From positions 28,708,001-28,772,000 of the forward strand of contig OZ076409.1 of NCBI GenBank assembly GCA_964187785.1: a stretch of 64,000 nucleotides of DNA, in the 5' to 3' direction. Source of the stretch: Amphiscolops sp. MND2022 (taxonomy: Eukaryota). Shown piece after piece: positions 1 through 64,000 of the stretch. The position numbers and the translations under genes were made by a program. The notes under the pieces were generated by a model. That model made no database searches, was not told the origin of the DNA, and saw only the letters and a program-made list of their open reading frames with translations. How positions within the stretch are numbered: position 1 is the stretch's first letter; each line of letters opens with the position of its first letter.

Positions 1-104
1 TTTCACCTGTCGACAAGGCCTGGGCGATAATCGATCACTTAGGTGATGAAGCTCGGAGTTTTATAATCAACAAACCGGAGTCCGAACGGGATTCTCACGA
101 GAAG

Positions 105-1274
105 GTGACTACCTTGCTCTCCAGTAGATTTGGGATTGGGAGTAACCGCTGGCCAGTGAGGCAGGCTTTCAGGTTGCGAAATCAGCTTGAGAAAAAGGGC
201 CTGATGCAATATCTAGATGCATTGGAGGGTCTGAGGAGTCAGGGTTTTCCTGATGAACATATCACTACCCGACGCTATGAAATCTTGCATCGGTTCACGG
301 ACGGGGTCAGTGATCCCGTGTTGCAACGAGAACTGACGGTGGTGTTTGCGACAGAGGCGTATTTAGCCGACCCACCTATCGTGGAGTCACTTCGGTTCAC
401 TGTACAGGAACTCCAAAGGAGTCGTCACCAACAACAGCCTCGTGACCCAGGGTGCACCGAGACTGTACCTTATCAGTACCTACAGAGCGACCAAGTGCCT
501 GGGTCACCAGTGGCCCCGCAGCATGGATCGCTGCCACCCCTTGCAGGCCGGTCGGCGCGATTGCCGATGCCGGCTGCGTCAGTACACACAGCTCCTGAAT
601 ACAGACAGACCGCAACCTTAGAGCAATCCGCGCGCTGCTTGCAGAGTGCTTGCGCGAGACGCAAGCTGGTGGTGCATCGCCCGGAGCATATTCTTGACCC
701 ACATAGTGAGCCACAGCAAGGTGCTGCAGCAGCGGTTCCAGCGCCTGCTGTCCCAGTGAAATCGTGCACAACTGAGGTGTCTGCAGATTGTCCAACATTA
801 TCAATCCAGTCAGAAACTTCCAGCCCTAGGGCTGAAGAAAAGAAGAAAACGGATGCAACGCAAACCCTGTCTACTGCCTCTGGCAGGGTATTAATGCTAC
901 GCCCAGCTGACCAAGCCACCGTAAATGCTCCACTGACTGTCACCAGTAGGACAAAGCAGGTGCAGACAGGTTTGGAGTCCACAACGTTTGACCCTAGTGG
1001 CCGGACTTTATTGTCTGTACACCTAATGCTAGCCTCGGAGCAACAAATACGCCCGGATTTGACTTTGGAAAATATGAAGCTGGAGTTAGCTAGCAATCCG
1101 GCTGTCAAAAAGATCTCCTTACCACTGCCAAAAGAATGGTACACTGAAGGCGAAGCTAGCACATGCACGGCATACTCGCCTGTTCCTGTGCACGCTAACA
1201 TAGATGGCGTGGACATGAAATTTGATGCTAGCGTGGTATGTGTTCCCTCAAGGAGTGTGTCTAGGGCCACATGA
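105..1274 (+). CDS. gag: E1 gag-like region (5'-truncated) running into the pre-protease region
   Basis: Retrotransposon gag-like text (FRLRNQLEKKGLMQYLDALEGLRSQGFP...RFTDGVSDPVLQREL). Overlaps the pol ORF in another frame. Confidence 0.7.
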   Translation: MTTLLSSRFGIGSNRWPVRQAFRLRNQLEKKGLMQYLDALEGLRSQGFPDEHITTRRYEILHRFTDGVSDPVLQRELTVVFATEAYLADPPIVESLRFTVQELQRSRHQQQPRDPGCTETVPYQYLQSDQVPGSPVAPQHGSLPPLAGRSARLPMPAASVHTAPEYRQTATLEQSARCLQSACARRKLVVHRPEHILDPHSEPQQGAAAAVPAPAVPVKSCTTEVSADCPTLSIQSETSSPRAEEKKKTDATQTLSTASGRVLMLRPADQATVNAPLTVTSRTKQVQTGLESTTFDPSGRTLLSVHLMLASEQQIRPDLTLENMKLELASNPAVKKISLPLPKEWYTEGEASTCTAYSPVPVHANIDGVDMKFDASVVCVPSRSVSRAT

Positions 1275-4200
1275 ATTACGCTGCTATAGCATCAGCAAGC
1301 AAGAGCCCACAGGTGAGGCCCGCATAGATGAGCGTGCGTCGCTCGTAGTATCTTTTGCAGTGCCAGATGCCAACCCTATTCCACCGAGAGGAATGGTCGA
1401 CACGGGGTCAGGCGTATCAATCATGAGTTTCTCAGCCTTCAACCGTGTAGCCTTGCGGACAGGTGTAGCGCTACAACCTTATCGAATCGACTTGTATGCT
1501 GCTAATGGGAAGACGGTAAAAACGCTTGGAATAGCGGAGCGCGTGCGCTTCCAACTTGGTGGATATGAACTCGAAACAAATTTCGTGGTCGTTGATGACG
1601 CACATGGCTTGGAAGATTTCTTGCTGGGTAGGAATTTTCTGCGAGCATACAACGTGCTGGTAGATCTGACCTCCATGAAAATAGTGGTGCGAGCCCCGAC
1701 TAAGCCCGTGTGGCATCACGCACACGCCCAGACGAGCGATCAAACTTTATCCAGTACAGTAGTTTTGGATCAAGACGTAGTGCTACAGCCATTCGAGCGT
1801 GCTGTTCTACGTGCCAAGGTGGTGACTTCGGACTTGGAAGCTTTCGCTTTCAGAAATGTGGTGATTAACTTTGCAACACCGAACCGATTGCTGAAGAACA
1901 CTATAGTCGTGGAGGACACTATAGCCACTGTTGGAGAGACAGGTTCGTTCTATGTCTCTGTTGGCAATCTGACAAGCAACGCCCAGAAAGTGAAGTGCGG
2001 CACCATGCTTGGTACTGCTGCGCCAGTACGCCTAGTCTACCATGCAGTTCCCCAATGTGCGCTAGCGCACAAAGGCGAGAGTGACGAAAAATCGGACTCC
2101 CCAAATGAGTTCGTCAACAGGGTCTATTCTGAAATGGACCTGAACTCGCATTCAAAATGTTCGTCGTCGTCGGAGTTCAAGTTTCTCTCCTCTACAGACC
2201 CATCGGAGGAGGGGTTGTCAGAGCGCGAGATCAGAAAGCGCACTGACCCTGATCTCTTGGCCCCTATTCCTGGACCCGAAACTCAGTTAGAGGAGGTACA
2301 AAAGTTGTGGGGACAGACTGCCCGCGACTCGCTGAACAACATCCTAACGGGATTTGATGACCTATTCATGAAGCACAAAGCAGACATTGGTCGCTGCACA
2401 ATAGCCAAGCATCCTGTTGAGTTGGAGCCTGGGGCTGTACCGCATCGTGAAGGTGCTCGTAGGATGTCCCCTGAAAAGGCTGAGCGTGCCAATCAAGAGA
2501 TACGCAATCTCCTGGCTTTGGGCATGATCCAACCTTCGCTATCACCTTGGGCGAGTGGGATTGTGATGGTAAAAAAGAAAAATGGGGAGTTGCGATTCTG
2601 CTGCGATTTTCGCCCCCTCAACGCTGTCACAATAAAGGACGCGTATCCCCTGCCACGCATCGATGAAAGCCTTTCACGCTTGGGTAAGGCCAAGATTTAC
2701 ACTACTATTGATTTGGCTTGGGCTTTCTGGCAGATACCAGTGCGCAAAGCAGATAGGCAGAAAACGGCCTTTGCTTGCGAGCTGGGTTTGTTTGAATGGA
2801 GATGTATGCCCTTTGGGATGTGTAATGCTTCAGCTACTTTCCAGCGAGCCATAGCGCGAGCGCTACGGAAAATTGTGAACCGTGAAGGAAGCATGGTGAT
2901 GGCGTACATTGACGACATCGTCATTGCTACGGAGACAGTCGAGGACCACATGGTACGCTTACGCGAGGTATTTGAATGTCTGCGCGAAGCTGGCTTCAAA
3001 ATGAGAGTCGCTAAGTGCGACTTTATGAAGTCGGAAATCAAGTACCTGGGACGTGTGGTCTCTGCCGAAGGTATCAAACCTGATCCTAAAGCAGTGGCAA
3101 AACTACGCGATTGGAAAGTACCGAGGAACAACACGGAGATGCAAAGCTTTTTGGACTTCGTCAACTATTATCGAGAGTTTATTCCTTGGCACGCCAAGCT
3201 TGTGGCCCCCTTGCATGCTATTACCGGCCTGGGCGCGACTTTCGCCTGGGGGGATGAGCAGCAACAGGCTTTCAACGCCGTCAAATTGGCTTTGATCGAG
3301 GCAACTGCCTTGGCGCAACCGGACTCGGAGGGCGAATTTGTGCTGGACACTGATGCCAGTGCTGTTGCAATTTCCGGCATTTTGCATCAGTGGCAGGGTC
3401 CTCCGGGCGAAAAGCGCCTGAGACCAATTGTGTATGGTAGCAAGAAGTTGAATGCCACTCAAGCGAAGTATGGCGCTCCCAAGCTTGAAATGTACGCAGC
3501 TAATTATTTCACCTTGAAGAATCACAGTTATCTCTGCTCCAGAAAGTTCATCCTTCGGGTTGACAATCAAGCTCTCTCTTGGCTCAAAACGTATTCCACT
3601 GATCAGGCCTTGATTGGTCGATGGGTTATGGCACTCGAGAAGTACCATTTCAAAGTGGAACATCGTCCCAGGACACAGCATAGGATTGCCGATGGTCTCA
3701 GTAAACGAACCAATGATTATCGGTGGCGAGAGAAGCAGCTCGAGAAGCTGCCAGCTGTGACGGACAAATGGAATTTCCTCTCACAGGAAGAGTTTGACCA
3801 GCTGCCCGTTGCACCTTGGTTCGATTTGCATGGTCGGGTGATACCCAATCACCCCCAATTGCCCGCTCACTTGCGGAACACTAAACCAGACCCCACAAAT
3901 GCAGTTTGTCGTGTTGCACGACGGCGTAAGCGCCGTCAGGCCGCTGAAAAAAGGGAGAGGGCGCCACGCGCTCCTCTACCTGAGGCACTAGTGCCTACAT
4001 TGCAAACTCACGAAGACTTCTATCCAGATTATCCTGAGGACTGGATTGACGTCACTGAAGAGGCTAGGCAAGATTACTTGCTGCCTACACATGTGGCAAA
4101 TATCCCCTCACGCATGACATATGCCCTTGACGAAACAGTGGAGCAAGCCATGGCTTCCGCTCCAACGGTGGTTAGGCAAGCTGCCCTAGCCATCAAAGAC

Positions 4201-5491
4201 AAAACGGAACTTCATGAACATGCCAACACGGTGCATGGCATCAAGGATCTGCTTTTGGCGCAGAATCGTGATGTGCATGTTGTAACCATAAAGAAGTTGG
4301 TAGCACAAGAGTCTATTGATCATGACATTTTTCCTGACGACGTGCGTGCGTTCGCACGTAACTATTACAAGCAGAAAAAAGATCTTCTGTTTGTAAACAA
4401 AAATGGAATTCTTTGTGTTAATTATCCACCTCAGCAACGTCCATTGCACGAACGTCCGTGCATGTTTGTAATGTCACAATTGTACCAGCATGAAATTTTG
4501 TTTCGTGCTCATGATGCCATGGGCCACCAAGGCATTGCAAAGGTGGTTTCGCGAATCCAAGAACGCCACACCTGGCCAGGTATTCGCCGCAGTGTTGGTC
4601 AGTACGTGAGTCAGTGCCTCACGTGCCAGCAAGTACGTGACAGGCCGGGTGACGTTCGGTTTCACTTGAAAAATATCCAAAGTGGGTACTTCAATGAGCT
4701 GGTCCAGTATGACCATCTGAAAATATGCCCCTCCGATAACAATAACACCGGCATATTGGTGATAATTGACCATTTCTCCAAGTTTGCGGAGGCTGTACCC
4801 TGCAGCCATGAGGATTACGATGCAGTGACCACGTCTAGGTTGTTTTTGCAGAAATGGTTTGCCAGACACGACACGCCTACGCGGATGCAATCAGACAATG
4901 CCCCCAACTTGACTGCAGAGGTATCCAATGAGGGCATCTCAGGTCACAAAAGTTACCTCTACGGCGGGTCATCCGCGCACCCAAGGCCTGAATGAACGAC
5001 AAAATCGGACTTTGCTGACTTTGTTGCGGGTATTTTGCTCGCGTCGCATGAGAGATTGGGACCAGCATTTGGATGAAGTCATGGGAGCGTATAACTCAAC
5101 GCGCCATGCTACGACTGGGTTTTTACCCTACATGCTGACCCGAGGGACCGAAAAGGCTATTCCTCTCACCTATCTGTATCCGGAGTTCGCAGCCAAATCA
5201 TTTGAATCGCATGGAGCTTGAGTGGAGCATATTCTTGCTCGCCAGCAAGAGATTCATGACTTGGTGCGTAGAAACACGCATCAGGCGCAACAACGTCAAA
5301 AGCTAAAATATGATCGAGCTATTCGTGCAAACGCATACAATGTGGGAGACCCCGTTTGGGTATTCTGCCGCTATGTACCTCAAAAGGGATCACCGAAGTT
5401 GATGAGAGCTTGGCGTGGTCCGCACAAGGTTGTCCATGTACTACAAGATGGCCGCGTCTATATCCTGGACACAGGACAAAGTGCACTTTGA
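1222..5491 (+). pseudogene. pol: E1 pol: aspartic protease, RT, RNase H, integrase (frameshift ~4930, stop ~5219)
   Basis: MVDTGSG protease; LRFCCDFRPLN, MPFGMCNA and YIDD RT; LDTDAS RNase H; HDAMGHQG..CLTC zinc finger; DDE core (IDHFSK, SDNA); WRGPHKV GPY/F-like motif. Confidence 0.95.
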
Positions 5492-7850
5492 GCGGCTGAA
5501 ACCTCATCATGGTGGCCCTACGGAGTTTGTTGCGCTTCCCTCGGGGAGTGGCGAAGTGGTCGTTGTCATGGATCTTGAGCCTGAGCACTCTGCTGAGGAG
5601 ATCCGAGATGACTGCTCACAACCCTCGTATCGCGAGGAAGAACCGCTCTCTGAAGCATCAGATGTATCGCTACCATCAAGGAGACGCCACTGGATGGACA
5701 CCAGGTTGCGTACTAGAATGCGAGCTGGAGGCAGTCGTCTCCACTATCAGCAATTTGACTGTTCCAGTTCCGACCCAGAGCGTTCGCGCTCTGACGACTT
5801 GCTGTCAGATGCCCGAGATCATTCCCAGGCAGAACCTCCGGCGCTATTCGAAGCTTCAATGCCTCCCGATGAACAACCTCGGTCATTTGAACCTGCCAAT
5901 GACTACGAGCTTTCATTTTTATCCGAATCTGAAGTTATTCCGGAAGCACCTCAATCGCAAGATATTCCCGTTGCAACTGGAGAAGCCGAAGTATCACTAG
6001 CGGGTACATCTGCTCCTCTGTTGACAAATCCTACATTGACGGATGTGCCTATTAGTATTCCCCAATTGCCGAATGGTACCTCCAACCTCCAAAACACTGA
6101 AACCCGTGACACCGAGTTATCCAACACCAACGAGCCAACTGCTCGGAACAATGTCCCTAGCACGCGTGGCAGGGGCAGATCGCGAGCTGCTTTATCTCGT
6201 TGTTCGACACGAGCAACAAATTCCCGGTCGCAGAACGTGAGCGTGCGCGCTCAAAGGACTCCCAGTCGCAGAGGACGTCCTCGAGGACGACCTCCTCGGA
6301 GGCCACGAGGACACACTGTTTCTTCACGGCAAACAGCTCGTGAAAATGACACACAGCTATCAATTACATCCGATTCTGACTCTGATGCGCCCACCGCGCA
6401 GCTTACATCCGATGTTGACCAAGGCGCAACGCAGGTTAACCCACACTATGGCTTACACCGGAATCGAGTACCTCGATATCGATGTGGAACCTGTGAGTTC
6501 CGCGATTGCACTTGTGTCATGGCTCTGAACAAATCGCCCACTATCCCACTTGGACCTGTAAAAGCTCCGGTGGATCCAAAGCCTCAACCTTTTATCCACA
6601 ATGGTAAGCTTCTTGTCAGTCGCGTTGTCATCCGCGCAGAGAAGACATACACCGGACTAGAAAGAGAACGTATCTTCCCTGTAGACGTCGTGCTGGAAGA
6701 ATTATCTAAATCCAAGATTGCTGAGGAACCTTGTCCCCGCTTCAAGGAGTGGACGAGCGATCTCCGCGGATTGGAATTCACACTTGCCGTCACAGTGCCT
6801 CCTGTCACTCCTAACATTGTATTTGGACCTTTCAATTATGAGAGGGAACCCATCCAAATGGTCCGCTGTATCACCGCTGACCTCCTATCTGACAAATACG
6901 GCATCACTTGTCAGCCTGGTGAAGTGTATCGCCCAGCCCAATATTGGTGGTTGCTTGTAACTGCCCCACATGCTCACTCTTTGGTCCAGCCTGACAGCTT
7001 GCGGAGCTGTCTAGAGAGTTTGCGGACTGTTGTCACTGAGGAACTCATTTTGTGCTTCCACATCGTTGATCTTTATCGTGGAAAACTACGGTTCCGATTG
7101 TGGTTAGAACTGATTATCACTTTGTTCGCCAGCTTCCCTCGTATCCGCCTTTTGGATGATTGGACCCATACCTTCACCGAGCCTGTAACAATCCACACTG
7201 CACTTGGTACCCTGGATTCATGGTCAACAGCAAATGTGGATAATCAGTCTCTGTCGAGGTCCGTATGGCAGGATCTATCCGCTATTCGTGGACAGAACCA
7301 TATAGACCCAGCTGATGAAAAAGGTCCCGGACGTCAGATTGTGTTTCCTGGTGCCATACGACCAAATTTGGTCGACTACATTGTTTACGACCAAACTGAT
7401 TTCTTGCAGGTGCAGGGCCACGTAGCAATTGGCTGCCCTGCCGACCTTAATACCAATTCTGCTGCCTTGCGCTACATTCTTCGCGAGTGTGGCAGCGACA
7501 AAATATTCCAACTTCGCCCAACAGTTGGTGAAGTCCTAACTCTCCCATCCTCATTGTCTTTAATAGATAGTCAGGTTATTCACCTAATGATAACACGCGC
7601 CTCCCAGCGTTCACCACAAATCACCGATGACTTTGTCTTATGCTTGGAGCACTTGAAAGCTTCATTATTGTCCAACGAAACCCCTGATATTCATTTCCCC
7701 ATAGTGGACCCTGAACGCCCACTTCGCAGTTTGGACAATTTTTATCATAGTGTCATGGACGTTTTTGCAGAAACTGATATCACTATATTTCTGCATGATC
7801 GCGTCTATGTCTCCATTGCCAGTATTGAACAATTTCCTGGCATCACTTAG
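5415..7850 (+). CDS. E1 Pol C-terminal extension: low-complexity/Arg-rich region, Cys motif and two degenerate macrodomain-like repeats
   Basis: Begins with the integrase tail KVHFERLKPH after a frameshift near 5480. Contains RYRCGTCEFRDCTC. Two segments (~6810-7165, ~7375-7800) follow the TARG1/OARD1 macro-fold pattern. Confidence 0.75.
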   Translation: MVRTRLSMYYKMAASISWTQDKVHFERLKPHHGGPTEFVALPSGSGEVVVVMDLEPEHSAEEIRDDCSQPSYREEEPLSEASDVSLPSRRRHWMDTRLRTRMRAGGSRLHYQQFDCSSSDPERSRSDDLLSDARDHSQAEPPALFEASMPPDEQPRSFEPANDYELSFLSESEVIPEAPQSQDIPVATGEAEVSLAGTSAPLLTNPTLTDVPISIPQLPNGTSNLQNTETRDTELSNTNEPTARNNVPSTRGRGRSRAALSRCSTRATNSRSQNVSVRAQRTPSRRGRPRGRPPRRPRGHTVSSRQTARENDTQLSITSDSDSDAPTAQLTSDVDQGATQVNPHYGLHRNRVPRYRCGTCEFRDCTCVMALNKSPTIPLGPVKAPVDPKPQPFIHNGKLLVSRVVIRAEKTYTGLERERIFPVDVVLEELSKSKIAEEPCPRFKEWTSDLRGLEFTLAVTVPPVTPNIVFGPFNYEREPIQMVRCITADLLSDKYGITCQPGEVYRPAQYWWLLVTAPHAHSLVQPDSLRSCLESLRTVVTEELILCFHIVDLYRGKLRFRLWLELIITLFASFPRIRLLDDWTHTFTEPVTIHTALGTLDSWSTANVDNQSLSRSVWQDLSAIRGQNHIDPADEKGPGRQIVFPGAIRPNLVDYIVYDQTDFLQVQGHVAIGCPADLNTNSAALRYILRECGSDKIFQLRPTVGEVLTLPSSLSLIDSQVIHLMITRASQRSPQITDDFVLCLEHLKASLLSNETPDIHFPIVDPERPLRSLDNFYHSVMDVFAETDITIFLHDRVYVSIASIEQFPGIT

Positions 7851-8960
7851 CTTCAACGTAATTTTTTTCAGTTTATTTTCTATTTGCTATCCTGATATCT
7901 CATGCTTGATACGCGATGCTTGTTACTTTCTGGTAGCATGCGTTGAAATTCATTGCCCAAACCACACTCCACTTCTTTTCGCGGGGGGAAGGAGTGTCTT
8001 CAACGCCCAATCCATCCTCTTGCATTTTCTTCGCATTTTTTGTTAGTCATTGCTATCTTTATCTTAATGAAGGTGCTCAACGATTAAAGCCCGGGGAGCC
8101 CCAGTGCAATAAATAACCCAAAAACTCTACATGTATTGCTACGCCCGAAAGGTGCTATTTTTGTTTTTTTTTCAAGATTTCCAAATATTTCCTCCAGATT
8201 CCAACGTGATATCCAAAAAATAAGGAGCGCGCGCGCTCCTGATCTGCAAATGGCAAGATTTGATCTACCTTTGTCTGCTTTACTCCAGTGCTTACTCTTA
8301 CGAGCAGTTCGTAGTTTGCTTCTGATGCGCTCTTTGACAGATGCTACTGAACTCTATCTAGGTATGGAGCTACACATCAGTGAGTGTTGCCCAAACCAAG
8401 CCGAACTGTAAAAAAAAGTATCGAAGAAACAGCTTGTCTTCCTTTCAAACAGTGGTTTTACTGCTGAAAAGAAGTTTTAGCGAAAATAACTTTTAACTGT
8501 GCTGCAAACTGAAGTTTTATTGCCGTGGAAAAGATGTTTTTGCTGAAAACCACGTGCGCTTTGGAGCGTGAGCGCTCCGTAAAAGAAATTTTAGACGTCC
8601 AAAAACCAAAGTGCTAGCAGAATCCCATTCAGACTTTTGCAGAAAACTCGTGCTAAAGTGGTGCTTTTTTGATTGATGTATGGAATCTTGGATTTGATCA
8701 ATTTCAAGGTGCATTTTTGAGTACTGGTTTTCTAGCTCTCGAGCTAGTTCTGTTTCAACAGTTTCTGGACGATGCAGGTTCTCTGGATGGCTAGAAGCAA
8801 GACCTCATGGTTGCCCCATCAGCAAAAGATGACAGTGCCACTGGACCGTTGCAACATCACCAGTTTGAGACCCCCATGGATTGCACTCATGATGTGGCGA
8901 TGTATTCAATGCCAGCCTCTCCGCATGACAGGGACGTCATGCATAAAGCCCGGGGAGTGA

Positions 8961-9733
8961 TGTAACGGCAAGCTCTGGTACAGCAATATCAACCAATTTT
9001 GCAACTTTGACATGTTCAGAAATTTTGTCAAAAATTCTAATCCGATGTGTGACCTGGCACTGAGCATGTGATTGCTCTTTTCGCTGTTTCCACGAAATTG
9101 GCAGGTACTTCGACAACAAAGAGCAAGAACGAGCAAAAACACGGGCGCGCCGCCATGACAGAAGCCAGAGACGGTAAGAACGACCGAAAATAGACTCTTT
9201 TTGAGGTGCTAACACCGGTTTTATCGGTTTTCCGCATTATGCTACCCTATGTAGCGGAAACCGTAAAAATGAGTCTTTTCGCCTAAAGATCCTTGTTTGG
9301 TGCTTGGAGCCCCTGCGCCCCAGCTTTTTAGCTGTGTGGTTTGCCATATTCGTGCCTGTTTTCATGTATTTTCAGTGATTTTGGCTGTATTCAGTAGCGC
9401 TAGCGCTAGTTTAGATCTTATTCCCCAATTTTAGATCTTATTCACATGTCACCCTGGAACTGGAAATTTACCTTATTCTTGGCATTGTTTTTATATGCTA
9501 GTTAAGCGGTGGTCTTTAGAGAGCCAGAAAGATGCCCGTTACTATTAGCAATCAAAGACTAGGACCGGTTGGACAGTATTCGTCGAAGCACCCGCGGCCC
9601 CGGGACGTATTTCACCCCTGGAGGCAAAATGGATCTGTGGCGATGGGCGCCTGTCCCGAGCGATTCACCCATTCCTGCAGGTTCCTCCACCTCTGTTAAC
9701 GCGTTAAGCGACCGATAACTGCTTGCCGTTACA
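8961..9733 (+). repeat. E1 3' LTR (773 bp)
   Basis: TG...CA ends with a 13-bp terminal inverted repeat; preceded by AAAGCCCGGGGAGTGA; homologous to 39021-39723. Confidence 0.9.
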
Positions 9734-12445
9734 AAATCGCTATCTAATACAATTCTACTTTAGACGATGTATGATTTTAACTTCCGTGATGTTTTCTTGT
9801 GATGCAGTAATCATGGGAAAGACAAAAATCAGCCCTTAGTTCACAAAATCTTTTACAGCTGAAAACATGCCTGATGATAATCCAACGTGTACCTAAATTC
9901 CTCTTTTTTTGTTCATGCAAATCCTCTGGCAATTCAGGAACACTCGATAAGTACTGGGCTTTCAAAAATCCTTGAATTTGGACTTTTTTACTTTTTTGTA
10001 GCATGTCGTATAGAAGCTTGTTTTAGTAAATACAGAGATTCGTTCGGTGCAAAAATTTTGTTGCTGTGGGTTCTCAGGTTTTGCTATTGGTTTTGTTATA
10101 CCTCTATTCTTCTTACCTTCTCAGTCCCATGTCGGTTTCCAATCCCAAAACAACTATTTATTATTATTTGTTTTTTTGTTTCTTTTTATTCTTCTTGCCG
10201 TCTTTGTCCCATGTCCGTTTGGAATCCCAAAACAATTATATATTAACTTTATTCATAATTTGGTATGTTCCGATGAAATCACAGCTACTTCTCTCGGTCA
10301 TTGATAGTTCATTAGTCTGCGTGCGTTACAAGTCAGTTTGGTATGTATGTCCACAGTGTGTACGAGTGAAATGTCGCAAAGGCCAGCTCGCACTACGACC
10401 GCTTCGCGACCTCCGTTCCGGCTAGGTCTTTGCTCGTTCCACCTCGCTTAGCAAGATGGAAACATGAGGGGGGGGGGAATAGAGCGAATGCGGCCATATT
10501 CGAGGCATGTTTTATACTTTACACTTTTATACATATACACTTTAACGTGTTAGAAGCGAGTCAAAATGCCGAACAGGATAGCATTTTCGTCATTTCGACC
10601 TCAATTTCGACATCCGGCAATTCAGCTTCAACTATTTGACTGGTTTTCGGTCAGTGTAGCAGAAGCAAAATCATTTTCAGCCAAAGTAATATCATCATCT
10701 TTGGAAACAAGAGTTTTCCGTAGCGTACGTCATTGTAGATCGATGATCTCCAACGTACATGGTCATTCCCTCGTCGTTTAAAGTTTTATTCACACCACTT
10801 CCAAAGTATGGAATTTTGGCAATATCACAATCTTGGGTGATATATTTGCTATGACAATCAAGATTGTTAATTTGGAGAAGTTTCGTGTAGGAGCAGAAGT
10901 GCCGCAGCAATGTCAATATCAGATCGCTGCATGATAACCATCATAGAATTCAGTGAAACTAATCTATCAGCACAATATTTAATTATTTAATCCTGTTGTG
11001 GAGAATGCCTAGAGTAAAACAAGGTATCAATTTGTATCCAAATGTGTAATCCATGTTCCAACATTGAAGAGAACGTTTCCGCATTTCACTTTTGGTCAAC
11101 CATTGTTTACCTTTTGCAAATGTTTCAAACTGGTGTATGGTGGAGTTGTTCCGCAAGTTTTGGGCACTTCACCTTCCCCAGAATTGTAATGATATTGGCA
11201 AGTAGTTGATCATTTTGTTCACAGTAGTCCATCACAAGTAGTGCAAGACGGTGTGGTTTGCGGGCCAATCATAGGACTTTGACACAAGTCAGGTACAGCT
11301 TTATTGGCTTCACAGTTGTAAGCAGACAGGGCTAATTTTTTTCGCAAAAAATGGTTGAAGAATGCTCAAAATGAAAGTATTGAATGTTTCAATCAAAAAA
11401 TGGCGAACACGTCCACGAAAAACAACAGTGAACTTCGAATGGAAATAAAAATAGGAAGCCAATACACCAAAAAGCGTTCACTAAACACTTGTCCAGCAAT
11501 TCATCAAATCTGTAATATTTTCGGGCATTAGCTTTGCCTATTTTCTCGTGTGAATGCTCTCAGAAAAAGCATATGGTTCCAGCTCCTGAAAAATCCGTGT
11601 GATCTAACAATGAATAGGATCTGCGTTTTACCGTGCGTAAAACCACGCGCAATTTGTTTGGCATCTCCGGCAACATCATGGCCTGATCTAATACGTGCCA
11701 CAAACTATTTCAAACAGTGTCTTTTATTTGCTTGAGAACTTTTTCGCATGAAAAATTGTTAATGCTAAATTTCATGGCTGTAAAACGTTTTATCGATATT
11801 GACTATCGTTTGACCTAGTTCAATTTGAAAAACACTGGGAAACATCAATTTTAACTTTTCAAAAATTGACAAACAGTCAATCGATTTTCTTTCAAAGGTC
11901 AGTAGACTTTTTCCCCGTTGTTGAAATGTTCCGTAATCCCATTTTCTCAAGCTACACGCATTCATCTCTGAAGTGCCTCCGTTTCTTTAATCACAGCTTT
12001 TCTTTCGCATCTCCTCTTGACAAATTAGGTACTTAAAAAAAGTTCCTGTCATTCAGTTTGTTTCTTTTTCAAAAACTTCTTGAGAGTACTAGGCGTGTTT
12101 TGCGTCCTGTGTTGAAAGTAACAAGGACAATTCTCGATTTCCTTCGGTCTCTGTCGGGACTTCCAAGTATCTTCCATGGCTTAACTTGACTTTGATGTCA
12201 ACGCTGCATTAGTCGAGTATCGTGTTCACTTCTCCATTTGTTGTGCGGGGTCAATATTTGTTTTTCTATGTGTTCAGAGCCCCAAGATCTTCTGAATCAT
12301 CACAACTTGATGTAAAATTGTGGTTCAGTATTTGTTGTTAGTCCGATCACGGCAAAGATATTCTTGCTAACTGACTCAATGTTGTTTTGCCGTTAATTCG
12401 CTCTAGCTGGTTTGAAATTCTCTACACGGAAACATTCAAGACTCT

Positions 12446-12785
12446 TGTCACAGCCCGCACCCATACTGGCTAGCGGGTGCAGACGAGTGGGAATTGGGAG
12501 AGGCCATGGTTGCGGATCAAGATTCCCAAAGTGGTATTTTAACTATCAAACTCGAAACTTTGATTAAAATAAAATGTGACTAAGGATAAAATTGCACGTC
12601 TATTTTGCTAAAATAACAAGGAAATGTTCCGAGATTCACTAAAAGTCACAGTTTATGCACGCAATGTGTTAAGATAATTTTCCCCTTTTAATACTAGAAG
12701 ATTCTGTACATATGATGTTTTCTTTTCATTAAAAGAGCCATACTACGAAGTTGTTTGACACTAAGTTGTCGTCGTCCTGCCGACA
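12446..12785. mobile_element. Solo LTR (340 bp) with 5-bp TSD ACTCT
   Basis: ACTCT|TGTCACAG...GCCGACA|ACTCT. Termini resemble those of the E3/E4 LTRs. Confidence 0.75.
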
Positions 12786-12886
12786 ACTCTTAGAACCCAA
12801 GCCCAGACTAAAACTTACAGTTTGTGATACATTTTCTACTGATGCGTAATACCTATTGTAAAATCACTGATCCCATGAAGCATTCA

Positions 12887-13270
12887 TCAGCTCGCATATT
12901 GTTGTTGTTGATACATGTGTTGACCCTGACTTTGGGGCAACTCGTAGATATCTTCTCGTTGGGAAGATGGACCTGGTTCAGTTAAATCAGGTTCAACTGC
13001 CTTAGTATTCGCGACTGGAGGAGGTTTGTCTGACAAGGAGTCAATTTTAGATGACAGGTTTTCAATCATCCTCAATATCTCCCTTTGTCCTACTTCAGTG
13101 TCCTTGATCCGGCGGTAAACAAATTTCTCTATTTTATCGGACTATTCCGAAAAGTCTCTATCGGATATGCTAGGAATACTTTCTGTCGTCAAGCTGCACG
13201 TTTCGGGCTCGCCTAGGGAGCTAGATACTTAGTCCCTCCTGGCTTTCCTTTTCGAAGACCTTTCAGGCAT
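12887..13270 (-). pseudogene. Decayed gag N-terminus-like ORF (probable LTR remnant of the E3-type family)
   Basis: MPERSSKRKARR...ILRMIENLSSKIDSL...GPSS with internal stops. Resembles E3 MPTTRKQKKARK plus a coiled coil. Confidence 0.45.
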
Positions 13271-14620
13271 TCTTGGATTTTGGATTTTGCAGACTTAAGA
13301 CTATTGAAAAAAATAGAGAAAGTTGAAGGTTTCAAAGTTCATTAATTTCAGAGCTGAAAAGAACAAAATTGTTTTTCGAAAGTGATTATCAAATTTTCAA
13401 TTGAAAGCATCCAAATTTTACAGATATTTATACTTTCCGCACGCTAACAGGTGGGAAAGTCCAGCATGCTTTCACGCTTCATTCAGCCTTGCGTCCTTCC
13501 GAGGCGAGGAAACCGGAAGTTCAGTTCCGCTTTGTCGAACTCAGAATCTCAGTTTGTTCATGCTTCCCGGGGAAAGCACGCGTCCATTTCCTGTCTGAGT
13601 TGCGATTACGCTTCCCTGCACATCCAATGCCCGCCTCTTTGGGACACCGAAGCTGAATTCAGCAGCATAATGTACAGATGATTCAATATTTCACGCCCAA
13701 AGGACGGAAAAATGGGAAAAGGCATCAACGATTATTCTAAGTGGAAATGGAAACTTCCACATTAGTTTAATTAGTTCAAAATACTGCTCAACATATTAGT
13801 TATAACAACAAAACTGCAAACTGATTTGTAAATTCGCCTGCTGGAGGCGTTGAGACGCTGATTATTTTCAAATGAAGAACCCCCGGTCCCAGGCTGTGTC
13901 CTGGGATTTTTTGGGGACAAGATGCATGCTTTAGTACTAAAGGTTAAATTAGCAACAATTGAAGTTTTACATGAGGCAAATCATTTTAGTGTACAGTTTA
14001 AAACACAGATTAATCCAATAGAATGGAAAATGTCTCAAAAGGTAATATACGTCACCGATCAGTTACTAGATTATACGATTCAGGAAATTTAATCTAATGC
14101 CAAGGTCTGGGCTGAAGCTTGGTGCGTTTAGAAATTAAACATGGTTACATGAACAAAACTGCTACAAATTACATGCAAGTAACGATTATCGTTTAAAATC
14201 ATGAGTATTAGTTCGTGGTTTCATTGGGGAAAAACAGAAAATCTTTATTAGCATCATCATTTTCCATGTAAAATGGATTTCTATTCATTTTTCTCTCAGG
14301 CCGTGGTATTCAACTTCCATACATCTGTTGTTTTCATTCAATCGCTTGTACAATTATACGCGTAGCATCGTTCAATTTGTATACAAAATGCTGTAACAGG
14401 TTAATGTTCATATAATAGTAATGCACTATGCTGTTGATTAGCAGCGCACAGCATATTTTGATTTCAGGCCACTCGCCAGGACGGCGCTTCACTGCTCAAA
14501 TCTCAGGCCGACTGCCAGGCCGCAGTTCCGCCATTAATACTTCAGGCTGCCAGCTACGCGGTGTGGTTCCATTTTTATTAGTTATATAGCACTGTATTAA
14601 AATTATTAACTGCACTAACA

Positions 14621-14820
14621 NNNNNNNNNNNNNNNNNNNNNNNNNNNNNNNNNNNNNNNNNNNNNNNNNNNNNNNNNNNNNNNNNNNNNNNNNNNNNNNN
14701 NNNNNNNNNNNNNNNNNNNNNNNNNNNNNNNNNNNNNNNNNNNNNNNNNNNNNNNNNNNNNNNNNNNNNNNNNNNNNNNNNNNNNNNNNNNNNNNNNNNN
14801 NNNNNNNNNNNNNNNNNNNN
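14621..14820. other. Assembly gap (200 N)
   Basis: Run of N. Confidence 1.
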
Positions 14821-14883
14821 TTTTTATTTGTGTCTACACCAACTTGGCAACGTCCTGCTTGTTGCGTCTCAAAGACGATTACC

Positions 14884-15440
14884 AGAAAACTCAACACAAG
14901 AAAACTCAACACACGAAAACTCAACACAAGAAAACTCAACACAGAAAACTCAACACATTTTAAGCATTTAATATTCGTGATATACATTTTACCTGTATAT
15001 TCCTTGTTCGTACTACTCATAACTTATGCAATTGACACAATTTTTCTCAAATATTTGTTTGCGTTTAAACGTTTTCTATCGTTTTGTTTAACGTGAAAAA
15101 CAGTTTAATCTAGGAAAAATGAATTTTCAAGCTTTCGAAGAAAAAATTGAAATTAGTCTCAATCATGACTAGAGGTCAGGGAAATTATACGGCTTTATAT
15201 GTGTTTGAATTGAGTCGCATCAAGTGTAAACAGAACTTAGACGGGTTTAACAATTAGTTAGATTTCGGGAATTAAACTCAAATGAGGTGTTAACTAAAAA
15301 TGAATGAATGTGTTCAAATTTGTGGAGTTTTCTGTGTTGAATTTTCTTGTGTTGAGTTCCCTGTTTTTTTACCATGTGTTGAATTTTCTGTGTTGAGTTT
15401 TCTTGTGTTGAGTTTTCATGTGTTGAGTTTTTCGTACCCC
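14884..15440. mobile_element. Foldback/MITE-like element with inverted arrays of GAAAACTCAACACA
   Basis: About five tandem copies at 14884-14957 and reverse-complement copies (TGTGTTGAGTTTTC) at ~15330-15435. Confidence 0.7.
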
Positions 15441-15558
15441 TCAACGACAAGTTATCCAGCACATTTCGACGACAACTGGGGGCAAAGTGTAGTTAATGGC
15501 AACAATGCGAAAGCTTCCTTTCGGGTGTTTGAGCTAAACCAAATGAGGTTTTTTGTCT

Positions 15559-15752
15559 TGTTATAGACTCGCAAAAGATTAGAAGATTAAGGTTCGAGTT
15601 TAAAAATACGAGTACTGTTACAACGTGTATCTTAATGCTATTCAACGTAACATGAATTCAACTGAAGTGTTAGCATCGTATAGAGAAGGTTCTAATTGTT
15701 TGACGGGTATTACAGTCAACAAGTCTAGACAGAATCTGACTTCTCCTCTACA
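15559..15752 (-). repeat. E2 3' LTR (~194 bp)
   Basis: Direct repeat of 20489-20683 with scattered substitutions. Confidence 0.9.
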
Positions 15753-15894
15753 TTCCCCCTCTGCGGGTTAAGGGAACCAATCCTTGTTTCCGCTGGTCTT
15801 CTGACTGGTGACTTTTCCACTTTTAGCTGGGGAATTGGGCCCTCGTGTAAAGTGGATGACTTTCTTCTTCTCTGCTCGTGGTTTTGGCTATTAT

Positions 15895-16040
15895 TATAAT
15901 ATAATATAATATAATATAATATAATATAATATAATATAATATAATATAATATAATATAATATAATATAATATAATTATAATATTTGATAATATTATAAAA
16001 ATAATAATATTAATATAATATAAAATAATATAAATATAAT
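15895..16040 (+). repeat. (ATAAT)n microsatellite and AT-rich tail inside E2
   Basis: About 15 perfect ATAAT units followed by degenerate units. Confidence 0.95.
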
Positions 16041-16299
16041 ATTTCATTAGGTTAAAATTGTTCAACCTCTCCTAATTTTTCTACCCTTTTTGCTGTCTTT
16101 AATCTGTCAGACCTGCGTACTTTATGCTCTCCTTCATGGATTTCTATTCCCTCCCCCTTCTGATGCTTAGTTCTACTATACCTTTGTCCGTAGTTGTGGG
16201 GACTTTATGAGGCGATACGGTAGGCGTCGTATCATCGTCCGGTATCGTCCGTTTACCTGGTCTTTCAGTGCTGCAGCCTACGGGCGGCGTTATTTCCGG

Positions 16300-19200
16300 G
16301 GTTTGGTTATCGGACGGTAATTCCGGCAGCTGGGCTTGATGACCGTCTTTGTACTTCAGTTCGGCGGTTACGGTGATTTCCTGGTCCGATTCGGTTGTGT
16401 TCGGTAATTATTCTGTCATTACGGACTGGTTGTCCGAAATTATGGTTATGTCCAGCAATTCGTGGATTCCTGAGATGGCTTTGTTGGTATCGCTTCGCTA
16501 GAGCAAGATTTGTCTGCCGTTTTGTTGTTGTCGGCCACTGTACGCTTGTGCGTGTCACAGAATTCATCATTGCGGAATCCGCCACATCTTTTACATCTTT
16601 TTGTGGGCTTCCGATTGTCCTCCGGTTTTTTGGATGGCTGAAAATTTTGGGTGTTAGAAGCCAAGTTTTTTATGTATCATTTTTCCATCAGAGGTAGTAA
16701 CAGTGTGATTGGTTTCTTTGACTGCTGTTAAAAGTTTCTTGGTTTCAAATCTACACTTCATCGAGTTCGGGTTGGTTTCCGTTTCAAAAAATTGATGTTC
16801 TTTGAAATTCTCGCTTACCGATCTACCTCTCTTTTTGGATTCATTGACGACCAGATAGTCAGCGAGTTCTTCATCCGAGTCGTGAATGGTGAAGACTTGT
16901 ACCTCCGCGGGTTGAGCTGAAACATATTTGCTTATCTTTTTTGGCAAGTCTTTTCCAATTGGATAGTATGCAATTTAGTTGACCAATGGTACTGATAATG
17001 GATGTGCGAGGTTTGCGTCCGAAGTGCATTTGGAATGGTGTAATTTTTAATGTACTGTGTGGTGTTTGTCTAATTGATTTAATTGCTAAGCAAAGTTTAA
17101 TCCGTCTTGTAGATGAGCTCTAGTCAAAAATTTAATCGTGCGTATCGTTCTTTCTACTAATCTGGTCCCCGTGTGTAGATTTGGGGTACATCGTATCCGT
17201 TGTATGATTTCGCCGTTGCAGTAGTTTTGAATTCCTGAATTTTGAAACAACTGCCGTTGTCGGTGCGATTTACTTTTGGTGTACCGTTGTCGGAACAAAA
17301 TTTTGTTGAAATTTTTTACTACGGACCGTGAGTCCGTATTTTTGCAAATTTGTGCAGTGGGCCATTCACTAAACCGGTCGTCCGCAACTAAAATGTACGC
17401 CTCCCCGCGTGTCTTCGATTTGATTGGACTAGCGAAGTCCAATTGAATTTCTTGATTTGGTTCGTTTGAAATGTCGAGTCTATTCATTTCCTTTTGAGGT
17501 AGTTGTGTTTTCAAATTCTTACCTGAGGCTCTGAAGCTCGGGCTGTTTTCGGTTTTGTCTCTGATCTCCCGGTGTAATCCGCGCTACCAAAAGGCCTCCG
17601 CTAGTTGATCACTTTTGTTTGCTGATACATGGCCTTGGTGTAACATAGCGATAATCGTTGATCTCATAGCTTCGCGAAAGATAATTTTGTCATTGAAAAA
17701 CAATAAACCGAAGCAATTGGCTATGTGCTCCCGGTGTGGACGATATGGGTAAAAGGTTTTGTCTGGTTGGCCATTTTCAAGCGCAATGATTGCGTCGAGG
17801 GTTTTAGTGTCATTTGCGGTCTCGTCAACACGAAGTGGCAAATTGACCGAGAAATCGACTTTCGTGTTTTTGAACTTTCGTAAAACATTTGTAGGACATT
17901 TCTCCTTTTTCAATTGGCTAATCTGGCTCTCACTATCGAAAGACAGGTTTAGCCAGGATTCGTTCACGTTTTCGTGAAATTCCCTGAGTGGGGTTGTTCC
18001 AATTTTTCGCAGAAGTCGAAAAAGCGATTGTAAATTAGGGTATTGATCCTTTAAATTTGTTTTCTCAATACTTGGGAAAGCCGATACTCTTGTATCTTTC
18101 CATTTTCACTGCCTCTCCCCACGATTCGGGTTTTATTGGGCTTTAGGATGCGATTCCTTTCTTGACGTAGCCGGTCTGTTTCGGGGGAATGGCCTCTCTT
18201 TTTGAATATGAAATTCATGTCAATGCCGTTTATTTTGTCCATAGTTGGAACGAGCGACGTTATATCTTTGCTTCATTTGGATGGTTTGATGCTATGATCA
18301 CCGATTGAGCGGTGAGAAGGTTTGAACTGAATTCTCAGTCCGAACCGGTTTGCACTTTTGTGTGTTGTTCTGTGATTGGTTTACATCTTCTGTCGGCGAA
18401 GAACGTTCAGAGTATTGCGTAATGCTTCCGTTCAAGCGATTGGACTCGAATAGACCGTAAATTTGATTAATCACGAATTCTTCTTCGCTTCTTCCTCGTC
18501 GTGTTCGCATTGCCTTTCCGTCTCGTCGTCATACACTAGCAGGTGGCGGCTCAAATAATCCGTGAGTGAAATGTTTTTACTGGCGGTGTATTGCAAACTA
18601 ACGTCAAAATGGCTCAATCGGCCTAACCAACGTATGATTCGTTCGCTATATTGTTTGTGTGCTCGATTATGTTTCAAAAGCGGCTGTAACGCCTTGTGAT
18701 CGGTTAAAAGGTTTCCTTTCTTCCAGTAAACGTAATATCTAAAGTATTCGAGTCCCCACGAAGTACCTAACAACTCAAATTCATTTATTGCGTACTTCTT
18801 TTAGCAATCGGTGAGAAATCTACTTGCAAATGCTACTGGTCTTAAAACCTCACCCTCTTTTTGCCATAAAGTTGCCCCCAAACTTGTGTTACATGCAACT
18901 GTGGTGACGTAGTTATCCCTCTTTGGGTCAAAGTGAACTAGGCTGGAAGCTTCGGTGATTTCCTTCTTCAACTGCCTCGAAGTCGTCGTCTATTTCTGGG
19001 GTCCATTCCCATTTGATTCCCTTCTTTAGTAATCTTCTCATTCGGTCTGTCTTCTTGGAAAAGTTATTCAGAAATTTCGACAAGTGTTGAATTGATCCCA
19101 GAAATGATTTCAATTCTTTTGTGTTCGTCGGGGCTTTCAATTTGGTTATGGCTTCTGTTTTATCTTTAATCGGATTTATCCCGTTTTGGTTGATTTGATA

Positions 19201-20456
19201 CCCAAGCCATGTTAGTTCGTTTCTGAATAGTTCAGTTTTTCTTTCTCTTGTTCGGTACCCCGCTTGTTCGATACCCCGCAATTACCTCTTGCTCTAGTAA
19301 CTTGGACAAGACATCTCGTAAACCCCATTCGATGTCTTCTTCGCGGATAACATCGATCCAGACAGGTGTTTTTAACTCTAGTACCTTGTCTATGTGTTCT
19401 CGGAACACGGTGGGATATCCGATAATCCGTAGAAGCCTTTTTTGAATCGGTAGTGTCCCTTTGATGTCGCCCCCAATGATTGAGAATACACAATGTTTTA
19501 ACGCCTCTCTGGATAGTTTGGCTTGACCGTATGCATAATCCAGGTCAATTTTTGACATCCATATCTTGCCCCCGTTTTTCGTAATATTCGCTGAAATTTT
19601 GCTGATCAAGTCTTCCGTATTGGGCATTGCTGCCTTTCTTTTCATACAATATTTGTTTGAATTTCTGGAATCAATTGCAATTTTTACCGATTTATCTTTT
19701 TTGATGGTTATCACAGCGGGCGATATGAAGCAGTTTTCTGTGGGTTTTATCCGCTTTTTCGAGGTGTCCCTTTTCATTCAATTTTTCCAATTCTTTTTGT
19801 ACCGTGTTTTGAAAGTGGATTGGTACCGATCTCCCTTTTTGTTGAATCGGTTTTGCATCTTTTTTCAGTTGGATGTCAATGGTTAAATCTTTAATGGTGT
19901 GATTTTTTTAAAAAGATTTTCGTAATCTTTAACAAGTTTCTCACCTCTTTCGTTGACTTCTATGTTTCGGACGATGTTTGTTTCTCGGTTTCCTTGTGCG
20001 CCAATCTCAAGTTTGTCCAACCAATCTAGACCCAATAGTGGCTGTGTATTTCCCTTCTCTGCTATAAGTATCTGTAGTGTTACCCAGCTTCGCTCGGTTT
20101 TTACTTCGACCATAGCCTCGCTTTTGAGTTTTATTTGATTTTGGTTGACGTCCACGTAGCATTTCGGAGTTGCCTCCATGTTCTTCGGATTAATAATTGG
20201 TGGGATTATAGTTACCTGTGAGCCATGTTGTCCATGGAGTCTGTTCTCAGTTCTATCAATTCTTCTACTTTTTTTGGTATGTCAGATCGATAAACTCCCA
20301 AATCTGCTCCCACCACATTTTTGGGTTGATTTTTGATAGGTCAACCTCTCTATCCGATAAAATAGGGTTTTTGTATTTGTTACTTTCGGTCCTGTCGACC
20401 GTTGTTTGGTTGGCAACAGTCTGATCGGTTGCGTTGGGGTTTTCAATGCTGTCCAT
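16300..20456 (-). pseudogene. pol: E2 gag-pol, fragmented; most of gag deleted
   Basis: Fragments: PLLGLDWL (protease); SPAVITIKKDKSVKIAIDSR and KIDLDYAYGQ (RT); TDHKAL...DYLSR (RNase H); LHQGH, LDFASP, DDRFSEWP (integrase). Many frameshifts and stops. Confidence 0.9.
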
Positions 20457-20488
20457 TGTCTTTTGTTCTTTCTTTTATGACTGCGCCA

Positions 20489-20683
20489 TGAGTATAGACT
20501 CGTAAAAGATTAGAAGAATAAGGTTCGAGTTTAAAAGTAAGTGTACTGTTACAAAGTGTAACTTAATACTATTCAACGTAACATAAATTTCACTGATATG
20601 TTAGCATCGTATAGAGAAGGTTCTAATTGTTTGACGGGTATTACTGTCAACAAGTCTAGACAGAATCTGACTTCTCCTCTACA
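20489..20683 (-). repeat. E2 5' LTR
   Basis: TGTAGAGG...CTCA on the minus strand, directly followed by the PBS. Confidence 0.9.
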
Positions 20684-20710
20684 TGTCTGCAGTTTTTTTT
20701 CATTGCAGTG

Positions 20711-21502
20711 CACAGGCAAGCTATTTTGCTGCTTTTCGTGGAATCCGGGACACGAAAATTGAGAAAAGTCGTGGAATCCAGGACAAAATTTCTCTCTGAT
20801 GTTAAGCGTGTCTTGGATTCCACGACAGTGCTTGTCCTGGATTCCACGCCAATACTGCTGCTATAATGACACTTTTGCCGCTGCCCTCTGATTGGTCCGC
20901 TGATTTTGAGTAATCATTTTTGGAAATGTAGAAAACTTTAAATTATTTCAATTTTAAATCAATGGAGGTTGTTTTGATTGACACGAAAAGTCCCAATGTA
21001 CGAATAGAGATACTCATGACTGGTACCAAAATTAAAGCATGTCATCAAATAATGGCAGATTGTGATGATCTGGCAGTTTGTTCAGAACTGGTACTAAACT
21101 TCGAAAAATACGAATATTGTTTTTTGTCTGAATCATTTTGAATTAATATACGAAAAGTAGTGCATAATATTATGTTTGTTCAGTCTTCCTGGAGAGGAAT
21201 TTAATTCAAGAAGAGATGCCGCGTATCGCGTCAAGCATAAAGTCGTGGAATCCAGGAAAATTATGATTGTTGCAATCTGATTGGTTCATTTTGCAAAACT
21301 TACGTTTTTGTGGAATCCGGGACACCGCTGCATGCCGACAGTGCGTACAGCTAAGCAATTGTTACTGGAATCCACGACGAAATCCGTGGATTCCGGGACA
21401 AATGACGTAATTTGCCAATTTTGCACGGTTAAAGGTATGGTCGTGGAATCCGAGATATTGAAAGCACAATGTTGCGCTTTGAGCAAATAAGGCTTGCCTG
21501 TG
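20711..21502. mobile_element. Non-autonomous DNA transposon (MITE) with CACAGGCAAGC TIRs
   Basis: CACAGGCAAGC...GCTTGCCTGTG. Multiple subterminal GTGGAATCCRG motifs in both orientations. No exact TSD. Confidence 0.7.
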
Positions 21503-22796
21503 CACTCTAATGTTCTCTGAACTGTCTTCAAAGGTTCCTATAAAACTCCAAAAACCCAAGTTCTTTATGTCCAGCTGACTCGGCGTTCAAATTTATTGCA
21601 AAACATCCAAAACAAGCAGTAACTTTGCTGACAAGCAATAACAAGCAGAATTAGGTTAAGATTGTGGAATGCCAGTTTGCTGAATTCTACAAACTGCTCT
21701 TATGTGGTCCATCAAAAAATTGCTTTCTACAAATTAAATGTCAAATTTTACAAATCGGAAATCATTTAATGTCCATTTACAGGTGAAATCGTGTTCGTTC
21801 TTGCAAACTAGTGACATATACTCCTCTGACATTGAACCAGGGATTGAATACAGGTTCAGCAGTTTCAGTTACAATTTATGATGAGCTGGCTACAAGACAA
21901 TTTGCCTAATGCCATAATGCCTATTCTCAATATTGGGACATTTGGCGTGAAATAATCTTTCGCCATCTCGGCTCGCGGTAGGTCGTTGTTCCTATTCGAC
22001 CTCGCTTAGCGGGATAGGAACATAAGCGGCCCCAAGAGCGCACTAGAGTAATAAGGGACATATTCGAGGCACGTTTTATACTTCATATCAGGTTATTGAA
22101 ACGTACTACAAAATGGTTCCTTCAAAATTGGAATCTTGAAATTAGTCGTAAAAACTATGCCATGGTCCATTTGGTAGGAAAAAATTCTACAAACTGGGCC
22201 TAACGTTTATAATTTTTCTACAGACTGGATTTTTCAATTAGGCATTTAACAATTTGCTTCCCTTCCATTTTCCTGTGGCAATTTCTATCGCGCTTAAAAG
22301 TAAGTTTCTGACTGACGCCGAAATACGCGGCGAGTGTTTGGAATTCACGCCCTAAAAGCAACGGTTTGTTCAAACACCCTTAATTTTGCAAACTATACAT
22401 TCAGCTATAACTTTAAAGCACTTTCTTCATTATAAGTGGTTTGAAAAATATAAAAAATGGTGAATGAAATGAATCGTGAAATGGTTCTTTTCGTTGTTTT
22501 AGCGTAACTAGAGAGCGAAGTTAAGAAAACAATGTCAGAGATATTGCAGTAGAAGTAGTAGCATTGTGGTGTTAGTTTTCGCAGGATCAGAGGGGGCATC
22601 AACCCTGGAAGATCCTTCCATGACCCTTTGATTTCGACAGTCATTTATCGCTTGCGTTTATATAGGTATATCTGTTGCTCTCCGTAATTCGCATAGAATG
22701 TTTGCCAGAATTCATTCACAATGTGTTCTTCAAGCCTTACTCTGTAAGAAGATTGATTTTGATTTTGCCAATTACACAACAATTTTGAAAAAAGTC

Positions 22797-24611
22797 TGTC
22801 ACAGGCTGCCGCCTGTGAAGGTACGACAGTAACCACATCAGCCGAAGGTCAGGAATTTGTACCCGTTACCCTCCCAATCTATTAAACTTAAACTGATAGC
22901 AAATTTTCGAACCTTTTGTGTTAAGTTTCCGTGTTGCACAATTTTGTACTTGATGATGCTACTTTTTTAAATTTTACTTTAAAAAATTAGTCTGTTAAGG
23001 CTAACAATCAAAAAGATCCAAGCTGAATGTTTTAATATGTAACGAAGTACCGTTATATGCTCAAAGTAATCAGAGTTAGAATGTAAGCAAATGTACGATG
23101 TATAGGAAACGAGTTCAAGTGAACGAAAGTCTCATTCTGGGGACGTCACATGAGCTCGTTATATCAGCCAATCAAATCGCATCATTTGAAATACTAGTAT
23201 AGCTTTCATTTGTTAATAGCTGCATAAGGCCAGTTGACTTAGTATAGTTGCTTTTGCTTAGCACTTTGATCAAATGGCCGGTACCGGCTATTTTGTGAAA
23301 AGTAATGTTGGTATACCAATTATATTTGTAATTAACCAGTTGGTATACCAATTATATTTGTAATTAACCAATATTACTATGACTGTGCTTCTTGTGCTAT
23401 ATATTCACCAATGCGCAGAATCAGTTACCAAATAAGTTAAATCCAAAATTGAGTGACAGCTTAGCCATTCACTTTTCTTCCTCTGTTGCTAGTTCAAAAT
23501 TTGAACAATTTCGGCCGTAATATGAAAATGCCTTTGTTCCTGTCCTATTATGATAAATTGTATTGTACTGAAATGTTTCACGAACAATGCATGTAATATC
23601 GTGTTCTCACCCCGTAGTAAAATTCAGCAGTATTTGCGTGGTGGCACGTGCCAATGTTGCCTACTGATGTTGAATGCACTAAAATCCAATGATGGCAAGT
23701 AGTGTTTGTTGACACTTTGATGCTTATATTTTCACTGGAAACTTGTTTGAAGTTGCAGCTTAGCTTAAATACCTCTTAGAATGTTGCTTGTTGAACTTCT
23801 CGAAGTATGTAAAATATAGGGGAAACACCATATATGTCATGTGTCAAATGATCTTAATCATAACTAGAGAATGTAAAGAAAGTGAGTGTCATCCCCTCAG
23901 GAGTATATATACAGATAACTTGCCTGAGTGGGAAATTCATAAAATTTGCTTGTTCTAGTGAAGATACTTTCCAAAACGGTTACACTGTTAATTTTCTGGG
24001 TTAGATAATTCATTATTCAATTCGGATTCTTCTCAATGCCTACTACTAGAAAACAAAAGAAGGCTAGAAAGTCAAGAGGAATTGATATGTTATCAGACAT
24101 TGAAAACCTTGATGTGATGCTTGGAGAAAATCACTCTAGTGATAAAAAAGAGAGGAAAGCTCAAACAGCATTTTAGCCAGAAGGCCAGAAAGCACCATTA
24201 GCAATAATTTTGAAAATGCTAATGAGGATATGTATTTAAACCGTGATTTAGGGATGAACACCGAGTATGGTCAGAATTCCACAAGTGAAAATTCTAGCGC
24301 TGAGATAAATAGACTGTCTAGTGAATTGAACTCGAGGTTATCAAGGAAATTAGATGAGATGATGGGTAATGTCAACACCCAGATCCAGAGAGCCATCAGT
24401 GATGCAATATGCAATCAGATATTGCCTCAGATTCAAACTGCTCTAAATACCGGATCGAGCCACTCGACACAAAATAGGTGGAACGTTCCGTCTGATAGAC
24501 CGGAAACTAATTCCGAAGAGACCTATGGTGAGAAAGTCAAGAAAAAAATTAGATGTGAGTCACGCATTGATTATCAGAATGATGTTCAGCCGCATCCGCG
24601 TGCTTACGACA
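22797..24611 (+). repeat. E3 5' LTR (~1.8 kb)
   Basis: 23484-24611 is repeated at 36889-38023. Start inferred from the TSD plus TG terminus. Confidence 0.85.
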
Positions 24612-25589
24612 TGGTGACAGGAGAAAACGAATCTCCAATTGAGGTTCCTGAGTTTCTCATGGGAGGAATGCCATCAAGAAGTAATATCCTCAGATCTCAT
24701 GATGACCTCAATCCCTTACTTGACACGACGTTCCCAGCGCAAGATAGGACCGTACCAGCCCCACAACAAGATCCCATCAATAGGCTAGCTGAGGTCTTGA
24801 CCAGTATGCAGAATTGCCCGACAGCCCAACAACTCACAATTCGCCCGGTCAACTCCAACACTATGACCTTTGACGGCAAAAGTGAGAAGTTTGAGCTGTT
24901 TGAAGATCTCTTCCACACAATGATCAAAATGCAGCCTGAAGTGTCCGAACAGATGAAAATTAACCATTTTCGTTCGCTGCTGAGAAATTCGCTGCATTCA
25001 GGAATATCAGCACTGTCAATAGACAACCTCTTGAGGATGTATTAGTCATTTTCAGACGTAAATACGTCAAACCTGAGTCGCAAGCGACTGCCAAACACAA
25101 ATGGCACCGCTTGGTCTTTGACCCCAATACAATGAAATTACCAGACTTCCTTGAAGAACTGAACCGAGGCGCAAAAAAGGCCTTTGGAGACCATGCTCAA
25201 AAAATGATTGACAGTCTCTTGTACGCAAAACTGCCACCGGAATTGAAGCGGTCAGTCAATATGGCCAGACTCGAAAACGGCTCTTATGATGAAAAAGTTG
25301 CTCATCTTGAGAAAGAACTAGAGCTTCATGCTCTTGAGGAATCTGACGACTTACCTATAGCGACATAATGTCCTAGATTTCCAAATCCAAAAAGAGAAAG
25401 ATGCCCAAAAAGACAAAACTAATCAGACGAAAACATATCCCGAATGCAGGACTTGTGGCAAGACTAACCATCTAACTAACAGCAAGACTAACTAATAACG
25501 ATCCCGACTCAAAAGCCTCGAAACCCCACCATAACCCGACATCGTCCAACTCCCAGTCTTCATCCAAGAACGACGAATAAAAAAACTAG
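24036..25589 (+). pseudogene. gag: E3 gag (starts inside the LTR; frameshifted)
   Basis: MPTTRKQKKARK...; FDGKSEKFELFEDLFH capsid-like text homologous to E4 gag (FRGQKDKFVEFEHLL); CRTCGKTNH knuckle remnant; ends at AAAAAAC-TAG. Confidence 0.85.
24612..24623 (+). promoter_or_regulatory. E3 primer-binding site
   Basis: TGGTGACAGGAG immediately after the LTR terminal CA; identical to the E4 PBS. Confidence 0.85.
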
Positions 25590-28500
25590 CTTCACCACGA
25601 CTCCAATACGACCAACGGGTCTCTGTCCGACAATACATCTGCTCGGACCCTCCAACGCAAACTTTCCATAACCACAAACAACAATTGTTGGGCTATCCTT
25701 CTGTTGTCTGGCAGCAGCAGATAGAAAAAGCTACCACTACTACTTAAAATATCACCCATTTGTTGCAAAAACCAATTCTTGTCTGGGACCCTGATTACAC
25801 AACAACCTTCACTACCCGATTCAAACCCATTCCCTTAATTGATGATTACAATCCAACAAATATCGATCCAAACTATAGCAGAGATCCCTTTTGGGACACT
25901 GAGCTCTCTAACCAAGACCTATTACAATCCCAATATGACCTAGATGACATTGAGCACTATATTACAACAGTCTACGAAAACCCTCCAATAACCCATAACA
26001 AAAAAAAACAAGAGCACTGATCGAAAACTGGCAGATGAATGACGGTACCAACCATCCAATGTTCCCAAACACCTTGAGAACCGAGAATGCCGAAAACAAA
26101 GAGGAAACGACTCCACAATCATTACTCGATGAGAAACAATTCCAAAACGTCCTCATTACAAAGAAGGTGCACCAGCCTGTATACCGTTGTCAACCAATAT
26201 AAACCTCAAATGCAAGAAGCGTATAATAAATTTCCCAATGGACTTTGGGGAATTCACCATAGACGGCCTAATAGATACTGGGGCATTATCCAAAGCAATT
26301 CCTGAAATGGACCTCCAGAAAATTCGACTCTTTTCGCCACAATCCTTTATCCGAGAAGGTCCGCCTCCGAACTTTCAAATCATGGTCGCCAATGAGCAAT
26401 TTGAAACTCCTAAAAGTATCCTAGAAATTATAGAAAAGAAACCATAGAAATCCAAATGGACAATGGTGATTTCGAGTTCCATGAAATCTTCATAGTAATG
26501 AAGAATTTGACGGGACCAATCATTGGACTAATGTTCCTCCAAAGAAACCAAACAGTTCTGAACATGAGGCAAGGAGGTTTGACTTTTCGTTCTTTTCGAT
26601 GCAGCTCAAAACAGCTGATCACAGATACTCCAATGTCTTGGAGCTAATCCTCAGTTTGACTGATATTTACCATTCCACCAAATCACAGTCCTAATCAGGA
26701 CAAATTCCCTACCCACCCTGAGAACACTGTCACTGGCATACTGCAACTATGTGACCTGCTACACGAAAGAGGCGACATTACTTTTTGTCCAGCTTTGGTC
26801 ACTCTAAAAGATGGCATTATATCGATTCCTGTGAACAATTTCACAGGTCACCCCTCCAAACTCAAGAAACGACTCCATATTGCCATTTTCTCTGTCATGA
26901 CGCCAGAACAAATGAAGTACGTCAAACCGGTTGACCCGGATTCGACCTGGCATCTCTTACAAAATGACCAAGAGCAGGCAGCCCATTATGTCATCAGTCT
27001 CATCAAGACCAATGAAAATCCACAGAATACAGAGATTTATTGGTTCCCAACTCCGGGAACCCAGGTAAACCGGAGGAGCACACGCCAATATAGAAACGAA
27101 TACCACGGGAAATACAAGCCCTACAGGACCTGGAGACTCTAGACCCGACTAAAGATGAGGAATCTAGAGCAAAATTCCTAGAAAATTTTGTTAGGAAGGA
27201 TTCCACTTTAACTACGAAAGAAAGAGCAAAAATTGGAGAACTAGTAGTGGAATTCCATGAAAGTTTCGCGAGACACAGATTTGATATAGGCATGAATGAG
27301 CAATTCAAGGTGAAACTGACACCTAAAGACGATTCCCCAGCATCACTCTTAGTCAGAGCCTCCCAGTACCCGTAAACCTAAAGGAGGACATCCTAGTTGA
27401 ACTAGCAATGCTACATAAACATGGTATAACCACCACTCTGCCATTTTCGAAATACTCCAGCCCGATATTTGCGCAAAAGACGCCAAATCGGAAACTGCGA
27501 CTCCTGGTTGACCTGAGAAAAATCAACAACCTAATTTCGGATGATTTCGTAAACAATAGGCATCCTGTCAGAACCCTAGTTGATGCCGCACGGTACATGG
27601 CAGGAAAAAGCTCTTTTGTAAGTTAGACTGTTCATAAGCGTATCACTGCCTTCAGATGGCCAACCAACGGTCAATTGAAATGTTAGCCTTCAATTTTGCA
27701 TGTCGCACATTTGCCTACCGACATTTGGCACAGGACCTTAGTCGAGCGCAATCTGCATTCTCCAGTTTCATGCGAGAATGCCTTGATAAAGTTATCAAAG
27801 CGGACCAGTGTGCACAGTATGTGGACGATATCGGCATCGCAGCCAACGACGCTGATCACCTCATAGCTAACCTGAGAGCAGGAAGTCAGGAAGCAGGCCT
27901 TAAATTGACAATGCACAAATGCCATTTTGGTGCTACAGAAATTGATTTCCTTGGACGAACGATTACCCCACAAGGCGTCAAACCCCAAAGGCAGATTGTC
28001 CAAAACTTTCATGAAAAAACCAAATTCCCGAAGTCGAAAAAGTCTTTATAACGGTATTCGGGATTCTTATACTATAACAGAAACTACGTCCCAAAACTTT
28101 CCGAACGCCTTGCTCCATTCTACAAGATGCTGAAAGGTGACAAAAAGGTCCTTGTATCGAAAGACTTGGTGCAGCAATTTGAGGAAATCAACCGAGCATT
28201 AGACAAATGCTGAGACTTGGCCTTACAACAACCGATTCCGAACAAACAAATCGCCTTGATGACAGATGCAAGATTTGGCGCTGCCGGATATGCAGTGCTA
28301 ATAGAAGATGACCCAAACCAGAAATTCACATCAATCCGCAAATCTTATGCACCGGTCGCATATGGTTCAAAGACCTTCACCCCCGCCCAGATAAACATGT
28401 CCATATTTGCAAACAAATTTCTTGCGATTTACGTCGCATTCAAGGAATTTGGGCATATCTTCTGGGGCACGCCAAAACCGGTCATTATCCTAACTTACAA

Positions 28501-30810
28501 TAAAGCCTTGACCAGATTTTTCCAAACAAAAACTGTACCCCCAGCCCTGCGGAAAGCATGTGACTATGTCATTCAATTCAATTTCGTCATAGTGCACATC
28601 CCAGGGGAACAGAATACGGCAACGGATTATTTGACCCGCCTGGAAGCTGATCCGAAGGACGAAATTAGTATTGAAAAGTAGAGAGGATGTACAAACTGTT
28701 CCAATTGAAATAAATGTCCAATCAGCCGGAGTCTCACAGGAAGAACAAATCTTCTACACGAATGACGATGATGAGACGGAAGAACAATTTTGGGCGAGGA
28801 AAGAAGCAATCAGGAAAAATCCCCCCATAGAAGAACCTGCTGTAACAATCCAAACATTTTCTACAAATTTGGTCAAACAACAACCTGACATCCATGTCCA
28901 ACTACCGAAAACGAACCAGGTAATTATTGAGCAACCCAAACATGCAGTAATACAGCAATTGAAGGCGAAACTCCTTCATGAAGATTACTCAGAAAACGTA
29001 CTGCAACAGGATGCTCGATTCCGACACAATGCAAGCAACTTAGAACGAATTGTATTCAAGGATGAGATCCTGACCAGGCAATACTTTGACGAAACAGGAA
29101 ATGTCAAATACCATCAAATTCTACTCCCGCAGCACCTACTCCAGGAACTGCTTCAGTCCCTTCACGGGACTGCTCACAAGCACCCTGGCATATCCAAGAT
29201 GTTACAGCAAATCAGACAGAAGTATTACTCCACTAACGTGGCAAAGTACGTTAAAAAGTGGGTAGAAGTGTGCGCACAATGCGCAAAGGACAAGCGCGTC
29301 CCCAATGCAGCGATCACGCCTGAACTACTTAACTTGCCGGAATGGGACTTTGGACCCGAAGATGCCATGCAGATTGACTTATTGCCGAATCTTCCCCCAA
29401 TTGGAGGATATGAAAATGTTCTCACTGCAATTGATGTCTTCTCTCAAAATCTGTTCGCTTACCCTCTTACGGACGCATCAGGAATCAATGTGGCAAAAGT
29501 GCTCATTGATATAATGACAAAACATGCGTATTTACCAACAACGCTTATTACCGACAAAGGAACTGCATTCCTTTTCACGATTATTGCCGAGACTACGCAG
29601 ATTTTGGGAAACACACTCAAATGCGTAACGACAAAACATCCGCAAAGAGTCGGGAATTTGGAGCGAACACATTCTTCACTCAAGACGAACATAAAATTGG
29701 CATGAGGGGAATATCGCCGTTAATGGTATAAATATTTGCCATTAGCAGTTCTCAATCACAAAACGAGCTATCACGCGAGCATTGGTTGTGAACCAACGAG
29801 AGTATTCTATGGACGAGTTCCATACAATATCTTGGATCACACCCTCGATATAATCCAATCGAGCAGATCACTCCTACAACTGAATTCTCGGAAGAAATCC
29901 AGAACCAGACCAAACTCTTGATTGACAAAACGAAGCAGAACATCAGGCAATCCTTATTAAATACAAGGAATATTTTGATCGCAAAGCAAAAGCGGCACCA
30001 CTCAACGAAAACGATTACTGTTTTAAACTACAGCCGAAAGCGGATCATCAAGGATCAAAGATCCCATTCTGAATTTACCGTTGGGTTGGGCCATTTGTAG
30101 TCCAGAAAGTTTTATCTAATGAGAAATACAACGTCCGCAGGCTCAATACAAATAAAACTCAGATATTACATCGAATTCGCCCTAAGAAGTTTGTTCCCAA
30201 TCAACCGCCTCAGGACAATTTTCGAGACGAGCGCTTGCAGCCAGACGAGGAATTTGTCATTCCCCAAAACGACTTATATACAATAACGTGGGAGACAAAC
30301 TTTGATGACCAACTAGCTAAACGAGACAACGAGCCTATTCCGACTAGCTTGCCGAATAGCGAACAGCCAGTTACGGCAGAAGCGAATTCGAATGACGCAC
30401 ACGAAAATGCAGCGAATTGTATCATCACGACTGATAGTCCGAATGACGTCAACGATGCAGCGCAAAGTCAAAATGAAAGAATAAAAAGTGACATCAGCAG
30501 CAGAAATGAAGCTAGCGAAGCTGATAAAAATGAAAACTCTGATTGGCCGTATTCTGCTGTTTACCACAAAAATCAAGAAAAATCTTTGCCAGATCTGTCC
30601 GAAAGACAGGAAAACAATGCAAATTTTTCAGAAAGAAATTTTGCAAACGAAAACGATGCACGAGAAGCTCCAAAAAGGGGGGATGAAATTATCGTGCCCG
30701 AAAAATCGCAAAATGATGACAGAAATGAGAATCTGAGTCCTAGAGGTGGGTGATATAATCTCAGACCTAACCCTAACCCAAACTACTCAGAAGACTTCAG
30801 ATACTATAAA
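25590..30810 (+). pseudogene. pol: E3 pol (PR-RT-RH-INT), heavily frameshifted
   Basis: LIDTGA; SKYSSPIFAQK..LRLLVDLRKIN; YVDDIG; MTDARFG; HGTAHKHPG..CAQC; IDVFS; TDKG; WVGPF; YNLRPNPNPNYSEDF tail. Confidence 0.93.
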
Positions 30811-31059
30811 AGACTAAATTCTACCTAGAAAAGGGCTCTGGATTTGCTTTTCTTTTTAGTTCTTTTTATCTAGTCCCCTGATGAAGGAATCTTTTGAATA
30901 AATATGGGGACATTGAACACACTCCCTTTCGAAATAAATATAGGGATCGGGAGATTAACAACAGAAGGACAACAAACCGGGATCACAAATACCGGAAAAT
31001 GCAAGGAAGTCAACAAAGTTTACAGTTTGGAAGTACAAGCATACATATGTACAATTAGT

Positions 31060-34000
31060 CTTTAGAGGAACCAGGTCGAGTAGTTTCAATGACGGACGAA
31101 GAGGATGATCGGGAAGCGCCTCGTTCCATTTTTCTCCGCTTAGAACTGGAAGGGGTTTTCACGGCAGATTAATCAACTACATAACTTACATCTCCAGATG
31201 CAGCTCGAGCTGGGGCCTTCTGAGGGGTAGAAAGTGCAAGCCGATAAGAAACCAACAACGACTTGTAAATTCTGGAGCATTCAAAAGTGTCCACGTAAGT
31301 CCAGGGATCGTAATCGGGAGCAAATGCAGATCGCCCAAAGGAAGAAGCTAGGTTGACGAACTTAGCAAGATTGTCGTCATCACTGCATAAAACTACTGAG
31401 TCTCGCACGTTGACCATGTAACTTTGGCTTGGAAGAATCACGTCAGTTAGTCTACTCTGGCGTCCGGCAGTGGAAACTGTCCCGAAAGTGACATAGGGTT
31501 AAGTTGAGCTGGTAGTAGTAGCACACAAACAACACAGTTTGAAGAGATAAATAAAACAACTACGGTCTTGAAGAAACTCCAGCCCAGACAAAAACTCAAT
31601 TAAATCACTGGAGACACTAGTTATATCAAAACTGCGGCCATACGCAGTACGAAGGTGATCAAGCAGTTGCATGTACTGATCCCGGCATAAGGACTCATTA
31701 GCACTGGGAACCCAAGAACGGAGAAAGAAGGTACTGTACAGTATGTCGAAAAGACGCAGAGCTATATCTATGGTGCGCTTGAATAGGATGAAAGGATCGG
31801 AGGTAGCTATCCCTTTCACTATATTTGTGCTGAGTCCAGTCTGGCGGAGAACTTCGTTGATAAGGTACTACACGTACTGTTGGCTGTCTTTGACAAATTT
31901 AGCTCTCACGGTTTCAGTGGTCGTCAGGATCGCTGAGCGCTCTGATTTCTTACCAAAGTGCATTCCCTCAGCTTTCGCCTTGCTTGCTGACGACACTTTG
32001 TTGGTGAGTTTCAGGCTACCAAATACTCTTCTCCGGCCAGGAAAGTGGCCTCACTCGTCTGAAACGTCGCAAGAACCAGGCGTTAGCTAGAGGAACCGTA
32101 TCAGGACTATAGATGCGGAAACAGAGCAGGCTTACGAATTGGCAAACTTCGCCACAAAGACAAAGGGAAGCGTCACGCCTGTGTTGGAGATTTACAGGGA
32201 AACTAGCTGCGTCTGGAAAACAAATCAGTACCTAGGGTGGAGCAATGACCATGGACTGTTACCTTAACATGAGATACTTACAGTCACTCACAAGCCCGTT
32301 GAACTCCAATTTGACAACGAAAAACTCGTCGCAAATCAGGGACCATTCGAAGCTATGTACGTTAAACAGAACACACCTGTCAGCGCTACCCAGGTTTTAC
32401 CCAGAAAGTAAAGGTTCCAGGAAGCCCTTATTGGAATCATTTGATTATGTTACTAGGGAATACAGCATAAATTGTAACCCTGCCTCGGACTCCTTGACCT
32501 CGTTGTATGGGGGCATGCTCGGTCAGGTACCGAAGGATTGGTTTCCATTCCTTGACAAGCTCATAACAAAGACCAGAAAGTATCTGAACGTCAAGTTTAC
32601 AACTGGTCACGGCCTGTAAAAACCCGACGCTTGAAGTTTTGGCCTGAGCCTTACTACACCCCAAACCGCCTGACACATAACGCTTAGTGGAAGAAACAGA
32701 ATAAAGTACTTACTTCAGTGAGTGCTGGACTCCGCATTGCCCACTCCTCGGCGAGAGTCCACGGAGTAACTGGACTTGTGCATTAATGTAGACAATGACA
32801 GTTGTTCGAAGCGAAAACAGCTCTGGACTCGTTGGGGAAGTTTATTCTGACTGGTCGATTGTCTTGACTAAGTCGACGTGGCAACCAGAACAAGCCACTA
32901 CATCTGGTTGGGCAGATACTGCTGACAAGAAACGGGCCAGAGGCCCAAGTTCCCTTATGACATCAGTTGCGGGGAGGGAGCTTCGACAAATAAGGACTAT
33001 GCAGAGCTCAGAACTTTTCCAGAATTTGACAGTCATGTAGCGGTAGACACCAGCGGTCTCAAATTCAATTGCAAAGCATTGCTGGGACGCGACTTGCTCG
33101 GCGATGTCAATCAGGGCGCTTATGAAGAAAAGCTGGAATATGACCTGCAACGGAAACAGGACAACTGAGATATGGAATTATTCAAGCTTTTGGGTTGGTA
33201 AGCAAAAGAATACTTACGGTCATTCGCTCTTCTCCACAGTCTTAATCGCAAACTACTGTTGCTTGGTGATTGGTGTAGGCTCCTATCCTGGACCACAAGT
33301 TCCTGAGGACTGACAAGTCTCTAATCGTCTTTAAGAAGTCTCCTACAAAAAAGAGTTGAGTTTTGACCCGTGCCTCTTGGGTTACCAAGGCCGTGGTGGT
33401 TCCCTTGATGAAATCTTCGTAAATGGGGAACCTTTCCCCTATGTCCACCAGTTCGACGTTGATGAACTTAGGTAGTTGATTGGCCAACTCAATTTTTGTT
33501 AGTATCTCGCCATTGGCGCCTCGGACTCGGTGCTGTACCTTGCCGCTAACAGGATCTGTGCTGCGCAAATGTTCATATCGCCATCGACGTAAGTGGCGTT
33601 CTGTCCGGTGGTGCCTGAGGATCTCATATGGGGCTTTAGACTTTATAGAGAAATTCTTTTTGCAGATTTGGCACCTTATGCGGATTGTATGCAGACCATA
33701 TGCGGATTGTATATCGGGTCTGCAGGGCCGTAAAATGAATGATCTGGTCGAGCCAATTTTGGAGGAAAACTCTTATCTCGTGGGCACACTTTTCCTCGTG
33801 AGCCTCTTGTTGCCCTTCTTTTTCTTGGACTTTGAAGGCCCTTCTCCAGAGTTCCTCTGTGCTTGCTCTTGTATCTCAAGCAGAGTAGTGTCCTGACTAC
33901 TAAACTCTTCAGTTTCGAGACCTGTTTGTTGCGGGCTAGGCGTCGCCTTCTCTTGAGTCGCCCCTCCCAGAGGGAGTGTGGGTACGCTTGAAGGACTTTG

Positions 34001-35173
34001 ATATTAGATCCATTTCAGTCGCACTGTCACTTTCTTTGTAGAAAGTTGTTCCACCAGTGTCATCAGCGCCCGATTCGTGTTGCCCCATCTCCGCCTTGGG
34101 GTTTGTGACCCCCTAGTTTGAAAGTGAGCCGTTCGGGACGGGAGAGCTGTTGGGGATCCACGGACAGCATCATAAACCATCCTTTTCGTGGTGGTGAAAG
34201 ATCGCCGGAGGGTCTCATCTGTGAGGATGCGTAGGAGGTTGTATACCTGAGGTTCAGTTAAAGCAATAGTGGTATGTCCGACAGGGAGTCGGATCGGAGA
34301 AGCTTCCTCGAAATATTCCTTCAGGATGGCTCTACTGCGGCCTAAGAGGTCCGGGAGGTCGTCCTGTTCTGGCTGCTTTTTTGATGTTCGTCCTTTACTT
34401 GTTCCAGGAGTTTGTTTATCGCAACTGGTTTCATCCCCGCCTTCAGTTCCTGACTCAGTGGCAAAAGGGGGATACCCGTACAGTTCCACTGGGATGATGC
34501 GGCTCGCTTCCTCTGTAGACTCTTCTTCTTCATTTCGGCTCAATGTGAGTTGTACATTGGAAGCGCCTCCTGGTAGCGCAGGTACGTCACAAACTGACGA
34601 GACGTTGTCATCATCGGTTCTGGATGGGGTGTCGCTGACATTTATTTGGCCTGAATTGTCCTTATCCCTCAGTTCTGGCAATTGGGATTCGGTGGACATG
34701 ATGACTCTTAAGACAGATTCCAAGGCTGATAAATCAGCTTCCTGACCCTGTTCCTCATCAGACTGGACGGGGGTGCTTGATCTACGATACCCAAGCGTGG
34801 ACGTTGCCAATTCTGGAGGGTCACTACCCAATTCTTGACTTTGGGTCGGGGCAGAAACTGGAGTGCCCTTGTCCTGCGTGGTAGGGACATGTGCCTTCTC
34901 CATCCTTTGGACTACTGATTCGGCGTAAGCAGTAACATCAGCGTCACCGTCCTGAGTGAGTGCAGGGCTATCGAGCTTGACTAATTCTTGAGGTCGGGAA
35001 ATTTGAGTACCCGCTTCGTCTCGTTGAAACCCCACTGATGTTGTGGCTGAGCTCTTAGGAGCGACTGGATTGCTGGCTTGGGTTGTGGTTGGTGAATCAT
35101 GATTCTCCTTCAGTGAACTCTCTAAACGAAAGGGAATAAAATTTGGCGGTGTGCTTCCTTGAAAGAAATCCAT
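31060..35173 (-). pseudogene. E3 antisense cargo gene: zinc-finger, hAT-transposase-like protein (disrupted; at least one intron, 33145-33217)
   Basis: Consecutive minus-strand ORFs 34004-35173, 33242-33673, 32842-33144, 31499-31819 and 31169-31441. CQICKKNFSIKSKAPYEILRHHRTERH finger at ~33590-33673. GTAAGT...TTGCAG phase-0 intron. Confidence 0.7.
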
Positions 35174-36252
35174 TTACCTTCCAAAGAAAACCTTCCGAAA
35201 GTGTCTTACAAACTTGAACAAAACGTGTTTTCATGTGTCCACTAATGGAAACAGGAAGCATCTAATGAGCGAATTTAACCCTGATCAAGCTAAATTAGTT
35301 GAAAAAGAAAAAAATTAAAACCAACCTGGGACAGACGCCATGCTGTTGACAACTGATTGAGTGACGATCCCAAATGGGACGTTTGGTGTTGGGAAATCGG
35401 TAGAGTTCAATTGCAAGAAGGGGAAGCTCCAAGAATATCCAAAGGAATAGTCAGCGACGAAGTTGAAGACGAATATGGACAAGTGTAATAATCGGGAGTA
35501 CAAATCAAAGAAGAATACAAATTGTAATCGGAATTAGAATAAAGTAACAATTGGAAAGATTGAAAGTTGGAGTTCGTGGCTGAAGAAATTACCAGACTAG
35601 TATTAGATGGTTATCTACATGTTTAAAACTGTACATGGAGTCTGCCAGCGAAATGTACAGAGGATCTTCATTACTTACAACATTGTTAGTTAGTAGCCAA
35701 TTATGGCCGTTTACCCTATGTTGGTTTACCGTTTTGTTCAATTATCCCTTTTAGCCTAGTCAGAATTCCCCCATTTTGAATTTTTTGGATTTGTTATTTT
35801 CGCCATTTTTTTATTTCATTTTTCATTTCATCCAAGAACGATTCCAATTGGCTGAAGCCATTTTGAAGAGAACCTACGACGTGTGCCGTTAATTACTTTT
35901 AAGCAGCCCGTAAGCTACCCACTTGAGACGAATGTATTTGATATCATTAACTTAAGCGTCGTTTACACCCCTTCTGATGATGAGAGTGATGGGGGGTAAA
36001 CACCAGGATTTTAAAAGCCACCGACCGTCGGCGGAATTCAATTCAAAGAAAGTTTATGCCGCGTTAGGACAATTAACTGAAATTCCAAGCGCTGAGTCGG
36101 AAACCCCGGGAATAGGCTTTACTCGGCCTTAGGTGGAAAGATAGTGACTTCATTCCTCCCAAAAGCTTAACAAGAAACAGTTGCCTCAAAGTTATCAGGA
36201 TAGCTTAGAACTTAATAACGGAGAAATTTAACCTCGCAAGAAGACTCTTTGA

Positions 36253-36890
36253 CATGGACAATGATAGTTCAGAAGCCTCGGACAAGTCAGTCATATAAAT
36301 CTCGAGCAGCGAGGATGAACTCTCAGATGGCTGGGCATCAGACAACTCCACTGATACAGAGGAATTAGTAGCCCGCATTGAAAAGGGAGTCTGTGCAAGT
36401 CCCATGTTAATCGGCGGAAGAGCATGACAGTGGAAGCAGAACAAGAGAATATGGCACCTGGACCTTGTACAAGCAAAATATGCAAGGAAGTCACCCCGGC
36501 GAGCAAGTTGCGACACAAGTACTTCGACCAGGAAATGTGTTAGGTCCCTCCTAGGAAAGAAGGGAAACCAAGAATTGAAATCTGCAAGACGCTTTTGCCA
36601 GTTCTCGATTCGTCCAGGTCTCCGCCGCAATATGAGAAAGGACCTTCGATGGATACTCCGCTGGTTCAGTCAACAGACTCAGGTTTTCATGCAACCTATC
36701 ATGTGCAGAACACGAGGCCCTACCAGAACATCAGCGAAGTACGCTACACTGGCTGTGTGGTCTGTGGTCGCTCGGTAGACGCAATCAAGAAAGAAAAGGT
36801 GGAATGGTAAATGCAAAGGTCCACCCCGCAAAGCGAGCCTGAACAAGTGACAAGACTCAGAAGGGAGGCATGCATTTGAGAATGGTCTTG
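36253..36890 (+). pseudogene. E3 small sense-strand accessory ORF (acidic N-terminus, CVVCGRS motif), truncated at the LTR junction
   Basis: MDNDSSEASDKS..SSSEDELSDGW...HATYHVQNTRPY...YTGCVVCGRSVDAIKKEKVEW, with stops and frameshifts. Confidence 0.5.
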
Positions 36891-38023
36891 TTGCTAGTTC
36901 AAAGTTACGGATTTGGCCAATTTCGGCCGTATTATGAAAATGCTTTTGTTCCTGTCCTATTATTATAAATTGTATTGTACTGAAATGTTTCACGAGCCAT
37001 GCATGTCATATCGTGTTCTCACCCCGTAGTAAAATTCAGCAGTATTCGCGTGGTGGCACGTGCCAATGTTGCCTACTGATGTTGAATGCACTAAATTCCA
37101 ATGATGGCAAGTTGTATTTGTTGACACTTTGATGCTAATATTTTCACTGGCAATTTGTTTGAAGTTGCGGTTTGGATTAAATACCTCTTAGAATGTTGCT
37201 TGTTGAACTTCTCGAAATATTCTAAAATATCGGGAAACACCATATAAGTCATGTATCATATGATCTTAAACTTAACTAGAGAATGTAAAGATTGTGAGTG
37301 TCATCCCCTCAGGAGTATATATACAGATATCTTGCCTGAGTGGGAAATTCATAAAATTTGCTTGTTCTAGTGAAGATACTTTCCAAAACGGTTACACTGT
37401 TAATTTTCTGGGTTAGATAATTCATTATTCAATTCGGATTCTTCTCAATGCCTACTACTAGAAAACAAAAGAAGGCTAGAAAGTCAAGAGGAATTGAAAT
37501 GTTATCAGACATTGAAAACCTTGATGTGATGCTTGGAGAAAATCACTCTAGTGATAAAAAAGAGAGGAAAGCTCAAACAGCATTTTAGCCAGAAGGCCAG
37601 AAAGCACCATTAGCAATAATTTTGTAAATGCTAATGAGCATATGTATTTAAACCGTGATTTAGGGATGAACACCGAGTATGGTCAGAATTCCACAAGTGG
37701 AAATTCTAGCGCTGAGATAAATAGACTGTCTAGTGAATTGAACTCGAGGTTATCAAGGGAATTAGATGAGATGATGGGTAATGTCAACACCCGGATCCAG
37801 AGAGCCATCAGTGATGCAATAAGCAATCAGATATTGCCTCAGATTCAAACTGCTCTAAATACCGGATCGGGCCACTTGACACAAAATAGGTGGAACGTTC
37901 CGTCTTAGAGACCGGAAACTAATTCCGAAGAGACCTATGGTGAGAAAGTCAAGAAAAAAATTAGATGTGAGCCACGCATTGATTATCAGAATGATGATCA
38001 GCCGCATCCGCGTGCTTACGACA
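36889..38023 (+). repeat. E3 3' LTR (5'-truncated)
   Basis: Matches 23484-24611. Lacks the first ~690 bp of the LTR and a PPT. Confidence 0.88.
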
Positions 38024-38393
38024 AAGTCCCATTCAGCTTACTTTTTCTTTAGCCTCGAAAGACGAAACAGATTTGGCGCAAAAAATTACATGGGGGTTTG
38101 TAGTTTCACAAAATTGTCTGTCTTCGACTCGATTGGTTCTTTGAGAAGAAGAGCAGATTGTTCAGGTGGATGTTAAAAGGCAAAGGTATTACGATAAAAC
38201 AAGGTTTTATTTGTACCTTTTTTCTGCGTAATCCATGCACTTCTCAATGCGCTTCTGGACTTTTCCAATTAAAGGAAAACATATTTACAAAACTCATGGC
38301 AAGGACACCATTCAACGAAACTGGAACAATCTCCAATTTCTACTAGTTCAGTCGAGTTTTGATGGATAGTTCCGAGATTTTCCTTTTAATCGT

Positions 38394-38900
38394 TTAAAAC
38401 ACTTGGTGTGCATTCTGACAAAAGATTGAATGAAGGTCGATTTGAATTATTTGTTTATCAAAATCCATACATGGGAACTTTGCATCATCGGCAGAAAGCA
38501 AAGGGTAAACCCTTTCGGAAGAGCAAGTGAGACCGTTAATAAAAATTAAAAACAAAGAAGGCGAAGTTTGCTGTGCTGAGGAACTCCAATTGTTCTTCCA
38601 AATTATTTGGAACATTCGTTTTGTACCTGAATCTTTTCTTTACAATGAGTCATGTAATCTTTCAGGGTCAGAAACAATCTGTTCTCTGCCTTAAAAGTAG
38701 TATATCTTCTCGCCAAGAAAGCCGTGGTTGACTTTGTCGAAAGCCCTGTTGAAATTTTTGATCTATTCTTTGATCTGACTGTATTGTAGACCTTCTCCAT
38801 TGTATACCCTCTGAGGTGAAAAGACAAGCTGCAGAGTTGTTCAGTAAGTGTATCTAAAACCAAATTGAAAAGTGACAATATTCCTTTATATGCTCGAAAT
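38394..38900 (-). pseudogene. Non-LTR (LINE) reverse transcriptase remnant
   Basis: PSLFLIFINGL...LLSADDAKF resembles the LINE RT GPLLFLIFINDL...LFADD motifs. Confidence 0.6.
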
Positions 38901-39020
38901 TTTAATTGAACATAATCGTCATGGAACTTCTAACAGAAACAGGGTGTTTGTTCTGCACATTTCACTCATCGTTTTTTACAAGAGTAGAATAACGTTTGCT
39001 TCTGGCCAAGTATCATGAAA

Positions 39021-39723
39021 TGTAACGGCACCATCTTGTACATCAAAATCGGTCAAAACTTTCTGAAAAATTCTTATCCGATGTGTGACGCGGCACTAGG
39101 CATGCGATTTTCAATGCAAATCGAGGACGAGAGCAGACCGAACGAGAACACAAAGAATGAAAAATAGTCTGAGACCTCATAGAGACTGAAAATCTCGACA
39201 AGACTTTTTTAGGTGCTAACACCCGGTTTTTATCAATTTTCAGCATTATGCTACCCTATGTAGCGGTAACTGGAAATTGAGTTTTTCACCTGAAGATCTT
39301 TGTTTGGTACTTGGAGCCCCTGCGGCCCAGCTAGTAGCTGTGTGGTGTGCTAGATTTATGCGTGCTTTGATGTATTTTAACTGTTTTTAGGTGTATTTGC
39401 TAACCCGAGAGTTAGTTTGGGCCATTTTAGATGTTATTCCGATGTCACCCTAAAACTTGAAATTTGCCTTATTCTTGGCATTTTTTATTTGCTAGTTAAG
39501 CGCTGGTCTTTAGGGGGTCAGGGAGATGCTGTTACTATTAGCAATGAAAGACTAAGACTGGTTGGACGGTATTCGCTGAAGCACCCACGGCCCCGGGACG
39601 TATTTCACCGGAGGCAAAATGTATCTGCGGCAATGGGCGCCTGTACCGACCGATACACCCATTTCTGCAGGTTCCTCCACCTCAGTTAACGCGTTAAGCG
39701 ACCAATAACAGCTTGTCGTTACA
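39021..39723 (+). mobile_element. Solo LTR related to the E1 LTR
   Basis: TGTAACGGCA...GCTTGTCGTTACA; colinear with 8961-9733 but clearly diverged; no TSD (TGAAA vs AACTA). Confidence 0.85.
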
Positions 39724-40142
39724 AACTATAACAGTATCAAACATTATTCGGAAGATTCAACAGTGAGAGTGGAAGATAGAATTGCAACAGTATCCGACTA
39801 TTATCAGTGCAATCTTGTCTGTTTTTTTCCTATTCATTTTCAAGTCCTTGTAAATAGTAATTACTTCCGCTTCCTCTATGTAAAGATTACGTAGAACGTT
39901 TCTTTCATGGGTTTGATACTTTAGCATTTTCAACTTTACAACACTACATAGTTCTGTTCTGAATAGGCATCATTTGGTGGAAACATACTGGGTTTGCTGT
40001 AGACGAAAGTTTTTGTTGAGTTCTGCTCACTTTTGCTACATAGCGTTAGCACTCAAACATAATGGTATACAGCACAGAGCAAAAAGCCGTACTTCCGTCG
40101 TCATAACCTCTACTATTCACGTCAGTCGTCCGGTTCCGGCGA

Positions 40143-42386
40143 TGTCGAACCCATGCTGTTGGGTCGGCTTTGAAGGACCTTTTGAGCTAGACGGCTGAGA
40201 TTCGTTATTATTCTTGCTTACAATCGCCATCATTAAGTCCTTCAGTTGACTAAACTCCTGGTGTAACTCATTAATTCGGCGTTCATAAATTTCCTTTGTT
40301 TCAGATAACTGAGAAGAGATATCCGAATTGTCGTTGGTGTCAGAATCATTTGAGTTTGCCTGAGCCATGTCTGGATCTGCTGGAGAAGATGTTTCTGACG
40401 AAGAATTTATAACCCTACCACTTCTAAGTTCGGTACCTTGGTCTGGGTTCATGTAGCTGAGAGAAAAGAAATATGAGTGAAGACTGGATTATCTGAGATG
40501 CTGTTCTAAGTATTTTACTGATTTAAGTATTTATTCGATCTCAAATTCACTAATCTGAACTGAGATGTTTTAGAGATGAAGTCGTACAAGTAAGTCGTTA
40601 GGTGAGAACAAGGAAATTAGTAAGGTAGCTAGGAAAGTTCATCCAGTTTTCATCGCAATCATAAATGCACCAAGGAAATTACTCAGTTTCAGTTCTATAG
40701 TTTCTGAAGATGAAATAGAGATATATTTTCAAGTAGAATTCTGGCGTGAACTATTCAACTGGTTGGTAACTTGTCGCAATTCGGTCTGAATAATCGCTAA
40801 TGGCGGTCCAAATTACAGCAGTTCACGTGTCTTTTCGGTTGGTAAGACGCTAAATCTCTTACCAACCTTCTCTCATTGGCTGTTACCAGCTGGTGTTAAA
40901 ATGGTAAGTCACGTGACCGGTGTTGTGAACTGCCGCAAAGTGGCCACGCATCATGGTACATCTACATATGTTAATGGTGTTTAGTCATCAATTTACAATG
41001 TCGCAATTGCCTGCACGCAGCATCATGGTTTCTATAGCAACTAAAATGAGCTCAAATCATTCAATAACGCACTAATTTCAAGTCAATTTAAGATAAAGCG
41101 CAATTCGGGATGGGAAAACGATGTTTTCCGCTGATTCTAGCACCAAAACCAATGATTTAAAAATTGAAGATGGAAATGCGATGAACTTGTAAGAATATTT
41201 GTTGATTTTCAAGTCTAGTTTAGCTCTGGATGAAAATGCGATGAATGGTGGTCTTTCTCGCTCGAAAATCAACACAATTTAAACTGACGATGATAAAAGG
41301 ATGAACTCCACGTATAATTTGCCAATTTCCAGCACAGATTAAAATGACGATGAATTCGGGATGAATTCAGTCGATAAACGCTAATTCTAGCACAAGTGAA
41401 TTTTTGGCGATGGGTTTAAGATGAGCTTGTCAGTTGAAACAGCAAATACCAAAGCAATACAAATTGGCGATGAGTTTAGGATGAACTCACCAGTTAAAAC
41501 ACCGAATACTAAAGCAATTCAATTTAGCGATGAGTTTAGGATGAACTCATCCACTAAAATGGTTAATTCTCAGCACAAACGAAATCAAGATGAATTAAGG
41601 ATGGGTTTACTAAACAAAATCAGATAACCAGCACATTCACTCTTTTTTAGGATGGATTAAGGATGTACTTTCTCATTTTCCTTCTATGCTAGTGAATACG
41701 ATGAATAAAGGATGGGTTACTGTCCTTTAAGGAATGAGAAGCACATTGAAATTTCTTTACATGAAATACAACGATGAATTTAAGATGAAATTACTAAAAT
41801 AAGGTCCCATAAAATCCGCTGATGGATTAGTGATGAAAAGTCAGTTTAACGTCCCAATCGTTGTTCATATGCAATTCTGGAGATGAAATTGCGATGAACT
41901 TCATTCAAAATAGCTCCAAATTAAATCCGCTGATGGATCTAATGAATTTATCAATCAATTCGGGTTCATCGTTAAGTCCGCTGATGGACTAGCGATGAAC
42001 TTGGTGAAAGTGTTGTCACGACTACAAGTCCTGAGGCGGGGAGCTAGTAGAAGTTACAGCTTTCATCGTTTATACATCTCTCGGTCCAGTTTGACCGGAA
42101 CACTTCTCTCCCTTGTCGTGACAAACCAATATTTATGGATTATAGCACATTCGAGACTATTTTGGCAAGATCATTTATGCGGACACCGGAACTAGAGCGC
42201 TCAGTATTAAGTAAATATATATAACTCAAACTCATGGGGAAATGGGGACTAAGTATAAGTAACGTAGGGTTGCACCAACCATGGTCCTTATTATATGACA
42301 TCATATTGCCCATATCTAAGTACATAAGACATAATATTTACATTACAGATATTTAGTAGATTATATTTCCATCATGCTGGCATGAC
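40143..42386 (-). repeat. E4 3' LTR (~2.24 kb)
   Basis: About 25 differences from the 5' LTR by manual comparison (~99% identity). Confidence 0.93.
41109..41998 (+). repeat. Degenerate 60-bp-period array of GATG-N7-GATG in the E4 3' LTR
   Basis: Motif starts at 41109, 41169, 41229, 41289, 41349, 41409, 41469, 41529, 41589, 41651, 41700, 41773, 41821, 41882 and 41983. Confidence 0.9.
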
Positions 42387-43529
42387 TCTCCACGGGGCGG
42401 GATTTGGACTGAGAGTGCAGGGGCCAAATGTGCAGAGGATGGTTGTCTCGGCGTTGGCTTCGACTGTTTCCTTCGTTTGGTTAGGGAGAAAATTGATCCT
42501 TCGTTTGTTCTGAATTGTCATTCCCTTCGTTTGTTCTGTCCTGTGTAAACCTTCTCTGAGAAGAGGACTTTCGGCAATCGTCATATCTGGCTTCATGCTG
42601 GGTGATTTTGGTTAAATTGTTTCGACGCGGCAACTCTAGTTCTTGGCCCATCGAATGTCCGCTGATCTGCATTTTATTGGTTGTCATGCTTTTGATGGGA
42701 GTTTCGGCTGGTTATTTTCGGTAGAAGCTGATTTCTCGGAGAAAAGTTTCCCTCCAAAACGCATACACTGAACAAACAGTTCGACTAGCTTCATTGATAA
42801 GTTTGCAGCGAGTCGAGGATGAATGAACGATGAATTGTTTACACAGCGAGACATCGATATTGATTTAGCAGACGACTGGCACCGTTGCTCTACTATCAGT
42901 TTTCGCGATAGGAAAGAGATGAATTGTTGTCATAGCAACCGTTGAAGCTACTTCCGCTGTCTGACTTCTCAGCGATGAGAGAGAGATGAACTGTCGCCAT
43001 AGCAATCACTGCTAAAATCTGATTGGCTGAAAACTGAATTTTCTGAACTGGAGGAGATCCAACCGGTCATCAACAAACATTCTCATCCTTGAATCATCTT
43101 TCGTCAAGTCGGTTTGAAAATCGCCACGATTTACTTTGCGCGTTTCCGCTCAACTTCATCGGTATTGATCTGAGACTGGCAGCTGTCATCAAAATCAAAT
43201 ACTTGAAGCTTTTGTAGTCAAATTCTGGGGGGTGATTCATTTCCAGAGAAAATTGTCAAGTTGGTTGAACTAGGAAGAAAAGTGTAGGCAGTCATTGAAA
43301 TCGGAGAGTTTTCATCGATTTTCCATCTTCTGAATTTCAAGTATTTGGTTTGTCCTGGCACTCAAGCTGCATTCGCGCTCTTTGAAAATTTCCGTGAATT
43401 TGTATTTCGCAATCATGGTTGATCAGGCCATTTAATTACTGATCAAATTCTTATCCTCAGATTCTTCGATTTCGTTCCTTTCCTCACTCTCTTCCGTTCC
43501 TTTTCAGATTGTTTTGCAAACCTACAGCG

Positions 43530-46500
43530 ATGTCCGACATCCATATTGATTATTCTCTTCCAGAGACTGAAGCTACAGAAAGTAAGTGCACTATTTTCTT
43601 TTCTTTCACAAACGGGTCAGGGTACAATTAGGTGCTGAAGACGCGTCTTGGTTTTTTAGCGGACTCAGTTCAATCTGTCGGCGTCGTCTCTGAGCTGACT
43701 ACCTTGCAGACCGTGCCGCCTCAAGAGGCTCCTGAAGCTCAAGCAGCAGCTCCTGAACCTCAGTTTCAACCTGATCAACCGCTTGGTCAGGCTCCCAACG
43801 TCCCGTACCTTCCGCAGTGTAAGTTCTGTCCTTCCAGATCTTCAATTCAGTCTACGATCTCTTCATTTCTCATCTCTGGTTCCTTCAGATGTTGACTCTT
43901 TCCGTTTTGATGTTTAGATCACTATCCTTGGAATGTCTCCCTCGGTAGCATCACCTTCGGGTGGTATGATCGCCACATGCGGGACATGCTACGAGATAGC
44001 ATCCAGCAGTATAGTGAGTTGACTCCTTTTCACTTTTCCGTCTGTACTAAGGCATCGTCCGGACACTCCGATGTAATTCCGATGTAAAAATCTCATCTGC
44101 ATGTAGTGCCCTTCGCGGTCGATTACCTATAAAATTCATTTTTTAAGATGAATTTGGGATGTGTCATGGACCTTCACAGTCCTTCGTGACTGATTCACTG
44201 CAAATTCCATTCTTGAAGATGATTTTTAGATGAATTCTTCTCCGGTCTTCTTTCTTCGCGCGGCGTACGCGCTCTTTCTTCTCCAATCGTCGTCATCTGA
44301 TTACTGTTTCTTCTTTCAAGCCCGACTCCCATCCATGCGCCAAGACCTCGTCCTATTTCCTACTCAGTGGGTATAGGGACGAGTGATTTTGGTGCATCCC
44401 AGATTGATGCCGGCACACAAGTGGCGCCTCCTCCGTTGGAGATGTCTTCTTTTCTCCAGGACCTCTGTTTGGATGCAGTTAGCTCTCCAGTGGAACGTGC
44501 CCCAGTGTCGGTGCTTTCGCCGAACCTCTAGCGATTCCTGGACCGCGAGTCAGCAATTCGAAGTCCTCCTCCTCCTCCTCGCGTCACTGTAGACGCAGGA
44601 GTCAGTGCCGTCGTCACTCCTGTGGATGTGGCAGTCGATGTCTGCGTGGCTGTTGTTGACCAGTCCATTCAGGCCGTTGTGGAAACTGGCGAGACTTCCA
44701 CGGATTACGATCCTCCTGTGGAAACTCTTTCGGCTGCTCCCTCTTCGCCAGCTACTAGCGTCCCTGAAACTGTGGAGGCTGACGTTGAGCAGTCTGACGT
44801 GCCATCAACTGACAGCACTGATACCCTTCTTGAGGCAGTCGAGGATGTCCCTGCTGGTGATCCTCTGTCCGCTGAGCCTGCTCCAGAAGGTGCTGTTCCC
44901 GGTCTGGTTCCTGTGTCTGCTGAGACGTCTCCCATGGGACCCAGTCTCGTGGACTCCGACGACGAGCCCATTGCGCCTCGCTTGCCAGGTTACCTAAACA
45001 GCTTTAACCCTGTGAAGTATCTGATCGGTAACTTTTATTCATTTCTTTTTTCATTTCCACTTTCACCAGTGTTTTTTTCTCGTCATTCTTCTTTTCCATC
45101 TTTTTTTCCATCGTTTTTCTGTTTTTTCTATATGATTTTCTGCAGTTTTTCATTTTCCATCACTTTCTCATCGTCAAAAGTCTTGAGTATAGCGTTTTTT
45201 CTTTTCTGATCATTTTTTTTAGAACTTTCCATCTCTTTCACATCCTTAAATTTTCTCATTCGGCTTTTAGCTATTTTCGTCGTTTTTCTTTTCAGTTTAC
45301 ATCTCTTTTTCATCGTCAAGTTATTTTCGCTCTAAAATATCTCAAAGCTCAGGTTCAAAGTCGTTCTATACATCTCTTTTTCATCGTTCGAGGCTTTTTC
45401 GTCTTTTAAAGTTTCAATTTTCTGTTCTGGTGGCTTGCAAACACATCTCTTTTTCATCTTTTCATTTTTTCTTCGGTTTTCGTTTGTATTTCCGATGAAA
45501 ATATTATTTTACATCATTTTTTTATCACTCCGGGGAGCTTTCAGAAGTTTTCATTGGAATATCGAGTTTTCGTTTTCTGAGGATGTGTAGAAGACGAGTT
45601 TTACAATTTCGTTTCACTTGTGATTTCCAGGGAGGAAGATTCTAAAGGTAACGTGGTTTAACCACGCCTATTGTGGATTGGCGCTCGGATTTGCAAAGGA
45701 CCATCTGACGCGGGACTCGTACGTGAGGTGTCTGCTTTGTAAGCAGGATGTAAAGATAGCCGGTCGTGGGATCACAACGTTCTACGAGCATTGTCGGCGG
45801 GTCAGGCATCACCGACTGGACAGCTTGATACGTTTACGAAGGGGCTTACCATTACGTAGACGAGATGGGACTCTGATGTCGGAGGCGGATTCCACAGCGT
45901 TCGCTTTAACAATAGCTGGCGAGAGTATTCCACAGGTCGAAGTCTGTCCTGACACGACTGTATTAGAGGCGCTACAGATCGAGGCGGAAGGCGGTTCTGT
46001 GTGGCGCGATGGATCTGAAGTTTCAGAGGATCGACAAGTCGAGAGTGTGCGTCTCTTCCTGTGTTTGGTTGTCGATGCGATGTACCGCGATTGTGACTTT
46101 TCCAGCGTGCGGTACCTCTGGGATTTGATCGTCGCGTCAAATCGTCAACATTCGTCGCTGTTCGGCGCAGGTTGTCAGGATTCGGACGTTCTGGTAATTC
46201 TTTTAGGATTATATGTATTATATGTTTTGCATGTTACATGTAGGTGTGATCGTAAGATGCTTTAAGTGTGAACTTGTGGAACCGGTTATTATAATGTGAC
46301 GTGGAGAAATTATTATGTAGATGACACGGTGTTTTGATCCAGAGATACTAGTGTATTACGTGAACGTGTATCGTATTTAGTTTTTTGTGTTTAGAGTGTG
46401 GTGTTGTTGGGGCTATGGCCGTATGTGATGCGGCGAGTGATGGGGCTGTGGTCCGAGACGGAGTACCATAGCTTCAGCATCACTAATGTAGCAGGCAAAG

Positions 46501-48259
46501 TGGTCGGTACTTTGACGGTCTGCACTTTGGAAGGGCCAGTCAGCTATATCCTGTTCTCTCTGGCATATGGACAAGCGTGGGATCAGGAAGTCGTTGCATG
46601 GATGACTAATCTGCTGTGTTGTCGGGTGGGGCGAATGGTGCCTGTGGGCATCAATTGTGGCCTATTGCCAAGGGTGGAGGCTGCTTTGTGTCCTTCTTCT
46701 GGGCCTCAGGCTGTTGTTCTGGTACCACTCAAGCTCAGTGACTTGAATCAGTGCCAGGTGGACGTTAGTGTGAGGGTGATGGGAGGGACTGATCTTCATT
46801 CAATCCTAAACCATCTTCATGCTAGGTTGAAAGAGTTCGTTCGTTATCCGATTCTGTTGGCTTGCCCGAAATTATTGGAGGTAATTGTACAGTTTAGTTC
46901 GTTTAATGTGTATCTCCCTGAGATCAGGCGTGTTGAGTAATTTTGTATCTGGGTCGAAGTTGAGAGTAGTGATTTGCTAATAATTATATGTATTCTTGGT
47001 GTTTTAGTCTGTTCTTGCTGTTGAGGTGACACTCTGGGAAGTCCTCACAGAGCTATATACCAATTGGGCAGAGATCTCCTGTCTCTTACGCGTTGCCAGT
47101 AGTTCGGGCGTCATTGATTGCTTGGATTTCGTTCTCTGTGGTGACCCAAGTGTGTCACTCCGTTTGCATGCACTGGCAATCGTTTTTCGTGCGAGTATGT
47201 ACTAATAGTTTTGTAGACTAGGATTTATCGGGTGTGGGTTTTGGTTGATTTTACAGTTGTACATTATAGCGGTCGGTTTGGGTGTAAATGTTATGTACAT
47301 ATTATTATTATTTGTGTTTTGTTTTAGTGGTTACATCTTATCGCTGGAGTTTTTGCAGCAATGGGCTGAGAGGCTGTCACTGGGCCTACGAGAGTTCCTG
47401 TTTCGTCCGTTCAATCCTGTTGCGGTTGTTTGACGATGAAGACCTGCCGGCTGAGACTAATGTACGAGCCTGTCTGGGTTTGGATGTCGACAGTCTTGTG
47501 GTCTCTGAAGCGAAGCAAGCCGCTCTACGTGAGGAGTTTCTGGTGCACCTTTGTGACTTTGAGGGGCCAAATGCTTTTGACGAGCATGTTGCCATGGTCA
47601 GAAGTTTCTTGCTGGTGCTGGTGGAAGCGATCTTGAACTGTCACGGGATGAAAGAGGCCGTGACATTCCATCTGAGCTTGTGTTTTCCGGCTGTGTTGCT
47701 ATCTGGTGAAACTGCTGTACTTACAAATGAGGTTGAACTATTTACCGGCTTGCTGATGGATCTTCGGAAGACCAAACTCTCCGAAAAGCGACGTCTGGAT
47801 GGTAGTTTCAGAACATTTTTAGCAAACTACCGGCGTGATGCAACTGATGTCGCTATTGACAGCTGTAGTTCGGCTGTAGATATTCTTCGTGCATGTGACA
47901 CTGTGCATTCGCAACGTTTGTTTCGCTTCCTCATGTGTCTGAGTGGGAGTCCTCTCTTCCCTGCTAGTCTGAGCTGTGTGAGTGTGGGGCTATTGCGCAG
48001 CAGTGTTACCAGCAGTGTATGTGCTAGTATTTTGAGCTTCTTGAAAGCCCATTGCATTCGTCATTCGGATAGCGTTAGTGGTCCCCTGTTGGAGGAAATC
48101 GGCGACGCAATGAGTCGGTTCACTGTCTTATCGGAGATGACAGAGGATATGGTATGGGACGATGTCGGAGTCGTAGCAGATGAAGCGTATCGCCAAGACT
48201 TGTACCGCCTTATGGGCTTTACTGCAGAGGGAGAATGGGCCCCTAGTCCGGAAATTTAG
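43530..48259 (+). CDS. E4 antisense cargo gene, ~8 coding exons, ~1050 aa, zinc-finger/hAT-transposase-like protein
   Basis: Predicted exons 43530-43581, 43660-43818, 43918-44013, ~44230/44321-~44990 (uncertain, contains a stop), 45631-46193, 46395-46880, 47008-47194 and 47328-48259. GT..AG sites are phase-compatible at all junctions checked outside exon 4. CLLC-x16-H-x5-H finger. Confidence 0.8.
45097..45530 (-). repeat. CATC-N7-CATC array (~71-bp period) in the cargo-gene intron
   Basis: Motif starts at 45158, 45230, 45300, 45371 and 45444. Confidence 0.8.
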
Positions 48260-48584
48260 ACTTGCAGCTTGTAATGATTTTGATTTGTACCAATTTGTGT
48301 GTATTTATTATTTAGTGTTTTGATTATATTACAGTACATTTTAATGTAATCATGGGCGAACCAAAGTAAAGGGGAATTGTTTGTGGGTGGGATTTTAACA
48401 AGAAAAAAAATGCTGCGTCGGACAAAACGGTGGCATAGTTGTGTAGGTTAATGAAATATTTGGTGCCTGAAATTGTTTTTGATTTGAGTCAGTAGTAGTA
48501 GATACTCTAAGTAGTGGAAATTTGTGTTTCATAACTTTCGTAGTCTAATAGGTTACGTCATTTATCTTTCCGAGTTCCAGCAGT

Positions 48585-48966
48585 CATCACTATCACATCT
48601 CTTTTATTTTCGTAATTTTTATGATTTTTTGTTACGATGTTCATCGTTATTACATCTCGTGTAGGTGTGGCTAATTCATCAGCGTTTTCATTTTGATGTC
48701 TCATCTCATTTTCATCGTGTTTACCTCAGTCTGCCGAGCGACGTCGCGAAAACTGTTTTCTCATCTTTTTTACATCGTTCGTTATATGTGAGTCAGTGCA
48801 TGTTGTTACATGTGGTTTTTTCTACATAGATCATCGTTTTTTCATCTTGCGTTTCCATTTTATCATTTTGGCGAGTTATTTGCTGTAATTCATCGTTTTT
48901 GCATCGTACGTTTTGACATTTCGAAATTTTGCTCATTTTGCTGCGGAGTTCACCTTCTTTTCATCG
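48585..48966 (-). repeat. CATC-N7-CATC array (~60-bp period) downstream of the cargo gene
   Basis: Motif starts at 48585, 48642, 48702, 48762, 48832, 48891 and (degenerate) 48951. Confidence 0.85.
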
Positions 48967-50360
48967 TATTTTTGGAAAATATTTACTTTGCGTGTTTTTC
49001 GTGTTTATTTTGCTATAACGTAATCGAGGAATGCGTCTTTCATGGTGGATGAGGGTATTTTATCAATTTTGCGGTGGTTTCGGAGTGTTTTCTTCATGTA
49101 TTTTAGTGTTATATGGTGTTGATCGTTTGTCAGGTTATCGAGATTGCATGAATTTTAGTGTACATGTGTCATACTCGTTTTCGTTGCGTTTCGGATTTGT
49201 CATAGTTTGAATATCATTGCATGAATCATTTTTTCGGACTCTTGTGACCGCCGCTTGCGTGGCAGTCGAAGAGATGTTCACTCAGCAATGGTATTGGCAC
49301 CCCGTAGGCGTGCAAGGTTCTTGAGGTACCAATCCAGAGCTGGGTGAGTGGAGCTGCTCCGCTCCTTTCAGATGAATGAAATCTCTCAGTTTTGAGCTAT
49401 ATATAGTCTTCATGTTAATTTTTACGTGTCGGTTGTTTGTCATCAGACGTCGAAATGGGTTTGTCCATTTGACGTTTAATCTGATCAATCAAGGTGATTG
49501 ACATCTACGGTTTTGCATGTTTCGAATTATTAAATTTTGTGATATTGTGTGGTTTCATGTTCGCGTGTTTTCATAATGTATTCCTTTAAATGGGTTGCCC
49601 CATTATCGACATGTTGTTATATGTTCGGTGTTAGTTTCATGTATTTTAATTTGGTGTTTTTATTTTCGTTCATTTGGACAGGGCTTTGTCGTCACAAAGC
49701 CCCTACGAAACTAACTGAGAATCCACTAGCCGCTGGATAACCAACGCAGCAAGCTTCATCCGAATATGGTTGTGAGCTCCCCGCCTCAACTAACCAGCAC
49801 TCTTTTCAGAGAAATGCCAGCCAGCACGAAGGAATGTTTTTTGGCTTTTCGATGGGGGTATTTTGCTTGTTATGAACTGATGTTTACTGGGTGGCTCGCT
49901 CCTTTATTCGTTTTGTGGGTATTTCGTCAGTTCTTATATTTTGCATGTAAGTTAGTAGGCTTCATGTATTTTCGATTGTTTGTTTCATTTTTATTCGTCT
50001 CGGTTTGAATGGCTTTGGTGTGAATTGCATATATTATCTCGTTCATTTTTAAACGGTACATGTATATTTCCGTGTGTTGCTCATTTGTATTGCATGTAGT
50101 TTGGAGTTGTCAATTTCTTTCGTGACGTCATTGATTTGGCAGGTCTTTGAACCTTACATGTATTGATCATTCCATTTTTGTGTCGCATAATTCTATTTGC
50201 GTGATTCGAAATAAAGTCGGCTGTTTTTTATCGTTTCGTGGAGTTACATGTTGTTTGGGAATTAGCTGATTTATTGTGATGTTATGTTGATGGTGTTTCC
50301 CATCACAAGGAGGTTTTCGTAAGTCATTTAATATTTTCGAACTTCCATTTAGACTAAATT

Positions 50361-50765
50361 CATCGTTTTGACATCCTCCAGCGAAGCTAGAGTATCGTGT
50401 CAGGCTAACGATAATTTCGGTCACGATTTGATGGTAGTTTCCATCACAAATTCATCTCATTAATTGTTTTCATGTAAGTTCTGAATAATTGAATCGAGTT
50501 CATCGCTATTTCATCCTCTAGCCGAGCTAGAGTATTATGATAGCATGAACGTGAGTGCGTTCGCATTCTGATGGCATTTTCCATCTCAAATGCATCGCTA
50601 GTAAATATTGCATGTTGATTGGTCGAATTTTTGACTAAGTTCATCACTTTTTCATCTCTCGTGTGTCTGAGATAAATTTTCATGTGATTTCATCCTTTTT
50701 TCATCTCAAAATTTTATGTGTTGTTTTTTCTGGTTTTTTGGTCGTTTTTCATCCGTTTTACATCG
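50361..50765 (-). repeat. CATC-N7-CATC array just downstream of the pol stop
   Basis: Motif starts at 50361, 50442, 50501, 50582, 50642, 50691 and 50750. Confidence 0.85.
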
Positions 50766-50792
50766 TGTGTTTAGAAATGTGGTTTTTCGTGG

Positions 50793-53700
50793 CTAAATCG
50801 TTACGTTTACTTTGTTGGTCTTTCTCAGTGTGTTTCTAGCTGCAGTAATCTCATGAATGAGGAAATCAGGATATGTTTTCGGTGTAGGGTTCTCGCGTAA
50901 CCTGTACCTACTCTGATTGTTTCTAGACGGTCTAGAACTCATCCTTTCCTCATCTTCATTTTGCGTGTTTGTCTGTTGTGATTGATTTTCGTGTTGTTCG
51001 TCTCTCAGAGGTACTCTTATCCTACTTTCATCGCGGGGGGGCGGTAGAATAATTTCCTCTTGCGTTCCAAATCTAACTGTAGGTGGTCTAAAGTTGTTGT
51101 GGTCAGTTTCTACTTGCTGATAGTCTATTCTCGTGGTTATTTCTGGTGGAATTACTTGTGGACTGTGTCGTTCTTGTACCTGCGGAATTATTTCTTCTGA
51201 AGGCTCTTCTTCGACTAAGTCTTGATCTAGATTGTCATTCTCATTCTGATCTACTTCGTCGGTCGTCGGAATATTCGAGTCGAAAATGTCCGTGTCTTCA
51301 ATTCTTTCAGTGTCTGGGCAGAGATGTTTGGACACGTTGATGTCATCAATCGGAAATTCCGGTTTGAACAACCTCAGTCGCATTCTGTGTACGCACTGAG
51401 TCTGGTGTGTGCCTACTTTGCGGATGATGTAGTTGCTATCGGATAGCACTTTCATCACCTTGTACGGTCCTTTCCAATGGAAAGTTTTAAACTCTTCTTT
51501 GCTCCTCTGAGGGTCGTACTTAGGATCTAGTAGGAACACAAATTCATTCACCTTCAGTGGTTGTGCTCGTGCTTTTCTATCATAGTACATTTTGTACTTG
51601 TGATAGGCGGAAATGATGTTATCTAGATTGTCTCTGAAGATGAAGTTCATTTTGTCTAGAATTTCGTTCACGTCCTTGCACTTTGTTTCAGCCGGCTTGT
51701 TTGCGTTTCGGAATTGCAGATCTAGTGGGTTGTATGGTGTTCTGCCGTGGAAAATTTCAGTTGGTGAACATTTCAGTGAATCATGATACGTTGTGTTATG
51801 GGCCATGATTGCTATGTCGACATAGCGGTCCCATTGTGGTCTGTCTGCGTTTACACTAATTTTAAGGATCTTTTTCAGTTTCGCGTGCGTTCTCTCCACC
51901 ATGCCTATTGTCTGTGCGTGCTTTATCGTGGCATGGGAGATGTGAATATCAGCCGCTTTCGCGATTTCAGACAGACGTTCAGCCGTAAACGCCGTGCCCT
52001 TGTCGGTCAGAATGTGCTTGGGCACATACGCGTGTTTCGTGAAGATCGACAGTAATCCTCTGACTACGGAATGTGTATCAGGTCTCTTCAGCGGAACGGC
52101 GAACAGGTAGCGTGAAAAAACGTCAACAGCTGTTAGAATGTGTGTAAAACCGTTCGACGCCGGGAGTGGACCAACGATGTCTATTTCCAACAGGTCTTCT
52201 GGTCCGTCGCACGGGTCGTAGATTTTTTGTAACGGTGGACGTAGTTGCGTTTCTTTTACACTTTTAGATTTCATGCAGTTTTCACATCCGTCAAGGATTT
52301 TTTGAACTTTACAGGCTAAGTTAGGAGAGTAATATCTTTTAAGAAGTTCGTACAACATTTTCTTTAAACCAGGGTGTCCTTGTACCGGGCTGTTATGTAG
52401 AGTCCTAATTATTTTCAAAATACAGTCTTCAGGAACAACTAACTGCTTGTGAGACTCCAGTCCCGTGTGATCAAAAAACTGTCTGTATAAGACACCGTTT
52501 ACGACTTGTAGGCGTTTTCGATTTTTGTGCAACTTTTGAAAAAACTGATCTTGCATACTAACTGGGTGTTGCAAAATTTCAGTACCTTCTAAAAATCTAA
52601 TCATTTTTTGAATAACCCAGTCATTTTTCTGGCCCTGAATTAGATCGATCCCCTCAGCGGGGCTAACCTGACTCATTATCGGGTGTGATAATGATACTTT
52701 ACGGATGAATTGCGAGAGTTGAATCGGCTCGTCCACGTCTGTGAGGCGGTGCGTCAGATGGTTGTCAGTCGCGAAGTCATCTGAGGCCGCTGTTCTCTCA
52801 CAGTTGGTGAACTTCATCCCTTTCCCATCGTCATGAGCCACTTCAGTGCCAGGTGCCAAGTTCATCTCGTTGACAACCTTCTGGCGCTTGCATCTGAGTG
52901 GTTCGCTCGTGGGAAAGTAATCAGGCTCGTCTTCCTCCTGTTTTGGTGTTCGGGAGGCGATGTCGATCTCGATTCTGTGAATTGGAATAGTATCAGTCAA
53001 TTTTAAATGTACACGGTCTTCAGGTCTAATCTCGAGACGAGATAAGTAATCCGCTGCGGGATTTTCAACTCCTGGTACATGTGCTAATAAAAAATTGAAC
53101 TGAAGGGTTTGATCGCAAAAATTCCAAAGTGAAGGCGGGATATGCTTCGCCTGAAAAAATCTAGTCAAGGCCTTATTGTCAGTCATAACAATGATGGGTT
53201 TTTTCGCACCCCACAAAATGTGGCCAAATTCATCGAAGGCAAAGTGCATAGCTAAAAACTCTTTGGCATACATTGTTAGAGACATCTGGCCGCCCTGAAA
53301 TTTCTTAGAGCCAAATGCAACGGGGCGTATGTTTGTTTGACTGACGGGTCAGCATAATCCTCAATTAACAAAACATAGCCGGCAGCGTGTTCGCTGGCGT
53401 AACACATGATTACCAATTGTTTATCAGGTAATGGCAATTTCAGAGACACTTTTGTTGCTTTTAACAAACTTTCATTGATTTCAAAAATAGCATCTTTATG
53501 TTGTTGGCTCAGCTTGAAAGGGACGTCCTTCTTGATCAATTCCTGTAAACAACAAGTTTTATCAGCTAAACGGGGAATATAAGACCTGTAAAAGTTTACA
53601 AAACCAAGATAACGTTGCAACGCTTTCACTGAATTGGGGGGTTTCAACTTGGTTAAGTAATCTGTTACGCGTTTTTCAATGGGAGCAATACCGGTGCTAG

Positions 53701-55878
53701 AAATGGTTTTTCCCAAGTACTCAACTTGCTTTTGTCCAAATTCACATTTACTCATGCTAAGTTTGAGACCAGCTTTGTTCAACTGCTGAAAAACAAGTTC
53801 AAGGTTATTAATCAGTTCGTCAGGGGTGTGTGCTGCAATTCCAATGTCATCAACATATTGAGCACATCGGTCCGCTTTGACCAAGGGGTCCAAATACTCA
53901 CGGACTACACTTGTGAATGCTGACAAAGAACGATTAAGACCCTGTGCTAGACGTAAAAAGGCAAAAGTTCTAGAACCAAAGTTAAACGATAACAGTTGGA
54001 CAGACTGCTCATCGGCCATTGGAATGCAATGGTAGGCCTGGGAACAATCAAGTTTACAGATTACTTTTTCCCGGCCATGTGTTGTGCAGCGTCAGCAATT
54101 GTTGTTACGGGATGGTTGTGCTCACCGTAATCGTTTTTGATGAGATGGTTTATTCTTCTCAAGTCAACTAAAATCCTCAATTTACCATTAGGTTTACGTT
54201 GAGCAAATATCGGAGAAGAGTATTTGCTGTGAGGCAAGGTAGTTATAATCCCGTACTCTTGCATTAAGGCTAACTCCACGAGCAAATCGTCCTTCAAATT
54301 TGTCGGAGTAGGGAGACTTTGTGAATAAACAGGTTCCTCATGTTGGGGTGTTAACTTAACTTTAAAATCAGTGTTCATACCAATATCAAAACGATGTCTA
54401 GCAAAAATGGACTTTACCAGCAACTCCTCTACCTGTAACCGTTGAGACGGAGTAAGAAGCGAGTCGTCCCAGTTGAAGTTCTTCAGGAAGTTCATCCGTT
54501 GTTCATCGGATTGGGACGGGTCAAGCTTCTCGAGCTCTCGCAGTGCCAGAATCTCATCATAGATTCGTCGCTCAATTGCGTTGAGTTTGTCTGGCTCACT
54601 GCACGTCTCGGGAGTTGGGTACCACTTAGTTGACTTCATTTCAGGGTTCACGAACAGTTGGTTGATCACCGCTTCCGCCTCATCTGGGTACTTGGTGATC
54701 AGGTTCAAGTGTTCGACTGGCATGGGTGTGATGTTTGCCGCCTGATGTGGTGTCGGTATGCGAAAGTGTGCCAGAGTGGTGTTGGCATCAAGTGTGAACG
54801 TGTGGTTGTTCGGGTTGGTGACCTGGATTGTCGTCTTGCCCTCATCTAGGTCAACCAAAGCTGGGGAAACAAGCAAACACGTCTTTCGCATGAATCCAGG
54901 TGAGCCCTCAACTGTACCAGATGTAAGTGAGATGTCTGCGTCACTGTGGACCTGTATCATCACTTGATGGAGAGGAGGGATCACTGTTCTAGTACTGGAA
55001 CACAAATCAATTAAACCAGTTTTGAATCTGTTGTTCTTTTGCTGTCTAACTTGCATGGACATCATGTGATTGGGGAAGTGGACAAGGTGGTTTTTTATGT
55101 CTAAGTTGACCGAGTACTTTTCAAAGAATGACATTCCAATTAAAATTGTGCCCATTGTTGGAAGGATTAGGAACGTTTCTTCAAAGACTTTTCCAGCAAC
55201 GTAAAAACTAAGTAAGACTTGCTTACGCACTGGGACTAATTTCCCGTTTGCTATTTGAATTTTGAAATTCGGAGGGGGGAGTTCTTGGAGGATGGCTTCT
55301 GGATGAGCCGTTGTTATTTTTCGCAATTCTGCTTCAGACATTGCGCTTTGGATTGCGCTTGTGTCTAACAGTGCATGATTTTCGTATTTATCAAACTGAA
55401 GAGGGACGTACAGCATTTTATCTTTCTTGTTTAAATGTAAAGTGGGACTAAGAACGTGAATTTCTGTTTTAGTTGCATGTTTGTTAGCTTTTGAAATGTT
55501 AATACTACTTTGTTTTGCATGTTTTTTAATACTAAGCCGTTTGTCGATTGTTGAGTGTGAAGTCGAGTCGTCGTCTAGATGGTTGGTGTCCATCTCTTCG
55601 GCATCGTCCACCTGTCTCATGGTGTTTTGTTGCCAGTTCATCGTTTGTTCATCGTTGATTTCAGCGAGTGGAGAAAAGCGGCTGCCGTTGCGTTGACGTG
55701 CATTTCCCATCGCTTTTTCATCGTTGGAAAGTCTTCGCTGATAGACATCGTCAGCTTTTGGTCGTTTGTCCAGTGAAGGCTGCCATTTCTTCATTGGACG
55801 GTTGTGTGTAGTCGGTTGAGTCGAAAGTCGTGTGTCGCGCGTTGTATTTCTAGCGGGCGGAAATCGTGGCTGAATCAA
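50793..55878 (-). pseudogene. pol: E4 pol (PR-RT-RH-INT) with two frameshifts (~54060, ~53320)
   Basis: ALLDTSA (protease, G>S); SKYSSPIFAQRK..LRILVDLRRIN and YVDD; IMCYAS (RNase H, D>Y); HNSPVQGHPG..CENC; VDVFSR; TDKG; WKGPYKV. Confidence 0.95.
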
Positions 55879-57380
55879 AAACCCTGAATAATGTCTTCAT
55901 CAGAGTAGCTTATTTGTTCGTCGTCTTCAGTAATTGCTTGCATTGGATTCATCGGCTTTTGCTGTCGTTTGAAATCTTGTCGTCTACCCTTGTTGTCGTC
56001 CTGTGAATTCGTTGTGTATGGAATCTTTCCATATGCAGAGCTGCTTTCCTTGGGAATGCGTCGTCTGCAGTCTCTTGCAGAGTGGCCGGTGTATCCACAA
56101 ATCTGACAAACCAGCTTGGGATTGTACTTCGGCTTGTCTGGGTCGGTTGCTTTCTTCATCGGAATTGCATCTTCTTTCTTAATGCCGTTTGCTTCGTCAC
56201 GTTGTCGGGCGCGACATTCCGTTTTGCGGTGACCTGTCTTTCCGCAGTAGAAGCATTGTCCTTCGAATCGTTTTCTTTCCGTTGATTGTGTTGTCGTCGT
56301 CGTTGTTGGTTTGGTTGTTTCATTGTTCGTCGGAATAGAGGAGGTGACTGCGTTGAATGGTTGAATTGTCGTGGGCGGTGCTGCATACTGTTGGTATTGG
56401 TATTTCCTCATCAAGTATGTCTTGATTTCTTCTGGTGAGCTCTCCTCCTTGTTGGCCATTGTAAGTTCTTGTTGTATTTCGACTGGAAGTTTGCCGAGCA
56501 AGAACATTTTGATGATTTTATCTGTGTCATCCCCAAACGCTTGTTTCGCCGTCTTTTTCAAGTTTTTGAGGAAGTCGCTGAATGTCTCGGTTGTGGGATC
56601 GTAACGGGCTTGGTCCCATTTGTAGCGCGCTACCTCTTTGAGGTCCTCTTTCGCGAATTCTTTTCTGAAGAGATCGAGCACATCTTTCAGCGTTGTCAGT
56701 GGTGTTATTTGGATCGATTGCCAGTACTCGATTGCTTCGTCTCTCAAAAGGCTTTGAAAGAAATGAAGCTTGTTCTCCTCAGTTATTTTATTGGCTAACG
56801 GGCTGAGGTGGTTGAGGAGAAGGTGTTCAAATTCGACGAATTTGTCTTTCTGTCCTCTGAAATTCGGTACGTGTGTCTGCAGTAGTTTCGTATTTGTTGT
56901 AGTGCTCTTTATGCGTTGCGGGATCGTCTCGATGGCGTTTAACAGCCGTTCTTCGTTGCTTCTGGGAGTTGAATCGCCTTCTTCGTCTGAGTCATATTCT
57001 TGGTATCGTCTGAAGTTTGTGAAGCTTGATGTCGGGCGGGTGGAGCGGGTTTCTGTAACTCCTGTCACCATGTCGAACCCATGCTGTTGGGTCGGCTTTG
57101 AAGGACCTTTTGAGCTAGACGGCTGAGATTCGTTATTATTCTTGCTTACAATTGCCATCATTAAGTCCTTCAGTTGACTAAACTCCTGGTGTAACTCATT
57201 AATTCGGCGTTCATAACTTTCCTTTATTTCAGATAACTGAGAAGAGATATCCGAATTGTCGTTGGTGTCAGAATCATTTGAGTTTGCCTGAGCCATGTCT
57301 GGGTCTGCTGGAGAAGATGTTTCTGACGAAGAATTTATAACCCTACCACTTCTAAGTTCGGTACCTTGGTCTGGGTTCAT
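55875..57380 (-). CDS. gag: E4 Gag (501 aa, two CCHC zinc knuckles)
   Basis: CFYCGKTGHRKTEC and CQICGYTGHSARDC; intact ORF; first ~103 codons lie inside the 5' LTR. Confidence 0.93.
   Translation of the reverse strand: MNPDQGTELRSGRVINSSSETSSPADPDMAQANSNDSDTNDNSDISSQLSEIKESYERRINELHQEFSQLKDLMMAIVSKNNNESQPSSSKGPSKPTQQHGFDMVTGVTETRSTRPTSSFTNFRRYQEYDSDEEGDSTPRSNEERLLNAIETIPQRIKSTTTNTKLLQTHVPNFRGQKDKFVEFEHLLLNHLSPLANKITEENKLHFFQSLLRDEAIEYWQSIQITPLTTLKDVLDLFRKEFAKEDLKEVARYKWDQARYDPTTETFSDFLKNLKKTAKQAFGDDTDKIIKMFLLGKLPVEIQQELTMANKEESSPEEIKTYLMRKYQYQQYAAPPTTIQPFNAVTSSIPTNNETTKPTTTTTTQSTERKRFEGQCFYCGKTGHRKTECRARQRDEANGIKKEDAIPMKKATDPDKPKYNPKLVCQICGYTGHSARDCRRRIPKESSSAYGKIPYTTNSQDDNKGRRQDFKRQQKPMNPMQAITEDDEQISYSDEDIIQGF
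55878..55884 (-). promoter_or_regulatory. -1 ribosomal frameshift slippery site G GGT TTT (gag/pol)
   Basis: Minus strand CAG GGT TTT TGA; the -1 frame opens directly into pol (TTT TTG ATT CAG CCA). Confidence 0.8.
57059..57070 (-). promoter_or_regulatory. E4 primer-binding site
   Basis: TGGTGACAGGAG on the minus strand directly after the LTR end (...TTCGACA). Confidence 0.85.
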
Positions 57381-59320
57381 GTAGCTGAGAGAAAAGAAAT
57401 ATGAGTGAAGACTGGATTATCTGAGATGCTGTTCGAAGTATTTTACTGATTTAAGTATTTATTCGATCTCAAATTCACTAATCTGAACTGAGATGTTTTA
57501 GAGATGAAGTCGTACAATCAAGTAAGTCGTTAGGTGAGAACAAGGAAATTAGTAAGGTAGCTAGGAAAGTTCATCCAGTTTTCATCGCAATCATAAATGC
57601 ACCAAGGAAATTACTCAGTTTCAGTTCTATAGTTTCTGAAGATGAAATAGAGATATATTTTCAAGTAGAATTCTGGCGTGAACTATTCAACTGGTTGGTA
57701 ACTTGTCGCAATTCGGTCTGAGTAATCGCTAATGGCGGTCCAAATTACAGCAGTTCACGTGCCTTTTCGGTTGGTAAGACGCTAAATCTCTTACCAACCT
57801 TCTCTCATTGGCTGTTACCAGCTGGTGTTACAATGGTAAGTCACGTGACCGGTGTTGTGAACTGCCACAAAGTGGCCACGCATCATGGTACATCTACATA
57901 TGTTAATGGTGTTTAGTCATCAATTTACAATGTCGCAATTGCCTGCCCGCAGCATCATGGTTTCTATAGCAACTAAAATGAGCTCAAATCATTCAATAAC
58001 GCACTAATTTCAAGTCAATTTAAGATAAAGCGCAATTCGGGATGGGAAAACGATGTTTTCCGCTGATTCTAGCGCCAAAACCAATGATTTAAAAATTGAA
58101 GATGGAAATGCGATGAACTTGTAAGAACATTTGTTGATTTTCAAGTCTAGTTTAGCTCTGGATGAAAATGCGATGAATGGTGGTCTTTCTCGCTCGAAAA
58201 TCAACACAATTTAAACTGACGATGATAAAAGGATGAACTCCACATATAATTTGCCAATTTCCAGCACAGATTAAAATGACGATAAATTCGGGATGAATTC
58301 AGTCGATAAACGCTAATTCTAGCACAAGTGAATTTTTGGCGATGGGTTTAAGATGAGCTTGTCAGTTAAAACAGCAAATACCAAAGCAATACAAATTGGC
58401 GATGAGTTTAGGATGAACTCACCAGTTAAAACACCGAATACTAAAGCAATTCAATTTAGCGATGAGTTTAGGATGAACTCATCCACTAAAATGGTTAATT
58501 CTCAGCACAAACGAAATCAAGATGAATTAAGGATGGGTTTACGAAACAAAATCAGATAACCAGCACATTCACTCTTTTTTAGGATGGATTAAGGATGTAC
58601 TTTCTCATTTTCCTTCTATGCTAGTGAATACGATGAATAAAGGATGGGTTACTGTCCTTTAAGGAATGAGAAGCACATTGAAATTTCTTTACATGAAATA
58701 CAACGATGAATTTAAGATGAAATTACTAAAATAAGGTCCCATAAAATCCGCGGATGGATTAGTGATGAAAAGTCAGTTTAACGTCCCGATCGTTGTTCAT
58801 ATGCAATTCTGGAGATGAAATTGCGATGAACTTCATTCAAAATAGCTCCAAATTAAATCCGCTGATGGATCTAATGAATTTATCAATCAATTCGGGTTCA
58901 TCGTTAAGTCCGCTGATGGACTAGCGATGAACTTCATGAAAGTGTTGTCACGACTACAAGTCCTGAGGCGGGGAGCTAGTAGAAGTTACAGCTTTCATCG
59001 TTTATACATCTCTCGGTCCAGTTTGACCGGAACACTTCTCTCCCTTGTCGTGACAAACCAATATTTATGGATTATAGCACATTCGAGACTATTTTGGCAA
59101 GATCATTTATGCGGACACCGGAACTAGAGCGATCAGTATTAAGGAAATATATATAACTCAAACTCATGGGGGAATGGGGACTAAGTATAAGTAACGTAGG
59201 GTTGCTCACAACCATGGTCCTTATTATATGACATCATATTGCCCATATCTAAGTACATAAGACATAATATTTACATTACAGATATTTAGTAGATTATATT
59301 TCCATCATGCTGGCATGACA
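57071..59320 (-). repeat. E4 5' LTR (2250 bp), including the GATG-N7-GATG array at ~58041-58930
   Basis: TGTCATG...TCGACA on the minus strand; direct repeat of 40143-42386. Confidence 0.95.
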
Positions 59321-59463
59321 GGCGAGTTTATTATTAGCGCAGAAATTATGTTCCCTTTCCAACAAAAGCATAACGTCACTAGTCTTTGATTGGCTGATTC
59401 CGTTTCTGGGAGTGCCGCCGGCCATTTTCGGTAGCCAAGCGTTTGAACTCATTTCCGTGTTTA

Positions 59464-60190
59464 CCCTGGTCGAGAAAAAATGCGTTCCTTGCAAGGATCT
59501 TGCAAGATCCTTGTAAAAATGAATTTACTTGTAAGATCTTGCAAGGAAATGTTTTCCTTGAAAGATCTTGCAAGGAAATGCTTTCCTTGCAAGATTCTTG
59601 AGTTCAATGTACCTCATACTGAGAAATTATGTTAACGTAGTCGTGATTTGAGAATAATGTCAAAAACGTTAATAACTGTTATTTCAGGATGGTAATTTAA
59701 CAAATTGAAAAATAATTTCAATCGAAATATTATGCACAGTCTAATTTCAAATCAATAACTGGTACATACCACAATTGGTTGGAAAAAATTTTCAGAATAC
59801 TCTGAAACTGTATTTTAAATGTTGCGTCGCTGAACTGTACTACTACTTTTTTTCAATTAACTTCACTAAGATCACATTTTTAGAGATATTTTCTAGAGTT
59901 TGCATCTTTTTGGTGGTTGTATCATCTAGTAAGTAAACCCCGTTCTGTGACAGAATCTAATAGTCACGATGCAGTAGTCAACTTGAAGTCAAAAACAATG
60001 AATATAAAAAATAAAAAAAATTGTCGAGAACCTTCCACGAAATTTTTCTCCTTGGAAGAATCTTGCAAGGAATTTTTTTTCTTGCAAGATTCTTGCAAGA
60101 TGTCTTGCAGAAAAATGCATTATCTTGCAAAACCTTGAAAGAAAATCTTGCAAGATCCTTGCAAGGAACGCATTTTTTTTTCAACCAGGG
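59464..60190. mobile_element. MITE with CCCTGGT TIRs, TA flanks and TCTTGCAAG subterminal repeats
   Basis: TA|CCCTGGTCGAGAAAAAATGCGTTCCTTGCAAGGATC...GATCCTTGCAAGGAACGCATTTTTTTTCAACCAGGG|TA. Confidence 0.8.
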
Positions 60191-63100
60191 TACTGTCAGT
60201 TGTTTTGCTTCATACTTGATGTCTAATGTACCAAAATGAATAAAATGAATTCCGTTTCACTGTATTGATTATAGTTTAAAAATGAGATCGGGTTAAAATT
60301 AGTTTCAGTTGCACTTGTCCTCTCTAGGCTTCACATTTCTTCCACGGTGCCATTTATCTTTGTCCTTTCCTTTAGTTTAACGGAAACGCAATACTGAATG
60401 CAATACGCCTGTCATGCATCGGGATATTTTCCGCTTTCAATGGGCTAACGACAGACGCCAGTCAAAAATTTACCTCCTCCTTGGTAAAACGCAATTCAAT
60501 TCGCATATGACGTCAAAACTCGGATACAGCGCAACAGTTTCTAACCTTCGCCGCTTCCTCGTTTGTAAAACACATTTTTTTCGGATATAACGTCAAATTT
60601 TTGGATATAGAGTGCTGGGTCAAACGGATTTTCTCGAATCTCAGCCTCCTCCTCAGTAAAACGTAATATAGCTCGTATTCAATGTGAAAAATTCGGAAAT
60701 AGCGCAAAATCTTCGAACTTCTGCTTCTCCCTTAGTAGACCGCAATTTACGTCCCAAATTTTAAAAGCTGCAATTAGTCTCCAATTAATTGCCAATTTAT
60801 ACCTTTGTAATAATGAATCCGGAAATATTACATTCAGAGGCAGGTACCAACAATTAACACAAATTAATAGGACCTCATTTTGTGAAACTGGATAATCATC
60901 TTTTACATTCTTCAGTATTTCAAGACCAGTACGTAAAATGCAATACTCAATCAATTTTACTTTTGGAACTATTTCTTCAATACGTTACTTTCAATCTTCT
61001 AAAAGTTGTTAATTAGCTGATCAATTAACCAATTTGGGACTAATTGTCGCTTTTTACAAAATTGGCGAGTTGTCGCCTTTTCGAACTGTCGCTTGGGACG
61101 AATTGTCGTTTTTTGGAATTTTGGACAAATTGTCGCTTGGGACGAATTGCCGCCCAGCCTGAAGAAAATATTTCATCTCAGATTACACTCAGAATACAAG
61201 CAAGGATGACGCTTTTTTGCAAAGATGTCATTTTTGGATTATTGTGAGTTGAATCAAAAAGGTGACTAAATAGCCAAATTTCTTTGATCATCCAAAGCCT
61301 GCTGTGTTTCTTGATTGAAACACTTTCAGTCGTAATTGCTCGGCAACAATGTACGCTAAGTTTTTTCCATTTAGAGATTAAATATACGTCACCATTTTAG
61401 ACTCTTTCTTAGTGTATAGATGCAAAACATGAAAAATTTTAGATTAGAAACTGCGGAAAACGCAATATCCGGTATATTATCTTGCACGAAGCTATTACAC
61501 GGAGGCAATTGCTTAGGAATCGTGTTCCTTTAAGAATAAGCGAGAAAAAAAGAGAGATGTGAATTGGTTGCCAATTTGGTTAAAGAAAACGGTGGCAGGA
61601 CATTTCATCCTATGCAATTTCAACCTATGCAATTTCAACCGCTGCCATTTCAACCGCTCACAATTTCAACCTATTGCATTTTCAACCGTCCGCAATTTCA
61701 ACCTAAACTAGTTGAAGGATTTTTTCCTTGAAAGATCTTGCAAGGAAATGCTTTCCTTGCAAGATTCTTGAGTTCAATGTACCTCATACTGAGAAATTAT
61801 GTTAACGTAGTCGTGATTTGAGAATAATGTCAAAAACGTTAATAACTGTTATTTCAGGAGGGTAATTTAACAAATTGAAAAATAATTTCAATCGAAATAT
61901 TATGCACAGTCTAATTTCAAATCAATAACTGGTACATACCACAATTGGTTGGAAAAAATTTTCAGAATACTCTGAAACTGTATTTTAAATGTTGCGTCGC
62001 TGAACTGTACTACTACTTTTTTTCAATTAACTTCACTAAGATCACACTTTTAGAGGTATTTTCTAGAGTTTGCATCTTTTTGGTGGTTGAATCCTCTAGT
62101 AAGTAAACCCCGTTCTGTGACAGAATCTAATAGTCACGATGCAGTAGTCAACTTGAAGTCAAAAACAATGAATATAAAAAATAAAAAAAATTGTCGAGAA
62201 CCTTCCACGAAATTTTTCTCCTTGGAAGAATCTTGCAAGGAATTTTTTTTCTTGCAAGATTCTTGCAAGATGTCTTGCAGAAAAATGCATTATCTTGCAA
62301 AACCTTGAAAGAAAATCTTGCAAGATCCTTGCAAGGAACTCATTTTTTCAACCAGGGTACTGTCAGTTGCTTTGCTTCATACTTGATGTCTAATGTACCA
62401 AAATGAATAAAATGAATTCCGTTTCACTGTATTGATTATAGTTTAAAAATGAGATCGGGTTAAAATTAGTTTCAGTTGCACTTGTCCTCTCTAGGCTTCA
62501 CATTTCTTCCACGGTGCCATTTATCTTTGTCCTTTCCTTTATTTTAACGGAAACGCAATACTGAATGCAATACGCCTGTCATGCATCGGGATATTTTCCG
62601 CTTTCAATGGGCTAACGACAGACGCCTAGTCAAAAATTTACCTCCTCCTTGGTAAAACGCAATTCAATTCGCATATGACGTCAAAACTCGGATACAGCGC
62701 AACAGTTTCTAACCTTCGCCGCTTCCTCGTTTGTAAAACACATTTTTTTCGGATATAACGTCAAATTTTTGGATATAGAGTGCTGGGTCAAACGGATTTT
62801 CTCGAATCTCAGCCTCCTCCTCAGTAAAACGTAATATAGCTCGTATTCAATGTGAAAAATTCGGAAATAGCGCAAAATCTTCGAACTTCTGCTTCTCCCT
62901 TGGTAGACCGCAATTTACGTCCCAAATTTTAAAAGCTACAATTAGTCTCCAATTAATTGCCAATTTATACCTTTGTAATAATGAATCCGGAAATATTACA
63001 TTCAGAGGCAGGTACCAACAATTAACACAAATTAATAGGACCTCATTTTGGGAAACTGGATAATCATCTTTTACATTCTTCAGTATTTCAAGACCAGTAC

Positions 63101-63878
63101 GTAAAATGCTATACTCAATCATTTTTACTTTTGGAACTATTTCTTCAATTCTTTACTTTCAATCTTCTAAAAGTTGTTAATTAGCTGATCAATTACCCAA
63201 TTTGGGACTAATTGTCGCTTTTTACAAAATCGGCGAGTTGTCGCCTTTTCGAACTGTCGCTTGGGACGAATTGTCGTTTTTTGGAATTTTGGACAAATTG
63301 TCGCTTGGGACGAATTGCCGCCCAGCCTGAACAAAATATTTCATCTCAGATTACACTCAGAATACAAGCAAGGGAGACGCTTTTTTGCAAAGATGTCATT
63401 TTTGGATTATTGTGAGTTGAATCAAAAAGGTGACTAAATAGCCAAATTTCTTTGATCATCCAAAGCCTGCTGTGTTTCTTGATCGAAACACTTTCAGTCG
63501 TAATTGCTCGGCAACAATTGCTAAGTTCTTTCCATTTAGAGATTAAATATACGTCACCATTTTAGACTCTTTCTTAGTGTATAGATGCAAAACATGAAAA
63601 ATTTTAGATTAGAAACTGCGGAAAACGCAATATCCGGTATATTATCTTGCACGAAGCTATTACACGGAGGCAATTGCTTAGGAATCGTGTTCCTTTAAGA
63701 ATAAGCGAGAAAAAAAGAGAGATGTGAATTGGTTGCCAATTTGGTTAAAGAAAACGGTGGCAGGACATTTCATCCTATGCAATTTCAACCTATGCAATTT
63801 CAACCGCTGCCATTTCAACCGCTCACAATTTCAACCTATTGCATTTTCAACCGTCCGCAATTTCAACCTAAACTAGTT
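59552..63878 (+). repeat. Tandem duplication, unit ~2.17 kb (~59552-61713 and ~61722-63878)
   Basis: Near-identical ORFs offset by 2168 bp (60513/62681, 61044/63212); few substitutions between copies. Confidence 0.92.
61597..61713 (+). repeat. CAATTTCAACC short-repeat cluster (probable end of a DNA transposon; also at 63762-63878 and ~63973-64000)
   Basis: About six imperfect ATTTCAACC units after GGACATTTCATCC. Confidence 0.65.
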
Positions 63879-64000
63879 TTGGCTAATTAGTTATATCTAT
63901 TTAGGGTAAATTTCATTTTCATATGAAAATGAAATTTATCGTGCAGTAAATTCAGTCTTTTATGTGGTTACATGACATTTCGTCTTATGCAATTTCAACC

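Follow-up and report, generated by a model that had tools for sequence, protein, structure and literature searches.

Two retrotransposons lying within 64 kb of an Amphiscolops genome each carry an additional gene on the strand opposite to gag-pol, and the question raised by this locus is whether the two genes are the same component of an old retrotransposon clade and, if so, what that component might be. The stretch analysed (the window) spans positions 28708001-28772000, 64 kb of a 1.07-Gb assembly. Its two elements, E3 and E4, are Ty3/gypsy elements by the order of their pol domains (protease-RT-RNase H-integrase), and each has two LTRs and a primer-binding site (Table 1). Target-site duplications of 5 bp are present at E4 and at two further copies, E4b and L068; none was found at the matched LTR edges of E3. 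As an earlier note on this DNA had claimed, the antisense reading frames, here termed the cargo, occupy one and the same location in E3 and E4, between the end of pol and the 3' LTR. No terminal inverted repeats bracket either cargo in a search restricted to repeats of at least 60 nt.

Table 1. Features of E3, E4 and their cargo genes in the window (positions are those of the window).
Feature	Positions	Strand	Remarks
E3 5' LTR, matched part	23484..24611	+	95.4% identical to 3' copy; left edge uncertain
E3 gag-pol	24146..30804	+	several broken frames; RNase H and integrase by Pfam; 64-86% to pol of copy L068
E3 primer-binding site	24612..24623	+	identical 12 bases in E4-type and type C elements
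E3 last exon	31058..32212	-	mostly helical, basic C-terminal tail; several breaks in window copy
Shared intron 3	32213..32281	-	phase 1; equivalent to E4 47195-47327
E3 exons C + D	32282..32613	-	split by an intron found on the E3 side only, 32355-32478; carry invariant Trp
Shared intron 2	32614..32713	-	phase 0; equivalent to E4 46881-47007
E3 exon B	32714..33144	-	486 nt in intact relatives; here shortened and frameshifted
Shared intron 1	33145..33217	-	phase 0; equivalent to E4 46194-46394
E3 cargo exon A	33218..35173	-	conserved start motif, long Ser/Glu/Thr/Pro-rich region, finger, then helices; internal stops
E3 C2H2 finger	33593..33673	-	U1/matrin-like in model
Sense-strand ORF remnant	36242..36870	+	head-to-head with E3 cargo; 52-60% to a 257-aa ORF of copy L068
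E3 3' LTR, matched part	36889..38023	+	
E4 3' LTR	40142..42386	-	98.7% to 5' LTR (57070-59319); 5-bp target-site duplication
E4 upstream low-complexity exon	44301..44988	+	left edge approximate; one in-frame stop
E4-side intron	44989..45630	+	phase 1; donor present in 27/30 loci
E4 finger exon	45631..46193	+	563 nt, same length in type C
E4 486-nt exon	46395..46880	+	flanked by the two shared phase-0 introns
E4 exon with invariant Trp	47008..47194	+	ends at shared phase-1 intron
E4 last exon	47328..48259	+	
E4 gag-pol	50793..57416	-	CCHC knuckles, protease, RT, RNase H and integrase; frameshifted

The cargo contains a C2H2 finger with the spacing C-x2-C-x16-H-x5-H in both elements, in agreement with the identical spacing reported earlier; its four ligand columns hold Cys in 47 sequences (with two substitutions), Cys in 50/50, His in 50/50 and His in 48/50. 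The motifs that had been quoted as colinear blocks after the finger are found in both cargos, and the phase-0 intron placed at the equivalent site is a 73-nt GT..AG intron in E3. The introns shared by E3 and E4 number three, not one, two more than the earlier note described, and their phases (0, 0, 1) are common to the E3-type and E4-type families and to a third family, type C. GT..AG boundaries are present in 100 of the 102 shared introns from 34 elements, and in DNA alignments the exons are conserved, varying at third positions, while the GT..AG introns between them have diverged. Exon lengths past the finger are 486, 135 and 76 nt in E3-type copies, followed by the last exon; E4-type copies have exons of 563, 486 and 196 nt and then the last exon, and type C has 563, 489 and 211 nt, the single 211-nt exon corresponding to exons C and D of the relatives of E3 (135+76 nt). 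E4 and type C also share, with the 563-nt exon, a phase-1 acceptor upstream of it. Exon lengths give an estimate of about 1,300 aa for the E3-type cargo, finger included, with exon B modelled as a long helix and a three-strand sheet that form a putative RNase H-like core. The E3 cargo of the window is itself decayed, with several stops and frameshifts and the loss of one canonical acceptor, a state that the earlier note did not mention. P0237 and P0158, two database proteins that are bridge sequences, read across intron 1 and may be intron-less genomic copies.

Comparison of E3 with E4 as single sequences gave a marginal BLASTP match (E 0.005 and 23% identity in 152 aa, from an all-against-all search that was noisy), and profiles built from close copies alone reached E 6.6e-5 with the match confined to the finger exon. 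With diverged relatives added, the E3-side profile aligned to that of E4 plus type C at E 1.9e-16 over 416 columns, with all three intron junctions in register. By part, the match has an E value of 1.5e-11 in the finger exon, 4.3e-5 in the 486-nt exon and 2.3e-4 in the next exon, and is weak in the last exons (E 0.0096). The similarity beyond the finger is significant in this profile comparison, which the earlier note had suggested as a check: the whole post-finger part gave E 2.9e-8 and a score of 70, against at most 24 in 20 column-shuffled controls and 16 with the reversed control. On profile evidence, the two cargos are homologous beyond the finger.

At least 150 matches were obtained for each of the E3-type, E4-type and type C cargos, the last family having been located by searching with a diverged database protein; every one of the 150 candidates scored per family was a match, drawn from 6013, 2481 and 3894 first-look candidates, respectively. 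Copies were located through the cargo itself, and the ten E3-type and ten E4-type stretches that were fetched had been picked for their spread of cargo identity, which inflates cargo diversity. A pol lies downstream on the opposite strand in nine of the ten E3-type stretches (the exception being a tandem cargo repeat), in 10/10 E4-type and 16/16 type C stretches and in one divergent E3-side copy. Four lineages of this genome carry the cargo at the identical place, and all three families have the identical 12-base primer-binding site. Within 264 kb of contiguous sequence, 4/4 cargo matches adjoin a gypsy pol, and no free-standing copy was found there or in 37 targeted stretches. A decayed pol that groups as sister to the E3 side has had its 3' region replaced by another insertion. 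A search of 1.84 billion representative proteins gave 310 at E 0.001 or better; all but one of the 147 newly listed proteins match loci fetched here, mostly at 30-70%. Searches of the genome with six of the database proteins gave best identities of 28% and 48% for two and no match at strict cut-offs for the other four; these six probably come from other genomes.

Purifying selection acts on the reading frame of the cargo itself. The exons have a median dN/dS of 0.02-0.06 in the E3 type and of 0.09-0.12 in the E4 type, as computed from the 4-13 unsaturated pairs available for each exon; in most pairs the silent sites were saturated. All frames on the opposite strand over the cargo contain stops. 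At least 600 aa are open through the finger in 24 of 29 E3-type loci, and the spliced frame is open to its end in 5/10 E3-type, 8/10 E4-type and 8/14 aligned type C copies.

Trees were built for pol (1084 columns, 42 rows) and for the cargo (664 columns, 38 rows). Both give the same groups (the lineage L098 with E3, E4, and C) and the same split, (L098,E3)|(E4,C), a deep congruence that rests on four lineages and on an outgroup, E1, of about 24% identity. The rank correlation between pol and cargo identity is 0.85 over 703 pairs. Between families, pol identity is 44% for E3-E4, 46% for E3-C and 64% for E4-C; that of the cargo is 16-18%, and the deep part of the cargo tree is close to a star. 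Every clade of pol has a single counterpart among the cargo clades; a one-off capture was correctly denied by the earlier note, and the agreement between families supports a single old acquisition.

The same check of tree congruence, which had also been proposed, revealed sharp conflict within families. Pairs of elements with 95-99% pol DNA identity drop to 55-70% across the cargo, with sharp edges. In AU tests on groups picked after the trees were seen, the groupings of either tree were rejected when applied to the data of the other (p 1.3e-6, 0.0025 and 0.00015). In two complete E4-type elements, gag-pol is mostly 95-99% identical, the LTRs and flanks are 77-93% identical and the finger-to-end core alone falls to 60-66%. 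Mean identity among 12 E4-type elements is 95.5% for pol, 82% for the LTR and 66% for the cargo core; LTR and pol covary (rho 0.71, Mantel p 0.001), while the cargo follows neither the LTR (rho 0.09, p 0.27) nor pol (rho 0.02, p 0.38), and these elements retain at least five cargo lineages that are about 60% identical. Because the LTR tracks pol while the cargo tracks neither, the finger-to-end core is a cassette that has been swapped between backbones in which LTR and pol remain associated, and the cargo alleles are older than backbone and LTRs. In each of the three families divergence is greater in the cargo than in pol, and pol is a mosaic along its own length. The earlier note would take incongruence within families as a sign of independent insertions, but the identity of position and introns points to recombination. 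The description of the cargo as an ancient, vertically inherited component of the clade therefore stands as regards age, selection and presence throughout the clade (four lineages, one site, shared introns, purifying selection), but strict vertical inheritance is not supported, as the core is exchanged within families. Given that cargo and LTR do not covary, the protein probably does not read its own LTR sequence.

As to the nature of the protein, we consider it probable that the cargo is a cut-and-paste transposase of the DDE type, belonging to the hAT/MULE group and with a nested DNA transposon as its most likely source. The enzyme would have lost its catalytic acids, while finger, RNase H-like scaffold and helical C-terminal part would have been retained. 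This assignment draws on language-model look-alikes, strand order and weak fold matches. In the Atlas, the finger exon has hAT-type N-termini as its neighbours (0.90-0.92) and exon B has MULE/RNase H-like domains (0.89-0.90); 4-10% of shuffled proteins also score near 0.9, and the Atlas treats such matches as leads. An N-terminal zinc finger, which the cargo possesses, is a feature of hAT transposases, and the finger alone matches hAT in profile tests (E 2e-4 to 4e-3). P0242, the one non-cargo protein noted among the 150 matches listed, was matched with E 1.2e-11 over five stretches and reads like a hAT transposase, without Pfam support. The structure model runs from the finger through helices and a long helix to three strands, with pLDDT below 50 over much of exon B. 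A Foldseek search with this model placed the Hermes transposase at ranks 3, 8 and 9 along with many integrase cores, all of them weak (E about 0.04 or worse); no match to the cargo models reached significance in the fold searches.

No acid is conserved where the putative first and fourth strands end, sites that as read from the model would be the first and second catalytic positions, and the CxxH motif of hAT transposases is absent from the cargo. Pfam gave nothing significant on the cargo. A profile comparison with 74 DUF4371-type hAT proteins did not rise above controls (best P 0.12) and one with the hAT C-termini of this genome gave no match; likewise, the hAT dimerisation domain PF05699 had no Pfam match in 18/18 last exons and no profile match, the model of the last exon being of low confidence. 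The hAT ORFs of this genome that span the whole enzyme, found at five of 16 loci, are 597-697 aa long in one frame.

Taken as a whole, these results are best explained, with a probability of roughly one half, by an old and selected antisense gene for a disarmed transposase that is swapped as a cassette and acts as a non-catalytic binder against silencing. Introns in antisense orientation are not lost in retrotransposition, since the RNA that is packaged comes from the other strand and is left unspliced at these sites; the gene thus needs an antisense transcript of its own. Transcription from an antisense promoter that would lie between start codon and 3' LTR, for which there is a candidate motif, would give rise to a spliced message, and this in turn to a protein composed of a long disordered N-terminus, the finger and the dead transposase scaffold. 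The likeliest single mechanism, which we put forward tentatively, is that the product is a nuclear, non-catalytic binder of nucleic acid or chromatin that helps the element against host silencing. The combination of strong constraint, free exchange and very old alleles would best suit a factor that meets host defence and whose rare versions are favoured, and such host pressure could keep many old alleles in circulation. A bolder and more doubtful extension is that a transposase gene was domesticated, introns included, as an antisense accessory and became a multi-allelic cassette with rare-allele advantage in a counter-silencing or self/non-self system; if true, a class II enzyme would have been turned into a variable weapon of a class I element.

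The main alternative leaves the origin unchanged and treats the old alleles as a by-product: a fitter pol-LTR backbone would have swept through older subfamilies by template switching, taking up whichever resident cargo was co-packaged, with the alleles interchangeable in a housekeeping role such as nuclear import, integration tethering or transcription. In line with this account, purifying selection is strong and positive selection has left no sign; the mosaic pol, the independence of the cargo from LTR and pol (expected of equivalent alleles) and the regulatory or import role proposed for plant antisense ORFs in the available text of a review (PMC7264820) agree with it as well. We find it less likely, however, since the cargo core is more diverged, with sharp edges, than the LTRs and both non-coding flanks, since the cargo exceeds pol in divergence in every one of the three families and since 12 elements retain no fewer than five cargo lineages of about 60% identity. 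We give similar weight to a captured host gene or an unknown family unrelated to transposases, whose likeness to them would go no further than a finger of a common type and a three-strand sheet of a generic kind. Every profile test of transposase likeness beyond the finger was negative, no fold match was significant and an intron-rich structure suits a host gene, but two Atlas queries from different exons point, as leads, to parts of a DDE transposase in the right order, and neither the 264 kb nor the 37 targeted stretches hold a free-standing copy.

Repressors usually take the form of a transposase that is catalytically dead but still able to bind, and many coexisting old alleles are typical of self/non-self systems. 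Both facts would suit an element-encoded self-limiter or immunity factor (a dominant-negative repressor, or one that excludes competing elements in an allele-specific manner) in place of a helper, and antisense transcription could also give double-stranded RNA (PMC7264820, available text). The high amplification of the families, with at least 150 matches each for E3-type, E4-type and type C, speaks against such a role, which we regard as improbable. Least probable of all are independent captures, in which related intron-bearing DNA transposons inserted antisense at one site in separate gypsy lineages and were each domesticated. The gap between cargo identity (16-18%) and pol identity (44-64%) across families, the near star shape of the cargo tree at depth and the pol sister to the E3 side whose cargo region was replaced by another insertion could be read in this way; yet site, orientation, three introns, acid loss and primer-binding site are all identical, the clades match (L098 with E3, E4 with C) and the intact whole-enzyme hAT ORFs of this genome are single-frame.

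The antisense gene for a disarmed transposase that we favour can be set beside several known systems. In its order of parts (N-terminal finger, helical region, long helix, three strands, a later invariant Trp and a helical C-terminus) the cargo is compatible with hAT transposases (Hermes; ZBED/FAM200/DUF4371 type) and MULE transposases; unlike these, it lacks conserved catalytic acids, CxxH and a significant match beyond the finger, and it sits inside an LTR element. VANC proteins recognize their own element's DNA in a sequence-specific manner. They are accessory factors that plant MuDR elements, which are DNA transposons, direct against host silencing, and are derived from MAIN-like proteins (PMC13547354, available text); their analogy to the cargo is a functional one only. 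Own-DNA recognition of the VANC kind predicts cargo-LTR co-variation, which is absent here.

In the plant Ty3/gypsy elements Retand, Grande (gene23) and RIRE2, the available texts place antisense ORFs between pol and the 3' LTR and propose a nucleic-acid-binding regulatory role for them (PMC7264820, PMC11963269). The cargo resembles these ORFs in position, orientation and presence in most copies, and it has the properties of an aORF-3R: the opposite strand, a place between pol and the 3' LTR and conservation at the coding level. In the part of the review available, the origin of the plant ORFs is given as mostly unknown and as without similarity to other transposons or viruses (PMC7264820), unlike the cargo, for which leads point to a DDE transposase. 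The cargo has four to five or more exons, whereas the available text of PMC11963269 makes no mention of introns, and cassette exchange is not described in the available texts of PMC7264820 and PMC11963269; the review asks for a search for spliced antisense transcripts (PMC7264820). Pfam gave no match in the cargo to PF04195, the Retand/TRP28 domain.

The gene brtn of Boty-like gypsy elements of Botrytis and Sclerotinia was reportedly described by Zhao et al. 2011 (PMID 21802103). According to the available texts (PMC8365987, PMC7264820) it is an extra antisense gene, with the antisense ORF of these fungal elements likewise placed between pol and the 3' LTR, and Boty-like elements resemble those studied here in having such a gene outside plants, a comparison by description and not by sequence. 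Extra coding modules have been gained repeatedly, and shared between lineages, by LTR retrotransposons of bdelloid rotifers (PMC5408684) and by planarian Burro (PMC6431247), which likewise are invertebrate gypsy-like elements; as far as these texts were available, their modules are env-like, GDSL, DEDDy or in-frame, unlike the cargo, and PMC5408684 mentions neither intron nor transposase, and antisense once, for small RNAs. An env-like ORF3 was rejected as an identity for the cargo, which is antisense to pol and has stops in the sense-strand frames over it.

In the literature searched, which included few subscription papers or Repbase reports, we came across no description of this protein, and none of an LTR element with a transposase-derived antisense gene or of cassettes exchanged in this way. 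Transposon annotation would overlook genes of this kind or label them as host genes. How the antisense extra genes of LTR retrotransposons arose and what they do is a standing question (PMC7264820, available text), for which this genome provides a high-copy, multi-family case with a datable exon-intron history and a candidate donor in a DNA transposase. The many old alleles on one backbone constitute a natural experiment in which origin, selection and function are testable by RNA, small-RNA and structural data. Antisense extra genes were already known from plant and fungal gypsy elements; what this genome adds, relative to the literature searched, is the protein, its probable transposase origin and the exchange of the cassette.

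A palindromic CTTCCGGAAG, which we presume to be ETS-like, precedes the start codon of the antisense cargo gene in seven of the eight E3-type copies inspected (L061-L064, L066, L068 and L070), the eighth having given no start; it is a candidate antisense promoter. A start motif similar to the N-terminus of the E3-type protein is found again in the diverged database proteins P0145, P0193 and P0222. Two further diverged relatives of the cargo, P0237 and P0158, lack intron 1 and end at the intron 2 donor, and the finger region of P0237 combines E3-type and E4-type features; neither has a close match in the Amphiscolops sp. MND2022 assembly.

Head-to-head with the cargo of E3 lies a conserved sense-strand ORF that extends into the 3' LTR and measures 257 aa in an intact relative. 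Since its end is matched a second time at 22793-22882, the 5' LTR of E3 may once have reached further left. The gag-side frame of this element starts within the 5' LTR and is read on through the primer-binding site; it matches DUF1759 weakly, under the cut-off.

Features of the window and of related loci in the same assembly (G000)
Feature	Position	Strand	Remark
E1, distant gypsy element	1219-7850	+	
E3 gag-side open frame	24146-25045	+	
Palindromic CTTCCGGAAG	about 35190-35205	-	immediately upstream of E3-type cargo start codon
Conserved sense-strand ORF	36242-36870; also L105 (G000:C1:47930454-47938453)	+ in window	head-to-head with cargo
60-base tandem units	41284-41619 and 58216-58551		within E4 LTRs
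Two 2.17-kb tandem units	59549-63878		98.6% alike; immediately after E4
Decayed gypsy pol (L125, L154)	G000:C5:30092042-30096052		sister to E3 side

Elsewhere in the assembly, locus L065 (G000:C6:33864442-33874441) carries the cargo region in tandem (3.2 kb at 99.3%, with 4.8 kb spacing) in a stretch without pol, and in L098, a divergent E3-side copy, exon B is likewise duplicated, with the extra copy upstream. In the decayed L125/L154 element, the place of the would-be cargo region directly after pol is taken by a gag-like sequence on the opposite strand, presumably of Bel/Pao type judging by its motifs.

The pol of E1 is ∼24% identical to that of the cargo clade and is followed downstream by an 814-aa sense-strand frame with no Pfam match and no similarity to the cargo. 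At 54064-55896 (minus strand), the pol of E4 gave a weak dUTPase-like match (E 0.046) between protease and RT. The same placement of such a domain is described for rotifer and planarian elements (PMC5408684, PMC6431247).
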